From NCBI GenBank assembly GCA_018303125.1, contig JAGVYS010000002.1, positions 6,600 through 70,599 of the forward strand: a stretch of 64,000 nucleotides of DNA, in the 5' to 3' direction. Shown here in pieces: positions 1 through 64,000 of this stretch. Numbering within the stretch: the stretch's first letter is position 1; the number at the start of each line of letters is the position of its first letter. The translations under genes were made by a program, and so were the position numbers. The DNA is from Candidatus Woesearchaeota archaeon. GTDB taxonomy: Archaea > Nanobdellota > Nanobdellia > Woesearchaeales > WJIZ01. The notes under the pieces were generated by a model. It had not been told where the DNA came from and made no database searches. It worked only from the letters and a program-made list of their open reading frames with translations.

Positions 1-38
1 CGAGAATCAAAGCAAGGGTCCTGGAGGTCCTTGAGTAA

Positions 39-821
39 ATGCTCCTTAAAAGAGAAGGATATCCGGAGGAAGATATTCTCGTTCTCTGTACTGTAACCAA
101 CATACATTACCATTCTGTTTTCGTAAGGCTGGACGAATACGACAAGTCCGGCCTCATACACATATCTGAGGTTGCTCCCGGAAGGATAAGGAACATAAGG
201 GATTTTGTTGTTGAGAGTAAGAAGGTAGTCTGCAAAGTTCTCAGGGTTGATGAAAGCAAGGGCCATATTGATCTCTCTCTAAGAAGAGTAAATGACAACC
301 AGAAAAGGACAAAGATAGACGAGATAAAGCAGGAGCAGAAATCAGAGAGGATAATCGAGCAGATAGCAAAAAACAACAAGATGGAGATTAAGAAGCTCTA
401 TAAGGATATCATAGGAAAGATATCCAAGAAGTACAAGGACCTGACATCATGCTTCAAGGATGCTGTAAAGAATCATTCACTTCTGGAAGAGCTTGGCATA
501 GACGCAAAGATAGCCGGCCAGCTCATAGAAATCATAAAGCTCAGGTTCAAGGAAGAGGAGATATTGATTGGAGGAATGCTTAAGCTTCAGACCTATGAGC
601 CAAATGGTATTGAGCTGATTAAAAAAAGCCTTGCAGATGCCTCCTCTGTCGATAAGAAAGTATCAATAGGCTATATTGGTGGCGGAAGCTATAAGGTAAG
701 CGTTGTCTCTGAAAGTTATAAGAAAGGGGAGAAAGTGCTTGAAGATGCCCTTTCCAAGGCAATGGCACCAATAATAGCCAACGGCAACGGGACAGCAGAG
801 TTTATAAGGAAACAGTCATGA
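39..821 (+). CDS. translation initiation factor 2 alpha subunit (aIF2-alpha), S1 domain
   Basis: 260 aa ORF with N-terminal S1 fold (GYPEEDILVLCTVTNI...GLIHISEV) and overall a/eIF2-alpha architecture; sits in the conserved archaeal aIF2a-Nop10-PAC2 neighbourhood. Confidence 0.85.
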   Translation: MLLKREGYPEEDILVLCTVTNIHYHSVFVRLDEYDKSGLIHISEVAPGRIRNIRDFVVESKKVVCKVLRVDESKGHIDLSLRRVNDNQKRTKIDEIKQEQKSERIIEQIAKNNKMEIKKLYKDIIGKISKKYKDLTSCFKDAVKNHSLLEELGIDAKIAGQLIEIIKLRFKEEEILIGGMLKLQTYEPNGIELIKKSLADASSVDKKVSIGYIGGGSYKVSVVSESYKKGEKVLEDALSKAMAPIIANGNGTAEFIRKQS

Positions 822-994
822 AACACATATACCTGTGCCATAAGTGTAATGTATTTACGATGAGCGAACTCTGCACTAAGTGTGGCTCAAAGGCCTCTAC
901 TCTAAAGCCGCCAAAGTATTCTCCTGAAGACAAATATGCTGGTTACAGGAGACAGGCAATGCAGGAAGAAAGGGAAAAAAGAGGCCTTATTTAG
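818..994 (+). CDS. nop10: H/ACA ribonucleoprotein subunit Nop10 (58 aa, absent from the ORF track because <60 aa)
   Basis: ATG overlaps the aIF2a stop (ATGA); protein MKHIYLCHKCNVFTMSELCTKCGSKASTLKPPKYSPEDKYAGYRRQ has the Nop10 zinc-ribbon CxxC..CxxC and the PxRFSPEDKY-like motif. Confidence 0.8.
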   Translation: MKHIYLCHKCNVFTMSELCTKCGSKASTLKPPKYSPEDKYAGYRRQAMQEEREKRGLI

Positions 995-1003
995 GGTGCA
1001 AAC

Positions 1004-1780
1004 ATGGGAAACTGGAGGATAAAGCAGTTTAAGGCAGTATCTCTTAAGAATGGTGTTCTCATAGAGGGCCTGCCTGGAATAGGGAATGTAGGCAAAGTTG
1101 CCGTAGATTTTCTTATAGATGAGCTTGAGGCAATAAAGCTATATGAGATAAGCTCTTTCACCTTTCCACATTCTGTCTTCATAAATGAAGATAACCTAGT
1201 TGAATTGCCTAAGATAGAGATTTTCTACAAAAAGGCAAAGGGGCAGGATTTTCTCCTTCTCAGCGGGGATGTCCAGCCAATAGATGAAGTAAGCTCTTAT
1301 GAGTTTTCCGAGAAGATAATTGATATATGCAAGAAGCACGGTTGCAGGGATATCATAACCCTTGGAGGAATAGGGCTTAGCGAGATTCCGAAAAAACCGA
1401 AGGTTTACTGCACAGGCAATACAAGCGATGCTGTTAAAAAATACAAGGATCCGATGATAAATACAAAGCTCTATGGAGTGGTTGGCCCCATAGTGGGCGT
1501 ATCAGGCCTTCTCCTTGGCCTATCTGAGCCAAGAATAAGGGCTGTGGCGCTATTGGCAGAAACATATGGCCATCCGATGTACCTGGGCATAAATGGAGCC
1601 AAGGAGATTCTTAAGTACCTTGGAAAGCGTTTTGGATTTGCAATAAACACCGAAAAGCTCGACAAGGAAGTAAAGGCTATGGAAAAAGAGACAATGAAAA
1701 GGACAGAAGAGCTTTCAAAGATAAGTAAAAAATCTGCCGGAAAAAGGCTCTTGGGCCAAGATGTCAATTATATAGGATAA
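1004..1780 (+). CDS. PAC2-family proteasome assembly chaperone
   Basis: 258 aa with the IEGLPGIGNVGKVA signature typical of archaeal PAC2/DUF75 proteins; conserved position downstream of aIF2a-Nop10. Confidence 0.65.
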   Translation: MGNWRIKQFKAVSLKNGVLIEGLPGIGNVGKVAVDFLIDELEAIKLYEISSFTFPHSVFINEDNLVELPKIEIFYKKAKGQDFLLLSGDVQPIDEVSSYEFSEKIIDICKKHGCRDIITLGGIGLSEIPKKPKVYCTGNTSDAVKKYKDPMINTKLYGVVGPIVGVSGLLLGLSEPRIRAVALLAETYGHPMYLGINGAKEILKYLGKRFGFAINTEKLDKEVKAMEKETMKRTEELSKISKKSAGKRLLGQDVNYIG

Positions 1781-2359
1781 TTATATCTCCTCGGCGCGTT
1801 TCTTGCTTACAAGTATATCTGCAATCTTGGATGGTAAATCTGCAGTATCCATCTCTCCGAAAGGGCCGTATTCCTCAAGCTCAGGGCCTATGAATTTAGG
1901 AACAGGGCTTATGAACCTTACTTTTTTCTGCTCATCCTTTGCAATTCCTTCATTTTTCTGAGGGATTTTTGCAGAAAGTTCTTTCATGACCTCCCTCTGA
2001 TTAAGGAAAATTTTTATTATTGTGTCAAACATTTCCCTTTCATGCGGAAGGAACTTGTCATAATCTGTTATTACCGACGATGTTTTGCTGCTGTTAAGTG
2101 CAAGTATTACCAGCTTCCTTGTCCTTCTGTCATCTATCTCCTCAAGTATCTTGTATATGCTCCTTACCCTGGACTCCTCTTTTTTTGAGTCAGGTGCTTG
2201 GCCTGCGGAATATATCTCTGCCTGAATAAACATGCTGACCCTTTCCATAAAATCCTGTTGGACCTCCTGCAGCTCTGCCCTCGAGCGCTCATTGCGAAGC
2301 AACTCAAATAGTGTTTCGTAGCTTATCTCCATTTCCCCATGCATATCATTAACCTGCAC
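1781..2359 (-). CDS. putative GINS subunit (Gins51/Gins15-like)
   Basis: N-terminal alpha-helical A-domain pattern (ETLFELLRNERSRAELQEVQQDF) and C-terminal B-domain-like VRFISPVPKFIGPELEEYGPFGEMDTADLP; size typical for archaeal Gins51. Confidence 0.5.
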   Translation of the reverse strand: MQVNDMHGEMEISYETLFELLRNERSRAELQEVQQDFMERVSMFIQAEIYSAGQAPDSKKEESRVRSIYKILEEIDDRRTRKLVILALNSSKTSSVITDYDKFLPHEREMFDTIIKIFLNQREVMKELSAKIPQKNEGIAKDEQKKVRFISPVPKFIGPELEEYGPFGEMDTADLPSKIADILVSKKRAEEI

Positions 2360-2393
2360 ATGTTTTTATACTTTTCCGCGAAAGGATTTTAAC

Positions 2394-3605
2394 ATGAGCC
2401 AGCATCCTGGCTTTATGGCAGAGCTAAGTTTCAATGACTTGGGCTTCGAAAACTGCGGAGACAGGGTAAAGGTAAGTTTCCTTAAGCTGTACTATTTCTT
2501 CATCTCAAAGGATGATCTGGAGAAGGCAAGCAATATCAGTGTTGAAGGCAATAAGATAACTTTCCATTCCTTAAGCCATGATAAGGCAGAAAAGCTTTTC
2601 ATGAAGCTCCTTGTCAGGAATTTTGCCAATCTTACAAACAAAGTTACAGAAAACCCTACTTTTTACATCCATAAGAATTCGGGCATTCCTCTGATAGGCA
2701 GCCTGAGCTTCGGCATAGTGGACAAAGGAACAATGTTCCTCGAGGTGAAGCCTTTCTCTGGCTGCAACGCTGACTGCATTTTCTGTTCTGTTGATGAGGG
2801 CCCTTCGTCGAAAAAAATCCTAGATATAGTTGTCGAGAAGGATTACCTTGTTGATGAAGTTTGCAAGCTCCTTGATTACAAGAAAAAGCCTGCCCATATA
2901 TACATAAATCCGCAGGGTGAGCCGTTGCTCTATCCTGAGATAATTTCGCTTGTAAAAGGTCTATCCGGCCTCAAATATGCTGAGAAAGTGATTATCATAA
3001 CAAATGGCACACTCTTGACAAGAAAGCTGGGGGATGAGCTAAACTCAGCCGGTGTTTCCTCTCTTAACATCTCCCTGCATTCTCTTGACCCTGAGAGGGC
3101 AAAGCAGCTTTTCAATATGAAAGGTTACAATGTTGGCAGGATAAAGGAAGTACTCGAATATCTGAAAGGCAAAGTGGAGATTATTCTTGCACCTGTGCTT
3201 CTGAAGGGCATGAACGAAAAGGACGTAGAGGAGATAGTTGCCTATGGGAAAACGCATGGTTTTAGCGTGAATATCCAGAATTTCCTGCATAATAATAAAG
3301 GCAGGAATCCTGTAAAGGAAATTGATTTTGATTCTTTCTACAGCTTTCTCAGGAAGCTGGAAGATAAATATTCATCAAAATTGATACTCCAGGGAGGCAT
3401 TCCCATCACAAAAGAGCTTCCTAAGCCATTCAGGAAAGGGGATATAATAGAGGTAGAAATGGCCTCAAAAGGCAGGTACAAAAATGAATTCATATGTTTT
3501 GCAAAGGGCAGGATTATCACAGTATACGGCGAAATAGGAAAGAATAGGACGAAAATAAAGATAACCAGAGATAACCATAACGTCTTTTATGGCGTGCCTG
3601 CTTGA
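2394..3605 (+). CDS. radical SAM protein with C-terminal TRAM-like domain
   Basis: CNADCIFC (CxxxCxxC) 4Fe-4S/SAM motif; C-terminus KGDIIEVEMASKGRY...GRIITVYGE resembles a TRAM domain; precise function unknown. Confidence 0.55.
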   Translation: MSQHPGFMAELSFNDLGFENCGDRVKVSFLKLYYFFISKDDLEKASNISVEGNKITFHSLSHDKAEKLFMKLLVRNFANLTNKVTENPTFYIHKNSGIPLIGSLSFGIVDKGTMFLEVKPFSGCNADCIFCSVDEGPSSKKILDIVVEKDYLVDEVCKLLDYKKKPAHIYINPQGEPLLYPEIISLVKGLSGLKYAEKVIIITNGTLLTRKLGDELNSAGVSSLNISLHSLDPERAKQLFNMKGYNVGRIKEVLEYLKGKVEIILAPVLLKGMNEKDVEEIVAYGKTHGFSVNIQNFLHNNKGRNPVKEIDFDSFYSFLRKLEDKYSSKLILQGGIPITKELPKPFRKGDIIEVEMASKGRYKNEFICFAKGRIITVYGEIGKNRTKIKITRDNHNVFYGVPA

Positions 3606-3729
3606 TAATATAAGTCGTTAATTTGGAAGTATTCTATTGGATTTCAGTTCCTTGAATAACTTCTGCAGAATATTGCCTAGATTTAGATAGAGTTAAAGAA
3701 AAAGAGAGAAATATAAAAGAAAAAAAAGA

Positions 3730-3748
3730 AAGGGAAATTAATTCCCTT
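3730..3748 (-). terminator. hairpin (AAGGGA/TCCCTT stem) overlapping the S-layer gene stop, followed by an oligo-T tract on the coding strand
   Basis: Inverted repeat aagggaaattaattccctt at the 3' end of the minus-strand S-layer ORF, then a T-rich run (plus strand shows aaagaaaaaaaag at 3708-3729). Confidence 0.4.
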
Positions 3749-6287
3749 ACTGGGTTACGTTAACAGCTGGTACTACAGGTGCATCAACTACTGGTGCTAC
3801 CACATTTGTCAGCACATCAACGCCATTGACCTTGGTTACCAACTGCTTGGTTACGCCATCAGCCAATGCCTTCAGCTTTGTTGACTCTGCAACTATTGAT
3901 GTAGCTGCCTTTGTATCTGCTGCAAGTGTTCCTGCAACAAGCAATGCTACATTTCCGTTTGCATGGTTAACAAGCTGTATCAGTGCCTCACCAGAGGTTA
4001 ATGTCCAGCCGGTACATGTTGGGAAATCTGCTGATGTCTTCTCGACAGCTGCGTTGGCGCATGGCCCTCCAACAAGTATCACGTTCATGGTGGTTTCCTT
4101 GCCGACTATCTCGCTGGCAAGCTTTGTTGCACCAACATCAATCTTGTTCAGGAATACTGCTTCTCCTGATGCATCAACTGATGTGACCTTTGTTGCTCCT
4201 GCTGTAACGAAGACATTTGCGACAGCCTCTTTCTTCGAGATGGTTATCTCCCACTTGTCCTGATTGTCTGTGCTCTTCTGGACAATTTTGTTTCCCCATG
4301 GCGTATAAGCCTGGTTCTGGTTGTCATCGCTGTCCATGGGTATCATGAAAGCGGACCTTCCAAAGCCCCATCCTGTTGTTGGGATTGTTGCTACTCCATT
4401 TTGCGTTGTGTTGATTGCAGATACATCCAGTCCATCGGCTGCAGTATATGTTACATTAAACATAAGCTCATCGATGTCTGTAGATGAATCTTCCTTTCCA
4501 TCAAGGTCCTCAGTAACATTGAAGACACCTGACCAGTTACCCTGGGCAATCTGATCAATTACTGTGGAGGAGTTTATACCATATACTGGGTTCAGACCGA
4601 TTTTCACATCGTACTGAGTCCAGATATCTGCTATTGTATCTCCAGTATCTGCAGCAATGTTTGATAGTCTCACACAATCGCCTGCTGGGTTAGAGACATC
4701 AATGGTATAGGTTGCTCCATCCATGACAACACTAGACACGTTGAAACCAGATGAGTCAGTATAGCTGTAGTCATTGCTATCTCCGGTTCCTAAGTCCTTC
4801 AGTGTCACTACCTTGTCTGTTGGGCTTACGTCTGACAATCTCAAAATCCTTGAGTTCTTGTTGGACTCAACGATAAAGAGGTCGTTTTTACATACAGTCT
4901 CGCCTTCCCTGAATCTCAGAGGGTCTGCGCCGTTATCATCTTCGCCCCAACCAATATGTGGTCCGGGTGCAGTTGCGTTGTAGTACAATATCCTCTGGTC
5001 ATACTTCACTCCCTTCCTGTTGGTGAACTCAAACTTGTAATAGTTCTTTCCAGAAGGCGTGAATTTCAGCATCTCCGTGTCACTTGCCTCTAACCCAGAG
5101 AACTGATAGTCAATTCCAAGCTTGTCAAACATAAGCTTGTAATCCTTGTTGTCGCTTACTGCTTCAGATAGCTTTCCGCCAACGGGTACAAAATAATCGT
5201 CTGTTGGTGTCCATTGTATTTGGATTTCGCTAAGCTTTCTCTCAGAGCCCGAATCACTCTGGGTTATGGTAACCGTAGCGTCGCTGATTGATTCATCTCC
5301 TACTTCCAATCTTGCATTCTGCCCGTCCAATACTAGCTTTTGTGCGCCAAGGTAGAACTCAACAAGGTTCTGCTTTACATCCCCTGCTTTTGTTGGGAAT
5401 ATCTCCTTGATGCCTATTTCAATACCATCCTTCAGCGTATAAGTCTCGTCGTTGGACAATGAGCTTGTTGACTCATCGTTTACCGTGAACTTTGTTATTG
5501 ATGTGGCACTGGTATCACCTGATACGATATCGTTGGTAACGACATATTCCTTTCCATTAAGAGTGTATGTCTTGGTCTGACCAACTTCAAGGGTATCCTG
5601 ATATGCTCCGGACATAAGGGTAAGTTTCATGTTCCCACTTGCGTTTACTGCCTTGGTAATTGTATAAGTGTTACCAAGCATAGTAATCTGCTCATCCTCA
5701 AAGTCCTTTAGCTTTGTACCATCCCAATCAGATGTTGCTGATGTTGTGAAAGACAACTTATAGTTTATTGCCCTAACTGCATTTTGGAAAGTCAGGTAAA
5801 GTGCTGGATCCTCTGGGCTTACATCTGGGTCTGTCGTAAATCCAACTGATGCAGTTGGCATGGTAAGTGTCTGTGTATAATCAACACTTGACTTAGCCCT
5901 AAATTTGCCATCTGCAAGTGCAGTAAGGTCTGCATCATCAAGAACTGAACTTACGACGCTTAAATTCTGGTATAAGTTTAAGGCATTGCCACTCTCAGAT
6001 ACTCTGAATGCATCCCCTTCAACAGAAACAGATGTAGTTGCTCCAGTGCCTGCCTTAATCTTTGCTGCAAACTGCAAACCGGCTGCAATGTCAGATACTC
6101 CCAATACATCCTGTGCAGATGCTAGGTCTCCTACAACTAGTGCTCCTGTAAACTTGCCATCCTTTATGAATGGGGACGGATAGTCGTTAAGGTCTGCTAG
6201 TGCGGTCGCTCCAAACATGGTAGCGCCAACCATTGTGCTGCCTAATCCCAAGGCAACGATCCTCTTTATTGTTTTTCTTAGTTTCAT
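3747..6287 (-). CDS. S-layer protein (S_layer_N / S_layer_C family, Methanococcales type); ORF extends to 6344 but the signal-peptide start at 6287 is preferred
   Basis: Signal peptide MKLRKTIKRIVALGLGSTMVGATMFGATALA preceded by a GAGGTG SD-like box; N-domain motif ALVVGDLASAQDVLGVSDIAAGLQFAAK; C-terminal Cys pair (GGPCANAAV...CTGW); Thr/Ser/Val-rich; GC-richer, codon-biased gene consistent with high expression. Confidence 0.75.
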   Translation of the reverse strand: MKLRKTIKRIVALGLGSTMVGATMFGATALADLNDYPSPFIKDGKFTGALVVGDLASAQDVLGVSDIAAGLQFAAKIKAGTGATTSVSVEGDAFRVSESGNALNLYQNLSVVSSVLDDADLTALADGKFRAKSSVDYTQTLTMPTASVGFTTDPDVSPEDPALYLTFQNAVRAINYKLSFTTSATSDWDGTKLKDFEDEQITMLGNTYTITKAVNASGNMKLTLMSGAYQDTLEVGQTKTYTLNGKEYVVTNDIVSGDTSATSITKFTVNDESTSSLSNDETYTLKDGIEIGIKEIFPTKAGDVKQNLVEFYLGAQKLVLDGQNARLEVGDESISDATVTITQSDSGSERKLSEIQIQWTPTDDYFVPVGGKLSEAVSDNKDYKLMFDKLGIDYQFSGLEASDTEMLKFTPSGKNYYKFEFTNRKGVKYDQRILYYNATAPGPHIGWGEDDNGADPLRFREGETVCKNDLFIVESNKNSRILRLSDVSPTDKVVTLKDLGTGDSNDYSYTDSSGFNVSSVVMDGATYTIDVSNPAGDCVRLSNIAADTGDTIADIWTQYDVKIGLNPVYGINSSTVIDQIAQGNWSGVFNVTEDLDGKEDSSTDIDELMFNVTYTAADGLDVSAINTTQNGVATIPTTGWGFGRSAFMIPMDSDDNQNQAYTPWGNKIVQKSTDNQDKWEITISKKEAVANVFVTAGATKVTSVDASGEAVFLNKIDVGATKLASEIVGKETTMNVILVGGPCANAAVEKTSADFPTCTGWTLTSGEALIQLVNHANGNVALLVAGTLAADTKAATSIVAESTKLKALADGVTKQLVTKVNGVDVLTNVVAPVVDAPVVPAVNVTQ

Positions 6288-6457
6288 TGTGTTTCCACAC
6301 CTCACTTGATATTTAATTGAGCATTTACGTGCTGGTAAACGCACAGAGTGATTGATGTAGCGAGTTCTTTATAAAGATTCTTATATTTCGCTTTATATAA
6401 AGAGGACATAAAGTTTATATCTGGAAAATTTTTAAGAATAAAACTTTAGTAACTGCA

Positions 6458-7315
6458 TCATATTTTTAGCTGTTTTGAACCGAGAACAGCATAAAAAGAA
6501 TCAAATATCGGCATACTGGTGTCTACTTGTGCAAAATTTATGCCTTTTATGCTGCACTCATGTTCTATCTCCTCTGTATGCTGCCTCATCCTCTTAACAT
6601 ACTCCTCTTTATCCCTTATGGAAAAGTAGGTCCTCATAGTTTCCCCTGATTCAGAATCTTGAAACTTGAAATTTCCTTCAAAGAAAGGCTCTTTTTCATT
6701 TCTGCTTACCACTTGTATAAATGAAGCATCAGCATGCCCGAGGTGCATTATTGTTTCCTTTATGTCATCAATAGAGGAAAAGAAGTCCGATATTACAACA
6801 ATAAGTGACCTGGAGCCTATGGAATGCCTGTATTTCCTCCCAAGACTCCTCATATCCGTTTTTCCACTTGGCTTTATGGAGTTAAGGTAGTCTATCATTG
6901 CCATAACCTGAGACATGCCCCTCTTTGGCTGGTATGCATCTATATTTTCTGAAAATGTCGCAAACTGCACTTTGTCATTGGATTTCATGCCAAGATAAGC
7001 GTAACCTACACCAAGCATCGACGCATAGTCAAATTTCCTGGCAAACCCCATTGACCTGGATTTATCGACGAGAACATGTACTGTTAAGCTTCTTTCCTCT
7101 TCATAATTTTTCATCATCAGCTCATCCGTGCGTGCATAAACTTTCCAGTCTATTGCCCTGAAATCATCTCCTGGAGAATAAATCCTATGGTCCTTGAAAA
7201 CCATTCCTCTTCCGAATGCAGTGGATTTCCTTGGGCCGGAATAATTGGACGTTACTCTTTTCCGTATTATAAGGCTGAATTTCGACATCCCGTCGAGAAA
7301 CGAAGAGTCTATCAT
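6458..7315 (-). CDS. DUF58-domain protein (MoxR-associated, vWA-like)
   Basis: Motif GDDFRAIDWKVYARTDELMMKNYEEE characteristic of DUF58; translationally coupled (overlap) with the upstream MoxR ATPase. Confidence 0.75.
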   Translation of the reverse strand: MIDSSFLDGMSKFSLIIRKRVTSNYSGPRKSTAFGRGMVFKDHRIYSPGDDFRAIDWKVYARTDELMMKNYEEERSLTVHVLVDKSRSMGFARKFDYASMLGVGYAYLGMKSNDKVQFATFSENIDAYQPKRGMSQVMAMIDYLNSIKPSGKTDMRSLGRKYRHSIGSRSLIVVISDFFSSIDDIKETIMHLGHADASFIQVVSRNEKEPFFEGNFKFQDSESGETMRTYFSIRDKEEYVKRMRQHTEEIEHECSIKGINFAQVDTSMPIFDSFYAVLGSKQLKI

Positions 7316-8247
7316 TTGACTTTTTTGATTAATTGCTCTATGACCTGGTCAGGAGTCATTCCTTTTCTCTCTGCCTCGAAATTTAGCAATATCCTGTGCC
7401 TTAGGACAGGATAAGCCAGTTTCTCTATATCCTGGACAGAGACATGGCTCCTGCCTTCTATAAGCGCAGATGCTTTTGCTGCAAGTATTAACCCTATTGA
7501 CGCTCTTGGCGAGGCGCCGTAATGAAGCATATCTTTCTCTTTCCTCGTCTGCTGGACAATCTTAACCACCCTTTGCTTGAGATCCTGGGCAATTGGCATC
7601 TCCCTTACAAGGCTCTGCATTGTGAAAATATGTGTCTTTGTGAGCATTGGCTTTAGGTTCTTTGGCTGCTCATGCTCAGAATATATGTCAGCAATCTTAA
7701 GCTCGTCCTCAAAGTTAGGGTAGTCAACAAGTATCTTTAAAAGGAACCTGTCCTGCTGTGCCTCTGGGAGGGGATATGTTCCCTCTTGCTCGATTGGGTT
7801 TTGTGTGGCAAGAACAAAGAATGGCTTGTCAAGTTCAAAAGTCTCATTCCCCACTGTAACCTGCTTTTCCTGCATTGCCTCCAGAAGAGCGCTCTGCGAT
7901 TTCGGTGTTGCCCTGTTAATCTCATCTGCAAGGACTATGTTTGAAAATACTGGGCCTTTCTGGAACTTGAATTCCCTTTTTCCGGCTTTATCGTCTATTA
8001 TGTATGTACCAGTTATGTCAGATGGCATAAGGTCTGGAGTGCTCTGTATCCTTGTGAATTTAAGGTCCATGAGCTGTGCAAGAGTCTTGACAGCCAAAGT
8101 TTTTGCCAATCCCGGGAAGCCTTCCAGAAGGGCATTTGAATTGCTCAGTATGCATATAAGTATCTGCCTTATAACCTCATCCTGTCCGACGACAACCTTG
8201 TTTACTTCCTTGAAGAGGCTGTCGAATGCTTGCTTGTAGCTTTTCAT
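7312..8247 (-). CDS. moxR: MoxR-family AAA+ ATPase
   Basis: VVGQDEVIRQILICIL...EGFPGLAKTLAVKTLAQL (Walker A-like) and overall MoxR/AAA_3 layout. Confidence 0.9.
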   Translation of the reverse strand: MKSYKQAFDSLFKEVNKVVVGQDEVIRQILICILSNSNALLEGFPGLAKTLAVKTLAQLMDLKFTRIQSTPDLMPSDITGTYIIDDKAGKREFKFQKGPVFSNIVLADEINRATPKSQSALLEAMQEKQVTVGNETFELDKPFFVLATQNPIEQEGTYPLPEAQQDRFLLKILVDYPNFEDELKIADIYSEHEQPKNLKPMLTKTHIFTMQSLVREMPIAQDLKQRVVKIVQQTRKEKDMLHYGASPRASIGLILAAKASALIEGRSHVSVQDIEKLAYPVLRHRILLNFEAERKGMTPDQVIEQLIKKVK

Positions 8248-8257
8248 GTGTCATCAC

Positions 8258-9007
8258 CTAGTTTGCTTTTTTCCTGTCAAAGTACCTTTTTATAAGTATC
8301 TGCTGTTCCTCATTAAACTCAGACTCATAAGCCGCTCCGCTCGATATTAGTATATCACTCGGGAATGATGTGCTGAAATCATAGTCACCTATTTCCCTTG
8401 CCTCTGAAAAATCAAAATCCAATCCGACAGGGTTGATTTCTACAACTATCTTCTCGTTGCCTATCTCAAGCACGGATATGTCTCCTCCTGTAAAATCTGC
8501 CTGCTCTATTTTCTCATCTTTGTCCTGGAATCTCTTCAGTGTTGATTCAACCGCAGCTGAAAAATCAAGAAGCTGTAAGTTCCTGCTTGATACATAAACT
8601 GATGAGGAAACAAGGATTATAAGCATAATTGAGAGTATGATTGCGCTCCTTTCAAAAAAGAAGCTGCTCAAGCTTACTCCCTTAAGATCATGGACAACCT
8701 CTTCCTCAAGATTCTTTAGTACAACGCTATCCTTGTTGCTGTAATCCCTCGCTGTCCTCAATTTCTCGTCTAGTTCAGGATATTTCTGCTCAACTTTCCT
8801 CACATTGTCAGACCTTGGCTCAATTACAAGGGATGAGAAAAGATAGATTATTGCCGGTATTGCTGCAAGATAAGGGTTCAGGCCTGTTATATAGAGGGAA
8901 AAGTAAAATGCCATAAGTATAACAAGGCCTTTCAGTATAACAAAAAAAATGTCAACTTTCCTAAATGAGTCGTCAATTTCGCTTATGGCTTTTTTTATCT
9001 TTTCCAT
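8258..9007 (-). CDS. membrane protein of the MoxR/vWA operon (ORF extends to 9058; internal Met at 9007 avoids overlap with the upstream gene)
   Basis: Two or more predicted TM helices, acidic C-terminal region; no recognisable catalytic motif. Confidence 0.4.
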   Translation of the reverse strand: MEKIKKAISEIDDSFRKVDIFFVILKGLVILMAFYFSLYITGLNPYLAAIPAIIYLFSSLVIEPRSDNVRKVEQKYPELDEKLRTARDYSNKDSVVLKNLEEEVVHDLKGVSLSSFFFERSAIILSIMLIILVSSSVYVSSRNLQLLDFSAAVESTLKRFQDKDEKIEQADFTGGDISVLEIGNEKIVVEINPVGLDFDFSEAREIGDYDFSTSFPSDILISSGAAYESEFNEEQQILIKRYFDRKKAN

Positions 9008-9008
9008 T

Positions 9009-9503
9009 TTAACATACAGATGTATCTCCGCTACAAACCGTATCGACTTTATCCTCATATTCCTTTATATCGTCCTTCAATGATTCGACTTCGTTTTTCA
9101 AGCTGGTAATTTCCTTTTTCTGGTCAGATATCTCTGACTGCGCCGAAAGAAGCTTGTTCGTTGATTCAAGCAATTGTGTCTTTGTCTCAGAAAGATCAGA
9201 CTCAAGCCTGCTCTTGTCTGTTTTTAGGCCATCATTCTCTGTCCTTATCTCATCATATTTTTTGCTTAGGGCGGTTTCATCCTGAGACTTATCCTGAAGG
9301 TCCTCAGCAGTCTTGTTAAGCCTTGTCTTGTAGAAAAGAAGCTGGTCTGCCACTTCTTCCAGATTGTTGAGTTTCTTGCTGTATTCATGCGATAAGGTTG
9401 TGTAATTGTGATTATAGTATAGGCCGAGAAACACAAAGCATACTGCTACCATTACTACAATTATCAGGAGCCCTACATTAACATCTTTTTTTAAAAAGCT
9501 CAT
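9009..9503 (-). CDS. N-terminally membrane-anchored coiled-coil protein
   Basis: One N-terminal TM helix (LLIIVVMVAVCFVFLGLYY) followed by ~120 aa of heptad-rich, charged sequence (LESDLSETKTQLLESTNKLLSAQSEISDQKKEITSLKNEVESLKDD). Confidence 0.4.
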   Translation of the reverse strand: MSFLKKDVNVGLLIIVVMVAVCFVFLGLYYNHNYTTLSHEYSKKLNNLEEVADQLLFYKTRLNKTAEDLQDKSQDETALSKKYDEIRTENDGLKTDKSRLESDLSETKTQLLESTNKLLSAQSEISDQKKEITSLKNEVESLKDDIKEYEDKVDTVCSGDTSVC

Positions 9504-11938
9504 TTTATAGATTGCGAATGTTCAAATATTTTCCTTATAAATACTTCGATAATGTATATTGCCAGAAGCATGGCTAAAGGATACAGCCTCAAGTCTACCC
9601 TGTCAGTTTCTGTCCTGAGGGTATAGCTCGTTAGCTCATCAGTTATGCTTTCATCCAGCTTGATTACCTTTCCCCCGGACACAGATACCATATTATATAT
9701 CTCCTTGTTTAGGCCGAGCCTGTAATATTCCTTATAATTGTTTACAGCGACAAGTGCATCGAAAAACTGGAAGTATCCTGGCCCATTTGGCCTGAATGAT
9801 GCCTTGTATATATCTTGGCCTTCTTTCACAAAAGCAATCTCTTTGGAAACTGGGTAATTCTTTGATTTCACAATAACCTCATTATCCTCTCCCAGATAGC
9901 TGTCTTTCACGTCTATTAGTATTTCCTTGTCTTTTTCAGGATTGCCGACAGCATAGTTTATCATTCTTGTAATGAGAATTGAATTTTCCTTATCCAACAA
10001 TTGCCCTGCCCATTCCCTCCCATCATCACTCGCAAATGTTACCACTCTACCTAATCCAAAATTCCAGGAATTCAGAACAGGATTTCCGTCTCCGGTGAAT
10101 ATAAGGCTCTTTGCGCCTAGCTTAGGCACAACAAAATTCACACCGGATACCCTAGCATTTATGTCTAGGGCGTTTGTTATGAAGTGATCTTTATCAACTA
10201 TGGCCAGATTGCTATTTCCTGAAAATATCTTCTCTTTGGCCTCTGGCTTACCGAAGAATATGTTCAAGTATTGGTAATCCTCTGGCTCAAAATAACTCCC
10301 GCTACCTATTGAGGCGAGCTTCTTTAGGAACTGCCGATTTATGGTTTCCTGGCCGCTTATCAAAGAATGCAAACCAACAGTGTATATCCTCACTCCATCT
10401 TTTGCCATCTTTTCTGCAACTGATTTTGGAGCAGGAGGTTCTTTTATGTTTCCCATCTTGCCATCAGAGATGAGAATAACGTTCTTTGTCCCTTTTACCT
10501 TGTCCAGTAACCTGCTTGCCCAGATAAGTCCTTGGTCTATAGCCGTGCCTTGCCCGCTGCCTATCCTCTTTATCTTGTCTATAATGACTTCCCTATTCCC
10601 CTTAAGTTCTGTTGGCTCCGCAACATTTTGTGCAAGGCTTGCAAAAGCAACCACTCCCACATTTATGTCATCCCTAAATGTCTCAACCATCTTGACTGCA
10701 ATTCCCTTCCCGAGGTCAAGGGCAGATCCTGTAGCACCTTTTTTATAGGCAAAATCGCTGAAACTGTCAGATACATCTATTATTATGATTATGTTGTGCT
10801 GTAACTGGTCTACAATCTTTCCAGAGCCCACTTTTACAGGAAGCATCGATTCAACAAGCGTCCCCTCATAGCCTCCTCTATCGAAAGAATTCCTGCCGCC
10901 TATGAAAACAATTCCTCCTCCGTTAATAAGGAACTCTATCAGCCCATCTATTTTTCCACTTATGGCGCTATAATGGACATTATCCATGACAACAGCAAAA
11001 TATTTTTCTAGATTATCAGGTATGTTCTTAGTTATGGTCAGATGATATATATCACCCAGGCTTCTTTCCAATGGACCAGGTTCAGGGGATACAAACAGCA
11101 CCTCTGGCTTTGGAACAGCATTTACTGTCTTGTAAAAAACGTTGTTCTCCACAAAATAATCTTTCAATTCTATTTTTGCGGTTATTTTATGGTATCCTTT
11201 CCCGAAAGTATGCAAAATATCTTTCTCCCTTACGTTTCCTCCTGTAAACTCAAGCTTGTCATCGATGTATATCTGCAAAGTAAACGCTGGTTCCGCCCCT
11301 ATATTACCGACCTTTATCTTAAATAGATTCGGTGTATCTTCTATTGTATCGCTAGGCCCGATTATCTCAACATAGGCATCATTTGCCTCGGGCACAATTT
11401 CAAATGCGAATAACTTTGTATCTGATATCTTGGAGTATATCCCAACATCAATAAGCGATTTTCCAAAATTGCTATTCCCGTCGCTAAGTATCAGAAGGTT
11501 ATCATTGCCTTCAATCTTCCTTAGAATTCCATCTCCAATATCTGAAACTTTGCCGGAAGATATCTGGCTAATTTCTACAGGCGCATTTTTTCCTATTTTG
11601 CTCTTAAGGCTTTCAAGCACAGAATCACCAAATACTTTCATTGACTCAGTATTGTCTACTAGAAGTTTTATCACAGGGTCTCCATGTGTTGAAACTTCCT
11701 TCGTTGTGAATGGGAAAGCAAAGGCAATCAGTAACAACAGTATCATCAAAAGCCTAAAAATTGAAAATAATATCCTGAGGAGTCTTTTTCTCCTGTGAAA
11801 TTCCTTTTTTTCCTCCTTGCTGCCAAACTTTATGAAATCGTGATAAACAAAAAAAAGAAGCACTGCGGCTGCTGGAAATATTAAAAGTAGCACATAGGGG
11901 TTTTCCAGGCAATAGTTGTTATAGCATCCAAACGTCAT
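9500..11938 (-). CDS. large membrane protein with vWA domain (BatB/BatA-like)
   Basis: N-terminal TM helices; internal vWA-like MIDAS segment IIIIIDVSDSFSDF...GTAIDQGL...ILISDGKMGN. Confidence 0.55.
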   Translation of the reverse strand: MTFGCYNNYCLENPYVLLLIFPAAAVLLFFVYHDFIKFGSKEEKKEFHRRKRLLRILFSIFRLLMILLLLIAFAFPFTTKEVSTHGDPVIKLLVDNTESMKVFGDSVLESLKSKIGKNAPVEISQISSGKVSDIGDGILRKIEGNDNLLILSDGNSNFGKSLIDVGIYSKISDTKLFAFEIVPEANDAYVEIIGPSDTIEDTPNLFKIKVGNIGAEPAFTLQIYIDDKLEFTGGNVREKDILHTFGKGYHKITAKIELKDYFVENNVFYKTVNAVPKPEVLFVSPEPGPLERSLGDIYHLTITKNIPDNLEKYFAVVMDNVHYSAISGKIDGLIEFLINGGGIVFIGGRNSFDRGGYEGTLVESMLPVKVGSGKIVDQLQHNIIIIIDVSDSFSDFAYKKGATGSALDLGKGIAVKMVETFRDDINVGVVAFASLAQNVAEPTELKGNREVIIDKIKRIGSGQGTAIDQGLIWASRLLDKVKGTKNVILISDGKMGNIKEPPAPKSVAEKMAKDGVRIYTVGLHSLISGQETINRQFLKKLASIGSGSYFEPEDYQYLNIFFGKPEAKEKIFSGNSNLAIVDKDHFITNALDINARVSGVNFVVPKLGAKSLIFTGDGNPVLNSWNFGLGRVVTFASDDGREWAGQLLDKENSILITRMINYAVGNPEKDKEILIDVKDSYLGEDNEVIVKSKNYPVSKEIAFVKEGQDIYKASFRPNGPGYFQFFDALVAVNNYKEYYRLGLNKEIYNMVSVSGGKVIKLDESITDELTSYTLRTETDRVDLRLYPLAMLLAIYIIEVFIRKIFEHSQSIK

Positions 11939-13707
11939 AAGTCCCCTCTTCTTTTTATGTAGAAAATCTCGAACAAAAATAGTGCTGCTGCAGCTAAAAG
12001 GATATAAAATCCCAGGTTGACCTCAACTGGCGCTTTATCAAGTGTCTCATTGAAATCACTGCTGTTGATAATAGCTGACTTTCTTGTTATGTCAGATTCC
12101 TGCTGATTCAGAAGGTTTACTGCTATTCTTCCGCTTTCGCTTTCAAAAAAGCCTATATTTTCAAGCACTTCCCTTCCTGACTTATTGAAGCCTAAAATTG
12201 AATCTCCGGTCTTGTAATTGAAATTAGACAGTTCCTCCCTACCTAGCATGAAATTAATGAGAGAATCCCAGAATAAAGGATATGAAACCTGCTCTTCAAA
12301 ATCTCCCTCTATTATTCCATAATAAAGAAGCCCGCCTTCTGAGATTAATAATGGATTTCCGGATTTTGAGGATGCAAGAACAATCGAATTGTTATTCTTT
12401 ACTTTTGCTTCGAGGTATTTTGAAATTGATGCAAAGCATCTTGGGCTGCTTATTCCCTTTGTAATCGCACTTACTATATCTACGCAGGCTTCGTCCTCCT
12501 TGTTAATGGCAGACCCAACTTCAAATCCGGTAAGTCCATCTGTGCTACCGAGTCCATCATATGCTGAAAGTATTACTTTGCCTCCCTTCCCAACATATTC
12601 TTTTATTTCCTTGAATGTGTTTGGCAAAATATTGCCCTTGGCTATGTCGCTGACAAATACAATATCGTGAGTTAATTCCGGAAATACAGGGGGCACAGCA
12701 ACATTAACAACAAATTGAGTATTTGCAATAAGGGCATCGAGTTTGGAGTTGCTATTCTTGTTGTTCGTTATAAATAATATATTAATTTTCTCCTTATAAG
12801 GATTTGAGAGGTATATCCTGTCATCCCTGTCAAAAATGTCCTTCTGTGCCAGCTCTAATGTGGTTTCACCCTGAGGTATGTCGAAGGATATATATTCGCT
12901 CGAACCAGGTTCTATATCCATCTTTTTCCTCTGCTTTTCAGCGCCATTGATAGACATCTTCACTTCTACTGACCTTGCTGTCTCGCCGAAATTCCTGACG
13001 TATGCCTCACCTGCTCCCCTATATATGTTGAGTTCGGTAAATCCCATATTCTGCTTCGGAGAACCTGCCTGTATGAATACAACTCTTTTGTTGTTCACCT
13101 CGGAAATTTTCTTTGCTGCCAGTATATCTTCATCAGGCACTAGCAAAAAATCAGAGTACACTAATATAGTGCCCTTTTCTGTGCCCAGTATGTCATTTGC
13201 CAAAAGGATTGAGCTGTCTATCCTTGTTGGCACATCTACAGGCGCAAGATTGGATATTATTGCCCTTGCCCGGCTTGATGAGACGTTCCTTACTACAACA
13301 ACAGGAGATTCCGCCGCAAGTATAACGCTTGCCTTGCCCTTTATTTCACTAAGAAGTTCTTTCTTGTTGCTATCAAGCCTTGTTACTGCGCCCTCCTTTA
13401 CCCACATGGAAGAACTTACATCCACAACAGCTATGGTATTAAGAGAAAAAACATCCATCGGGAAATCTATTACCGGACCTGCAGAGCTTACGGCAAGAAA
13501 AGCTATGAAAAAAAGCTGGATGAAGAATAGTGCCTTGAGCAATAGCTTCTGGAAGAAAGCATTGTATTTCCTTACGTTTTTCTGCTGCATGAAAAACATA
13601 AGTGAAGGCACATTTAGGTCAACAGGCTTGGCCTTGATAAGATAGATAATTATAAGAGGCACAATGAACCAAAGAAGGTGAAGGGCTTGGGGTGTAGTGA
13701 ATTCCAT
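11935..13707 (-). CDS. BatA-like vWA-domain membrane protein
   Basis: N-terminal two-TM aerotolerance-regulator-like segment, then IAVVDVSSSMW (DxSxS MIDAS) vWA domain; overlaps downstream gene start (operon). Confidence 0.6.
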   Translation of the reverse strand: MEFTTPQALHLLWFIVPLIIIYLIKAKPVDLNVPSLMFFMQQKNVRKYNAFFQKLLLKALFFIQLFFIAFLAVSSAGPVIDFPMDVFSLNTIAVVDVSSSMWVKEGAVTRLDSNKKELLSEIKGKASVILAAESPVVVVRNVSSSRARAIISNLAPVDVPTRIDSSILLANDILGTEKGTILVYSDFLLVPDEDILAAKKISEVNNKRVVFIQAGSPKQNMGFTELNIYRGAGEAYVRNFGETARSVEVKMSINGAEKQRKKMDIEPGSSEYISFDIPQGETTLELAQKDIFDRDDRIYLSNPYKEKINILFITNNKNSNSKLDALIANTQFVVNVAVPPVFPELTHDIVFVSDIAKGNILPNTFKEIKEYVGKGGKVILSAYDGLGSTDGLTGFEVGSAINKEDEACVDIVSAITKGISSPRCFASISKYLEAKVKNNNSIVLASSKSGNPLLISEGGLLYYGIIEGDFEEQVSYPLFWDSLINFMLGREELSNFNYKTGDSILGFNKSGREVLENIGFFESESGRIAVNLLNQQESDITRKSAIINSSDFNETLDKAPVEVNLGFYILLAAAALFLFEIFYIKRRGDL

Positions 13708-13907
13708 TATTGACCCCTCTTCCTGAGCATTTTCTTTTGAAGCTCATTTTCATTAAGAAGTTCCTTTAAAAGGACAAGAGCATCATCAATCTCATACCAG
13801 AAAAGCTCGCTCTCTGCCATTATCCCCAAGTCACTTCTGGCTTCAATAGGTATTGTTATTTGTCCCTGCTTTGTTACCTTCACCTTTGATATGAACTTTG
13901 GCCGCAT
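13707..13907 (-). CDS. AbrB/MazE/SpoVT-family DNA-binding protein
   Basis: 66 aa; KVTKQGQITIPIEARSDLGI swapped-hairpin signature. Confidence 0.55.
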   Translation of the reverse strand: MRPKFISKVKVTKQGQITIPIEARSDLGIMAESELFWYEIDDALVLLKELLNENELQKKMLRKRGQ

Positions 13908-13993
13908 TATTAATACTATTAATTTACTTAATTTTAATACTTATAAAACTTTGCAAATAGCGGGCCAATATTTTTAAATGGGGCGATAACGTT

Positions 13994-15109
13994 TTGCGTA
14001 TGATTTCAGTAATAGGCGCCGGGCCTGCGGGAAGCTTTTATGCCTATAAGGAGAAGCATGATGATGTCACAATATTCGAAGAGCACAAGACATGCGGCGA
14101 TCCGGTTGCGTGCACAGGAATACTTACCGATTCTGTGAAGCAGTTCGTAGACATACCTAGAAACCTAATTGTAAGCAAGATAAGGAAATTCAAGATGGTT
14201 TCTCCAAATGGAAAGGAGATGTATATAGACTTGAAGAAGGAAAACCTTGTTCTTGATAGGGCAAGATTCGATAGGTTTATTCTTGACAAAGCTCTTGACA
14301 AAGGTGTAAAAATAAATCTTGGAGAGAAATTTCTTGGATATAAAAAATCTGGGAAAGGGTATTCCATAAAGACAAGCAAGCGCACATACGATACAAGCAT
14401 GATAGTAGGCGCAGATGGCCCATTCAGCCAGGTAGCAAGGTCAACAGGCATATATGGAAATAGGACATTTGTAAAAGGATGGCAGGCAAGATGCAAATTC
14501 CCAAATCTTGAGCCTGGTGTGACCGAGATTCATCTCAATCTGGGTGAATTCTCATGGGTTGTGCCTGAAGATGACAAAATAGCAAGAGTTGGTGTGATAG
14601 GTATAGACAACACGAAGCTAAAGAGCGATTACAAAAAGCTTCTGGGTGCATCTAAGGTAATTGAAGACCAATCAGGGTATATTCCAGTGTATAACCCAAA
14701 GCAGAGGCTCAGGAAAGAAAACGTTTTCCTTATAGGGGACGCTGCCACGCAGGTGAAGGCAACAACATACGGGGGCATTCTTTACGGAATGATAGCGGGA
14801 AACTATCTAGCAATGGACAAAGAAGATTACATAAGCAATGTTAACAAAAAGCTCGCAAAGGATTTATGGGTGAGCCTTAAAATGAGGGAAATGATGAACA
14901 GCATGTCTGAGAAACAGGCAAACGAAATGATTGAGATATTCAGGAAGAAGAGCAATACCGATATACTTTCCAACCATGACAGGAATTTCCCCTCAAAATT
15001 CATAGTGCAGCTGCTGATGAAGGAAGCAAAGCTATGGAAGCTTGGCTTCAGCATATTCAGGAACAGGGTGTTCGGAAAAAAAGGCATGGAAGAGATGTTC
15101 ATTAAGTGA
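13994..15109 (+). CDS. geranylgeranyl reductase family FAD-dependent oxidoreductase (digeranylgeranylglycerophospholipid reductase-like)
   Basis: VIGAGPAGSFYAY dinucleotide-binding motif, DPVACTGIL, GDAA...TTYGGI motifs typical of GGR. Confidence 0.8.
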   Translation: MRMISVIGAGPAGSFYAYKEKHDDVTIFEEHKTCGDPVACTGILTDSVKQFVDIPRNLIVSKIRKFKMVSPNGKEMYIDLKKENLVLDRARFDRFILDKALDKGVKINLGEKFLGYKKSGKGYSIKTSKRTYDTSMIVGADGPFSQVARSTGIYGNRTFVKGWQARCKFPNLEPGVTEIHLNLGEFSWVVPEDDKIARVGVIGIDNTKLKSDYKKLLGASKVIEDQSGYIPVYNPKQRLRKENVFLIGDAATQVKATTYGGILYGMIAGNYLAMDKEDYISNVNKKLAKDLWVSLKMREMMNSMSEKQANEMIEIFRKKSNTDILSNHDRNFPSKFIVQLLMKEAKLWKLGFSIFRNRVFGKKGMEEMFIK

Positions 15110-15160
15110 GATGTTCTAACCCCCGAAAAGATTAAATTCTCGCATTTAATCCTAGCATCA

Positions 15161-16372
15161 ATGAAAAGGAGAGAAAGCATAGAAGTACAGGTAGGTAAGG
15201 TAGGCATTGGCGCAGATAACCCTATAAGGATACAGTCAATGACCAATACCCCAACATCAGATGTTGATGCAACCGTTTCCCAGATAATTGAGCTTATAGA
15301 GGCTGGTTCTGAGCTGGTAAGGTTCACTGTAAAAGATTTCAAGGATGCTGAGGCTGTTCCAAAGATAAAGGAAAAACTCGAGCAGGAAAAATATGATGCT
15401 CCATTGATAGGTGATTTCCACTATAATGGCCATCTTCTTCTCAAGAAATATCCAGAGGCAGCTCAAGCTTTGGACAAGCTAAGGATAAATCCAGGAAATG
15501 TCGGCTTTGGGAACAGCCATGACTCAAATTTTAAAATGATAATAGACAAGGCAATTGAATTCGGGAAGCCTGTAAGGATTGGTGTAAATTTTGGCTCAAT
15601 CGACCAGAGAATATTCATGCGTCTTATGGATGAAAACTCCAAAAAGGAGCAGGAAGAGCAGAAAAGCTCAGAGGAACTGGTTGTTGAGGCAATGTGCCAG
15701 AGTGCAGTTGAGTCTGAAAATTTAGCCAAGGAGTATGGAATGAAACCCAATAAGATAATCCTATCTGCAAAAGTCAGCGACGTCTCATCAGTTGTAAATG
15801 CATATACCGAACTTGCTAAGTTAACAAAGCAGCCCCTCCATCTTGGCCTGACTGAAGCAGGCATGGGAGAAAAGGGAATAATAGCAACAGCTGCTGCACT
15901 AAGCACGATACTGAATAAAGGCATAGGCGATACTATAAGGGTATCTTTGACACCAAGGCCAGGTGCTTCAAGGACAGAAGAAGTAAAGGTTGCCCAGCAG
16001 ATATTGCAGGCAAATGGCCTTAGGAGTTTTTTGCCATCTGTGACTAGCTGTCCGGGCTGTGGCAGGACTTCTTCTGCGCTTTTCCAGGAGATAGCAGAGG
16101 AAATAACAGAATACCTGCAGAAAAGGGCAAAGGAGTGGAAAAAAGCAGGGAAAAAAGGCTTTGAAGAGATGAGGGTAGCTGTGATGGGATGTGTTGTAAA
16201 CGGCCTTGGAGAAAGCAGAAACGCCAACATCGGACTAAGCCTGCCTGGAAGCGGGGAGGACCCTGTTTCACCAGTATACGCAGATGGAAAGGAGATAACA
16301 AGGCTGCATGGCGAAACAAGAATATCAGATTTTAAGAAACTGATTGAAGAATATGTCGAAAATCATTATTAG
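15161..16372 (+). CDS. ispG: 4-hydroxy-3-methylbut-2-en-1-yl diphosphate synthase (IspG/GcpE), bacterial type
   Basis: Conserved blocks IRIQSMTNT, RINPGNVG, QPLHLGLTEAG, GIGDTIRVSL, CPGCGRT, GCVVNGLGE align with bacterial IspG. Confidence 0.9.
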   Translation: MKRRESIEVQVGKVGIGADNPIRIQSMTNTPTSDVDATVSQIIELIEAGSELVRFTVKDFKDAEAVPKIKEKLEQEKYDAPLIGDFHYNGHLLLKKYPEAAQALDKLRINPGNVGFGNSHDSNFKMIIDKAIEFGKPVRIGVNFGSIDQRIFMRLMDENSKKEQEEQKSSEELVVEAMCQSAVESENLAKEYGMKPNKIILSAKVSDVSSVVNAYTELAKLTKQPLHLGLTEAGMGEKGIIATAAALSTILNKGIGDTIRVSLTPRPGASRTEEVKVAQQILQANGLRSFLPSVTSCPGCGRTSSALFQEIAEEITEYLQKRAKEWKKAGKKGFEEMRVAVMGCVVNGLGESRNANIGLSLPGSGEDPVSPVYADGKEITRLHGETRISDFKKLIEEYVENHY

Positions 16373-17286
16373 GGCTTTAGTTCATCAGGCATCATGAACT
16401 GTACATTTTCCTTTACTGCCTCCAGCTCCTCAACTTCGGAAGGGTAATATCCCTTGATTGCGCTCACTACCCCCTTTACAAGCACATCAGGAACAGACGC
16501 TCCAGATGTTACGCCTATGACCTGCGCATCCCTAATCCATTCATTCTTTATAGACATGCTGTCCGATATCAAGTAAGAATTTACTCCGCAATGCCTTGCG
16601 GCATCAACAAGCCTGTTTGAATTCGAGCTGGTTGGCGAGCCAACAACAAGTATTAGGTCAGCATATTTGCATAATTCCTTGACTGCATTCTGCCTATTTG
16701 TTGTTGCATAGCATATATCCTCTTTAGGAGGTGATTCTATTTTTGGAAACTTTTTTTTCAGTGCAGAGATAATTATGCTTGTGTCATCAAGCGATAATGT
16801 TGTCTGGGTGAGATAAACCATCTTTTCAGAGTCTATCTCAAGCTTCGATACATCATTCAGATTCTCGACAAGATGCATGTGAGCATAACCCATTGTTCCT
16901 TCAACCTCTATATGCCCTCTATGCCCGACTAGCACTATAGAATAGCCATTGCGGCTATATCTCCTTGCCTCAACATGTACTTTTGTCACAAGAGGGCAGA
17001 CAGCATCTATTACCTCAAGTCCCATGGTTTTTGCATCTGCCTTTACAGATGGGGAAGTCCCATGTGCGCTGAATATAGCCCTGCTACCAGAAGGTATCTC
17101 TGACAAATTCTCGACAAAAATTGCGCCCTTCTTTTCGAGATCACGTACCACATAAACATTATGGACTATATGATGCTTTACATAAATAGGTCTGCCAAAT
17201 TTTTCAAGGGCTGCTTCCACTATATCCACTGCCCTTGTAACGCCGGCGCAATACCCTCTTGGGTTAGCCAGAAGTATCTTTTTCAT
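16369..17286 (-). CDS. ispH: 4-hydroxy-3-methylbut-2-enyl diphosphate reductase (IspH/LytB), bacterial type
   Basis: Near-colinear match to bacterial IspH: ILLANPRGYCAGVTRA, IYVKHHIVHN, CPLVTKVH, LTQTTLS.DDT, DICYATTNRQ, SSNSNRL. Confidence 0.85.
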   Translation of the reverse strand: MKKILLANPRGYCAGVTRAVDIVEAALEKFGRPIYVKHHIVHNVYVVRDLEKKGAIFVENLSEIPSGSRAIFSAHGTSPSVKADAKTMGLEVIDAVCPLVTKVHVEARRYSRNGYSIVLVGHRGHIEVEGTMGYAHMHLVENLNDVSKLEIDSEKMVYLTQTTLSLDDTSIIISALKKKFPKIESPPKEDICYATTNRQNAVKELCKYADLILVVGSPTSSNSNRLVDAARHCGVNSYLISDSMSIKNEWIRDAQVIGVTSGASVPDVLVKGVVSAIKGYYPSEVEELEAVKENVQFMMPDELKP

Positions 17287-17319
17287 ATTCAGAGAGAGCG
17301 AAAAGAATGCATAAAAAGC

Positions 17320-18609
17320 TTACGACTCCCTTAAGTATCCCCAGGTATTGAGCTTGTCCGAATCCTCGAACCACCTATCACCTATGTCTGTCCTGTAATA
17401 CATATGGGGGATTATAATATTCCTAATCCTGCTGTAAACTTGGCTTTGAGTCTGCCTCATGGTCTGGCCTGTGCCGCATACTATCAACGCAACACCAACC
17501 GTTCCTGTTATGACCCACTCACCATTGACAAGCTTCATATCCTCGATATGCACTCCATCCATAGGTTTCTTGAAGTAAACTAATGAATCCTTTGATTTAA
17601 CCTCAAATGTCTCCTTGTCATTAAATGGGAACGGGGGAACAACAATCCTGACGCCTATCTGGAACCCGCTCTTGAACTTGAGCTTTGGCAAATTGCCATG
17701 CGCTATTTCGTAAAGGAACTCCCCTATAGGAGTGTTCATCCCTTCCTGCTGTATACTGATTGTTGGATATCCGAATCTTGTCGTGAATTCCAATGGATAT
17801 ATTCCATAGCTGTTGACAATGCAGTTAATGTCTATGTATCCGACATATTTCTCCTCGGCAAGCTTTTGCTCCATTTTCTTTAGGGTATTGTTGAATATCT
17901 TGTTTGGCACGGACCAGAACATTGTGCATCCCATCTCACCTGTAGATGGGCCAAGGTTTCCGGGAAACAATTTCTTGTGCTCAAAGTTAACATTTATTGG
18001 GTAGATGAACTCATTGCCATTGAAGAAAGCTCCCACAGCAACCTCAACTCCGCTTATCGCCTTTTGCAGCTGGAAAACTGGTATTTTCTTTGACCATGAT
18101 TTCTTATAATCGCCAAGAACCTGAATGACATCCTTGCCGTCCTCCTCCTCGCCAACGAAAAGAAGGCCTTTTATGTTCTGAGACTGGCCACTTGGCTTTA
18201 TGACATACTTTCCTGGATTCTGCTTGACAAACTCTATGGCCTCATCAAAAGAAGTAAAGTCCTTATAAGGTATTATTGGCACTCCGAATCTCTTCAGCTC
18301 TTCCTGCCCAAATGCCCTGTCATCTTCAAGGCTATCAGTATATGGAGTGCCTCCTATTACAAATTTCCCCTTGTTTCGCAGCTTCTTGGCTTTTGTCCCC
18401 TGCCCTAGGACATCATCAAATACTATTATATCTGCCCATTCTGTTTCCTTTTCCCAGTCGCTGATTTTAGGTACGAAACCATCTCCGACTTCCGATTCTT
18501 CCTTGTTCTGGACATAATATTTTACCTGATTCCCTTCTTTGATTATCTGCCATGCTAAGTCTACACTTAATGCATCAAGAGAAACAAAAAGAAATTTTTT
18601 TGGCTCCAC
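17320..18609 (-). CDS. ATP-grasp enzyme of the PurD (phosphoribosylamine--glycine ligase) family
   Basis: Blocks YVIKPSGQSQNIKG, GPSTGEMG, IDINCIVNSYGIYPLEFTTRFGYP parallel PurD motifs; N-terminal region divergent. Confidence 0.5.
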   Translation of the reverse strand: MEPKKFLFVSLDALSVDLAWQIIKEGNQVKYYVQNKEESEVGDGFVPKISDWEKETEWADIIVFDDVLGQGTKAKKLRNKGKFVIGGTPYTDSLEDDRAFGQEELKRFGVPIIPYKDFTSFDEAIEFVKQNPGKYVIKPSGQSQNIKGLLFVGEEEDGKDVIQVLGDYKKSWSKKIPVFQLQKAISGVEVAVGAFFNGNEFIYPINVNFEHKKLFPGNLGPSTGEMGCTMFWSVPNKIFNNTLKKMEQKLAEEKYVGYIDINCIVNSYGIYPLEFTTRFGYPTISIQQEGMNTPIGEFLYEIAHGNLPKLKFKSGFQIGVRIVVPPFPFNDKETFEVKSKDSLVYFKKPMDGVHIEDMKLVNGEWVITGTVGVALIVCGTGQTMRQTQSQVYSRIRNIIIPHMYYRTDIGDRWFEDSDKLNTWGYLRES

Positions 18610-18704
18610 GAGAGCAGCTTATGCAGTGTATATTTAATTCTTATCATTTATTTTTTAGGCAGAAAAACGAAACTAATAAAAATAAAGTATGAATATGCCA
18701 TACC

Positions 18705-19769
18705 ATGGATATAGAGCCCATACTTGCATATTCCTTTTTAGGAAATACCGTGAAGCAGTACGCTATTTCAGCAGGGATTTTCATAATCACATATGTTGTT
18801 CTGAGCTTGTTCAAATTTGGGGTTATAAAGAAACTTAAGAAACTAGCATTAAAGACAAAAACAGAGATAGATGACCTATTGGTGCAAATTCTAGACAATA
18901 TACACTGGCCTTTCTACTCTTTTATGTCTTTGTTCGTTGCCTCCCAATATCTGCAGCTGCATCCTTTTGCAAGCAGGATATTGTCCTACATTTTTATCAT
19001 AGTCTCAGGCTACTATGTTGTAAAGGCACTCCAGGACCTGATTAAATACGGGACAAGCAGTATAATAAAAAAGCAGCAGGAGACAGACAAGAATTTTGAC
19101 AGCACTGCGCTGGAATTGCTTAGCAAAATAGCAAAGATAATCCTATGGGTCCTTGCCGGAATACTTATACTCTCCAATCTTGGATATAATGTTTCTACAT
19201 TGCTTGCCGGCGTTGGAATAGGCGGCATAGCCATAGCCTTTGCATTGCAGAATATCCTCTCGGATATATTCTCCTCATTCTCAATCTACTTCGACAAGCC
19301 GTTCCAGAAAGGCGACCTCATAGTGATAGGCCCTGATAAGGGCTATGTCAGGAAGATAGGCATAAAATCCACCAGAATACAGACAATGGAAGGCCAGGAA
19401 TTGGTTGTCCCGAACAAGGAGCTTACGAGCATAAGAATAAACAATTTCAAGAAAATGGAGAAAAGGAGGGCCATATTTAGGTTTAGTGTTGTTTATGAAA
19501 CTTCATTATCAAAGATGAAAAAGATTCCTGAGATAGTAAACAAGATTATTGCTTCAACAGAGAATGCTGAGTTCGAAAGGGTCCATTTCAAAGAATTCGG
19601 TGATTTCAGCCTCAACTATGAGGCTGCATATTTCCTTAACTCAAACAAAGAGAATATTTACAGGGATGCGCAGCATAAGATAAACCTTGCACTTAAGGAG
19701 GCTTTTGAGAAGGATGGTATTTCTTTAGCCTATCCAACCCAGAAACTCTACCTTGCTAAGGAATCCTGA
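18705..19769 (+). CDS. MscS-family small-conductance mechanosensitive channel
   Basis: TM3-like LLAGVGIGGIAIAFALQNILSDI followed by beta-domain FDKPFQKGDLIVIG...GYVRKIGIKSTRIQT. Confidence 0.8.
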   Translation: MDIEPILAYSFLGNTVKQYAISAGIFIITYVVLSLFKFGVIKKLKKLALKTKTEIDDLLVQILDNIHWPFYSFMSLFVASQYLQLHPFASRILSYIFIIVSGYYVVKALQDLIKYGTSSIIKKQQETDKNFDSTALELLSKIAKIILWVLAGILILSNLGYNVSTLLAGVGIGGIAIAFALQNILSDIFSSFSIYFDKPFQKGDLIVIGPDKGYVRKIGIKSTRIQTMEGQELVVPNKELTSIRINNFKKMEKRRAIFRFSVVYETSLSKMKKIPEIVNKIIASTENAEFERVHFKEFGDFSLNYEAAYFLNSNKENIYRDAQHKINLALKEAFEKDGISLAYPTQKLYLAKES

Positions 19770-19770
19770 T

Positions 19771-20202
19771 TCACATCTCTTCCTTTATTGTCGCTGTTAC
19801 AACCATTGTATGTGTGGTCTCTACCTTTTCCCCTTTCCTGAACTTTAGGAGATAATCATTGAATTCGACAACATCCTTGAACTTGAGCTTCATGAGTAAA
19901 TCATGTTCTCCGGTAATGCCGAATACTTCCTTGACGTGCGGGTTCTCAAGTATGCCGGTCCCTAAATTTACAGAAGGCTTTGTTTTAACGAACATGAACA
20001 CAATGAAACCTTCATCTGCCTTGTTGTTGTCGAGCTTTACTGTGAATCTTTCTATTACCCTTTCATGCCTGAGTTTCTGTATCCTCTGATGGACTGTTGA
20101 TGGCCTTAATCCTGTTCCTCTTGCAATCTCCCTTACAGATAACCTGCTGTCCTCCTTAAGCTTCCCTATTATAGCACTGTCTTTTTTATCCATTATCCAC
20201 AA
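19771..20202 (-). CDS. Lrp/AsnC-family transcriptional regulator
   Basis: HTH_AsnC (SAIIGKLKEDSRLSVREIARGTGLRPSTVHQRIQKL) plus C-terminal RAM domain; real start may be the Met at 20193. Confidence 0.8.
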   Translation of the reverse strand: MWIMDKKDSAIIGKLKEDSRLSVREIARGTGLRPSTVHQRIQKLRHERVIERFTVKLDNNKADEGFIVFMFVKTKPSVNLGTGILENPHVKEVFGITGEHDLLMKLKFKDVVEFNDYLLKFRKGEKVETTHTMVVTATIKEEM

Positions 20203-20287
20203 TTGTACATAAAACTATTTAAAAATTTCTATTATGTCTATTTTATTATAATTTTATTGGACAATTTACACAAAAAAGAGGAAAATT

Positions 20288-20307
20288 TATATTAATATGT
20301 TAATATA
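20288..20307. promoter_or_regulatory. perfect 8-4-8 AT-rich inverted repeat TATATTAA-tatg-TTAATATA between divergent lrp and ahcY
   Basis: Read directly from sequence; lies ~25-40 nt upstream of the ahcY ATG (20331); could be TATA box and/or Lrp operator. Confidence 0.35.
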
Positions 20308-20330
20308 AGATATAGAAAGGTGAATTTGAA

Positions 20331-21596
20331 ATGGACAAAGGAATAAATTATGAAGTAAAGGATATCAGGCTTGCGGAACAGGGAAGGAGAAATCTGGATT
20401 TTGCAGAGATGCACATGGGAGCTTTGCTCAGGATAAGGGAAAGATTTGAGAGGGAAATGCCTTTCAAAGGGATAATGATAGGATTAGCATTGCACGTTAC
20501 CAAAGAAACAGGCATTCTTGTAAGGACGCTGAAATCAGGTGGAGCTGACGTTGCAATAACAGGCTGCAATCCATTGTCAACGCAGGATGATATAGCTGCT
20601 GCCTTGGCTGAAGAAGGAGTAAAAATATGGGCCTATAAGGGCGAGACAAAAGAGGACTATTATAGGTATCTTGAGTATGTAATAAAGACGAAGCCGAATA
20701 TAACCATAGACGACGGCTGCGACCTTGTATCAGAGATTCATAAAAAGCATCCTGAGATAATAAAGGAAGTAGTTTGCGGCTGCGAGGAGACAACAACAGG
20801 CGTAATAAGGCTAAAGGCTATGGAGAGGGACAATGCATTGAGGTACCCTATGATAGCCGTGAATGACAACAAGACAAAGCACCTTCTTGACAATTACTTG
20901 GGGACAGGCGAGTCAACATGGGACGGCATCAAAAGAGGAACAAACATATTGGTATCTGGCAAAACAGTGGTTATAGCAGGATACGGAAGCTGTGGCAAGG
21001 GTGTTGCTCTCAGGGCAAAAGGCATGGGTGCCAGAGTGATAGTTACCGAAGTGGACCATTTTAGGGCCTTGCAGGCTGTTTATGATGGCTGCAACATCAT
21101 GAAAATGGCAGATGCTGCCAAAGTAGGGGATATTTTTATTACAGTAACTGGCAATCTTAGAGTTATAAGGAAGGAGCATTTCCTAACCATGAAGAACGGT
21201 GCGATTCTGGCCAATTCAGGCCATTTTGATGCTGAAATAGACTATGCGGCATTAAAAAGCACAGCTAAGAGCGTCAGGGAAATAAGGCCGCTTGTAGAGG
21301 AGTTTACCCTTGGCAATGGGAAGAAGCTAATCTGCCTCGGGCAGGCAAGGCTTGTAAATCTTGCTCTTGCAGAAGGCCATCCCAGCGAAGTGATGGATAC
21401 ATCATTCTGCGGCCAGGCTCTTGCGTGTGAGTATGGTGTACAGAACAGAGGCAAGCTGCCTAACAAGGTGATAACCCTTCCAGAGGATATAGACAAGAAA
21501 ATTGCAGAACTGAAGCTCGAAGACTATGGGCTAAGCATAGACGAGCTTAACGAAGAGCAATTAAAGTACCTTAGCAGCTGGACAGAAGGGACATAA
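20331..21596 (+). CDS. ahcY: adenosylhomocysteinase
   Basis: Full-length match to SAHH family: NAD-binding GYGSCGKGVALRAKGMGARV, CNPLSTQDDIAAAL, HFDAEID blocks. Confidence 0.95.
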   Translation: MDKGINYEVKDIRLAEQGRRNLDFAEMHMGALLRIRERFEREMPFKGIMIGLALHVTKETGILVRTLKSGGADVAITGCNPLSTQDDIAAALAEEGVKIWAYKGETKEDYYRYLEYVIKTKPNITIDDGCDLVSEIHKKHPEIIKEVVCGCEETTTGVIRLKAMERDNALRYPMIAVNDNKTKHLLDNYLGTGESTWDGIKRGTNILVSGKTVVIAGYGSCGKGVALRAKGMGARVIVTEVDHFRALQAVYDGCNIMKMADAAKVGDIFITVTGNLRVIRKEHFLTMKNGAILANSGHFDAEIDYAALKSTAKSVREIRPLVEEFTLGNGKKLICLGQARLVNLALAEGHPSEVMDTSFCGQALACEYGVQNRGKLPNKVITLPEDIDKKIAELKLEDYGLSIDELNEEQLKYLSSWTEGT

Positions 21597-21641
21597 TTTC
21601 CAGAATATTTAAATAAGTCATTTTAAGAATATTCACCTGAA

Positions 21642-23198
21642 TTGAATATGAAAGGGGTGATAATCTTATTTTGGCTCTTTGCACTATGCTATTCTGTAAC
21701 TGGCCTGGAATATGAAAGTGTTTTTGAAGGCGAAATAAGCAACAATGCCATCGTTTCTGCAGATAACCAGAGCTTCAAGGTATCTGCATTTTCAGGAGGA
21801 AAAGCAGTAGTGGATTTCCCTAATGGGGTATCGCGCTTCATGGATACAGGAGAATGCGAAACAGTCGAGGCATACAGGCTCTGCATTCTCAGCATAACTA
21901 TGAGTGAAAAGTTTAACATAACAAAACAGGAGTACCCGATAATTCCTAAGATAAAGATAGAAAAAAAGAAAAACATAGTTGGATTAAACAGGACTTTCGA
22001 AAAAAACAGCATACTTCTTGAGGAAAGGATAAAGGTGAGCGTCGTTATGGTAAATGAGGGAGAGGAAAACATTGTTGGAGCCATTTACCAAGACAAATAC
22101 CCTAAAGAAATTGCCGCTGCCTTATGTGAAGGCTGCATAATAAGCGACAACGAGGTGAGTTGGATAGGAAACCTGAATATCGGCAAGAAGCAGGAATTCT
22201 CATACTTCATTATAGGCAAAAATTCCACTGGCTTTGAGTCAAACGCCACGTTGCTATATGGCGGGATGAAAGTCACTGAAAAACATTCCATAAGTGTGAA
22301 TGCTAACCGGCCATTGATTATTAACTACTCTGTACCGGATAGCGCTGACCTCGGAGAAGAGATAAAAATATTTTTCCGCTTGATAAACAACAATTCAGAA
22401 AGCATAGAAAACATAAGATTCAGGCTTGTTTTTCCTCAAGGGATGAAATTTATAGGTAAAACAGGAAGAATAAGCGAGGAAGGGAATTTCTGGGTCTATA
22501 GGGGCAAGTTGAGTGGAAGTGGGAATGGAAGTATTGAAGAGGATAATATCACGTTCCAATTGGCAGCAAACAGGCTTGGAAAGGCAGGTATAGCCCAGTC
22601 AGTATTCTATAGCTACAGGGGTAGCAACTATAATGAAGATAGTAATTACACCATTGATGTAGATACAGAAGGAATGTATATGGAAGCAAAAACAATAGAA
22701 GCACATGAGCCAAGTACAAAAGCAGTTATTCCCATTATACTGACAAATACTAATTATAGGCATTCATTCAAGAACATAAAGATTGAGGTAGTATCAAATG
22801 GGGTAAAAAGGCCTTATTCTGCATTCAACTCTATCCCACCTAGAGAAATCAAAGAATTGGAGGTTAACATTACTGTGCCGGATGAACAGCAAGAAGTGGA
22901 GATTCTGCTTTCATATGAAACGAATTTTGGGCAGATTATCACAAAAAAGAGCATTGTCACTGTTGGTGTTGGCACAGCCAAAGGAAACATAACCGAAACA
23001 GGCATTAATGTGAATAACAGCATCGGTAACAAAAGCCTTGATTCTGCTGTCACAGAAGACGAGCTTGTTGGATCAGACAACAAGATTTGGATTTATGCTA
23101 TAATCATTACCATTATTGTGATAATAGTCATAATGCTTCTCCTTTCAAAACTCAAGAAGGACAGGGAAGAGGAAAAACTCATGCAGCTTTTGAAGTAA
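21642..23198 (+). CDS. secreted surface protein with C-terminal TM anchor
   Basis: N-terminal signal peptide, many N-x-S/T sequons, C-terminal hydrophobic helix IWIYAIIITIIVIIVIMLLL followed by a KLKKDREEEK tail. Confidence 0.4.
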   Translation: MNMKGVIILFWLFALCYSVTGLEYESVFEGEISNNAIVSADNQSFKVSAFSGGKAVVDFPNGVSRFMDTGECETVEAYRLCILSITMSEKFNITKQEYPIIPKIKIEKKKNIVGLNRTFEKNSILLEERIKVSVVMVNEGEENIVGAIYQDKYPKEIAAALCEGCIISDNEVSWIGNLNIGKKQEFSYFIIGKNSTGFESNATLLYGGMKVTEKHSISVNANRPLIINYSVPDSADLGEEIKIFFRLINNNSESIENIRFRLVFPQGMKFIGKTGRISEEGNFWVYRGKLSGSGNGSIEEDNITFQLAANRLGKAGIAQSVFYSYRGSNYNEDSNYTIDVDTEGMYMEAKTIEAHEPSTKAVIPIILTNTNYRHSFKNIKIEVVSNGVKRPYSAFNSIPPREIKELEVNITVPDEQQEVEILLSYETNFGQIITKKSIVTVGVGTAKGNITETGINVNNSIGNKSLDSAVTEDELVGSDNKIWIYAIIITIIVIIVIMLLLSKLKKDREEEKLMQLLK

Positions 23199-24150
23199 AA
23201 ACACCCTCTGGAAGAAAATTTCCAGTTATTTCCTCATAAAATAACGATATGTCCTTAATCTTTATCATCTCGGGAAATGAATTTCTCAGTTCCTGGATAA
23301 AGCTCCTTAGCTCTCCAGGATCCTTTACAAAAACCCCGAACTCTACAACCAAAGCTGATATGGGATAATGCACAAAGGACACTGAGGCATGCTGCCTGAG
23401 GTATCCCCCAAGTTTTCTTTCTTTTTCCTCTGTTGTATTCTCCAGATTGACCTGGATATTGTAATGTGTAAACCCAAATTTTGAAATATCAGAGACAATA
23501 TAGAAAGAAGTTATAATTCCAGATGCTTTAAGCAACTTTATCCTCCTGCTTACAGCTTCAGGGGTTATTTTCGCTTTTTTTGAGAGCGACACGCAGTCAA
23601 GTCTGGCATTGTTCCTAAGCAAGCTCATTATAAGAAGATCTGTTTCATCTATGCCATAGCTGTTAATCCTGATTTCTTTGGCGTTTATTGTCTTGGAAAA
23701 GAATTTTGAGCGAAAATAATGGCATCGTTCCAGAGTCACCACCTCATATTTCCCAAGATTTTTTCCCAGGCTCTGCCTTAGCTCTCTCAGCAGGCTGCCC
23801 AAATGCGTGGTGTTTCTGGAATAAATGTCGAAAATAAAGCTCCATTTTCCTGCTGATGCAGTAAGCCAGCCTACAAGCTTGTTTTCTGCCAAGCGCTCTA
23901 TTATCTGCTCTTCCATGCTTTTGCCTGCGCTATTTATTTCCAGATAAACAACGTTCTTGGTATACCCTAATTCCTCAAGGCTTATATCCGCGCAGAAGGC
24001 ACTAATAATCCCTGATTTCAAAAGCCTCTTGATGCGGTAATCTGCAACCTCCCGAGATATTCCTGCTGATTTTGCAATCCTTGTGACAGAGAGCCTGCAA
24101 TCTGACGAAAGCTCTTCCAAGATTCTCTTATCCTTGACATCCATATACAT
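23179..24150 (-). CDS. tandem (duplicated) Lrp/AsnC-family transcriptional regulator
   Basis: Two HTH_AsnC-like modules in one polypeptide (DKRILEELSSDCRLSVTRIAKSAGISREVADYRIKRL and DETDLLIMSLLRNNARLDCVSLSKKAKITPEAVSRRIKLL), each followed by a RAM-like region. Confidence 0.65.
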   Translation of the reverse strand: MYMDVKDKRILEELSSDCRLSVTRIAKSAGISREVADYRIKRLLKSGIISAFCADISLEELGYTKNVVYLEINSAGKSMEEQIIERLAENKLVGWLTASAGKWSFIFDIYSRNTTHLGSLLRELRQSLGKNLGKYEVVTLERCHYFRSKFFSKTINAKEIRINSYGIDETDLLIMSLLRNNARLDCVSLSKKAKITPEAVSRRIKLLKASGIITSFYIVSDISKFGFTHYNIQVNLENTTEEKERKLGGYLRQHASVSFVHYPISALVVEFGVFVKDPGELRSFIQELRNSFPEMIKIKDISLFYEEITGNFLPEGVFTSKAA

Positions 24151-24256
24151 TATTTGCTATACCTGACTAAAAATATAAAAATATTTTGTTTTTGTAAATT
24201 TTTGTATATAAAGATTTATATTAATTTATAGACTCTTACCACTTAAAGGTTACAAA

Positions 24257-25282
24257 ATGACAGGAAAAACAATTGATACCGCACTTGGGAAATTCAGCAA
24301 GGAGAAATTCAGGGCCCTTGTAAACGTGCGTGAAACTGCGCTGCACGGCCTAAGGGAAGCATTAAAGGAAGCTGGATACACTGAAGTGACTACTTCTACT
24401 TTAGTGAACATTGCAGGCTCATGCGAAAATCCTCATGCGTCTTTCCCTGTGGATTACTATGGAAGGGAAGCACATCTTTCCCAGAGCGCCCAGATACAGC
24501 TTGAGGCACTTGTTATAAGGCTAAAGAGCGGCTTTTTTACTGTGAATAACAGTTTCAGGGAGGAAAACTATGACGACCCTGAAGCTGCCGGAAGAAGGCT
24601 CTCTGAGTTCACTCTGGTTGAACCTGAAAGGCCATACAAAGGGATGCATCCTGGAAAAGCACTAGACAGGATAATAGAGGAGCAGTGCAGGGTGGTAAAA
24701 CACGCCACTAAGAAAGTCCTTGACAGCCACGCTGCTGATATCTCATTGCTTGGGGGCAATGCAAATTATCTCTGCAATACAATTGATTCCCCATTTCAAA
24801 GGATAAGCTATGAAAATACATTGAGGATCCTAAACAGGAACAGCAACAGGTATAGATTTGGTGATGACCTTGGGATCAAGGAAGAGAAGAAGATATTAGC
24901 GTATTTTGGAAATATTCCCACATTCGTTACGCATTACCCTGCCTCGATAAAATTCTTCAACATGAAAAGGATGCCTGACAGGAGAAAGGTTTACAACGTG
25001 GATCTCCTGATGCCAAGGCTTGGCGAGACTAGCGGAGGTGCTGTAAGAGAGGAAAACGGAGCAAGATTGAAGAAGCAACTGGTAAATTCCAGAATAGGAA
25101 AGTACATCTCCGAAAAAGGCCAGAATCCTGTCGCAGTATTCGGGGAATACTTAAGCCTCTTCAAGCAGGAAAGACCGCTTTTAAGAGGCGGTTATGGAAT
25201 TGGGTTTGAGAGATATGTCGGCTTTCTCCTTCAGTCCAACGATATATTAGCAACCATAGCTTACAGAACACTAAAACCGTAA
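24257..25282 (+). CDS. asnA: archaeal asparagine synthetase A-like protein (AsnRS/AspRS catalytic core without anticodon-binding domain)
   Basis: Class II aaRS motif 2 (SFREENYDDPEAAGRRLSEFTLVE) and motif 3 (GGYGIGFERYVGFLL) present; no N-terminal OB/anticodon-binding domain. Confidence 0.6.
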   Translation: MTGKTIDTALGKFSKEKFRALVNVRETALHGLREALKEAGYTEVTTSTLVNIAGSCENPHASFPVDYYGREAHLSQSAQIQLEALVIRLKSGFFTVNNSFREENYDDPEAAGRRLSEFTLVEPERPYKGMHPGKALDRIIEEQCRVVKHATKKVLDSHAADISLLGGNANYLCNTIDSPFQRISYENTLRILNRNSNRYRFGDDLGIKEEKKILAYFGNIPTFVTHYPASIKFFNMKRMPDRRKVYNVDLLMPRLGETSGGAVREENGARLKKQLVNSRIGKYISEKGQNPVAVFGEYLSLFKQERPLLRGGYGIGFERYVGFLLQSNDILATIAYRTLKP

Positions 25283-25299
25283 AGAATAAAGATAAAATC

Positions 25300-26280
25300 T
25301 TATTGCTTCTTGCCCTTGCTCATGGAGTATACAAGGAATCCTGCCACAGCAAGTATTACTATTCCAAGGAATATCCATTTCAGCAGTGAGGATTTTTCAA
25401 CAGCTTCTTCAGGCACAACCTCGCCGCCTTTAGCTTCATCAGTTTTCTCTTCAGCTTTTTCTCCCTGATCCTGTGAAACAGGAGCACTTGGCTTCTCTCC
25501 TTTTATCGCGAAATAGCTGAAGCCTGGAGTCTTTGCCTCGAAATAAGCATAGGTACTATCTGCCCTTGTTTCCTTTGTTTCTAGTTCAGTCCATTCGGTA
25601 GTATATCTCATAAGCTTAACGGTATCACGCTGGATATTGTTTGTATTGAACCATGAAAAGGGTATCTTGAACTCAATGGCTGCACTGCTTATTCCTGAAT
25701 CAGGCAAGTTCTTTGCATCTATATCAAGGTACTGGAATATCTCGCCAGCCGGGGCACTAACACTGGATGGCTTGTTGATGCTCTTTACATCAAGTTCTAC
25801 ATTGTTACGATCTGAATTCACAGTTATTTTAACGGAATCAACAGCTATTGCGCTGTTTGCAATATCCATCTTCACTTCTTCATCCTTCTTTACAGTTGCC
25901 CATGCCTTTGTGACAGAGGCTTTTACTGTATCACCTGCTGGTGTTGAGCCGACAACACCGCCACTTGAGCTAGATGATGAAGAGCTCGATGAGGAGGAAC
26001 TGGCAGCGCTATAATGTAATGTTACATTAGCTAAATGAGTTGAAGGTATTGTGCTTATTGTTATATTCTGGTTGTCGGCATCATCTATAGTCGTCACAAT
26101 AAATGTATAACGGCAGATGGTTGAACAAGTAGAGGGAATACTGAATGTCGTTGAGTTTGTAGTTACATTGGAATTAGGAATCTCTGTAAGATTGTTTGCA
26201 GTTATATTATTGCTTAAGTTTATTCTGTCAGTAGTAAGATTATACCAAATCCTATACCTTAAGCCACACAGCCGACCATC
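25300..26280 (-). CDS. C-terminal portion of a large surface protein: sequon-rich linker, poly-Ser tract, PGF-pre-PGF-like domain, C-terminal TM anchor; probably continuous with the upstream ORF via a +1 frameshift. The ORF-track call 25300..26097 uses a GTG start
   Basis: Reading frame stays open upstream of the GTG to a TAA at 26281-26283 and encodes NLT/NLS/NIT/NVT/NST sequons; no signal peptide or ATG/SD; C-terminus has YFEAKTPGFSYFAIKG (pre-PGF-like) then TM LGIVILAVAGFLVY plus basic tail. Confidence 0.45.
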   Translation of the reverse strand, partial: DGRLCGLRYRIWYNLTTDRINLSNNITANNLTEIPNSNVTTNSTTFSIPSTCSTICRYTFIVTTIDDADNQNITISTIPSTHLANVTLHYSAASSSSSSSSSSSSSGGVVGSTPAGDTVKASVTKAWATVKKDEEVKMDIANSAIAVDSVKITVNSDRNNVELDVKSINKPSSVSAPAGEIFQYLDIDAKNLPDSGISSAAIEFKIPFSWFNTNNIQRDTVKLMRYTTEWTELETKETRADSTYAYFEAKTPGFSYFAIKGEKPSAPVSQDQGEKAEEKTDEAKGGEVVPEEAVEKSSLLKWIFLGIVILAVAGFLVYSMSKGKKQ

Positions 26281-28651
26281 TTATCGTCGCGACATTGCTT
26301 GCATTTGTTACTGTAATATTTGACGGGTGTTTTGGATTTATCGTGTCGCTTGGTGTCCTGTTCAAGAAAGTTTGGTTTCCGTATACATCCAATCTTTCAT
26401 TGCCTGAATGGTCTATGTAGGTTACAGTATACCAATAAGTAATTCCTTGCTTTGTTGTATTATCCACATAGCTATTAGAGCCTGATAAATTTGCAATCCT
26501 TGTTATATTAGATGTGCCTGCATACAATGAAGCGTTTGTCTGGTTAGTTGCTGACCTGAATAGCCCATATTTGGCAGCGCTTGGATGAGGAACCCATGTT
26601 ATGTTTATATTTCCATCACCGCCATTCACTGTATTATTCAAGTTGCTTATGTTTACTCCATCAGCTATGGGTATAGTATCTAAAGTGAACATATAGGTTA
26701 ATGAAGTGTTTACATTGCTGCTATAATCACTGCAAGTAACATTCCAAATATAATTGTTATTTCCAAGGCTTGGAGAGACATTGATTTCTGGGATTCCTGA
26801 ACTTGCATTTATGTTTGTAATGTTCACAGTTGCATTAATCGAAATGTTGCAGATCATATCATGAGCTATATTATCCGTTGCTGTGAAATTGAACGTAACA
26901 GAAGTTCTACTGAGATTTGAATTGTTAGCTGGGCTTGTTACAACAAAGGTTGGCGCACGCGCATCTGTTACAGTAATAGTTATGTTCTCGCTCTCGGCCT
27001 CATTGCCTGAGGTATCATTCGCAGAAACCCATAATTTAAAGTTTCCTGATATATTTAAACTGAGGTTATATGATGCATTGACTGCTGCTATGCCTGACCT
27101 TGTCTCAACTACCTTTACAGGATATGCTGAGGAGTTAATCCAAAGCTTAACGAACGCTATATTTGTGTGATTGTCAGTCCAGTTAGACAATATGCCTATT
27201 CCGCTTCCTGCTGTGGCTGTCATTGTGCTTATGTTAGCTGCCCTGAAAGATACCAAGTCTAAGCCAGGATCCCTAGTATCAACAGTGAAGGTCCTGTTTA
27301 TTGACCTGTTAAGGTTATTAGCTGCATCATCACAATAAACAGTCCAATTATAGGTACCACTGTTAAATCCGGCTGTTGTATTTAGCTGTGTTGTCCCTGA
27401 TGCTGTAGATACGTTAATCTCTGAGATATTTACAGCATATGTTCCTGCATTTTGTATTGAAACATTGCACCTTGCAGTTGCATCAAAATCAGATACGCTG
27501 AAATTGAACGAAACACTCGTTGAAGTGGTATTGAATCCATTAACTGGTGCAATAAAATCAATATTTGGAGCCTGTGTATCAGCTACAGTTAGAGTTATAT
27601 TTTCAGTTTCGCCTTCATTCCCAGCTGAGTCAACGGCTGAAGCCCAGACTTTATAGTTTCCTGCTGAAACAGCTGGTAATAAATATGAAACATTCAGTAC
27701 TGCACCCGTTACTCCACCTGTCTGATTGGCAAATGTCGCAGAAGTATTAATCCATAGCCTTACCAAGGATATGTTGGTGCCATTATCATTCCATTTTGTG
27801 CTTATGTTTATCCACGAACCGGCGTTAGGTGTTAGTGTGCTTACATTTGTTACCCTAAAATAGGTTAAATCTATCTGTGGGTCAGTTGTATCAATATGGA
27901 CGGTGATATTTGCCATTGTTACATTGAGGTTGCTTAGTGTATCATTGCATTCTGGCCTTACTATATAGTCGCCGTCACCCAAGTTGCTGAAGAGGAAATC
28001 AAATCTGGTAGAAGCTCTTGTATACAGTGTTTGGTTCGTTATATTCAAACCACCCACAAAAGTTGTTCCTGGCTTGTTACCTATAGTTAAGTTTCTCCAT
28101 ATATGCACATTGCATGCGCTCAAATTAAACTGGTCAAAAGCAGTAAAACTGAGATTTATTGAATTGGTAGAGCTATTGCTGCCATTGACAAGTGAACTTA
28201 AAAGTGAAACTTCTGGATAAAGAGTATCTACCGTGACTACCCTTGTAGGAATCGAGAAATTGGCAATCTTTGTGGAATTTTCGAAGATAGAGAAGTTCAG
28301 AGTTACAGAGCCATTAATTGTTGGGTTCCAACTGCATGAGTAAAGAGAAAGGTTTGTCAGGCCAACTCCGCCCGAGTTATCGGTTTGGTTGCCGCACGCA
28401 AAAGTCCATGTTGTGGTGCCTGAAAGCTGGTAAGTCACATTAAAACTGGTGACGTTTGCCAACTGTTCTGTATAATTCACGCTTACGTTGATTTTAAATG
28501 GAACGCTTGTAGCACTTATATTCTCGCCTATCGCTGGAGCTAGAACAGCAGTCAATCCTCCGATTTCAGCATAAACAAAAATAGCAAGTGATGTTAATAT
28601 TAGGGATGCTAGAAGAACAACGCTTAAATCGAATCTACCCCCTTTTTTCAT
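26252..28651 (-). CDS. large secreted repeat-containing surface (glyco)protein, N-terminal portion (ORF-track start 28693; Met at 28651 preferred)
   Basis: Signal peptide MKKGGRFDLSVVLLASLILTSLAIFVYA preceded by a GAGG SD-like box; at least three ~190-aa internal repeats (TDPQIDLTYFRVTNVSTLTPNAGSWINIS... / RDPGLDLVSFRAANISTMTATAGSGIGILS...); very high N-x-S/T density; ends in a TAG with no membrane anchor. Confidence 0.5.
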   Translation of the reverse strand: MKKGGRFDLSVVLLASLILTSLAIFVYAEIGGLTAVLAPAIGENISATSVPFKINVSVNYTEQLANVTSFNVTYQLSGTTTWTFACGNQTDNSGGVGLTNLSLYSCSWNPTINGSVTLNFSIFENSTKIANFSIPTRVVTVDTLYPEVSLLSSLVNGSNSSTNSINLSFTAFDQFNLSACNVHIWRNLTIGNKPGTTFVGGLNITNQTLYTRASTRFDFLFSNLGDGDYIVRPECNDTLSNLNVTMANITVHIDTTDPQIDLTYFRVTNVSTLTPNAGSWINISTKWNDNGTNISLVRLWINTSATFANQTGGVTGAVLNVSYLLPAVSAGNYKVWASAVDSAGNEGETENITLTVADTQAPNIDFIAPVNGFNTTSTSVSFNFSVSDFDATARCNVSIQNAGTYAVNISEINVSTASGTTQLNTTAGFNSGTYNWTVYCDDAANNLNRSINRTFTVDTRDPGLDLVSFRAANISTMTATAGSGIGILSNWTDNHTNIAFVKLWINSSAYPVKVVETRSGIAAVNASYNLSLNISGNFKLWVSANDTSGNEAESENITITVTDARAPTFVVTSPANNSNLSRTSVTFNFTATDNIAHDMICNISINATVNITNINASSGIPEINVSPSLGNNNYIWNVTCSDYSSNVNTSLTYMFTLDTIPIADGVNISNLNNTVNGGDGNINITWVPHPSAAKYGLFRSATNQTNASLYAGTSNITRIANLSGSNSYVDNTTKQGITYWYTVTYIDHSGNERLDVYGNQTFLNRTPSDTINPKHPSNITVTNASNVATIRWSAVWLKV

Positions 28652-28825
28652 GTTTTTTATTCCTCGAATCGCAAAAACTCGACGATAAACCAAATTATTC
28701 TATCAATTATGAAAGAACGCCTATTTAAACATTTCTTTTTATATTCATTTCCATTGTTTTATCGCCGACAATAACCTGAAAAAATCGACAAAACAATTAT
28801 ATATTGCCGTTCAAAATAAAACCAA

Positions 28826-29521
28826 ATGAGAGCAATAGTTCTTGCAGGCGGGCTTGGAACAAGACTGAAGGGGTACATAGAAAAGATTCCCAAAGCCCTC
28901 GTGCCTCTCAACGGAAAGCCGCTGATAGAGCATGTCCTTGGCATTCTGAAACGAAATGGAGTAAAAGACATAATGATAAGCGTAGCATACATGAAGGAAA
29001 AGATTACAGAAGCGCTCGGAGACGGAAAAAGATTAGGGCTAAACATATCTTATATCGAGGAGCCTGAGCCTTTAGGGACAGCCGGCCCGCTCATAATACT
29101 TGCAAAGGAAAAAAAGCAGATTAATGAAAGCTTTTTTGTTGTAAACTCTGACAACCTCCTTGAGATTGACATGAAAAAAATGATTCATTTCCATAAAAGC
29201 AGGAAAGCGTCCTGCACTATAGCACTTGTTGAAGTTGAAAAGCCAGAAAGCTATGGTGGTGCTGTGCTTGAAGGAGACAAAATAATCGAATTTGTTGAGA
29301 AACCGAAAGAAAAGGTATCCAATTTTATAAATTCAGGGTATTATATAATGGAGCCGGAAGTTTTCGGCATAGTAGAAGGAATGGAAAAGGCAATGATTGA
29401 AAAGGATGTATTTCCTGTCCTTGCGAAAAAAGGAAAGTTATATGGATTTATGTGTCATGGAAAATGGTTTGATGTTGGCACTCCAGAAAGATATGCGATG
29501 GCTGAGAGCGAGTGGAGATAA
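28826..29521 (+). CDS. sugar-phosphate nucleotidyltransferase (NTP_transferase family)
   Basis: MRAIVLAGGLGTRLKGYIEKIPKALVPLNGKPLIEH signature G-loop; overall RmlA/ManC-like fold. Confidence 0.75.
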   Translation: MRAIVLAGGLGTRLKGYIEKIPKALVPLNGKPLIEHVLGILKRNGVKDIMISVAYMKEKITEALGDGKRLGLNISYIEEPEPLGTAGPLIILAKEKKQINESFFVVNSDNLLEIDMKKMIHFHKSRKASCTIALVEVEKPESYGGAVLEGDKIIEFVEKPKEKVSNFINSGYYIMEPEVFGIVEGMEKAMIEKDVFPVLAKKGKLYGFMCHGKWFDVGTPERYAMAESEWR

Positions 29522-29844
29522 GGAACGAAACAAATGGAAAGGGAATAAGTGATTCCTATAAAATCTGCCAAAGTTCCTTTTCAAAATTTCTTGGGCTGAT
29601 GTTCTCCAGAAAGAAAAACCTCTTATTTGTTTTTGAGAAGGAATCAAGGGCATCGTTGCATATGCTTTTTGTATTCTTCCCTATATGGGCAATTTACCTT
29701 AATGAAAGAAAGGAAACATTGGTTGTAAAGAAGCTTTTCCCTTTCATCTCATATTTCAGGCCGAAGCAGAAAGCTAAGTATATAATCGAGCTTGTAGAAG
29801 AACCGAAAATAAATATAGGAGACAAAATCAGGTGGAAAGAATGA
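29512..29844 (+). CDS. hypothetical protein
   Basis: 110 aa ORF, no recognisable motif; overlaps the neighbouring genes by a few codons. Confidence 0.3.
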   Translation: MEIRNETNGKGISDSYKICQSSFSKFLGLMFSRKKNLLFVFEKESRASLHMLFVFFPIWAIYLNERKETLVVKKLFPFISYFRPKQKAKYIIELVEEPKINIGDKIRWKE

Positions 29845-30275
29845 TGCTCTGGCAGCATTTCCTTGCAAGCGCGCTTCTTGCAGCAGCATTATATCCTCTT
29901 ACAGGAAATGCTGCTTTTCTTGTCTTTATTGGTGGTTTCCTGATAGATATAGACCATATTATTTACTATTTATTCAGGTTCAGGAGCTTTGGCGTGAAAA
30001 AAGTCTATGAGTACTGCCTAAGCATTGGAAGAGAGAGAAAATTCGAAGAGCACATGAGAATGGTGAAGTGCTTCCATTTCATTGAGATTCCTCTTCTGCT
30101 TTTCTTCCTTGGCTTCATTGATGTGGCATTTCTGGTTGCTTCGGCAGGGTTTGTATTGCATTTAACAATGGACATTGTTTACGAGAAAAGGCTGATGGGA
30201 AAAGCCATCATGCATTCGATAATCTTGCTCATTTTCAGGAACAGCCAAACAAAAAGCCTTTTAAAAAGGCAATAA
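29832..30275 (+). CDS. membrane protein, possibly DUF457-like metal-dependent hydrolase
   Basis: Four hydrophobic segments and His-containing motifs (IDIDHIIYY, HLTMD) reminiscent of the YdjM/DUF457 family; weak. Confidence 0.3.
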   Translation: MERMMLWQHFLASALLAAALYPLTGNAAFLVFIGGFLIDIDHIIYYLFRFRSFGVKKVYEYCLSIGRERKFEEHMRMVKCFHFIEIPLLLFFLGFIDVAFLVASAGFVLHLTMDIVYEKRLMGKAIMHSIILLIFRNSQTKSLLKRQ

Positions 30276-30289
30276 TCCCTGACCATTAA

Positions 30290-30429
30290 GGGGCTGTGGT
30301 ATAACCTGGCCAGATGTTTCAATGAAACTGGCAAACGAGTGGCTCCAGTATTGGAGATATGAGCGAAAGCCGTGAATGATGCTTCAGTGAAGGCACCACT
30401 AAATCTGCGTTCAAATCGCAGCAGCCCCA
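30290..30429 (+). tRNA. tRNA-Trp (anticodon CCA) interrupted by a canonical 37/38 intron (30349-30394) and probably a second ~19-nt non-canonical intron near positions 25-27 (about 30318-30337)
   Basis: 7/7 Watson-Crick acceptor stem GGGGCUG/CAGCCCC with discriminator A; T-arm CUGCG-UUCAAAU-CGCAG; anticodon stem AGUGG/CCACU (5/5) with loop C-U-CCA-G...A; the anticodon pairs with intron segment UGGAG (CUCCA/UGGAG), as expected for a BHB substrate; the D-arm needs two G-U pairs, so the second intron call is tentative. Confidence 0.6.
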
Positions 30430-30474
30430 TATTTCTTGGCAATATTTTAATAGCAGTGATATCAAAGCAAAACA

Positions 30475-31272
30475 ATGAAGCTATATTTCATGATATTTGC
30501 ACTGCTTCTCCTGGCTGGCTGTTCTGGAGAAAAGGGAGAAAAATCAGTCATTGCAGAAGAAAGCATACCTGCAGGAGAAAACGCGATGGACTATAGCCTT
30601 GCAGTTGCTGATGCGTATCTTGCTTCGCGAGAAAACGGCTCAGTGGAATTTGTAAGAGCCGATGCATTGGATTGCAATATGTGCTGGAATTTCACATATA
30701 ATATAACAGGAAAGGGTAAGGCGATAGTCTCTGTAAAAGCTGGAAATGTCACAGAGTCAGTATTCATACAAAATACCATTGCAAGCTTCGAAGAATGTGA
30801 GAGCGACGGAAACCAGATAAAAGAGTATTATCCAAGAGTGTGCATTATAGATGATAAGAATTTTACAGAAACTGCCATTTCCCTGATAAATGACACAAGC
30901 AATTCAACAAAGGCATTGGCGGTAAGCACGATATGCATAAATGGTGAAAAGAGGGGCGAAATATACTTCAGGACAAAAAATCCAATGAAAGGAGTTGAAT
31001 ACCAGTTCAAGATACATGGCAAAGATTACACTCCTTTATTGAAATACAATGAAAGTATAATAGAGAAAACTGTCAGGTTTATGATATGCGAAGATTGCAA
31101 GACAAGCAGATACTCGGATTTCACTCTCAAGCCTGATAAAGTCTACATATTCAGGCTATTTTTCAGAAGTGATGGAATAGGCTCAGGAGAGTATCTTATT
31201 GACACTAGGGAGGATTCTGAACTCATGAAAAAAGAATGCAAAAACGAGAAGATTAAGCTGGAGAAATGGTAG
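30475..31272 (+). CDS. secreted Cys-rich lipoprotein-like protein
   Basis: Signal peptide with lipobox-like LLAGC; 265 aa, multiple Cys; no homology recognised. Confidence 0.4.
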   Translation: MKLYFMIFALLLLAGCSGEKGEKSVIAEESIPAGENAMDYSLAVADAYLASRENGSVEFVRADALDCNMCWNFTYNITGKGKAIVSVKAGNVTESVFIQNTIASFEECESDGNQIKEYYPRVCIIDDKNFTETAISLINDTSNSTKALAVSTICINGEKRGEIYFRTKNPMKGVEYQFKIHGKDYTPLLKYNESIIEKTVRFMICEDCKTSRYSDFTLKPDKVYIFRLFFRSDGIGSGEYLIDTREDSELMKKECKNEKIKLEKW

Positions 31273-33306
31273 TTATTTTTTCTCTGCCTTATTCATAAAA
31301 TAAAGCACTATTGCAAGGATGACAAATCCTGCTATCATGTACCAGAGGTATTCTGCAGCAAATCCCAGCAAAAAAGAAAATATGCTTCCTACTCCCTGCA
31401 TTATTGCAAAATAGCTTGCAGCTGCCACTGCTGCCAAAAGGAGAATGATTCCGAGGGCTAAAAGGAGCTTATTCTTTATCATAACTTTGCCATTGGTCTT
31501 GGCGGTGCGCTTTATGAGCCTTCTTATTTTCCATACTTTGATTTTTTCTTTTGCGTAAAATCCTGCAATGACTAATAATATGATTACAAAAGCAAATGAA
31601 ATCAGCCAGAATCTATTATAGAAAACAGCATTGTACAGATTATCCATGAAGGAGGGGGAATCTGAGAGTCTCAGCTTTATTGTTTTCTTGTATACAACGT
31701 TTTCAGATTGAACCAGTATATTGGCATAATAAGTGCCACTGCTTGCATTCCCTGGATTTGCCAAAAGAAGGAAAGAATGCTGTTCGCCTGGAGAGAGCCT
31801 GAAACTATATGTACTAGCCCTTATCCAGCTCTCTGCTTCGATTTTTACAGAATAGTTTGCTGCCTTGCTTCCCTTGTGCAAAATATGTATTGGTATCTCA
31901 TTCTTGCCATATCCTATAGACAAAGGTCCCTGCGCATTAATGTCCAGGCTATAACATGCCTCTATTGGCTTGACCTCGATAGGTATATCAGCAGCTGCAT
32001 GTGCCTTGCCATTCCCTAAATCTGCAATTAATGTTACTTTAGTATTTCCTGAAAAATCGCATGGAGGGTTAACTCTCAGGAATGCACTTGATGAATTCCC
32101 TGAGTTAATTGAAAGTGAATTTTGCAGCAGGCTTGCATAGCTGCCAGTTGCATTAAGAATTACGTTCTCCTTGAAGGAGCCTGTATTTGTTATGTTCAGA
32201 GGAATATCAGATGCCAGGCAACTGCATATTTCCGCGGGCCTTGCATCTATAATTAGGCCATGGCAGCTGTTTACATCAATGTTTATGGTCTTCTGTAATC
32301 TCTCCTTTCCAAAGCCTGACTCGGCAGAAAGCAATAGCTTGTGCTGTCCTGCTGCATCAAGAGAAGGGCTTGTCTCAAGGAAAAACGCTCCTGAACTGTA
32401 TCCCTCGATTACCGAGCTGTTTATGTTCAGCCTGACCCATTCAGGACCGACAAGTGAATAAGCAAAACTATTGCCTATATACCCAGGATTCTCTGTCCTT
32501 ACTTGTATATATTTCTGGTCTCCTGCGCACATTTCATAGCTTCCTTGAGAGGGAACAAAGGCATCTGCCTTTGGACTGTCAAGGATTTTACCAGTATCAA
32601 TGGAGTAACCATAGCATTTATTTATGTTAAGCAGGATAGGTGCACTGGCCTTTATTCCTGACGCCAATGCGTTGGAGAAGACATTTACAATGTATTCCCC
32701 ATATATGTCGCATGATGGATTTATTGTAAGCGTAAGATCTTTGCTCTCGCCAGGTGCAAGGAAAACAGGATTCATTGTTATATTGGCATACTCAGAGAAA
32801 GCATCAAGCCCCAAAACATAAGTCTCATCTATCTCCCCTGAATTGTATATTGTTAGGTTGTATGGCAAACCTATGCATGGGCATGCGGTCTGGTTAAAAT
32901 TATAGAGAAGCAAGGTATTGTCATTGCATAAGTTTGCACTGATTCTCTTTGTAATATATTTCTGAATCCCAAAAAAAGTGCTTATATCTATGCTTATATC
33001 GTGCTCGCCTTCAGCTCCATTAGGAAAGCTGTAAATTATGCCAACGGTCTTTTCCTCTCCTGGTTCCAGGGAAAACTCTCTTGGCGCTGCAGCAGCATAC
33101 AATGCGCCGTCTCCTGAAAAAGATATTTTATAGTCACTTAAGAAATCGCCTGTATTGAATACAACTATCTCATCGCTGTAGGAGGATAGAGTACATAAGC
33201 TTATTGCAGAATCTGTTGAAGCAGCTATGAAATCTTCCTCAGGGTATACAGATGGAAGTATTAAAATAAAGATTAAAAAAAAGCTGGCTACAGTATTAAT
33301 GTGCAT
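31273..33306 (-). CDS. large surface protein with C-terminal TM anchors
   Basis: N-terminal signal peptide, repeated beta-rich segments with N-x-S/T sequons, two C-terminal hydrophobic helices separated by a basic stretch. Confidence 0.4.
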   Translation of the reverse strand: MHINTVASFFLIFILILPSVYPEEDFIAASTDSAISLCTLSSYSDEIVVFNTGDFLSDYKISFSGDGALYAAAAPREFSLEPGEEKTVGIIYSFPNGAEGEHDISIDISTFFGIQKYITKRISANLCNDNTLLLYNFNQTACPCIGLPYNLTIYNSGEIDETYVLGLDAFSEYANITMNPVFLAPGESKDLTLTINPSCDIYGEYIVNVFSNALASGIKASAPILLNINKCYGYSIDTGKILDSPKADAFVPSQGSYEMCAGDQKYIQVRTENPGYIGNSFAYSLVGPEWVRLNINSSVIEGYSSGAFFLETSPSLDAAGQHKLLLSAESGFGKERLQKTINIDVNSCHGLIIDARPAEICSCLASDIPLNITNTGSFKENVILNATGSYASLLQNSLSINSGNSSSAFLRVNPPCDFSGNTKVTLIADLGNGKAHAAADIPIEVKPIEACYSLDINAQGPLSIGYGKNEIPIHILHKGSKAANYSVKIEAESWIRASTYSFRLSPGEQHSFLLLANPGNASSGTYYANILVQSENVVYKKTIKLRLSDSPSFMDNLYNAVFYNRFWLISFAFVIILLVIAGFYAKEKIKVWKIRRLIKRTAKTNGKVMIKNKLLLALGIILLLAAVAAASYFAIMQGVGSIFSFLLGFAAEYLWYMIAGFVILAIVLYFMNKAEKK

Positions 33307-33335
33307 TTTCTGTATTCTCCCCTATAAGGCTGATA

Positions 33336-33376
33336 AAACAAATAAAAAAGAAAAAGGAGCTGCACGCGGGCAGTGC
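33336..33376 (-). terminator. short GC hairpin (GCAC-n7-GUGC) directly after the stop of the 33377..34657 gene, followed by an oligo-T tract on the coding strand
   Basis: Plus strand shows gctgcacgcgggcagtgc preceded by an A-run (33336-33356), i.e. hairpin followed by TTTTTCTTTTTTATTTGTTTT on the minus strand. Confidence 0.35.
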
Positions 33377-34657
33377 CTAATAGTAGCTCTGCTCTTCGTT
33401 CTTTCCTTCGTCGTCTTTCCTTAGCTTGCTGAATCCAAGCACTATTGCCAGTATAACAAGGATGACAACGAGAACCATAAGCCCCACTTCAACTATTCTC
33501 TGAAGGTTTACTTTCTCCTCTCCCTTGGTTACATTGGCTGTGAATGTCAGATTCTTAAGCGTCTTATCCCCTAGCTTGATGCTTATGCCGAAAACCTGAG
33601 GTCCGGCGGCTGTTGAGTCCTTTGGAATTACCTGGACATAGACTACCTGGCTGTCTCCCTTTCCGACAGTAACTATGTTGCTCGGAGTTATCCTGAAAGT
33701 ACCCCATTCTCCCCCTGTAACGCTAACAACAAAGGACTTGGAGTCTCCTGAGTTGGTTATGGTAATGGGATATATTGCTCCTGTGCCCTTTGGAACTTCC
33801 TGTGCAGTAGGCCCGGGTGTTATTGTGACCTTCTCATCCTTTTCAGTTGTCTCGCCAGGAGTTGCCCCTCTAGCGCATGTTTCGTCAGCTATTACTTCAA
33901 TCTCCATCTCCTTCTTGACTGACTTTTCCATGTCATCAAACTGAACTAGCACTTCTGCATCATATGTACCTGGCTTCTCGCATGGAGGAATCCTAACATA
34001 AAGCTCCTCTGTCGATTTCTGGTCATCGTCTTCGCCGTCTGCCTCTATAGTATCTATGTAATCAGTTGCTGAAACATCCAGCTCTGGAATGGAGAACGTA
34101 ACCTTTACGTCATCCTCATCCCCTGCTCCATAGTTCTGGATCCTTACAGTTGAAAGCAATGCTCTTCCTGCCTTTATTTCTGCACTAGGTGAAAGAACAA
34201 CATCCTTTATTACTAATGTATGCCTTGAAGTCTCTATATTCAACTCAAAGTTGCTTATTGCTGAAACAGTATTCCTGTCTGCAACCTCAATTCTCAGCTT
34301 ATACCTGTCCTGATCCATTTTCTGGGGCAGCTGCAGCTTCAGCTTCTTCACATAAGTTGTGCCATTTTTAACATCAAAAACATCTGAGGTATCGCTTACT
34401 CTTTCATCAGTGTCAATGCCTGCCAGTCTGGCAGAAATCTCAACATCATTATAGTCAAAAAATGAGGTAATCTCAATCTTGATTTCCATCTCATCTCCTT
34501 TATCAAATGATGTCAATGTATTTGTGCGTAGTGCGTTTAATTCAACATTGTCTACCAATACCCTATCAATATATATTGGGACTGCGCTTGCAATTCCGCT
34601 CAAAGAAATAACAGACATTATAAAAATCCCCAACAGCAACACACTTCTTATCTTCAT
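33377..34657 (-). CDS. surface protein with signal peptide and C-terminal TM anchor
   Basis: Signal peptide MKIRSVLLLGIFIMSVISLSGIASA; acidic beta-rich repeats; C-terminal TM LMVLVVILVILAIVLGF plus charged tail. Confidence 0.4.
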   Translation of the reverse strand: MKIRSVLLLGIFIMSVISLSGIASAVPIYIDRVLVDNVELNALRTNTLTSFDKGDEMEIKIEITSFFDYNDVEISARLAGIDTDERVSDTSDVFDVKNGTTYVKKLKLQLPQKMDQDRYKLRIEVADRNTVSAISNFELNIETSRHTLVIKDVVLSPSAEIKAGRALLSTVRIQNYGAGDEDDVKVTFSIPELDVSATDYIDTIEADGEDDDQKSTEELYVRIPPCEKPGTYDAEVLVQFDDMEKSVKKEMEIEVIADETCARGATPGETTEKDEKVTITPGPTAQEVPKGTGAIYPITITNSGDSKSFVVSVTGGEWGTFRITPSNIVTVGKGDSQVVYVQVIPKDSTAAGPQVFGISIKLGDKTLKNLTFTANVTKGEEKVNLQRIVEVGLMVLVVILVILAIVLGFSKLRKDDEGKNEEQSYY

Positions 34658-35070
34658 TTTATCTTGACCCCCATGTTTTGTGAATATCCCGAGCTTAAAC
34701 CCGGTGATGTTCCTTTTACGAGTGTAGATTTACATTTATATTTAAAGTTTTCGATTATTGAGTATACCGGAGTAGTTAAACAGATAAACTATCTTATAGT
34801 AAAAATTATTTCTCCATATAATCTCCCATCCAGTTCATATTCAATGTTCATGCTCCATTCTGTATTCCTGCCAAAATATATTGTCTACTAAAGCAACAAA
34901 GCTGCTCGTCACTAGAGTACATAAATTACGGAATTCTTGTTTTAATTGGCTAACTGTAAACTTACAAATATTCACAAATAATTGCAATTTCTCCTCTCAG
35001 CTTGCATTTTTGCGCATGAAATAGTCATTCAAAAACTTTATATAGTGTCCTCTTACCCTGCAGCTATTCG

Positions 35071-38000
35071 TTGGTGAGTTTTAAATTGGAAAAGAAAGAT
35101 GATGACTTGGTTCTGGACTTCACAAGGGTGAAGAATTTTTTCAAGAAGTCAGACAAAACCGATTCTCCTGCAAAAGAGGGCAGCAATGACAAAGTTTCGC
35201 ACCAGGATGAAGAGATATCATTCAATTTTTCCAAGGTAAAGGGATTCTTCAAAGGCCTTGGCAAAAAAAAAGAAGATGAGAAGCAAAATGATGATTTGTC
35301 ATTTGATGCTAAAAAGGCACTTATCTGGATAATGAAATACCGTACGCTCTTGCTCCTCATCATACCATTATTTCTTGCAATATCAATAAGATGGGTGCCT
35401 GCATATTTGCCAATAACAGATGACTGGGCTGAAAACGCTATAGCCAACAGCATAAGGCAGCAGATTTCAAATGAAATTAACGCAAAGTATCCAAACCTGC
35501 CTGAGGCCAACAAGGCAACCCTTATCAATGGCCAATTGCAGCAGTTCATCAAGGCGAATGAGAAGTCAATAAACGACCAGAAAAAAGAAGTTTCTCAGCA
35601 GTTCAAGTCGCAATTACAGAAGGGAGACCAATCTTACCCGACAGATATTGACCAGTTTTTTTGGCTAAGGTATGCTGAAAACATTATCGAGAGAGGGCAT
35701 CCTGGCGACGAGCTTAGAAACCCTCAGACAAGAGAGATATGCGAAAAAATCAGTAAGAACTGTGTGCCATGGGATAACCATATGTATGCCCCTATGGGAG
35801 GGGAAGTCTCCAAGGACATGTTCAACGCTTATGTTATTGCTTATTGGCATAAGGCATGGACTGTGTTTGAGCCTGGCGCAGACCTCCTGCGCTCTGCATT
35901 TGCAGTGCCAATAATTTTTTCTGCCTTGGCAATAATTCCTGTTTTCTTCATAGCTAGGCGTGCATGCGGGAATTTTGGGGCTTTTGTCGCCTCCATAATA
36001 GTCGCTGTGCATCCAGCATTTTTGATAAGGACTTTCGGCGGCTCTGCAGACACCGACCCCTATAATGTATTTTTGCCGCTCATTATAACCTGGCTTTTCC
36101 TTGAGTCATTTGAATCAAAGAGCCTGAAGAAGAATATCGCATTAAGCTTTGTTGCAGGGATATGCGTTGCAATCTATAGTATAACCTGGGGGGGATGGTG
36201 GTACATTTTTGATTTTCTTGTAATCTCTCTTTTGCTATTCATGGTTATATATGTTTTCCTGCATAGGGACCAGTTAAATAACATACTTGCCCAAAGGACT
36301 ATCAGGCTCTCTGCCATGACACTGGCTGTATTCTTTTTTACCTCGCTTATATTCACGACAATGTTTACAAGCTACTCTACATTTGAAAACGCAATAAATG
36401 GCCCAATTGGATTCACCAAGTTTAAGGAAGTTGCAGTATCAACAATCTGGCCAAATGTATTCACAACAGTAGCAGAGCAGAACCCTGCATCACTTGAGGG
36501 TGTAATAAATCAGGCAGGCATAGGCAGCATCTTGCTCTTCTTGTTATCAATAGTGGGGATATCAATCAGCCTGATAAAGCCTAGAAGTTCGAAAGCAGCA
36601 GATGGGCTTTATTTTACCATAACTCTGGTTTGGTGCTGGTTTGTCCTCTGGCTCAAGCCAGATAGCCTGATGTTCTTCCTTTTCCTGATAAGCCTTCCAA
36701 TCATTGGCAGGATTGCTCTTGCCGTATATAAAAAGGAGATGGATCTGGATTTCAAACTGGCAATCATACTGATGATATGGTTTGGCTCAACCATATACGC
36801 AAGCACTAAAGGGATAAGATACACATTGCTTATTGCTCCTATAGCTGGCATAGGGATAGGCATAGCCCTTGGTTTCATCTATAATTTTGCTAGCTATTAT
36901 GCTGCTAAATATATGAATACTGGCAAAGTAGTTACTAAAATAATAGCAATGGCCGTCATACTTGCAATATTCATTCCTGGGCCATACAGCAAAGCAACCG
37001 ACTTGGCAAAGCAGCAGGTACCAATAATGAATGATGCATGGTATGATTCTTTGGACAAGATAAAGCAGGAGTCGGCGCAGAATGCCATCATAAATTCCTG
37101 GTGGGATTATGGGCACTGGTTTAAGGCCGTGAGCGACAGGGCAGTAACATTTGATGGAACATCTCAGGATACTCCGATGGCACACTGGATAGGAAATGCA
37201 TTGCTTACAAATGATGAAGATCTTGCTGTTGGAATACTTAGGATGCTTGACTGCGGCTCTGTAATGGCATTCTGGAAGCTTAATAGTGAAATAAATGACG
37301 GAACTAGATCTGTTGACATCCTCTATAAGGTATTAGTGATGGACAAAGAAAGCGCAAGAAAAGAGCTACTGGGGCATATAGGCCAAAGCACAGCTGAAGA
37401 AGTATTGAAATATACCCACTGTGAGCCCCCGGAGAACTACTTCATAACATCAGATGATATGATATCAAAATCTGGTGTGTGGGCTCATTTTGGAAGCTGG
37501 AATTTTGATAAGGCATTTATCTATAATACGCTAAAGAGCAAGGAGTATGTTAACAACAAGCAACGCGGTGTTGAATTCCTCAAAGATAGGTTTAATTACA
37601 CTGACAAGGATGCTGAAAATGTATACAGGGAAGTGAGTTTCATAACAAACAGTAACGATGCAAACTCATGGATAGCCCCATGGCCATCATATGGGTCAAG
37701 GCTTTCTGGGTGCTCAACAAGGGAAGATAATATTATCTGCCCTCTTCAGACAGAGAATGGAGGAATTGCAAACGTTGACATAAACCTGAAAAACAGGACA
37801 GCCAACATAATGTCCTCAAATGGGATTGTCCATCCTAAAGCAGTTGTTTTCCCTACCAAGGATGGCATAGATAAGATAGAGTATCCTGACAGCCCTGTTG
37901 GTTTTACAATGACGCTTATCCCATCAGGAGATTCATGGAGCTACATAATGATGTCTGCGCCGCTTGAAGACGGTATTTTCACAAGGCTGTATTTCCTGGA

Positions 38001-38175
38001 TGGCCATGGCCTGACAAAGTTCAGGAAATTCTCTGATATGACCTCATTTACAGGCAATAGGATAGTTATCTGGAAAATTGATTGGAATGGAACCAATAAG
38101 AACCTCGTTTACTTCAATGAAGAAGCCCCTAGTTTGCAAGAGAATATATCTGATGTTAATGCCTCAAACCAATGA
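35071..38175 (+). CDS. aglB: oligosaccharyltransferase AglB (STT3 family)
   Basis: Catalytic WWDYGHW motif (INSWWDYGHWFKAV), EL1 acidic motif ITDDWAEN after TM1, 13-TM N-terminal half plus ~450-aa C-terminal periplasmic domain; ~85-aa N-terminal extension with two copies of an LxFxxVKxFFK motif. Confidence 0.9.
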   Translation: MVSFKLEKKDDDLVLDFTRVKNFFKKSDKTDSPAKEGSNDKVSHQDEEISFNFSKVKGFFKGLGKKKEDEKQNDDLSFDAKKALIWIMKYRTLLLLIIPLFLAISIRWVPAYLPITDDWAENAIANSIRQQISNEINAKYPNLPEANKATLINGQLQQFIKANEKSINDQKKEVSQQFKSQLQKGDQSYPTDIDQFFWLRYAENIIERGHPGDELRNPQTREICEKISKNCVPWDNHMYAPMGGEVSKDMFNAYVIAYWHKAWTVFEPGADLLRSAFAVPIIFSALAIIPVFFIARRACGNFGAFVASIIVAVHPAFLIRTFGGSADTDPYNVFLPLIITWLFLESFESKSLKKNIALSFVAGICVAIYSITWGGWWYIFDFLVISLLLFMVIYVFLHRDQLNNILAQRTIRLSAMTLAVFFFTSLIFTTMFTSYSTFENAINGPIGFTKFKEVAVSTIWPNVFTTVAEQNPASLEGVINQAGIGSILLFLLSIVGISISLIKPRSSKAADGLYFTITLVWCWFVLWLKPDSLMFFLFLISLPIIGRIALAVYKKEMDLDFKLAIILMIWFGSTIYASTKGIRYTLLIAPIAGIGIGIALGFIYNFASYYAAKYMNTGKVVTKIIAMAVILAIFIPGPYSKATDLAKQQVPIMNDAWYDSLDKIKQESAQNAIINSWWDYGHWFKAVSDRAVTFDGTSQDTPMAHWIGNALLTNDEDLAVGILRMLDCGSVMAFWKLNSEINDGTRSVDILYKVLVMDKESARKELLGHIGQSTAEEVLKYTHCEPPENYFITSDDMISKSGVWAHFGSWNFDKAFIYNTLKSKEYVNNKQRGVEFLKDRFNYTDKDAENVYREVSFITNSNDANSWIAPWPSYGSRLSGCSTREDNIICPLQTENGGIANVDINLKNRTANIMSSNGIVHPKAVVFPTKDGIDKIEYPDSPVGFTMTLIPSGDSWSYIMMSAPLEDGIFTRLYFLDGHGLTKFRKFSDMTSFTGNRIVIWKIDWNGTNKNLVYFNEEAPSLQENISDVNASNQ

Positions 38176-38834
38176 AAGATTCTATATGGGCAGTCATAGC
38201 TGCCAAGAATGAGGGGAAAAATGTTACTTCTGTCATAAAGAAGGCATCTAAGTATGTAGATAACATAATTGTTGTTGATGATGGTTCCACGGATAATACA
38301 AAGGTTGCCTCAAAAAGGTCAGGAGCCATAGTTCTCAGCCATATAGTCAACCTTGGAAAAGGTGCTGCCATAAAGACAGGCTGCGAATATGCCATAGGAA
38401 AAGGCGCCACTATAATAGTGCTTGTTGACGGAGACGGTCAGCATGAGCCAAAGGAGATTCCCCGATTCATAGAGGCACTGAGGAACAGCCAAGTAGCATT
38501 AGGTGTCAGGACAAAAAGAGGTAGCATGCCTACAGTGCTCAAGTTCGGAAATTCTTTCATTAACAATGCCGCGAGAGCATTATATGGGATAAATATAGAT
38601 GACACACAGTGCGGATTCAGGGCTTTCAGGGCTGATGTGTATAATTCTATCGTATGGAGAAGTTCTGATTATAGCATGGAATCAGAGATGATTGCCAACA
38701 TAGGAAAGAAAAGATTAAAATATGCAATAGTTCCGATAAGCACAATTTATGCAGACAAGTATAAAGGAACAACTGTAATTGACGGCATAAAGATTGTATT
38801 CAATATGGTATGGTGGAGAATATCGAGGTTTTAG
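38172..38834 (+). CDS. GT2 glycosyltransferase, dolichyl-phosphate-sugar synthase-like (DPM1/AglJ/AglD-type)
   Basis: AVIAAKNEGKN...IIVVDDGSTDNT...VDGDGQHEP (DxD) GT-A signature; translationally coupled to aglB (ATGA overlap). Confidence 0.8.
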   Translation: MKDSIWAVIAAKNEGKNVTSVIKKASKYVDNIIVVDDGSTDNTKVASKRSGAIVLSHIVNLGKGAAIKTGCEYAIGKGATIIVLVDGDGQHEPKEIPRFIEALRNSQVALGVRTKRGSMPTVLKFGNSFINNAARALYGINIDDTQCGFRAFRADVYNSIVWRSSDYSMESEMIANIGKKRLKYAIVPISTIYADKYKGTTVIDGIKIVFNMVWWRISRF

Positions 38835-38835
38835 T

Positions 38836-39162
38836 ATGGTACTAGGAATACAGGTAGCTGGGCTTTGTTTTGGCCTTTTTATGATATACTATTCTTTCCT
38901 GCATTACAAGAGGAAAGAATTCACAATAAAAGAATTTAGCTTCTGGCTCGTACTATGGACTGCCTTTTCTTTTGTCTCACTGTTTCCGCAGAGCCTTGAT
39001 TTCTTTGTAGAAAGGCTCAACCTGAACAGGACAATGGACCTCTTCACAATAGCTGGCTTCATGACTCTTCTTGCTATCTTTATTTACACCTATAGCCTTG
39101 TCAGGCAAAACCAAAGAAAACTTGAGATGATAGTCAGGAAGTTCGCAAAGGAAAAGAGATAA
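38836..39162 (+). CDS. small 3-4 TM membrane protein, DUF2304-like partner of Dol-P-sugar synthases
   Basis: Start immediately after the GT2 stop; ~108 aa, hydrophobic, basic C-terminus; architecture typical of DUF2304 proteins encoded next to DPM1-like GT2s. Confidence 0.35.
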   Translation: MVLGIQVAGLCFGLFMIYYSFLHYKRKEFTIKEFSFWLVLWTAFSFVSLFPQSLDFFVERLNLNRTMDLFTIAGFMTLLAIFIYTYSLVRQNQRKLEMIVRKFAKEKR

Positions 39163-39222
39163 AGCAGTATTCTACCAATAATCAACAAAAGGTTATTATA
39201 CCTTTGTAAGGACTTTTCCTCT

Positions 39223-40320
39223 GTGGTAATGCTGGTCAAGGTCTTGGACAAGTATATTGGTGCAGTAATGTGCCTACTGCTCTCTCCTATATCCATTGCC
39301 ATAAAAAACAAGTTTCCTGAAAAAGCAAGAAAAATTTTGCTCATACAGCTATGGGGGGTAGGGGAAAGCATTCTAACTCTCCCTGCGATAACTGAATTAA
39401 AAAAGAAGTACAAAGGAAGAAGCATAGCAGTACTCTGTACTGAAAGGAACAAGGCAGTATACTATAATCAGGGCGTAGAAATAATAGAATTATCGATGAA
39501 TCCTTTACTTATAGCTTTTTTCCTCCTGAAAAATATGAGGAAATTTGATATAGTGGTTGATTTTGAGGAATATTTGAAAATATCTGCAATAATTTCTTTC
39601 CTTTTAGGGAAGTACTCGATAGGGTACTCCCACGGAATAAGAAGCAAACTATATTCTGTCAAAGTCAGGTACAACGACGTACAGCATGTTTCGCAGACAT
39701 TTGCAGATTTGTTAAATCCTCTATGTATATCAGCAAAAATACAGGAGTTAACAAAGCTGAAGTATGGAAAAGAGGATATGGACCATATTAACAAGCTTCT
39801 AAATAAGATAAAGATGAAAAATGGAAAGATTGCCGCGATATCTGCAGGGGCCGCAGAATCAGCAAAATGCAGGATGTGGCCAAAAGAAAAATGGGCAGAG
39901 CTCATTGACAGGATACCATACGAAAATGTTCTCCTTATAGGTGGAAAAGATGTCTACAGGGAGAATGAAGAAATACTAGGTATGCTAAAAAGCAGGAAGC
40001 ACGTCTGTAATATAGCTGGGATGACAAGCCAAAATGAGCTTTTCGCGCTTATGGAAAAAGTAAGCCTTGTTATTTCAATAGACTCAGGCCCGATGCATGT
40101 TGCAGCAGCCCAGAGAATAAAGACTGTAGGCTTATTCTGCCCAAATACTCCTGTAAGGTTTGGGCCTCTTGGCAAAGGCAATATCTCAATATACAAGCCT
40201 GTCCTTCCTAAACCGTGCATAAATGTACACAAGGGTGAAGTTCCAAACTGCGGCAGGCATAACCATATGAGCAAAATAGCTGTTGAAGATGTCTTTCAGG
40301 CAGCCCGCAAATCAATTTGA
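39223..40320 (+). CDS. GT9-family glycosyltransferase (heptosyltransferase-like)
   Basis: KILLIQLWGVGESILTLPAI N-terminal Gly loop and the GT9 C-terminal block DSGPMHVAAAQRIKTVGLFCPNTPVRFGPL. Confidence 0.75.
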   Translation: MVMLVKVLDKYIGAVMCLLLSPISIAIKNKFPEKARKILLIQLWGVGESILTLPAITELKKKYKGRSIAVLCTERNKAVYYNQGVEIIELSMNPLLIAFFLLKNMRKFDIVVDFEEYLKISAIISFLLGKYSIGYSHGIRSKLYSVKVRYNDVQHVSQTFADLLNPLCISAKIQELTKLKYGKEDMDHINKLLNKIKMKNGKIAAISAGAAESAKCRMWPKEKWAELIDRIPYENVLLIGGKDVYRENEEILGMLKSRKHVCNIAGMTSQNELFALMEKVSLVISIDSGPMHVAAAQRIKTVGLFCPNTPVRFGPLGKGNISIYKPVLPKPCINVHKGEVPNCGRHNHMSKIAVEDVFQAARKSI

Positions 40321-40329
40321 CAGAATATC

Positions 40330-41064
40330 CTATCCGAAATGCTCATACTCTCCGTAAGTAAAAAAACCAACGAGCTCCTTAATTCTTGCAAGCAATGGGA
40401 ACAGGTCCTTCTCAAGCGAAGGCTTATTTATCAGCTCAAATATTTCAGGCTTGAATATGTATATGCCCGCATTAACAATGTGGGAACTCATTTCCCTTGT
40501 CTTCTCGCTAAAGTCAACTATAAGATCGCCATCTAGGATAGCTGTCCCATATTCATCAGGCTTTTCCCTGGTCATAAGCCCCATGGTAGCTAGCTTGTTC
40601 AACTGAATATGTTTGCTTATCATCCTGGATATGTCAAAGTTGTTGTATGTATCTCCTGACATCACAACGAAATTTCCCCTGACCCTTTCCTTAAAAGTCA
40701 TCAATGACAGAGAATTGCCTCTAGAATTTGACTCAATTATTTCTATTGGCATACCTATAAGCGATTCTCTTAGCTCCTTATTTGGCTGTTCTGTGATAAG
40801 ATATATTTTGCTGATTCCGTTTTTAATGAAAAATTCCGCTTGGCTGCCTATTAGGCTCTTCCCCTTAAATTGCTTCAATGCTATATCCTGATGTGACCTC
40901 TTAAGCAGAAGTACTGCCTCTCCGACAGAATTTGAGGACATGCCCTTTCTTAGGTAATACTCTATAGCCTGGCTCCTTGACCTAAGCATCGTACCATCTA
41001 CTCCCGAGTCTATGAGTTTTAGAAGTGAATTATCTATTGAAATTGCAATTTTTTCTTTTAACAA
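40330..41064 (-). CDS. fusion of an N-terminal ribbon-helix-helix-like segment with a degenerate sugar-nucleotidyltransferase domain (candidate regulator)
   Basis: N-terminus KIAISIDNSLLKLIDSG...RSRSQAIEYYLRKGM resembles CopG/Arc RHH; remainder aligns with the NTP_transferase ORF at 28826 (GKSLIG..., YGTAILDGDLIVDFSEK, NAGIYIFKPEIFE, EKDLFPLLA) but lacks the catalytic LAGGxGTRL loop. Confidence 0.45.
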   Translation of the reverse strand: MLKEKIAISIDNSLLKLIDSGVDGTMLRSRSQAIEYYLRKGMSSNSVGEAVLLLKRSHQDIALKQFKGKSLIGSQAEFFIKNGISKIYLITEQPNKELRESLIGMPIEIIESNSRGNSLSLMTFKERVRGNFVVMSGDTYNNFDISRMISKHIQLNKLATMGLMTREKPDEYGTAILDGDLIVDFSEKTREMSSHIVNAGIYIFKPEIFELINKPSLEKDLFPLLARIKELVGFFTYGEYEHFG

Positions 41065-41161
41065 GGTAATACCTAGTATTACTAAATTATATTTAAATCT
41101 TTCTCTAAACTATGAAAAGGTTTATATATGATAAAGAGATAAGTATGAGAAAGTATTACCA

Positions 41162-41728
41162 ATGATAAAAATGGAAAAAATAGAAAAAATGATTGATGAG
41201 AGCATTGAAGCAAAAAGGCACCTGTACAATGAATCCGGCAGTATAAAAAAGGCTGTAGAGGCCATAAAGCACTGCTTCAGGAGCGGCAACAAAGTGCTCA
41301 TTTTTGGAAACGGCGGCTCTGCTGCTGACTCTCAGCACATGGCAGCTGAATTTGTGGGCAGATACAAAAAGGAGAGGAAAGGCCTCCCTGCCATAGCTCT
41401 TACCACAGATAGCTCCATATTGACAGCATGGTCAAATGATTACACCTATGAGACTATATTCGAAAGGCAAGTTGAAAGCTTGGCCAAAAAAGGAGACGTA
41501 CTTATCGGCCTTTCAACATCTGGAAACTCAAAAAACGTAATAAAAGCGATGGAAAAAGGAAAGGAGTTGGGAACAATAAACATATCACTCACAGGAAAAA
41601 AAGGAGGAAAGTTAAAAGAGACCAGCGACATTAATATAAATGTAGAATCGGATAATACGCCCAGAATACAGGAATGTCATCTTCTGGCTTACCATATAAT
41701 TTGCGAACTTGTGGAGGAAGACCTATGA
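41162..41728 (+). CDS. gmhA: D-sedoheptulose 7-phosphate isomerase (SIS domain)
   Basis: SIS-domain motifs KVLIFGNGGSAADSQH, IGLSTSGNS, EC...LLAYHI characteristic of GmhA. Confidence 0.85.
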   Translation: MIKMEKIEKMIDESIEAKRHLYNESGSIKKAVEAIKHCFRSGNKVLIFGNGGSAADSQHMAAEFVGRYKKERKGLPAIALTTDSSILTAWSNDYTYETIFERQVESLAKKGDVLIGLSTSGNSKNVIKAMEKGKELGTINISLTGKKGGKLKETSDININVESDNTPRIQECHLLAYHIICELVEEDL

Positions 41729-42609
41729 GATGCGTAGTAACAGGTGGCGCAGGTTTCATTGGATCAAATCTTGCGTTGCATCTTGAAAATGAAGGCGAAG
41801 AGGTCGTGATAGTTGATAATTTCAAGACAGGTAAAGAGGAAAACTTAGCCGGATTCAGGGGAGAAATAATAAAGGCAGATGTATCAGGAAAGTTCGATGT
41901 GAATGGAAAAGTAGATGTAATATTCCATCAGGCTGCAATAACTGACCCAAGACACGAGAATGATGATGAGACAATAAGAGATAACTTATCTGGATTCAGG
42001 AACATATTAAGCATGGCCATGGATAAAAAAGCAAAACTCATCTATGCTTCATCGGCTAGCATGTATGGCAATGGTCCCGCACCGCAAAAAGAAGACCAAG
42101 AAAAAGAACTATTCACAGCTTATTCTAAATCAAAACTTATGATCGATAATTTAGCTAAGGAATATCTCAGGAAGATTCACATTGTAGGGCTAAGATACTT
42201 CAATGTTTTCGGTCCGAGGGAGAAATACAAAGGCAGGGCAGCATCAATGATTTATCATCTTGCAAGGCAAATGAAAAGCGGCAAAAATCCGAGGATATTC
42301 AAAATGGGCGAGCAGAGAAGGGACCATATATATGTAAAAGACTGCGTTACAGCTAATATTAAGGCCATTAATGGGGAGCCCGGAGTGTATAATGTCGGGA
42401 CTGGGATTTGCACGTCATTCAATGATCTTATTGCCATGATAAACAAATCACTAGGCACTAATCTAAAGCCCGAGTACATTGACAATCCATACGAGAAAAC
42501 TTACCAGAAGAATACACAGGCAGATACGTCAAAAACAGAGAAGCATCTAGGATTTAAGGCAAGATACGGGCTCCAGAAAGCCATAAACGAGTATGTGGTA
42601 GAATTATGA
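41725..42609 (+). CDS. hldD: ADP-L-glycero-D-manno-heptose 6-epimerase (ORF-track start 41674; Met at 41725 with GGAGGA SD and ATGA overlap preferred)
   Basis: MRCVVTGGAGFIGSN, YASSASMYG, LRYFNVFGPRE, YQKNTQAD blocks match HldD/RfaD. Confidence 0.85.
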   Translation: MRCVVTGGAGFIGSNLALHLENEGEEVVIVDNFKTGKEENLAGFRGEIIKADVSGKFDVNGKVDVIFHQAAITDPRHENDDETIRDNLSGFRNILSMAMDKKAKLIYASSASMYGNGPAPQKEDQEKELFTAYSKSKLMIDNLAKEYLRKIHIVGLRYFNVFGPREKYKGRAASMIYHLARQMKSGKNPRIFKMGEQRRDHIYVKDCVTANIKAINGEPGVYNVGTGICTSFNDLIAMINKSLGTNLKPEYIDNPYEKTYQKNTQADTSKTEKHLGFKARYGLQKAINEYVVEL

Positions 42610-43577
42610 AGGATTTCAAAAAATGCCTGGAAGATTTCAGGAATAAGAAGATAGTAATACTTGGCGACCTGATGCTTGACAAGTATATATTCGGGAAAGT
42701 AGACAGGATATCACCTGAGGCACCAGTCCCAATAGTTAGAGTAGAGAGTGAAAAATATGTGCCAGGAGGCGCAGCAAATGCTGCTGCCAACGTATCCGCA
42801 CTTGGAGGGGAAGCCCATCTGTTCGGGATAGTAGGCAATGATTCTGCAAAGGACATATTTATGGATGTGGCAAAATCAAGTTTCATCAAAACAGATGGGG
42901 TGATAATTGACAAAAAGAAGCCGACCATACAAAAAATAAGGGTGCTTGGACCTATTCAACAGTTGCTCAGGATTGACTATGAGGATGTAGACTATATCAG
43001 CAAGGATATCCATGAGGCCATTTTAAGAAAGATAATGGTTTTAAGAAACGTTGACGCTATTATAATATCAGACTATGCGAAGGGAACAATAACAAAGGAT
43101 CTATTGGGAAAAGTAATCGCATATGCAAAGGAAAGGAATATTCCTGTAATAATAGACCCAAAGCCGAAACATGCAGAGTTGTACGTGGGGGCTACAATCA
43201 TAACACCCAACAAAAAAGAGGCAGAAGAAATAGTAAAGCACAGTATAGACACCATGGAAGATGTTGAAAAAGCAGGAAAGAGCATTTCTGAGAAGTTTGA
43301 TTGCTCTGTTTTGCTGACGTTAGGAGAGAAAGGAGTTGCCTTATTCGAAAAGGGAAAAAATGCAGTGCATATACCAGCAATAGCAAGGGAAGTTTTTGAC
43401 GTTTCAGGGGCAGGAGACACAGTTATAGCTACACTAAGCCTTGCGTTATCTTCAGGAGCATCATTGAGTGATGCTTCTATAATCGCAAACCATGCTGCCG
43501 GAATAAAGGTAGGAAAGATCGGGACAGCGCCAGTTTATCTTAACGAGCTTTCAAGAAGCTTAGAGAAATCATTATGA
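42606..43577 (+). CDS. hldE: D-beta-D-heptose 7-phosphate kinase (stand-alone HldE domain I, pfkB family)
   Basis: ILGDLMLDKYIFGKVDRISPEAPVPIV, PGGAANAAANVSALG, DVSGAGDTVIATLSLAL match the HldE N-terminal kinase domain. Confidence 0.85.
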   Translation: MKDFKKCLEDFRNKKIVILGDLMLDKYIFGKVDRISPEAPVPIVRVESEKYVPGGAANAAANVSALGGEAHLFGIVGNDSAKDIFMDVAKSSFIKTDGVIIDKKKPTIQKIRVLGPIQQLLRIDYEDVDYISKDIHEAILRKIMVLRNVDAIIISDYAKGTITKDLLGKVIAYAKERNIPVIIDPKPKHAELYVGATIITPNKKEAEEIVKHSIDTMEDVEKAGKSISEKFDCSVLLTLGEKGVALFEKGKNAVHIPAIAREVFDVSGAGDTVIATLSLALSSGASLSDASIIANHAAGIKVGKIGTAPVYLNELSRSLEKSL

Positions 43578-44566
43578 TGCCAAAAGCAATATTTCTTGAC
43601 AGGGATGGCACACTGGTTTTTGACCCTGGATATGTCCACAGGATAGAGGATTTCAAGCTCCAGGAAAACACTGACAAAGCGCTGAAAAAGATAAAAGGCT
43701 ATTTGCTTTTTATAGTGACAAATCAGTCAGGAATAGGCAGGGGCATATTCAGTGAAGAGGATATGCACAAGTTCAACAAATTGCTTATAGAAACATTAGC
43801 AAAAAGCGGAGTGTCAATAGAAAAAATATATTTCTGCCCACATAAACCTGAAGACAACTGCAAGTGCAGGAAGCCGGAAACAATGATGATTAAAGAAGCG
43901 ACAAAAGATTACAGCATAGACATTAAAGATTCTTATATGATAGGAGACGATGTGTGTGACATTGAACTCTCATCTAGGGTAGGCTGTAAAGGCATACTCG
44001 TACTAACTGGTTTTGGAAAGAAAAGCTTGAAGGAAGCAAGGATGTTCTCCCCTCATTATATATCTGCAAATCTTGAGCAGGCGTGTGACTTCATAATGTT
44101 GCAGAAGCCAGATAAGATTATAGCTAGGAAAGACATTCCGTCAATTGTCAGAAAAATAAGGGGAGAAGGCAAGAAAATAGCAACTCTAAACGGGACATTT
44201 GACATATTGCACAAAGGACATTCAAAAATAATAAATGAGGCAAGGAAAACTGCTGATGCGCTTATTGTTGGCATCAACTCTGACAGCTCTGTTAAGGGAA
44301 ACAAGGGAAAAGAAAGGCCGTTCAACAGCGATACAAAAAGAGCGCTGATGCTTTCAGTGTTCAAGGATATTGATTATGTGACGATTTTCGATGAAAAGAC
44401 ACCCATTGAAATGCTTGAAATTATAAAGCCTGATGTTCATGTCAATGGCTCTGAGTATGGCGAGGAATGCATAGAAGCAGAAACTGTAAGAAAAAACGGC
44501 GGGAGGATATGCATAGTAAAGCTTGTGCCGGGCTTTTCAACCACAGATCTTGTCAAGGAGCGATAA
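43574..44566 (+). CDS. gmhB: bifunctional D,D-heptose 1,7-bisphosphate phosphatase (GmhB, HAD) / D-beta-D-heptose 1-phosphate adenylyltransferase (HldE domain II) fusion
   Basis: N-terminus AIFLDRDGTLV...VTNQSGIGRG...CPHKPEDNCKCRKP (GmhB, including the Cys-x-Cys zinc site); C-terminus ATLNGTFDILHKGH...NSDSSVKGNKG (cytidylyltransferase-like HldE-II). Confidence 0.85.
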   Translation: MMPKAIFLDRDGTLVFDPGYVHRIEDFKLQENTDKALKKIKGYLLFIVTNQSGIGRGIFSEEDMHKFNKLLIETLAKSGVSIEKIYFCPHKPEDNCKCRKPETMMIKEATKDYSIDIKDSYMIGDDVCDIELSSRVGCKGILVLTGFGKKSLKEARMFSPHYISANLEQACDFIMLQKPDKIIARKDIPSIVRKIRGEGKKIATLNGTFDILHKGHSKIINEARKTADALIVGINSDSSVKGNKGKERPFNSDTKRALMLSVFKDIDYVTIFDEKTPIEMLEIIKPDVHVNGSEYGEECIEAETVRKNGGRICIVKLVPGFSTTDLVKER

Positions 44567-44593
44567 TCAGGCAATTTTATATAATGCCATTAA

Positions 44594-45286
44594 ATGTCTT
44601 CTAAAATGCCAGTAAAGCTATCAATTATCATACCAGTATATAACGAGAAAAACACAATACTTGAAGTCCTGAAAAGGGTTGAGAAAATAAAATTAAAAGG
44701 GATTATCAAGGAAATAATAATAGTGGATGACTGCTCAACTGATGGGACAAAGGAGATTCTAAAAAAGTTAAAGAGGCATAAGGTTTATTTTCATGAAAAA
44801 AATCTTGGGAAAGGCGCTGCATTAAGGAAAGGATTCATGCATGCTAGTGGCGAAATAATCATAACACAGGATGCTGACCTTGAATATAATCCTGAAGACT
44901 ATCCAATTATATTAGAGCCTTTGATGAGCAACAAGTCAGACATAGTTTATGGCTCAAGATTCCTTGGAAAGCACAACCCAAGGTACAGGCTATTCTACTA
45001 TGGAAACAAAATTCTTAGTCTTTTTACATCGGTGATATATGGCAAGAAAGTAACTGACATGGAGACCGGATATAAGGCATTCAGAAGAAGTATTCTTAAG
45101 GGGATAAACATAATATCAAATGGATTCGGTTTTGAGCCTGAGTTTACAGCCAAAGTGTTAAATAAGGGTTACAAAATTATAGAAGTTCCGGTAAGATATA
45201 AGTGCAGGGAATTTAGTGAAGGAAAAAAGATAAGCTGGAAAGACGGAGTAATGGCAATTTATTACCTGATTAGGTTCAAAAAATGA
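44594..45286 (+). CDS. GT2 glycosyltransferase (GtrB/DPM1-like polyprenyl-phosphate sugar synthase)
   Basis: LSIIIPVYNEKNTI, IIVDDCSTDGT, TQDADLEY GT-A/DxD motifs. Confidence 0.8.
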   Translation: MSSKMPVKLSIIIPVYNEKNTILEVLKRVEKIKLKGIIKEIIIVDDCSTDGTKEILKKLKRHKVYFHEKNLGKGAALRKGFMHASGEIIITQDADLEYNPEDYPIILEPLMSNKSDIVYGSRFLGKHNPRYRLFYYGNKILSLFTSVIYGKKVTDMETGYKAFRRSILKGINIISNGFGFEPEFTAKVLNKGYKIIEVPVRYKCREFSEGKKISWKDGVMAIYYLIRFKK

Positions 45287-46944
45287 ATTATTCAAAATGG
45301 GAAATAAGCCCTGAATGGGTGATAGTGGTAATATTCTCTCTTTGTTTTCTTATAATAGGACCTGCCAATATTCTTGACAAGCGAATTTCTCATGAGCACC
45401 CTTATAACATACTTGCCTCAGATGCTGCAGGGGAATTAGCGTTTGTATCCGCCCTGAATGAAAGAGGAGGTTACCAATACATGGCTCCCCATATATGCGC
45501 AGGCTATGATGATTGCATTGGCTTCCACCCTTATTTATTCCAGCATCTTGCAGCGGTATTTTCAAATGTTTCTGGACTGGAAGTGCATAATGTAAATATT
45601 TTCTTCTCAAGCATTTTTCTGCTGATTAGCTCGATAATAATGTTCCTCTTCATAAGAAAATGGAATGCATCAATTGCATACCTATCCATGCCATTGATGA
45701 TATTTGCGCTTATGCCTCAGTTCAGGATAGGGTTATTCTGGGGATACTATGATGCCATAATCGCCTCAGTATTCGCCATGGTGGCTATATTCATGCTTGA
45801 TGATGAGAAAGAAAAAAAGTGGATATTGTTATCAATAATCATTTCCGCGGCCTTTATAGCGCACGTCTCAGAAGCTGTATACATCGTAGCAGTATATGCT
45901 ATTTCCTATATCATAAAATGGGTAAAAGAGAGAAAAATAAGCAAAAAAGAAGTATACTTTATCATAAAAACAGGGTTGCTCTCATTTACAATTGTCCTGT
46001 ATTTCGGAGTTATTTTCAAGTTGCTATGGTATTCAGGAGATACCAAGGGCCCATTGTTTGGGGCTCCGCCAAAAGCAGAATGGTATGACCCGGTTATTTC
46101 CAATTTCAGTATTGAAGGCCTTGGAATGCTCTCCGGCTTGCCGCTCTATTTTATCATTGCAGGCGCCGCAATATCTCTTTTTGCCTTCAGAAAACACTTC
46201 CAGATATTGTTTGCCTGGATTATGCTGCTCTTTGGGTTCAATCCAATTGGCTTTGAGGCGATAAGGACTTTCCAAATAAGGTATCTCTGGCCGCTTTACC
46301 TATCTGTATTCTTCGGAGTAGCTTTGTTTTTCATAATGAGTTTAATTCATGCAAGAAAAAAGGAGTTATCCCTAGCTGTAGGTGCAATACTCCTTATAGC
46401 AATAAGCTACGCAAATTACGAGCCGTCTGGAAGCGCAGGAATGATTGATAATGACCATTGGAGTGCCTTGAACTGGCTCAGACAAAACACTTCGGAAAAA
46501 TCAATAATAACGGTAATGTATGGTGATGTATACAACCAAGACGCGATATTATGGAATTCCTTCAGGACATCATTCAGGATACTTGAAAACTCTTTTATCA
46601 AAAATCTCCAAGACGGGAAAATAACAAAATACTTCAGTGGCCGCGTAGTAGGACCAAGCGATGTTGGCTATGCTTACTGGAAAGGTTTTCTCCAGGTTGG
46701 AAGGCACAAGTTTGAAGAAGAAGGGAAGCTTGGTGGTGAAAGAAACATCTGCCTTTCCGAACATATAATGTTTGACAAAGTCTCCAGACAAGAAGTGCTT
46801 GCACAGTACAACATGGTTATAGCGCAAAAACTTACGGAAAAAGGCCAATTTGAAGTTGCCTACCAAAATGGAGCTGTGTTAATTATTAAAAACAAGGCAT
46901 TCAACAAAGATTGTATGGAAGAAGGTGAACTGAATGTCAGCTGA
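45283..46944 (+). CDS. polytopic membrane protein, putative GT-C-fold glycosyltransferase acting with the upstream GT2
   Basis: ~12 predicted TM helices in the N-terminal two thirds plus a soluble C-terminal domain; gene overlap with the GT2 mirrors GtrB/GtrC-type pairs. Confidence 0.4.
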   Translation: MNYSKWEISPEWVIVVIFSLCFLIIGPANILDKRISHEHPYNILASDAAGELAFVSALNERGGYQYMAPHICAGYDDCIGFHPYLFQHLAAVFSNVSGLEVHNVNIFFSSIFLLISSIIMFLFIRKWNASIAYLSMPLMIFALMPQFRIGLFWGYYDAIIASVFAMVAIFMLDDEKEKKWILLSIIISAAFIAHVSEAVYIVAVYAISYIIKWVKERKISKKEVYFIIKTGLLSFTIVLYFGVIFKLLWYSGDTKGPLFGAPPKAEWYDPVISNFSIEGLGMLSGLPLYFIIAGAAISLFAFRKHFQILFAWIMLLFGFNPIGFEAIRTFQIRYLWPLYLSVFFGVALFFIMSLIHARKKELSLAVGAILLIAISYANYEPSGSAGMIDNDHWSALNWLRQNTSEKSIITVMYGDVYNQDAILWNSFRTSFRILENSFIKNLQDGKITKYFSGRVVGPSDVGYAYWKGFLQVGRHKFEEEGKLGGERNICLSEHIMFDKVSRQEVLAQYNMVIAQKLTEKGQFEVAYQNGAVLIIKNKAFNKDCMEEGELNVS

Positions 46945-47311
46945 TGTTTTGCAAACAGCAAAAAAGGACCTTGCAAATATTGGAATAGTTTTCATTGCAT
47001 TATGCATAATTTTTAAAATATCATTCATAAACGAGCCTTTGCTTTCAATAGCTAGGATAGCTTTCTCTTTTCTGTGGATGTTTGTAATTCCTGGAATAAG
47101 CATATCCTACTTTTTTTTCATGAAATCAAAATTTATTGTAAGATTTTTCCTAGGATTTGGTATAGGAGCCGCCGTAATAGGCATAGAAAGTTACTATGCT
47201 GGCATGCTCGGGTTACACATAAAATACCATGGGATAATCCTGCCTGTCTTAACAACCATAATAACATGGCTCCTGATATTCATTAAGAAGCCTTCTGATT
47301 CTTCTTCCTGA
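46934..47311 (+). CDS. small hydrophobic membrane protein
   Basis: 125 aa, 3-4 TM segments; no motif. Confidence 0.3.
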   Translation: MSADVLQTAKKDLANIGIVFIALCIIFKISFINEPLLSIARIAFSFLWMFVIPGISISYFFFMKSKFIVRFFLGFGIGAAVIGIESYYAGMLGLHIKYHGIILPVLTTIITWLLIFIKKPSDSSS

Positions 47312-47630
47312 TATAAAGCAGAAACAGAGCTAAGGAATAGAATAGTATTGCAGAAATTCCTATACTGAGTTTTAAGCTGCTGAAGATTCTATCCAAATAC
47401 CATAAGAGAAGCGCTCCGATAATAATGCCCAAGAATACTGAGAGCAACACTCTTTCCATATTATCAATGTTGGCCAAGCCTAGGAAAAGGTATGCTGGGA
47501 ATACAAGCACAACAAAAAACCCTAGAAAAGTTGTAAAGCCTGTAAAGCCGAAAAAAAAGGAGGGAAAAATCAATATAAGGGCAATTATGCCATAATTTAA
47601 GTATTCCTTCTTAAGAGTTATTTTATCCAT
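47283..47630 (-). CDS. small hydrophobic membrane protein
   Basis: 115 aa, 3-4 TM segments; translationally coupled to the upstream 549-aa membrane protein. Confidence 0.3.
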   Translation of the reverse strand: MDKITLKKEYLNYGIIALILIFPSFFFGFTGFTTFLGFFVVLVFPAYLFLGLANIDNMERVLLSVFLGIIIGALLLWYLDRIFSSLKLSIGISAILFYSLALFLLYIRKKNQKAS

Positions 47631-49272
47631 TGTATTTGTACACCCTTATGTTATCTTTGTTATATACAAGAGTTGAATTATTCTGCATGGACTCTTCCAT
47701 TTTCATGAAGTTCCCTATTTTCTCCCTATCGCCTATAAGGACTAGGTCAGAATAATCAAAAACAACATAGTCTAGGGATATAGCCATATCCGATCCCTTA
47801 ACTAAATTAGAGGGAATGTTGAATTTTCCAAGGTCCTTTTCGACTATCTCCCTCCAGCCAGGAGGCTCGTCAGATCTTAAAATAACCCGTCTGCTAAGCA
47901 CTTGTATGAATGCCTTTTTTGGATAAGTGAGAGTGCCTATAAGATGGACAGATGAATCTTCAGCTACATTTTCCTCTATCCATCCTGACAAGGCGTATTG
48001 TGCAGGGGTAATCCTAAGTATTGGTGGATAGCTCCCGCTCAATTGTTTGTATGCCTGGACACCCTGAGTAAAGATAAGGAGGGCTACCGCTGCTACGACA
48101 ATAGCGTTCCTTGACATTTCCCTTTGTTTTCCTGAGATTGGTAATAAAGAGGGTATTGCAAGAAGCCCAACTGCCATGGTAATGTAGAAAAAGTAGCTCT
48201 CTACAACCACAAAGCGACCCACACGATAATTTCCTGGCTCAATAAGGCCAAATGCTGGCAAGTGAAAAAGTATGTAGAGTGTTAAAAGAGCAGACATCAT
48301 CAATATATCTTCCTTATTTCTTCTCCACAAAAGAACAAATGCTCCGAATATCAGGATTGGAATAGTCCAATAGTTTATGTAACTTGATGAATAATCCGTA
48401 TAGGCCGGGTTCATATCATACTTATTTTGAGGGAGCTTATGCCATAGGAATAAGCTGCCCAAATCCTTGATACCTGCATCTGTCTCGACATTTGTCGGCC
48501 CAAAATATATCCAATAGAAGGGGGAAACAACTATTGCAGCGATAATGCACATTATGCCGTAGTGCTTTAGGCTTTTGGCTGATATTGGAAGCTTCCTATT
48601 CATGACAGCCATTATCAATACAAATATTATTGAAAATATAGCCAAAAAAACAGTTGATGAGAGATGTATGAGAAACGTTGAAAGCAAAAGCAGGAAAAAA
48701 ATGTAAAGGTACTTTATCTTCTCTTCCCCACTATAGTATGAGTCAATATACTTGTATAGGAAGTAAATTGTTATAGGTATAAAGGCATAGGCAGTTACAT
48801 TGTGCCTCTGCCCCCAAAGGTACATCAATATCTCCCTGAAGGAAAATAGAAGGGCAGAAGATGAAACCAAGGCTACACTGAAACCATATAGTTTTCTTGC
48901 CAGAAAATACACTGAAAAAACAGATAGAAAGCAGGTTACTGCCACAAATATGTAAGGCGGCACAATTCTTCCTGAGCCGAATATCTGAGCCAAGGCATAT
49001 CCAAGGTTATATGGTGGAGGGTATTGCAACCCTGTTGGCCCTAGAACTGGATTGTATCCTGCATACCAGAAAAGAGTCGAGAGAGGAGTATCACCAGTAA
49101 TATCAAAAGACTTGTCCCTGAATGACATTTCGTCCCCATATGCAAAAATGTAGGCAGCATCATGCTCACCAAAAGGCATCTGGCTATTTTGAAGCGGGAT
49201 TGTCCACAACCAGAAAGCAGCTATAAATAACACTGCCAGTGCAATCTTGTCCTTTAACTGGAAAGAATCCAT
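47623..49272 (-). CDS. polytopic membrane protein, putative GT-C / glycan-processing enzyme
   Basis: 549 aa, >10 TM helices, periplasmic C-terminal domain; shares short N-terminal loop similarity (aromatic/Gly/Asp-rich first loop) with ORF 45283..46944. Confidence 0.35.
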   Translation of the reverse strand: MDSFQLKDKIALAVLFIAAFWLWTIPLQNSQMPFGEHDAAYIFAYGDEMSFRDKSFDITGDTPLSTLFWYAGYNPVLGPTGLQYPPPYNLGYALAQIFGSGRIVPPYIFVAVTCFLSVFSVYFLARKLYGFSVALVSSSALLFSFREILMYLWGQRHNVTAYAFIPITIYFLYKYIDSYYSGEEKIKYLYIFFLLLLSTFLIHLSSTVFLAIFSIIFVLIMAVMNRKLPISAKSLKHYGIMCIIAAIVVSPFYWIYFGPTNVETDAGIKDLGSLFLWHKLPQNKYDMNPAYTDYSSSYINYWTIPILIFGAFVLLWRRNKEDILMMSALLTLYILFHLPAFGLIEPGNYRVGRFVVVESYFFYITMAVGLLAIPSLLPISGKQREMSRNAIVVAAVALLIFTQGVQAYKQLSGSYPPILRITPAQYALSGWIEENVAEDSSVHLIGTLTYPKKAFIQVLSRRVILRSDEPPGWREIVEKDLGKFNIPSNLVKGSDMAISLDYVVFDYSDLVLIGDREKIGNFMKMEESMQNNSTLVYNKDNIRVYKYNG

Positions 49273-49325
49273 ACTCCAGAAACCCCATCGCTAATTATTT
49301 AAATATATTTCTGTGGCTCACTTAG

Positions 49326-50360
49326 ATGACTAAGGAGATTCTTATAATTAAAGTTGGGGCATTGGGAGATGTCCTCCGTACTACTTTCCTCCCTCCATTG
49401 CTGAAAAGAAAGTATCAGGAATGTAAAATTAGCTGGGTGACAAGCATAAAGGCAGTAGAGCTCCTAAAAAATAATCCGCATATAGACGAAATATATGCCA
49501 TAGAAGGTAAAGCAAAGATAAATGGAAGATTTGACATTATTCTCTGCCTGGATGATGAGCATGAATCTGCTGAGCTGGCAACCCGTTTAAGTGGCGGTAA
49601 AATAATAGGATCATATGCAGATGGAAATAAAGTTAGGTATACTAATAGCTCAGCGCCTTGGTTCGGCATGGGCCTGCTAAGGCCTGAAGAAGAAGGTGGT
49701 CTTGAAAGAGCAAATGAATTCAAGAAAATGAACAGTAAAAGCTATTTCCAATTGATAGCCAATATAGTAAACATACAATATAACGGAGAAAAGCCAAATC
49801 TATTTCTTACAGAGGCTGAGATAGCATATGGAAAAGAGTTTGCAAAGAGGTACGGAATATCAAAAAATGATTTTGTTGTTGGTGTGAACACAGGTGCAGG
49901 AAAAAGATGGCAAAGCAAGCAATGGAGTGTGGAAAAGACAGTAGACACTATAGACATTCTTGCTGGAAAGCTCGGCTTCAAGGTCATTCTTTTTGGAGGC
50001 GAAGATGAGGAAGGTAGAAACAATAGTATAAAGGCCAGATGCAAAAGCAAAATAATTGACTCTGGAACAAAGAACAGCCTGAGGGGGTTTGCTTCAATAA
50101 TAAGCATATGCTCTCTTGTCATATGCTCTGACACTCTTGCTTTGCATATAGCAACATCCCTTGACAAGAAAGTTATAGCGCTTATTGGACCTACAAGTGC
50201 AAGCGAGATATATCTGTTTGGAAAAGGAATAAAAATATGCCCTGAAATGGAATGCGAATGCTTTTATAAGAGCAAATGTACCGCAAAAAAATGCTGCATG
50301 GATACAATAATCCCGGAAAAGGTTTCTTTGGCTGCGAAGGAGCTCCATGAAAAATCATAA
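49326..50360 (+). CDS. GT9-family glycosyltransferase (heptosyltransferase-like)
   Basis: ILIIKVGALGDVLRTTFLPPLL N-terminal signature and C-terminal SDTLALHIATSL...ALIGPTS block. Confidence 0.75.
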   Translation: MTKEILIIKVGALGDVLRTTFLPPLLKRKYQECKISWVTSIKAVELLKNNPHIDEIYAIEGKAKINGRFDIILCLDDEHESAELATRLSGGKIIGSYADGNKVRYTNSSAPWFGMGLLRPEEEGGLERANEFKKMNSKSYFQLIANIVNIQYNGEKPNLFLTEAEIAYGKEFAKRYGISKNDFVVGVNTGAGKRWQSKQWSVEKTVDTIDILAGKLGFKVILFGGEDEEGRNNSIKARCKSKIIDSGTKNSLRGFASIISICSLVICSDTLALHIATSLDKKVIALIGPTSASEIYLFGKGIKICPEMECECFYKSKCTAKKCCMDTIIPEKVSLAAKELHEKS

Positions 50361-51072
50361 GACTGTTGTGGTTATACCGACATATAATGAGAAAGAAAAC
50401 ATAAGAAAGCTTATTGATAGCATACTCTCTCTTAAAATAGATGGGCTTAATGTCCTTGTAGTAGATGATAACAGCCCTGACGGAACATCAAATGAAGTAA
50501 AGGCGTTCAAGGACAAAAAAGTGCATCTGCTATTGCGCGAAGGCAATAGGGGAAGAGGCTTGGCAGGCAAGGATGGCTTCAGTTGGGCGATGGCTTCCAA
50601 TGCGGATTACATAATAGAGATGGATGCTGATTTTTCTCATGACCCCGAGTACATACCTGAAATGCTAAGAAGAATAAAGAACTGCGATGTAGTCCTTGGT
50701 TCCAGGCTTGTTAAGGGAGGTAGGGATATAGGAAGAGGGTTATGGAGAAGGATGATAACCAGAATTGCCAACCTTTATATCGGAATTATACTTGGCTTGC
50801 CTATATTGGACTGTAATTCAGGTTTCAGGTGCTTCAGAAGCGATGTCTTTAAGAAAATAAAGACAGACAATATTTTCTCTGAAGGGCCTGCCATAGTGCA
50901 GGAGGTGCTTTACAAGTGCCATATTGCAGGATTCAAATTATGCGAGATGCCGATAGTTTTTAGGGAAAGAGTCAGGGGAAAATCAAGCCTTACTTTGTCA
51001 AAATTGATAAAGGGGTACATTACAATAATAGAACTGAAATGGAAAAAAATGAACAATAAACTAAAGATGTGA
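50347..51072 (+). CDS. GT2 glycosyltransferase (DPM1-like polyprenyl-phosphate mannosyl/glycosyl transferase)
   Basis: VVVIPTYNEKENI, VVDDNSPDGT, EMDADFSHDP motifs. Confidence 0.8.
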   Translation: MKNHKTVVVIPTYNEKENIRKLIDSILSLKIDGLNVLVVDDNSPDGTSNEVKAFKDKKVHLLLREGNRGRGLAGKDGFSWAMASNADYIIEMDADFSHDPEYIPEMLRRIKNCDVVLGSRLVKGGRDIGRGLWRRMITRIANLYIGIILGLPILDCNSGFRCFRSDVFKKIKTDNIFSEGPAIVQEVLYKCHIAGFKLCEMPIVFRERVRGKSSLTLSKLIKGYITIIELKWKKMNNKLKM

Positions 51073-51073
51073 T

Positions 51074-51637
51074 ATGAAACTCATAAACAAGTTCAGGGAG
51101 AAGCACCACTATGGCAGGTACAAGATAGTGAAAGGCCTGATAGAAGGAAAAAACAAAGAGCTCTTGGATATAGGCTGTGGCCCGCCGTCCGATTCAATGC
51201 TGCCAGGCAGTTTTTTGAGGTATATTGGTTATGGAACAGGCATGGATATAGTTGATAGGGAGATTCCTTTTCCATTCATATTGGGGAACATGGAAAAGAT
51301 ACCGTTCAAGGACAAATCATTTGGAGTTATTTCATGCCTTGAGGTTATAGAGCATGTCCATGACCCAGAAAAAGCATTAAACGAGCTGTCAAGGGTCCTG
51401 AAGGATGACGGCATAGCAATTGTTACCACTCCCAATAATCATCTCTTCTTCAAGGTCTTCTGGTTTCTCTGGGAAAGAATTATAGGTGGGCAGTGGGCGC
51501 ATACGCATATATACAGCTTCAATAGGAAGGGCTGGCTCAATTTCATAAACAAAAACGGAAATTTCAAGGTTACATATCTTAAGAATTACTGGGGTGTTAA
51601 TATTATAATGAGGCTAGAAAAGGTAAAAATGCCATAG
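51074..51637 (+). CDS. class I SAM-dependent methyltransferase
   Basis: LLDIGCGPPS motif I; Methyltransf_11-like. Confidence 0.7.
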   Translation: MKLINKFREKHHYGRYKIVKGLIEGKNKELLDIGCGPPSDSMLPGSFLRYIGYGTGMDIVDREIPFPFILGNMEKIPFKDKSFGVISCLEVIEHVHDPEKALNELSRVLKDDGIAIVTTPNNHLFFKVFWFLWERIIGGQWAHTHIYSFNRKGWLNFINKNGNFKVTYLKNYWGVNIIMRLEKVKMP

Positions 51638-51644
51638 CTAAAAA

Positions 51645-52643
51645 ATGAAAATTCTCGTGATAAGGTCTGGAGCTGTCGGTGATGTCATAATGGCTACTCC
51701 ATTCCTTAGAAACCTCAGGGAAGCATACCCGAACTCAAGAATATCCTTTCTTGTTGGTAAATGGTCAAAGGAAGTACTCAGGAACAACAAAAATATTGAT
51801 GAAATAATATCTTTTGATGATAAAATAATAGCAAGGAAAAAGTTTCTTGAAGTATTGGCATTGTCACGCAAAATAAAGATAATGAATTTTGATAGGTGCT
51901 TCATTCTTGACAAGTCCTGGGCATGGAGCCTTTTTGCTTTCATTTGCGGCATAAGGAAAAGGATAGGATTTTCTAGGGGAACAGAAGCTTCATTCAACAC
52001 CATATCAATAAATTTTGATGGAAAAAAACAAGAGTCAGAGTATAACAATGATCTGCTAAAAGTAGCAGGAATCAAAGCTAAGAACTACCAGCCAGAGATA
52101 TTTTCTACAGAAAAAGATATCGAATTCGCTGAAAAGCTCATAAAGGGCATAGGGAAAAAGAGCATAATTGGTATCGCTCCTGGAGGAGCTGTAAATCCTG
52201 GCCAGAGTGCAATCTTGAAAAGATGGCCTATTGATAGGTACAAGGAATTCGTAGGGAAGATAGGCGTGCCCTGCATACTTTTAGGTAATTCTAATGATAA
52301 AGTGGTATGTAAGGAGATAATGGCTAGCCATGAGACAGGAACATACGATGCAACTGGCATCTCAATACAGAAAGCAAAGGAGATAATGGAAAGATGCGCT
52401 GCCGTAATAACTCATGATTCTGGCGCAATGCATATTGCCTCTGCTACAAGCACAAAGATAATTGCTTTGTTCGGGCCTACCCCGGCAGAAAGGTTTGCGC
52501 CTAAAAATGCAGTAGTGATTAGGACAAAATCCTGGCCATGCTATACAATAAGGGGTAAGTTTGCAGGATGTGCAAAAAACCAAATGATGGAAATAAATGT
52601 TGAAAGTGTAATTTACGCCTTGAAGAAGGCTTTATCGAAATAA
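51645..52643 (+). CDS. GT9-family glycosyltransferase (heptosyltransferase-like)
   Basis: MKILVIRSGAVGDVIMATPFLRNL and HDSGAMHIASATSTKIIALFGPT blocks. Confidence 0.75.
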   Translation: MKILVIRSGAVGDVIMATPFLRNLREAYPNSRISFLVGKWSKEVLRNNKNIDEIISFDDKIIARKKFLEVLALSRKIKIMNFDRCFILDKSWAWSLFAFICGIRKRIGFSRGTEASFNTISINFDGKKQESEYNNDLLKVAGIKAKNYQPEIFSTEKDIEFAEKLIKGIGKKSIIGIAPGGAVNPGQSAILKRWPIDRYKEFVGKIGVPCILLGNSNDKVVCKEIMASHETGTYDATGISIQKAKEIMERCAAVITHDSGAMHIASATSTKIIALFGPTPAERFAPKNAVVIRTKSWPCYTIRGKFAGCAKNQMMEINVESVIYALKKALSK

Positions 52644-52672
52644 TTATAAGCAATATTTCTTCCTAGAATGCC

Positions 52673-53737
52673 ATGAAACTAGGACTATTGAGCCCATTCC
52701 CGCCAAAGAAATGCGGAGTAGGCATTTACTCTTATAACCTGTACAGGAATTTGAAGGATAAGGTAGATGTAATAAGGATAGGAGACAATGAATCAGATTC
52801 AGATTTCAAAATTAATTTCTGCTCATTTAAGCTGGGAGAGCAGCTCCAGAGGATAATTGAAAGCCAGGGCATCGATATAATTCATGTAGAATATAATGCA
52901 CCGCAGTTTGGGAGGTTAAGCCTTAATGCAGGCCTTATAAGTGCATTACGCAGCATAAAGATACCCAAAGTCATAACATTGCATGAGGTCCAGTATGACA
53001 GGAAATGTGGGTTCATTGAAAAAGCCAGGCTTGGCATACTAAGGCTGATAGAAAAGAAGCTAATAAGTTATTCTGACCGGGTAATAGTACATACTCCAAA
53101 TCAGGCAGAGTTTCTTAGGAAAAAGTACAGCACAAAAAAAGTAGAATGCATATACCATGGATTGGAATTAAAGGATATAATCAAAAAAAACACTAAAAAT
53201 CTGTTATTCCTTGGGATAATAACCCCTTCCAAAGGCGTCCATTATCTTATAGGGGCTATGTCTGGCTTAAGTGAATATAACTTGACAATTGCCGGAGACA
53301 CGCCAAAAGGCATGCAGGTTTACAAGAAAAAGCTATTGTCCCTAATTTCAGAAAAAGGGCTTAAGAATGTAAAAACGGACTTTAGATGGATACCTGAAAA
53401 CGATAAAGAGGAATATTTCAGAAGTGCTGGAATTGTAGTCCTGCCTTATACTTGGGCTCCTTATCAGTCAGGAGTATTGCATAGTGCTGTGTCCTATGGA
53501 ATTCCTGTTGTTGTCACAAATACTGGCTCATTGGGGGAGATAGCTAAGGAATTTTTGATTGGAGAAGTGATAAAGCCAGGCATCTCTGAAGAAATTTCAG
53601 AGGGAATAAAGGTAGTATCAAAAAATTACAGTAAATATTCTGCAGGCATCATGAAATACAGAAAGGTTGCAAATTGGGAAACTGTGAGCAATAAGCACGC
53701 TAAATTATATGCCTCACTTCTTAAGAACATCGCATAG
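52673..53737 (+). CDS. GT4-family glycosyltransferase (GT-B fold)
   Basis: C-terminal retaining-GT4 block (VLPYTWAPYQSGVLHSAVSYGIPVVVTNTGSLGEI). Confidence 0.7.
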   Translation: MKLGLLSPFPPKKCGVGIYSYNLYRNLKDKVDVIRIGDNESDSDFKINFCSFKLGEQLQRIIESQGIDIIHVEYNAPQFGRLSLNAGLISALRSIKIPKVITLHEVQYDRKCGFIEKARLGILRLIEKKLISYSDRVIVHTPNQAEFLRKKYSTKKVECIYHGLELKDIIKKNTKNLLFLGIITPSKGVHYLIGAMSGLSEYNLTIAGDTPKGMQVYKKKLLSLISEKGLKNVKTDFRWIPENDKEEYFRSAGIVVLPYTWAPYQSGVLHSAVSYGIPVVVTNTGSLGEIAKEFLIGEVIKPGISEEISEGIKVVSKNYSKYSAGIMKYRKVANWETVSNKHAKLYASLLKNIA

Positions 53738-54898
53738 TATTGAATAGAATCTTTTTGCTGTTGCCTCTATGCTGAAATTTTCAATTACGTATTTTCTGGA
53801 GTATTCCCCCATTTTAGAGCACAAGATCTTGTCATTCAGAAGAATCCTTATCCTATCTGCCAATGCCTCCGCATTCCCGGGATTGATTACAAATCCATTT
53901 TTCCCTTCCTCTATCAGGGTGGCAGGGCCGCCGCTAAATGTGGATATTACAGGAATGCCGCATGACATGGCTTCTATGACTGGATAGCCAAACTGTTCGC
54001 GCCAGTTTTCATTTGGTATTGACGGAAAAACAAAAAAAGAGGCTGTGTTATAGGCAATGGGTACTTGTTTATTCTCAAGGTCCTCCATCAACTTTACGTT
54101 ATTCCTTGCTGCTGAAAACTTTCTTACTTCCTCAACAATCTTTTGGTCATTAGCTTTCCCGAATCCGACAATAAGCAAACTAAATTCTTCACCCTTGGCT
54201 TCAAGTATTTCAACTGCCTTAAGAATTGTCAATATTCCCTTTACATCTATAAGCCTGCCAAGGAATAGGAATGTTTTCCCCTTTTTTCCTGAGAATCCAG
54301 ACAGGCCCTTATCCAATGGCTTGTAGAAACCAATGTCTATTCCTGCTTCAGGAAGCACATACATTTTCTCTTCAATAGCGCCTTTGCCCAGATATATCTT
54401 TTTTATCTCATCTGTGCCGGGTATGAGAAAATCGGCCTTCGAGATTGTGTATCTCTCCATCCAGTTGACAAAAAAAAGATGCTTGAATATCATGTTCTCC
54501 CAGCATTGGTAGCCCAATTTTGCTTTTGTTTTTCTGGAGATATTGGCAAGATGAAAGTTCTGTAGGGCAACTGGCTCACCAAAGCCATATATGACATCTG
54601 GATTTATTCTTCTTATAGTTTCCCTTAAGGACCTAAAAATAAACTTGAACTGTGCATATGGTTTTCTGAAATCAAAGTTTAAAGTTTCAGATTTATGTAC
54701 AATAAATTTTTCTGTGCTATACTTGTCAATGTCAGGAAAAGAATAGCCATTCCAATTATTGGGAGTGATTATATCCACCCTTAAGTCGTATTCAGTGCTA
54801 AGATGGGAAAGGAACTTGAAAAGCCTTCCTGCTGTAGGATAATTGAACGGGAAGCCGATGCAACATAGCCTTATTTGGCGAGGTAGTTTTTGTACCAT
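53714..54898 (-). CDS. GT4-family glycosyltransferase (GT-B fold)
   Basis: EX7E-type motif region EQFGYPVIEAMSCGIPVISTFSGGPATLIEEGKNGFVINPGN. Confidence 0.75.
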   Translation of the reverse strand: MVQKLPRQIRLCCIGFPFNYPTAGRLFKFLSHLSTEYDLRVDIITPNNWNGYSFPDIDKYSTEKFIVHKSETLNFDFRKPYAQFKFIFRSLRETIRRINPDVIYGFGEPVALQNFHLANISRKTKAKLGYQCWENMIFKHLFFVNWMERYTISKADFLIPGTDEIKKIYLGKGAIEEKMYVLPEAGIDIGFYKPLDKGLSGFSGKKGKTFLFLGRLIDVKGILTILKAVEILEAKGEEFSLLIVGFGKANDQKIVEEVRKFSAARNNVKLMEDLENKQVPIAYNTASFFVFPSIPNENWREQFGYPVIEAMSCGIPVISTFSGGPATLIEEGKNGFVINPGNAEALADRIRILLNDKILCSKMGEYSRKYVIENFSIEATAKRFYSILCDVLKK

Positions 54899-55845
54899 AG
54901 AAATGCCTTCTTAAGGCCATTCTCCAGTGTATATCTTGGCTTCCACCCAAGCATTCTCATTGCTTTCTCAGATGATAAGTATTGGTCCTTTATCTCTGTC
55001 TTGGCCTGATTAAGAATCTTCGGCTTAAGTCCTTTTCTCCCAGATATGTCTATTATTTTTTTCACCAAGTCTATTACTGATATTTGTGTGCCTGAACCAA
55101 AATTGAATGCCTCTCCATTTAATGAATTGCTCTCATTCTCGACCAAGGACATATAAGCATATACTGCATCCTCTACATAGAGGTAGTCCCTCTTGAATGT
55201 GCCGTCACTCCTTATTATTGGCTCCTCATTGTTGAGAACTGACTGGATAGTTCCAGGAATTATTCTGCTAAAGTTTAAATCACCGCCACCATACAGATTT
55301 CCGCATCTTACTACCCTGACAGGAAGATTATAGGTATGAAAGAATGCCTGGCTTATAAGGTCAGCGCATGACTTTGAAACCTCATAAGGTGCCATGCCTT
55401 GGAGAGGGAATGATTCAAGATATGGGAGTTTTTCATGTGTTCCATAAGCCTTATCGCTGGAAGCTACAATAATCCTTTTGATGGAGCCCAATCTTCTGCA
55501 TGCCTCTAGCACATTACATGTACCTATTATATTCGTATTCAGCGTGCCCAATGGAGACTTATTTGCTATACCTACTATTGATTGGGCCGCAAGATGAAAA
55601 ACAACCTCTATGCCATATTCATTTATGATTCTCTCCACAAGCGCGTAGTCCAGAACATCGCCCCTAATAAGGTTATAACTGCTTACCTCAAGCAATTTAA
55701 GGCTAGATTTATGGACTTCGTCCCGAAGAAGAAGCGTTAATTCAGAGCCATTCTCTATAAGGCTTTTTGCGAGCCATGGCCCAAGAAACCCTGCGCCTCC
55801 GGTAATGAATACCTTTCTGCCATGCCAAAAATTTTTTTCCGACAT
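54871..55845 (-). CDS. NDP-sugar 4,6-dehydratase of the extended SDR family, RfbG-like paralog (ORF-track start 55914; Met at 55845 preferred)
   Basis: MSEKNFWHGRKVFITGGAGFLGPWL parallels the RfbG N-terminus; YxxxK catalytic pair present (YEVSK). Confidence 0.65.
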   Translation of the reverse strand: MSEKNFWHGRKVFITGGAGFLGPWLAKSLIENGSELTLLLRDEVHKSSLKLLEVSSYNLIRGDVLDYALVERIINEYGIEVVFHLAAQSIVGIANKSPLGTLNTNIIGTCNVLEACRRLGSIKRIIVASSDKAYGTHEKLPYLESFPLQGMAPYEVSKSCADLISQAFFHTYNLPVRVVRCGNLYGGGDLNFSRIIPGTIQSVLNNEEPIIRSDGTFKRDYLYVEDAVYAYMSLVENESNSLNGEAFNFGSGTQISVIDLVKKIIDISGRKGLKPKILNQAKTEIKDQYLSSEKAMRMLGWKPRYTLENGLKKAFLWYKNYLAK

Positions 55846-55925
55846 AAATAACCTTTCAAGTCTCCTTAAAAAAGGATTAATCCTAAAATTTATAAAAGTT
55901 ACTGTACATTTCAAGCTTTATCAAT

Positions 55926-57065
55926 ATGAGAATTCTTCTATTGAATGACCAGGAGGAGAAAAGAGGAGGTGCAGAGGAGTACTTCTACAGCTTAAAATCT
56001 CTGATGGAAGATAATGGCCATGAAGTTCATGTGTATTTCTCAAGTAAGAACACAAAATTGAGCGTTTTTGGGAGCATTTTCAGCATAAAAAACCTCGTAA
56101 AAACTTTCAGGGCCATTAAGAAAGTAAATCCGGACATAATCCATATACACAAATACAATCTCTCGCTTTCTGCCTCACCTGCAATATCAGCAAAGTTGCT
56201 TGGAAAAAAGTTTGTTGTGACATTCCATGATTTTGGCCTGTTGTGCAGCAATGGCTGGTGTGTTGACAAAAATGGGAAGGCATGTGACAATCCGACATGG
56301 ATAAAATGGGTCTTCAGTAAAAGCTTAAGCAGGAAGGGCTTTTTTAGGAAAGCATATGACTATGTAAAGAACAAAGTGCACCTAAAAATGTTCCAAATTA
56401 CATCAGATGGGTACTTTGGTCCATCAAAGGAGATGTCAAAGTATTTGCTCGATATATTTGACAAGAAAAAAGTGCATCATGTGCCCTATTTCATACCAGG
56501 CAAATGGAAATTCATGAAAAAGAGGGAAATAAGCAATAAACTGCTCTACGTTGGAAGACTTGAGAGAGAGAAAGGAGTTGATAGGCTTATAGATGCCATG
56601 TGCTTGCTTCCTGAAAAGACAGCACTCGACATTGTAGGGGATGGAAAAGAAAAAAATGCCCTTATGGAACAGGCAAAGCATATCCGCAACAAGGTGACAT
56701 TTGCAGGCAGCATCCCGAGAGAAAACATAGAAAAGTATTATCATGACTCAGATATGCTCATAATGCCTTCTTTATGGATGGAACAATTCGGGATAGTGGG
56801 AATAGAGGCTATGGCGTCTGGAACTCCTGTTATTGCAGCAAAAATAGGTGGGACTGGTGACTGGCTGAAAGACTGTTGGAATGGCATCTCTTTGGAAAGT
56901 ATTAGGCCGGAAGAATTGGCAAAGGCTATACGCAAAATGCAAAGCACCAAATTATTGTCTAAATACGGACTAAACGGAAGGAGAACATATGAAAAAGGGT
57001 TTACTGAAAAAGTCCATTATAAGTACATACTGGATGCATATAGAAATGTGCTTAAGAATGATTGA
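55926..57065 (+). CDS. GT4-family glycosyltransferase (GT-B fold)
   Basis: EQFGIVGIEAMASGTPVIAAKIGGTGDWL EX7E motif. Confidence 0.75.
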   Translation: MRILLLNDQEEKRGGAEEYFYSLKSLMEDNGHEVHVYFSSKNTKLSVFGSIFSIKNLVKTFRAIKKVNPDIIHIHKYNLSLSASPAISAKLLGKKFVVTFHDFGLLCSNGWCVDKNGKACDNPTWIKWVFSKSLSRKGFFRKAYDYVKNKVHLKMFQITSDGYFGPSKEMSKYLLDIFDKKKVHHVPYFIPGKWKFMKKREISNKLLYVGRLEREKGVDRLIDAMCLLPEKTALDIVGDGKEKNALMEQAKHIRNKVTFAGSIPRENIEKYYHDSDMLIMPSLWMEQFGIVGIEAMASGTPVIAAKIGGTGDWLKDCWNGISLESIRPEELAKAIRKMQSTKLLSKYGLNGRRTYEKGFTEKVHYKYILDAYRNVLKND

Positions 57066-57168
57066 TTTTTATTCATATGATTCATTGCAGATTGCTCCGC
57101 AATAAAACATTCTAAGAAAGTATAAGGAAATATTTATATATCGCCGAAGAGGACGAAACATCTGTTTC

Positions 57169-57954
57169 ATGGGAAAATACAAAGTCGTCATTTTATGCGG
57201 TGGAATGGGAACTAGGCTAAGGGAAGAGACAGAATTCAGGCCAAAGCCCATGGTCGAGATAAATGAAAAGCCAATTTTGTGGCACATCATGAAACATTAT
57301 GCATATCATGGCTATAACGATTTTATACTATGTTCGGGCTATAAAGGCGAGATGATAAAAGAATACTTCCTTAACTACAAATGGAAAAGCAATAATTTTA
57401 CGCTCCACATGAAAACCGGAGAACTGGATAGGAAAAACCACAAGAACGACATAGAAGATTGGCACATTACATTTGTTGATACTGGCAAGGAAACTCCCAC
57501 AGGAGGAAGGATAAAGAAAATAGAGAAGTACATAAATGAGGATAATTTCCTTGCGACTTACGGTGATGGTGTTTCAGACGTAGACATAAAAAAAGTAGTG
57601 AAGTTCCATCAGGATAACGGAAAAATAGCTACAATAACAGGATTGCACCCATGGTCGAAATATGGAACTGTGCATATAGACAGTAACAGTCATGTTGTGA
57701 GATTCGTTGAGAAGCCTGTCCTGAAAGACCTAATTAATGGTGGATTTTTCGTTTTTAAGAAGGATATTTTTAAGTATTTAGATGAGGATAGCCTACTAGA
57801 GAAGGAGCCATTCGAAAATCTTGCCAAGGATGGCGAAATAGCCCTATACAGGCATGATGGATTCTGGCATTGCATGGACACTTATAAAGACGTTCTTGAC
57901 CTTAACAAGATGTGTGAAGGAAAGGACCCCCCATGGAAAGTCTGGAAAGAATAA
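57169..57954 (+). CDS. rfbF: glucose-1-phosphate cytidylyltransferase
   Basis: MGKYKVVILCGGMGTRLREETEFRPKPMVEINEKPILWHIMKHY is near-identical in pattern to RfbF/DdhA. Confidence 0.85.
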   Translation: MGKYKVVILCGGMGTRLREETEFRPKPMVEINEKPILWHIMKHYAYHGYNDFILCSGYKGEMIKEYFLNYKWKSNNFTLHMKTGELDRKNHKNDIEDWHITFVDTGKETPTGGRIKKIEKYINEDNFLATYGDGVSDVDIKKVVKFHQDNGKIATITGLHPWSKYGTVHIDSNSHVVRFVEKPVLKDLINGGFFVFKKDIFKYLDEDSLLEKEPFENLAKDGEIALYRHDGFWHCMDTYKDVLDLNKMCEGKDPPWKVWKE

Positions 57955-57981
57955 GGCTATGCTGGCTGAGATGTTGGATAG

Positions 57982-59028
57982 ATGAAATTTGATAATTTTT
58001 TTAGCGGAAAAAAAGTATTGATAACAGGACATACAGGCTTCAAAGGCTCATGGTTGACGATATGGCTTCTGGAGATGGGTGCAAAGGTAATAGGATACAG
58101 TCTTGACCCCTACAAAAATGGGGTGTTTGACAAAGCTAACCTGAAAGAAAAAATAGTGGATATTAGGGCAGATATAAGGGATTTCTCGAAACTTGAAAAT
58201 GTATTTGTTGAGCATAAGCCAGACATAGTGATACATATGGCTGCACAGGCCATAACAAGGCATTCTTATGATGAGCCAAGAGAGACATTTGAAACTAACA
58301 TAATGGGAAGCGTTAATATCCTTGAATGCATAAGAATGCATCCTGTAAAATCTGCTGTGATTATAACAAGCGACAAATGCTACAAGAATAAGGAGATAAA
58401 AAACGGCTACATTGAATCTGATGAAATGAGTGACAAAGATCCTTACAGTTGCAGCAAAGGCTGCACAGAGCTTATTGTCGGGTCATATAGGAACTCATTT
58501 GGTATAAAAATTCCATCAGCAAGAGCAGGCAATGTAATTGGCGGAGGGGATTGGGGAATGGACAGGCTTGTGCCTGACATAGTAAGGTCATTGAAAAACA
58601 ATGAAGAGATTGCTATAAGGAACCCTGACTCCGTAAGGCCGTGGCAGTTTGTTCTTGAGCCATTATCAGGCTACCTGCTTTTGGCGAAAATGCAGTATAA
58701 TGGTAAAAGTGTAAGCGAAGGATGGAATTTTGGCCCTGAACATGATTCAATGGTGTCTGTGAAGGAGCTTGCAAGGATGATTATAAAGGAGTGGAGATAT
58801 GGAAAGATAAAATATTATCATGATGCATCCAAAAAAAAGGAAGCCGGATTGCTTTATCTCAACTGTGGCAAATCCAAAAAAAATCTAGGATGGAAACCTA
58901 GCGTGGATATTGCCAAGACTGTTTCATGGATTGTTGAATGGTACAAAAACTATGAAAAAAAGGATGCGTATGCGTTGTGTGTGAAGCAGATTAAGGAATA
59001 TGAAAAATCTGGAACAGGTAAAGATTAG
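57982..59028 (+). CDS. rfbG: CDP-glucose 4,6-dehydratase
   Basis: FFSGKKVLITGHTGFKGSWLTIWL N-terminus and SDR YxxxK (YSCSK) match RfbG/DdhB. Confidence 0.85.
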   Translation: MKFDNFFSGKKVLITGHTGFKGSWLTIWLLEMGAKVIGYSLDPYKNGVFDKANLKEKIVDIRADIRDFSKLENVFVEHKPDIVIHMAAQAITRHSYDEPRETFETNIMGSVNILECIRMHPVKSAVIITSDKCYKNKEIKNGYIESDEMSDKDPYSCSKGCTELIVGSYRNSFGIKIPSARAGNVIGGGDWGMDRLVPDIVRSLKNNEEIAIRNPDSVRPWQFVLEPLSGYLLLAKMQYNGKSVSEGWNFGPEHDSMVSVKELARMIIKEWRYGKIKYYHDASKKKEAGLLYLNCGKSKKNLGWKPSVDIAKTVSWIVEWYKNYEKKDAYALCVKQIKEYEKSGTGKD

Positions 59029-59029
59029 C

Positions 59030-59944
59030 ATGAAAACTGTGCTTGTTACAGGTGGACTTGGTTATTTAGGAAGTAAGGTATGTGAAAGATTGAAGAAAGA
59101 GGGTTATGAAGTCAGGATATTCTGCCATCGCACAAGGAATGCAGGGCTTGATGGGTTTAAGCATTTCTATGGGGATGTTCTTGAAATGGATTCTATATTA
59201 AAAGCGAGCAGAAATTGCGAATTTATAGTCCATTGTGCAGCATTGAATGAGGTAGAGTGCAGGAAAAATCCGAATAGGGCTCTTGAGATTAATGCTATTG
59301 GCACAAGGAATATGCTAGAAGCAGCATTAAGGATGGGCGTAAGAAGGTTTATCTATATCTCAACATTTCACGTTTATGGCAAGGCAAATGGCAGGATAGA
59401 TGAAAAAACATTGCCAGAGCCAAGAGATGATTACAGCATAAGCCATTATGCTGCCGAGCAATATTGTAGGCAATACAACGGACTTGGACTTGAATGTGTG
59501 ATTTTAAGGGTATCAAATGCTTACGGAGCACCGGTGAACAAAAACATCAAAAGATGGACGCTGCTTATTAACAACCTATGCATGCAGTGTGTAAACAACA
59601 ATTCAATTATTCTGAAGTCGCCAGGATGTCAAAAACGGGATTTTATCTCATTATCCGATATATCTAGTGGAGTATCTTTAGTTATGAAGAAGCCTAAGAA
59701 TGCACTTTCCGGCAGGGTCTATAACCTCGGAGGAGAAAACGCGCTCAGCCTTGTTGAAGTGGCCAAAGAAGTAGCGAGCACATATAGCCAAATGCACGGA
59801 AAGCCTATCAAGGTTGAATCACCACATAAAGGAAAGTCTGAAAAACTTTTTTTCGACATATCAATGATAAAAAAGATTGGCTACCGCCCGAAATCTAATT
59901 TTAGGGAAGAAATAAGGAAAACTTTGGAGGCTTGCTCTGAATAA
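59030..59944 (+). CDS. NAD(P)-dependent sugar epimerase/reductase of the extended SDR family (RfbJ/RfbS/CDP-tyvelose epimerase-like; ORF-track start 59000)
   Basis: MKTVLVTGGLGYLGS Rossmann motif and YxxxK (YAAEQ..., SHYAAEQYCRQY); start immediately after the rfbG stop. Confidence 0.7.
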   Translation: MKTVLVTGGLGYLGSKVCERLKKEGYEVRIFCHRTRNAGLDGFKHFYGDVLEMDSILKASRNCEFIVHCAALNEVECRKNPNRALEINAIGTRNMLEAALRMGVRRFIYISTFHVYGKANGRIDEKTLPEPRDDYSISHYAAEQYCRQYNGLGLECVILRVSNAYGAPVNKNIKRWTLLINNLCMQCVNNNSIILKSPGCQKRDFISLSDISSGVSLVMKKPKNALSGRVYNLGGENALSLVEVAKEVASTYSQMHGKPIKVESPHKGKSEKLFFDISMIKKIGYRPKSNFREEIRKTLEACSE

Positions 59945-59945
59945 G

Positions 59946-60713
59946 ATGAAACTAATGCTATTCATTCCGGCATACAAAACAGAGCATGCAATAATCTCTG
60001 TCCTTGAGAGGATTCCTGAAAACATAAGGAAAAAGGCAGCAGAGATAGTTGTAATGGACAACAGCAGCCCTGACAATCTCTTTGACAGGGTCATGGAGTA
60101 CAAAAAGAAGAAGAAAATGGCCAAGCTCAAGATATATAGGCACAGTAAAAACCTCCTATACGGCGGCAATGAAAAAGCAGGATGCGAATATGCTGTAAAG
60201 CATGGAATGGACATTGTTGTTGTTGTGCATTCTGATGGCCAGTATCCTCCAGAGCACATTGCCCAGCTTATCATGCCAATAGAGGAAGAAAAAGCAGACA
60301 CTGTCTTCGGCTCGAGGATATCTGGGAGAGGCGCACTCCGTGGTGGTATGCCTATTTGGAGGTTTTCAGGCAACATATTGCTTACTTTTGTGGAGAATTT
60401 AATAACTGGGACAAGATTCTCCGAATGGCATTCTGGCTTCAGGGCATACAGCTGCAAGGCTTTGAGAGTTCTTCCGTTCAAGGAATGCGTATCTGGGTAT
60501 GAGTGGACAACAGACATTTACCTTCTTTTCCTTGCAAACCGGTTCAGGATTGCAGAAATTCCAATCCCTACCCATTATGGTAAGGAATCTACAAGCCCTT
60601 CAATTAAAACTACTTTCCTCTACTTCTGCACATCAACTGCACTTGCGCTGAACTACCTGTTGACAAGGTTTAGGATAAGGAATATACACAAATATAGGCC
60701 AGTCAGGAAATGA
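59946..60713 (+). CDS. GT2 glycosyltransferase
   Basis: MLFIPAYKTEHAI, VVMDNSSPDN, VVVVHSDGQYPPE GT-A motifs. Confidence 0.75.
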   Translation: MKLMLFIPAYKTEHAIISVLERIPENIRKKAAEIVVMDNSSPDNLFDRVMEYKKKKKMAKLKIYRHSKNLLYGGNEKAGCEYAVKHGMDIVVVVHSDGQYPPEHIAQLIMPIEEEKADTVFGSRISGRGALRGGMPIWRFSGNILLTFVENLITGTRFSEWHSGFRAYSCKALRVLPFKECVSGYEWTTDIYLLFLANRFRIAEIPIPTHYGKESTSPSIKTTFLYFCTSTALALNYLLTRFRIRNIHKYRPVRK

Positions 60714-60715
60714 TT

Positions 60716-62527
60716 TTATTGCAATTTGTAGAATACGACCTTTTCTGTGCTGTAGATTACAGTAGAATTATCGAATACTCCATTAAAAAGGCTCTTTGCC
60801 TTTTCTGAGTAAACATAGTCTGATTTTACGCCTTCAATTATATGTGAGACATTTAGAGCTAAAATTGCTTTCCTGAGAGAATCTGGGCTGTCGAATGACT
60901 CGATATCAAGGTAAAGCTGGGTTGGTTTCGCAGATATTACAGGGTAATCTAAATAGTAGTATACTGGCTTGTTATATAGAAGAATTGTTGATATGTTAAC
61001 GACTTTGCTGTTGATGTATTTAAATTCATGAAAAGTATGGTCTGTGCTTATTTTATTAAAAAAATCATCTTCAGACTCAAGCAAGAGTCCTGGCTTAACT
61101 AGTTTCCCGTTAACGCCTGCCCAAAGCACAGAAGCAAAAACAAGGTAAGTAATCATAAGAACGGAGATTATACTCTTTGATTTCATTTCCATAATCCTAT
61201 CCAATGCAAAGCCTGCTGCCAAAGATAGGAATGGAAGAAGAAATATAGTTAGCCTCAGCTGTTGGGTATAGGTAAACCATAGCATGAATGACAATAATGT
61301 AAACACAAGGGAATAATTTAACGCTTTGTTCCGCCTGAAGAACAGGGCTATCGGAACCAGTGCCAGGAAGAAAGGGCCATAACCCAGGGTTTCTCCGAAC
61401 TTTTGTGCCATAAAGGTAAAATAAATAGGAGCCATCATAAATCCTGATATAGAATGGTCTCCCATGCCATAATTATAGAGCTTTAAAAAAATTTCATTGT
61501 ATATCTCAATGCTGAAATACTCCCCGCCGAATATATTGTAAAGTGCTGGATAAACTGGATTGCCTGTCCAGACATAATTCCTAATAAGCCAAGGAGACAT
61601 TACAGCAGCCATCACAATTCCGAATGTCATGCCTGAAAAAAATATCTTGCGGATAGAAAGTTTCCTTTCATAAAAAGAGTATCTATAAACAATGCCAAGG
61701 AACAGTATAAACATGGGAACTGCTCCATTTATCTTCACGCTACCGGCTGTGCCGGCAAAAATTCCTGCGATTAAAAGCCATGATAATTTCTGATTATCAA
61801 ACCACATGAAAAAGCTATAGCATGCTAGGAAAACAAATAATGCCAGGCTTATGTCAACAAGCGCTGCCGGAGTAAACTGCATTACTATGGGCACTGCGTA
61901 AAAAATAATAGCTGGAAAAATAGCTGATTTGGCTGATATGTGCCTGCTAAAGAAGGAGTATATTGCCAAGACGAGAAGCACTCCGATAAACCAGGAAAAA
62001 ATCTGGGATAATATACCATTTTTAAGGATATGCCCGAAAAGGAAAAGCATTTCTGTGAAAAGTGGAAAATTGTCAGTGAACATATAAGGTATGTCATCAA
62101 TGCCGTGATTCATTATGTAGGTCTTGGGTATTGACAGATGGTATGCAAGAGTATCTATCTCCCATGGAGGAGCCAAGGAAGCTATTAGGTTCATAACGAT
62201 AAGCAAGGCCAATGCAAGATGAAGAATAGAATTAAGGTCATGCCCGATTCTAAGCCTTGTAACTTTCTTTAAAAGCTCATTGATAAACTTGGTTATTCTC
62301 CCTGAAAAAATGACTAGGCCGACAACAACCATTGTGAAGAAAATCCACCTGTAAAGCAAATGCATGAATCCTAGAAAAAGTGTGGTATAGGAAATGCAAA
62401 AAAGTCCCATTGCCGTAAAGAACACATATCTCTCAAGATCGAAGCCAAATTCCACTTTCTTAAGCAAGAAAGACCCAAGGCCATATGCAAAAAGTGCGAT
62501 AGGGATGAAATATAGTATCTCTATCAT
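60716..62527 (-). CDS. polytopic membrane protein, putative GT-C-fold glycosyltransferase (ORF extends to 62734; Met at 62527 preferred)
   Basis: >12 TM helices; first periplasmic loop with acidic/aromatic motif (APPWEIDTLAYH); C-terminal soluble domain; the N-terminal 69 codons of the ORF are non-hydrophobic and probably untranslated. Confidence 0.4.
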   Translation of the reverse strand: MIEILYFIPIALFAYGLGSFLLKKVEFGFDLERYVFFTAMGLFCISYTTLFLGFMHLLYRWIFFTMVVVGLVIFSGRITKFINELLKKVTRLRIGHDLNSILHLALALLIVMNLIASLAPPWEIDTLAYHLSIPKTYIMNHGIDDIPYMFTDNFPLFTEMLFLFGHILKNGILSQIFSWFIGVLLVLAIYSFFSRHISAKSAIFPAIIFYAVPIVMQFTPAALVDISLALFVFLACYSFFMWFDNQKLSWLLIAGIFAGTAGSVKINGAVPMFILFLGIVYRYSFYERKLSIRKIFFSGMTFGIVMAAVMSPWLIRNYVWTGNPVYPALYNIFGGEYFSIEIYNEIFLKLYNYGMGDHSISGFMMAPIYFTFMAQKFGETLGYGPFFLALVPIALFFRRNKALNYSLVFTLLSFMLWFTYTQQLRLTIFLLPFLSLAAGFALDRIMEMKSKSIISVLMITYLVFASVLWAGVNGKLVKPGLLLESEDDFFNKISTDHTFHEFKYINSKVVNISTILLYNKPVYYYLDYPVISAKPTQLYLDIESFDSPDSLRKAILALNVSHIIEGVKSDYVYSEKAKSLFNGVFDNSTVIYSTEKVVFYKLQ

Positions 62528-62663
62528 TTTATGGCCCCTATGGAAAGTGCGAGTGTGTATGTGGTGGCAAGATAGTAAATAATGAAAATAGATATCGCCC
62601 AAATGATAAACATAGCTTCCTTTCTCATATTGAGCATACAAAGAGGTGATGTTAATAAAAAAC

Positions 62664-62674
62664 TTTTTATAGGC
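62664..62674 (+). promoter_or_regulatory. TATA-box-like element (CTTTTTATAGG) ~25 nt upstream of the cupin gene start, preceded by an A-rich BRE-like stretch
   Basis: Read from sequence; spacing consistent with an archaeal promoter driving a leaderless or short-leader transcript. Confidence 0.35.
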
Positions 62675-62693
62675 TCCTATAACTAGAATTAGT

Positions 62694-63152
62694 ATGAACG
62701 GCAATATTGATGGGGTTGTAGTGACACCACTCAAAAGAATCCCTGATGAGAGGGGAGCAGTCTATCATATGCTCAGAAAAGACGATTCTGTGTTTAAGCA
62801 GTTCGGTGAGGTATATTTCTCGATTGTCCATCCAGGTGCAATAAAAGCATGGCATATGCACAAGCTGATGACGCTGAACTATGCAGTTGTGGCAGGAAAG
62901 ATAAAGATGGTATTGTATGATGGAAGGAAAGACTCTAAAACTAAGGAAAACATAATGGAGATTTTTTTGGGAAAGGACAACTATTGCCTCGTTACAGTGC
63001 CTCCGGGGATTGTGAACGGTTTTAAGGGCCTGGGAAAGGAAGATTCAATTGTTGTAAACTGCGCCACACATCCACATGACCCCAATGAGATAAAAAGGAT
63101 TGACCCGTTTACGAAGGACATACCATATAACTGGGATATCAGGCATGGGTAG
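62694..63152 (+). CDS. cupin-fold NDP-4-keto-6-deoxyhexose 3,5-epimerase / ketoisomerase-like protein (RmlC/FdtA family)
   Basis: 152 aa with RmlC-like beta-barrel features (His dyad HMHK, FSIVHPGAIKAWH); sits inside the CDP-deoxysugar module. Confidence 0.5.
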   Translation: MNGNIDGVVVTPLKRIPDERGAVYHMLRKDDSVFKQFGEVYFSIVHPGAIKAWHMHKLMTLNYAVVAGKIKMVLYDGRKDSKTKENIMEIFLGKDNYCLVTVPPGIVNGFKGLGKEDSIVVNCATHPHDPNEIKRIDPFTKDIPYNWDIRHG

Positions 63153-63179
63153 GTATAGGTATTCAAACTTCTCATTCAT

Positions 63180-64000
63180 ATGAAAGATGAAATAATTAAA
63201 AAGATAATAGAGCTTGTTTCTGAGTACTATAAGGCATATCTTGCTGAGAGCAAATTCATAGCTGGTGAATCAAGGATTGACCCATCCGGAAAAATGTTCG
63301 ATGAAGAAGAATTGAAAAATGGAGTCATGGCTGTTCTTGACGGTTGGTGGACAGAAGGCAGATTCTCAGCAGAGTTCCAGGCAGAATTCAGTAAATATCT
63401 TGGAGTAAAGCATACTATACTGACAAATTCTGGTTCATCCGCGAACTTGCTTGCTTTTCATGCCCTGACATCAAAGCAGCTTGGAGAAAGAAGGATAGTT
63501 CCTGGAGATGAGGTTATAGCTGTCGCGTCATGTTTCCCAACAACAGTAAATCCCATTGTGCAATACGGCTGCATGCCTGTATTTCTTGATATAATGGACA
63601 TAAATTCTGGGCAGTACAACATAGACTGTACTCTTTTGGAGAATGCTATAACAAAAAAGACAAAAGCAATATTCCTTGCGCACACGCTTGGCAATCCATT
63701 CGATATAGGTAAGATAACAGAAATCTGCAGGAAAAATAAACTATGGCTCATAGAGGATTGCTGTGATTCTTTAGGCTCAACGTATAATGGCAAAAAAGTA
63801 GGCACTTTTGGCGATTTGGCGACATTCAGTTTCTATCCGGCACACCATATAACAATGGGAGAAGGTGGCGCTATTGTGACTAACAGCCATTTGCTCAAAA
63901 AGCTCGTAACATCATTCAGAAACTGGGGAAGGGACTGCTGGTGTGACCCTGGCAAGGACAACACATGCGGCATGAGATTCGGATGGGAGCTTGGAAAATT
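63180..64000 (+). CDS. rfbH: CDP-6-deoxy-D-xylo-4-hexulose 3-dehydrase (E1; DegT/DnrJ/EryC1 family), 5' partial running off the window
   Basis: Open frame from ATG 63180 to window end (not in the ORF track because no stop); blocks [80 protein letters not shown] colinear with Salmonella/Yersinia RfbH. Confidence 0.85.

Follow-up and report, generated by a model that had tools for sequence, protein, structure and literature searches.

The window analyzed here, a stretch of 64,000 nucleotides from a contig labeled in GenBank as Candidatus Woesearchaeota, ends in a set of genes for nucleotide-sugar synthesis that lie within a surface-glycan island of ≈45 kb. When the open reading frames of the window were checked with profiles, all of the genes named in the original prediction, which had proposed a CDP-3,6-dideoxyhexose module, were found where it had placed them. 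The features are as follows:

57169–57954, plus strand: rfbF/ddhA, glucose-1-phosphate cytidylyltransferase, 261 aa (TIGR02623; GenBank MBS3135503.1)
57982–59028, plus strand: rfbG/ddhB, CDP-glucose 4,6-dehydratase, 348 aa (TIGR02622)
59000–59944, plus strand: extended SDR, 314 aa, candidate C4 ketoreductase (PF01370)
59946–60713, plus strand: GT2, polyprenyl/dolichyl-phosphate sugar synthase-like, 255 aa (PF00535)
60716–62527, minus strand: GT-C fold membrane glycosyltransferase, PMT_2/ArnT-like, 603 aa as called (PF13231, PF02366)
62694–63152, plus strand: small RmlC-like cupin, 152 aa, candidate epimerase on a CDP-4-keto sugar (PF00908)
63180–64000, plus strand: rfbH/ddhC, E1-type PMP/[2Fe-2S] CDP-4-keto-6-deoxyglucose 3-dehydrase, first 274 of 439 aa (NF011936; GenBank MBS3135509.1)

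The genes form two operons. In the first, rfbF–rfbG–SDR–GT2, the gaps are 27, −29 and 1 nt, the end of rfbG being overlapped by 29 nt by the SDR gene. In the second, cupin–rfbH–wzx, the gaps are 27 and 23 nt, and the gene for the Wzx-like protein lies directly 3′ of rfbH. The stretch between the SDR and the cupin, left unspecified in the original prediction, holds two genes, the GT2 gene on the plus strand and the GT-C/PMT_2 gene on the minus strand. GenBank annotation of the dideoxy-sugar genes already exists.

RfbF, RfbG and RfbH were assigned to their families by the NCBI curated equivalog cut-offs (NCBIfam) and by alignment to solved structures. RfbF matched TIGR02623 with 311.7 bits (E = 3.6e-93; cut-off 300.25) and S. 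typhi 1TZF over its full length with 259 bits, and is 48% identical to Yersinia vastinensis DdhA. RfbG matched TIGR02622 with 442 bits (E = 1.5e-132; cut-off 278) and the structures 1WVG and 1RKX with 333 and 328 bits, respectively; it contains the motifs TGHTGFKGS and Y-S-C-S-K and is 44% identical to Yersinia DdhB. The part of RfbH inside the window gave 426.7 bits against NF011936 (E = 9e-128; cut-off 423). All three are thus true family members, passing the curated cut-offs and matching the solved Salmonella or Yersinia enzymes along their whole length.

The rfbH gene starts with an ATG at 63180 and continues past the end of the window. Sequence beyond position 64000 was taken from contigs of other assemblies (L001, L002 and L095) that are 99.99–100% identical to the window, and gave a complete RfbH of 439 aa, with the gene ending at window-equivalent position 64499. 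The full protein (from L001) matched the Yersinia E1 structure 3BCX with 541 bits over residues 3–435, with 55–57% identity to Yersinia E1; the next-best solved relatives were ColD structures, at 197 bits. The test set beforehand was whether the full-length protein would keep the E1-specific active site and cysteines, and it does: H222 aligns with E1 H220, the His that replaces the usual Lys, and C195, C253, C255 and C263 align with the [2Fe-2S] ligands C193, C251, C253 and C261 of E1. The "DCWC" region seen in the fragment is therefore real, reading C253-W-C255-x7-C263, with C195 upstream. Among 30 homologues, H222, C253, C255 and C263 were invariant and C195 was at least 90% conserved, and the catalytic His and all four Cys ligands are also intact in the Nanoarchaeota and Altiarchaeota homologues. 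This conservation argues for selection on reductive Fe–S chemistry. A generic DegT aminotransferase was ruled out by H222 and the four aligned Cys residues.

The usual partner of an E1 dehydrase is an E3 reductase (DdhD/RfbI), whose gene, according to the original prediction, might lie just past position 64000. It is not there: a profile built from nine DdhD sequences detected no E3 gene from 63 kb upstream to 18.5 kb downstream (to window-equivalent ≈83,040), and at a threshold as loose as E ≤ 10 it still matched nothing in the window, L001, L095 or L089. The original prediction had also held that absence of an E3-like gene would refute the pathway. That argument is not valid, because most of the bacterial rfbH loci sampled are in the same position: only 13 of 80 had an E3-like gene, while the remaining 67 had none within 10 kb. 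(In the 12 sampled bacterial loci with both genes, E3 lay immediately upstream of rfbF in every case.) Furthermore, SpnQ, an E1 homologue with the same cluster, does not use E3, but ferredoxin/ferredoxin reductase or flavodoxin/flavodoxin reductase (PMC8987622). By analogy with SpnQ, RfbH would draw its two electrons from some general low-potential carrier, for example ferredoxin; the window and its extensions showed no motif of a ferredoxin, flavodoxin or FNR.

The missing E3 could also mean that RfbH acts as a 4-aminotransferase or that its product is not reduced, so that CDP-4-amino-4,6-dideoxyhexose or CDP-6-deoxyhexose is made. SpnQ does transaminate with PLP and glutamate when its reductase is absent, whereas E1 and ColD were inactive as transaminases when assayed in this way and transamination by E1 H220K was non-catalytic (PMC8987622). 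Aminotransferases need the Lys that is replaced by His in RfbH, and four Cys residues conserved in the archaeal homologues are hard to square with an unused cluster. Although the cupin of the second operon is also found beside an ordinary DegT aminotransferase, in locus L090, we consider this alternative unlikely, and favor the reductive 3-dehydrase.

The cupin matched PF00908 with 46.8 bits. Its best match in the PDB was 3EJK (118 bits), named "dTDP sugar isomerase" but uncharacterized and with no assigned activity; next in rank were RmlC-like proteins of S. tokodaii and the cupin domain of Cap5F. It belongs to a family with more than 2500 members at 63–74% identity, including proteins from Nanoarchaeota and Altiarchaeota MAGs, in which DERG, K51 and W53-H54-x-H56 are invariant; the Lys and Tyr positions of RmlC are not obviously retained. 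The cupin lies close to rfbH in five bacterial loci (L025, L038, L041, L069 and L077) and also occurs in two loci that have no rfbH (L090 and L091), and is thus not an E1-specific partner. It is a candidate epimerase for a CDP-4-keto sugar.

The SDR matched PF01370 with 157 bits and had no NCBIfam equivalog; no paratose or abequose synthase or tyvelose epimerase was found among the best 25 of its 36 NCBIfam matches. Its active site is atypical, YSISH (Y-x-x-x-H), whereas the other SDRs of the locus have YxxxK. The substitution is a trait of the subfamily, with His in 119 and Lys in 19 of 150 representatives. The protein is not orthologous to the SDRs of related rfbH loci (≤28% identity), and differs from the RmlD-like SDR that other archaeal loci carry between the cupin and rfbH. 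Its place in the operon hints at a role as C4 reductase, but only weakly, because of the His-for-Lys replacement and because it is not the SDR of the other archaeal loci.

The two glycosyltransferases may act on the product. The GT2 protein matched PF00535 with 63 bits and had weak NCBIfam matches to PpgS, AglJ, a Dol-P hexose transferase and ArnC; its sole PDB match was the P. furiosus Dol-P-Man synthase 5MLZ (34.7 bits). We know of no precedent for use of a CDP-sugar by a GT2 of the Dol-P sugar synthase type. The GT-C protein matched PF13231 (PMT_2) with 38.5 bits and PF02366 with 26 bits, and had no sequence match in the PDB.

Taken together, we think it fairly likely that the locus is a functional nucleotide-sugar module, working along the following lines. 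RfbF, RfbG and RfbH, whose steps are supported by family membership, would convert glucose-1-phosphate and CTP to CDP-D-glucose, this to CDP-4-keto-6-deoxy-D-glucose, and the latter, by PMP- and [2Fe-2S]-dependent removal of the 3-hydroxyl, to CDP-4-keto-3,6-dideoxy-D-glucose. The cupin would then epimerize the carbon beside the 4-keto group, which is C5 once C3 has been deoxygenated, and an SDR would reduce C4. Because the module includes an RmlC-like cupin, an L-sugar is indicated rather than the D-configured abequose, paratose or tyvelose, and the locus probably makes a CDP-3,6-dideoxy-L-hexose, either ascarylose-like or its C4 epimer, destined for a surface glycan. The sugar might reach the cell-surface glycan through a dolichyl-phosphate intermediate made by GT2, flipped by the Wzx-like protein and transferred outside the membrane by GT-C.

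Instead of a simple 3,6-dideoxyhexose, the module might feed a further-modified sugar, for instance a yersiniose-like octose with a branched chain. An E1 homologue adjoins a TPP-dependent YerE-like enzyme in Yersinia vastinensis (L051) and likewise in L006, where HAD and radical-SAM genes are present too, and a gene for a B12-binding radical-SAM protein lies ≈16 kb downstream in the extension of our window. However, the two operons contain no TPP enzyme or methyltransferase, and the cupin and SDR are the only tailoring candidates beside the core genes, making such an elaborate product quite improbable.

The host of the dideoxy-sugar genes is an archaeon, an uncultured member of the DPANN (Woesearchaeota). 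As originally proposed, this is borne out by the GenBank label and by archaeal markers on the contig: aIF2-alpha, Nop10, PAC2, GINS (Gins51) and the STT3 oligosaccharyltransferase. If the 109-kb GenBank contig were chimeric or mis-binned, the cluster could be bacterial and there would be no archaeal dideoxyhexose pathway. One independent assembly does break at about 26.3–27.1 kb, within an Ig-repeat ORF, so that the island and the genes for aIF2-alpha, Nop10, PAC2 and GINS fall on separate contigs. The GC content is nevertheless even throughout the window (0.37–0.44), also over the join, the GenBank contig spans both parts, and a 75.5-kb contig bearing the cluster also has the STT3 gene and S-layer-like genes. 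The three pathway genes are about equally close to bacterial and archaeal homologues (51–57% and 55–61% identity, respectively, for RfbH), and the GT9 and heptose genes of the island look bacterial; however, the best named relatives of island genes are in other Woesearchaeota MAGs, separately assembled Nanoarchaeota and Altiarchaeota MAGs carry the module with the same heptose/GT9 genes, and the RfbH proteins of three archaeal MAGs form one group in a distance tree. We therefore regard a bacterial origin of the cluster as very unlikely and retain the archaeal assignment.

The set of RfbF, a 4,6-dehydratase (RfbG or an RfbG-like SDR), cupin, SDR and RfbH was found without E3 in L004 (Nanoarchaeota MAG), L008 and L089 (Altiarchaeota MAG). 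The set also recurs in certain bacteria of the CPR, Chloroflexota and Omnitrophota. In the distance tree, archaeal RfbH clusters with metagenomic and Patescibacteria sequences, not with the proteobacterial, E3-linked ones. The probable history of the module is exchange among ultra-small archaea and bacteria of shared habitats, rather than descent from an enterobacterial-type O-antigen cluster.

The closest described systems share the core of the pathway. The ascarylose module of Yersinia pseudotuberculosis O:5a (ddhD-ddhA-ddhB-ddhC-ascE-ascF; AscA–F) has the first three enzymes in common, followed by an epimerase and a reductase step, as predicted here, and by wzx after the sugar genes (PMC5399914). 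Yersinia side-branch modules run from sugar genes through wzx to a glycosyltransferase, with ascE/ascF after ddhC for ascarylose (PMC5399914), and the archaeal order agrees; unlike O:5a, the archaeal module lacks ddhD and is interrupted by GT2 and GT-C. RfbF, RfbG and RfbH are likewise homologous to those of the Salmonella enterica rfb cluster (ddhDABC plus abe/prt/tyv, for abequose, paratose and tyvelose), 1TZF and 1WVG of S. typhi being the best solved matches to the first two, but the archaeal module lacks RfbI/DdhD and has the RmlC-like cupin. "Salmonella/Yersinia O-antigen-type" is thus an overstatement, given the missing ddhD, the tailoring by a cupin and an atypical SDR, and the placement of RfbH in the tree.

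In GDP-colitose synthesis (ColD/ColC), an NDP-4-keto-6-deoxyhexose is likewise deoxygenated at C3, then epimerized and reduced to an L-3,6-dideoxyhexose. ColD has no Fe–S cluster and needs no reductase, taking its reducing equivalents from glutamate, whereas the archaeal RfbH keeps the four Cys ligands and is far nearer to E1. SpnQ of Saccharopolyspora spinosa, a TDP-4-keto-2,6-dideoxyglucose 3-dehydrase, and related NDP-hexose 3-dehydrases of antibiotic pathways share the [2Fe-2S] motif, the His-for-Lys replacement and the lack of a dedicated E3 in the cluster (PMC8987622). SpnQ, however, belongs to secondary metabolism, where its substrate is of the dTDP-2,6-dideoxy type, while the archaeal protein has CDP-glucose partners and passes the RfbH equivalog cut-off.

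A survey of 303 archaeal genomes found most rare sugars to be absent in Archaea, with tyvelose, paratose and abequose primarily in Salmonella and Yersinia (PMC7725333). The literature searched yielded no account of 3,6-dideoxyhexoses or of rfbH in archaea, in keeping with the original view that such sugars are unreported in archaeal glycans, and no paper on these genes of the Woesearchaeota contig. What is new is the host; the pathway is a known one and the system is not of a new kind. The original prediction called 3,6-dideoxyhexoses rare even in bacteria; E1 homologues are not rare, with over 8000 clusters found when grouped at 90% identity.

The genes from position 57,169 to the window end, mapped from the ORFs of the 50–64 kb region together with family scans, fall into two tight co-directional groups on the + strand with one − strand gene between them:

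57169–57954, + strand, rfbF (TIGR02623)
57982–59028, + strand, rfbG (TIGR02622)
59000–59944, + strand, SDR gene, overlapping the rfbG stop by 29 nt
59946–60713, + strand, GT2 glycosyltransferase
60716–62527, − strand, GT-C/PMT_2 membrane glycosyltransferase
62694–63152, + strand, RmlC-like cupin (PF00908)
63180 to the window end, + strand, rfbH (NF011936)

The original prediction placed a CDP-3,6-dideoxyhexose module here, and its rfbF and rfbG assignments were upheld: both products scored above the curated cut-offs and aligned over their full length with characterised enzymes. RfbF matched TIGR02623 with 311.7 bits (cut-off 300.25), covering residues 5–259 of 261, and the S. typhi enzyme 1TZF with 259 bits over residues 5–260. 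RfbG matched TIGR02622 with 442 bits (cut-off 278) and aligned full-length with the solved enzymes 1WVG (S. typhi, 333 bits) and 1RKX (Y. pseudotuberculosis, 328 bits); its translation carries TGHTGFKGS, an extended-SDR Rossmann motif, and TSDKCY and YSCSK, with the S/T-Y-K catalytic residues. The family matches of the core enzymes had E-values of 1e-93 to 1e-132, so chance is no concern, and the names RfbF, RfbG and RfbH had already been given by the GenBank annotation pipeline. Two genes ahead of rfbF, on the − strand (54871–55845), is a gene for a second SDR that resembles NDP-sugar 4,6-dehydratases. It scored 201 bits against TIGR02622, below the cut-off, and 183 bits against the dTDP-glucose dehydratase model, which points to a putative second deoxy-sugar pathway in the island, the ≈45-kb surface-glycan region that holds the module.

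Only the first 274 residues of RfbH lie in the window, and this fragment scored 426.7 bits against NF011936 (cut-off 423). Contigs of independent assemblies, retrieved through exact matches to the cupin protein, are 99.99–100% identical to window positions 52,694–64,000 and run past the window end, giving a complete RfbH of 439 aa (GenBank MBS3135509.1). In the alignment with the Yersinia E1 3-dehydrase (3BCX), H222 corresponds to E1 H220, the query reading A-H222-H over A-H220-H in 3BCX and A-K-H in the H220K mutant (3BB8), and C195, C253, C255 and C263 fall on E1 cysteines. Across an alignment of 30 homologues, H222, C253, C255 and C263 were invariant and C195 was at least 90% conserved; the four cysteines are also kept in the RfbH homologues from Nanoarchaeota and Altiarchaeota. 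The [2Fe-2S] ligands of E1 are reported to be C193, C251, C253 and C261, in the motif C-x57-C-x-C-x7-C (residue numbers of Agnihotri et al. 2004). A four-cysteine [2Fe-2S] motif exists in E1, and the His-for-Lys replacement and the Cys cluster set E1 and its homologue SpnQ apart from aminotransferases and from ColD (PMC8987622).

An alternative for the ORF at 63180, a generic DegT aminotransferase lacking the His-for-Lys replacement and the Cys cluster, is ruled out by this signature, found in the full-length protein, and by the alignment scores: 541 bits to 3BCX (residues 3–435), compared with 197 bits to ColD and at most 150 bits to true sugar aminotransferases. Judged by its sequence, RfbH is an E1-type dehydrase, as originally claimed.

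The reductase partner of E1, known as E3 (DdhD/RfbI/AscD), was originally suggested as possibly lying just past position 64,000. Two near-identical contigs from other assemblies extended the sequence downstream: L001 added 9.15 kb, and L095 about 19 kb, reaching ≈83,040 in continued window numbering. The reference DdhD was taken from a Yersinia vastinensis locus, in which ddhD-ddhA-ddhB-ddhC is followed by YerE/YerF-like genes, and an E3 profile was made from nine DdhD proteins. The profile gave no match at E ≤ 10 in the 64-kb window, L001, L095 (to about +18.5 kb) or an Altiarchaeota rfbH locus (L089). No FNR-like (Fer2/FAD/NAD-binding) domain was present among the Pfam domains of the extension genes on L001 and L095, and no FNR-like protein appeared in Pfam/NCBIfam scans of window ORFs of at least 150 aa with a family match. 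A tblastn search of the window with Yersinia DdhD found nothing, and regular expressions for plant-type 2Fe-2S, 4Fe-4S and FNR motifs found no ferredoxin in the window, the sole match being a spurious antisense ORF. The module thus has no E3 gene in the 63 kb before it or the 18.5 kb after it, and the profile and domain scans place none at the suggested position or anywhere through ≈83,040. The genes downstream of rfbH are, in order:

1, Wzx-type flippase, 23 nt past the rfbH stop
2, TPR/GDSL protein
3, MBOAT protein
4, PMT-type GT-C
5, uncharacterised membrane protein
6, GT2 annotated as polyprenol monophosphomannose synthase
7, UDP-glucose dehydrogenase-like gene
8, double nitroreductase-domain protein
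9, further PMT_2 protein
10, B12-binding radical-SAM enzyme
11, polysaccharide deacetylase
12, another GT2
13, another dehydrogenase
14, SDR

The double nitroreductase-domain protein (461 aa, with two nitroreductase-family flavin domains; L095 7296–8681, window-equivalent about 74.4–75.7 kb) lies in the glycan island ≈10 kb beyond rfbH and is the sole obvious redox protein of the neighbourhood.

Bacterial rfbH loci were sampled as the best 80 loci (from at least 600 rows) in GTDB species genomes, with 10-kb flanks. All were bacterial, and the set is a sample rather than a census, serving for bacterial comparison only and giving no gauge of rfbH frequency in archaea. An E3-like gene occurred within 10 kb of rfbH at 13 of the 80 loci (9/56 with complete flanks; 12/62 with room upstream of rfbF). 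Wherever both genes were present in the sample, E3 was immediately upstream of rfbF, and it was limited to subclades of Proteobacteria and Bacteroidota. Since rfbF was adjacent to rfbH at 66 of the 80 loci and E3 was so seldom found, an rfbF-rfbG-rfbH set without E3 is the common state, and the textbook E1–E3 pairing looks like a minority arrangement of some Proteobacteria and Bacteroidota.

The absence of any E3-like gene, which the original prediction counted against the pathway, loses its force in this light: E3 was missing at 67/80 of the sampled bacterial loci and at all three archaeal loci, and SpnQ, which has the same cluster, receives electrons from general ferredoxin or flavodoxin reductase pairs (PMC8987622). 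By analogy, we infer that a general ferredoxin/flavodoxin system would be the electron donor for the archaeal RfbH, and donors of the general ferredoxin type may be the normal electron source of E1-type dehydrases. Because these enzymes usually occur without E3, surveys that demand E3 under-count dideoxy sugars. E1 homologues are plentiful in metagenomes, with more than 8000 clusters, and the best 120 were all 56–66% identical to the window RfbH. The window module would work like the asc and ddh pathways, and its RfbF, RfbG and RfbH are true members of their families; it is not the classical ddhDABC cluster of Salmonella and Yersinia, as ddhD is missing and the tailoring genes differ.

The first tailoring candidate is the cupin. 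This protein of 152 aa matched PF00908 with 46.8 bits (cut-off 27) and the rmlC model TIGR01221 with 22.6 bits (cut-off 155.75). H54 aligned with the RmlC-like His of 2B9U, while the RmlC Lys lay at an alignment gap and its Tyr had no evident counterpart. The family is highly conserved (more than 2500 members; 63–74% identity among the best 120), with DERG, K51 and W-H54-x-H56 invariant. Its closest structure was 3EJK (118 bits), a structural-genomics protein with no assigned activity, followed by remoter matches to S. tokodaii RmlC-like proteins and the Cap5F cupin domain. The cupin gene adjoins rfbH in a Nanoarchaeota MAG (L004), the Altiarchaeota MAG, one further locus (L008) and five bacterial loci (Dehalococcoidales, an unclassified “bacterium”, Anaerolineae, Omnitrophota and Patescibacteria), and in the loci examined it never shared a locus with E3. 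It also occurs without rfbH beside RfbF-like and dehydratase genes (L090, L091); its presence with and without rfbH suggests that it tailors NDP-4-keto-6-deoxyhexoses in general, the simplest candidate role being that of an epimerase. An H-x-H-K motif prompted the alternative that the cupin is an FdtA-type 3,4-ketoisomerase, but it had no PF05523 match (E ≤ 1e-3), and once the sugar is 3-deoxygenated no substrate is left for such an enzyme; this role would be conceivable only ahead of E1.

The second candidate is the SDR at 59000–59944, which reads Y-S-I-S-H where the aligned SDRs of the other loci read YxxxK. The histidine is a subfamily trait: among the best 150 representatives, 119 have His and 19 Lys at this position, with H-P-Y-A-I-T-H as the common motif, which suggests that the YxxxH proteins may form an uncharacterised SDR subclass. 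The window SDR differs from the RmlD-like SDR that sits between the cupin and rfbH in other archaeal loci. Its best NCBIfam match was GalE (99.5 bits, below the cut-off), and no names of the Abe/Prt/Tyv/AscE/AscF type were among the best 25 of its 36 NCBIfam matches. From its operon position, we infer that it is a candidate 4-reductase.

In the pathway proposed from family membership, RfbF and RfbG would produce CDP-4-keto-6-deoxyglucose by way of CDP-glucose, and RfbH would convert it to CDP-4-keto-3,6-dideoxyglucose. Epimerisation by the cupin and C4 reduction by an SDR would then give an L-configured 3,6-dideoxyhexose, by analogy with ascE/ascF in Yersinia (PMC5399914) and with pairings of a cupin and an SDR, Cap5F among them. 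The GT2 at 59946–60713 scored weakly against PpgS, AglJ and Dol-P hexose transferase, with P. furiosus Dol-P-Man synthase as its sole PDB match. It thus resembles dolichyl/polyprenyl-phosphate sugar synthases, and the GT-C gene comes next. This pairing suggests, speculatively, a lipid-phosphate-sugar route onto an extracellular acceptor, similar to ArnC/ArnT, GtrB/GtrC or AglD/AglS.

Several S-layer-like genes are found in the window. Two adjacent proteins matched the “PACE-CTERM putative S-layer protein” model with 47 and 77 bits, both below the 110-bit cut-off, and a third has an archaeal S_layer_C domain. The set lies at 31273–34657 (−) and 3747–6344 (−) and adjoins the STT3 gene (35071–38175); these proteins are candidate acceptors of the island glycans.

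The assignment to an archaeal host was supported by informational genes at the window start (aIF2-alpha, PF07541; Nop10; PAC2; Gins51), by an archaeal-type S-layer domain protein and an STT3 oligosaccharyltransferase, and by the GenBank label “Candidatus Woesearchaeota archaeon” (MBS3135503–MBS3135509, on a 109,179-bp contig), with the caveat that the informational genes are joined to the island only by this 109-kb contig. One independent assembly breaks at 26.3–27.1 kb, inside an ORF of 813 aa with repeated bacterial Ig-like domains (Big_13, Big_3_3; 26252–28693, −), which is the weak point for contiguity. An archaeal origin is much the likelier, given that GC is even across the 26–27 kb join, the contig with the island also carries STT3, the island genes find their best named relatives among other Woesearchaeota MAGs and the rfbH module recurs in two further archaeal MAGs. 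In a neighbour-joining tree, which is crude and has no bootstrap, the three archaeal RfbH sequences grouped with one Patescibacteria sequence and with those of two metagenomic contigs, away from the proteobacterial clades linked to E3. The window also encodes IspG/GcpE (15161–16372, +; PF04551, 367 bits) and IspH/LytB (16369–17286, −; PF02401, 306 bits), which catalyse the final two steps of the bacterial-type MEP isoprenoid pathway; the usual archaeal route is mevalonate.

3,6-Dideoxyhexoses have long been seen as largely restricted to a small number of enterobacterial O antigens. The claim that they are unreported in archaeal glycans agreed with our literature searches, which gave no relevant report of dideoxyhexoses, rfbH, tyvelose or CDP-glucose enzymes in archaea, including DPANN. 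A 2020 survey of 303 complete archaeal genomes found most rare sugars absent in Archaea, and tyvelose, paratose and abequose primarily in Salmonella and Yersinia (PMC7725333). If active, the pathway would make this the first archaeal glycan with a 3,6-dideoxyhexose, adding a highly immunogenic class of bacterial “O-antigen” sugars to the archaeal repertoire. For DPANN, a glycan island of largely bacterial-type modules bears on how episymbionts face hosts and phages. Practical consequences are limited: the organism is uncultured, automatic annotation has already named the genes, and known enzyme chemistry suffices.

Elsewhere in the island, at 41162–44566 (+), there is an ADP-heptose-like pathway comprising a GmhA-type SIS isomerase, an SDR epimerase, a PfkB kinase and a HAD phosphatase fused to a cytidylyltransferase-like domain, and three genes belong to the GT9 “heptosyltransferase” family (39223–40320, 49326–50360 and 51645–52643). 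This is a toolkit of the bacterial LPS-core type, here in an archaeon, and the Altiarchaeota locus likewise combines SIS, HAD, PfkB and GT9 genes beside its rfbH module. A broader reading, which we regard as rather doubtful, is that DPANN and Altiarchaeota build an LPS-like outer glycoconjugate from GmhA/HldE-like heptose, GT9 transferases and a 3,6-dideoxy-L-hexose made by an E3-independent, ferredoxin-run E1, with machinery exchanged with CPR/ultra-small bacteria. If this LPS-like reading were true, 3,6-dideoxyhexoses would be widespread among uncultured prokaryotes of both domains.

Two variations were seen among RfbH relatives. Three proteins of 726, 715 and 733 aa (P0015, P0019 and P0034), 60–63% identical to the window RfbH, are natural fusions of RfbH/E1 with an SDR (Epimerase/RmlD_sub_bind) domain, and would couple 3-deoxygenation with reduction or epimerisation in a single polypeptide. 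One of the closest relatives (64% identity) is encoded on a 764-kb metagenomic contig (L006, 1–11320), downstream of genes for a TPP-dependent enzyme and a HAD hydrolase. A methyltransferase gene and three radical-SAM genes, of which one encodes a B12-binding domain, lie upstream, with no rfbF or rfbG nearby; by analogy, this locus may specify a branched or C-methylated, yersiniose-like dideoxy sugar.
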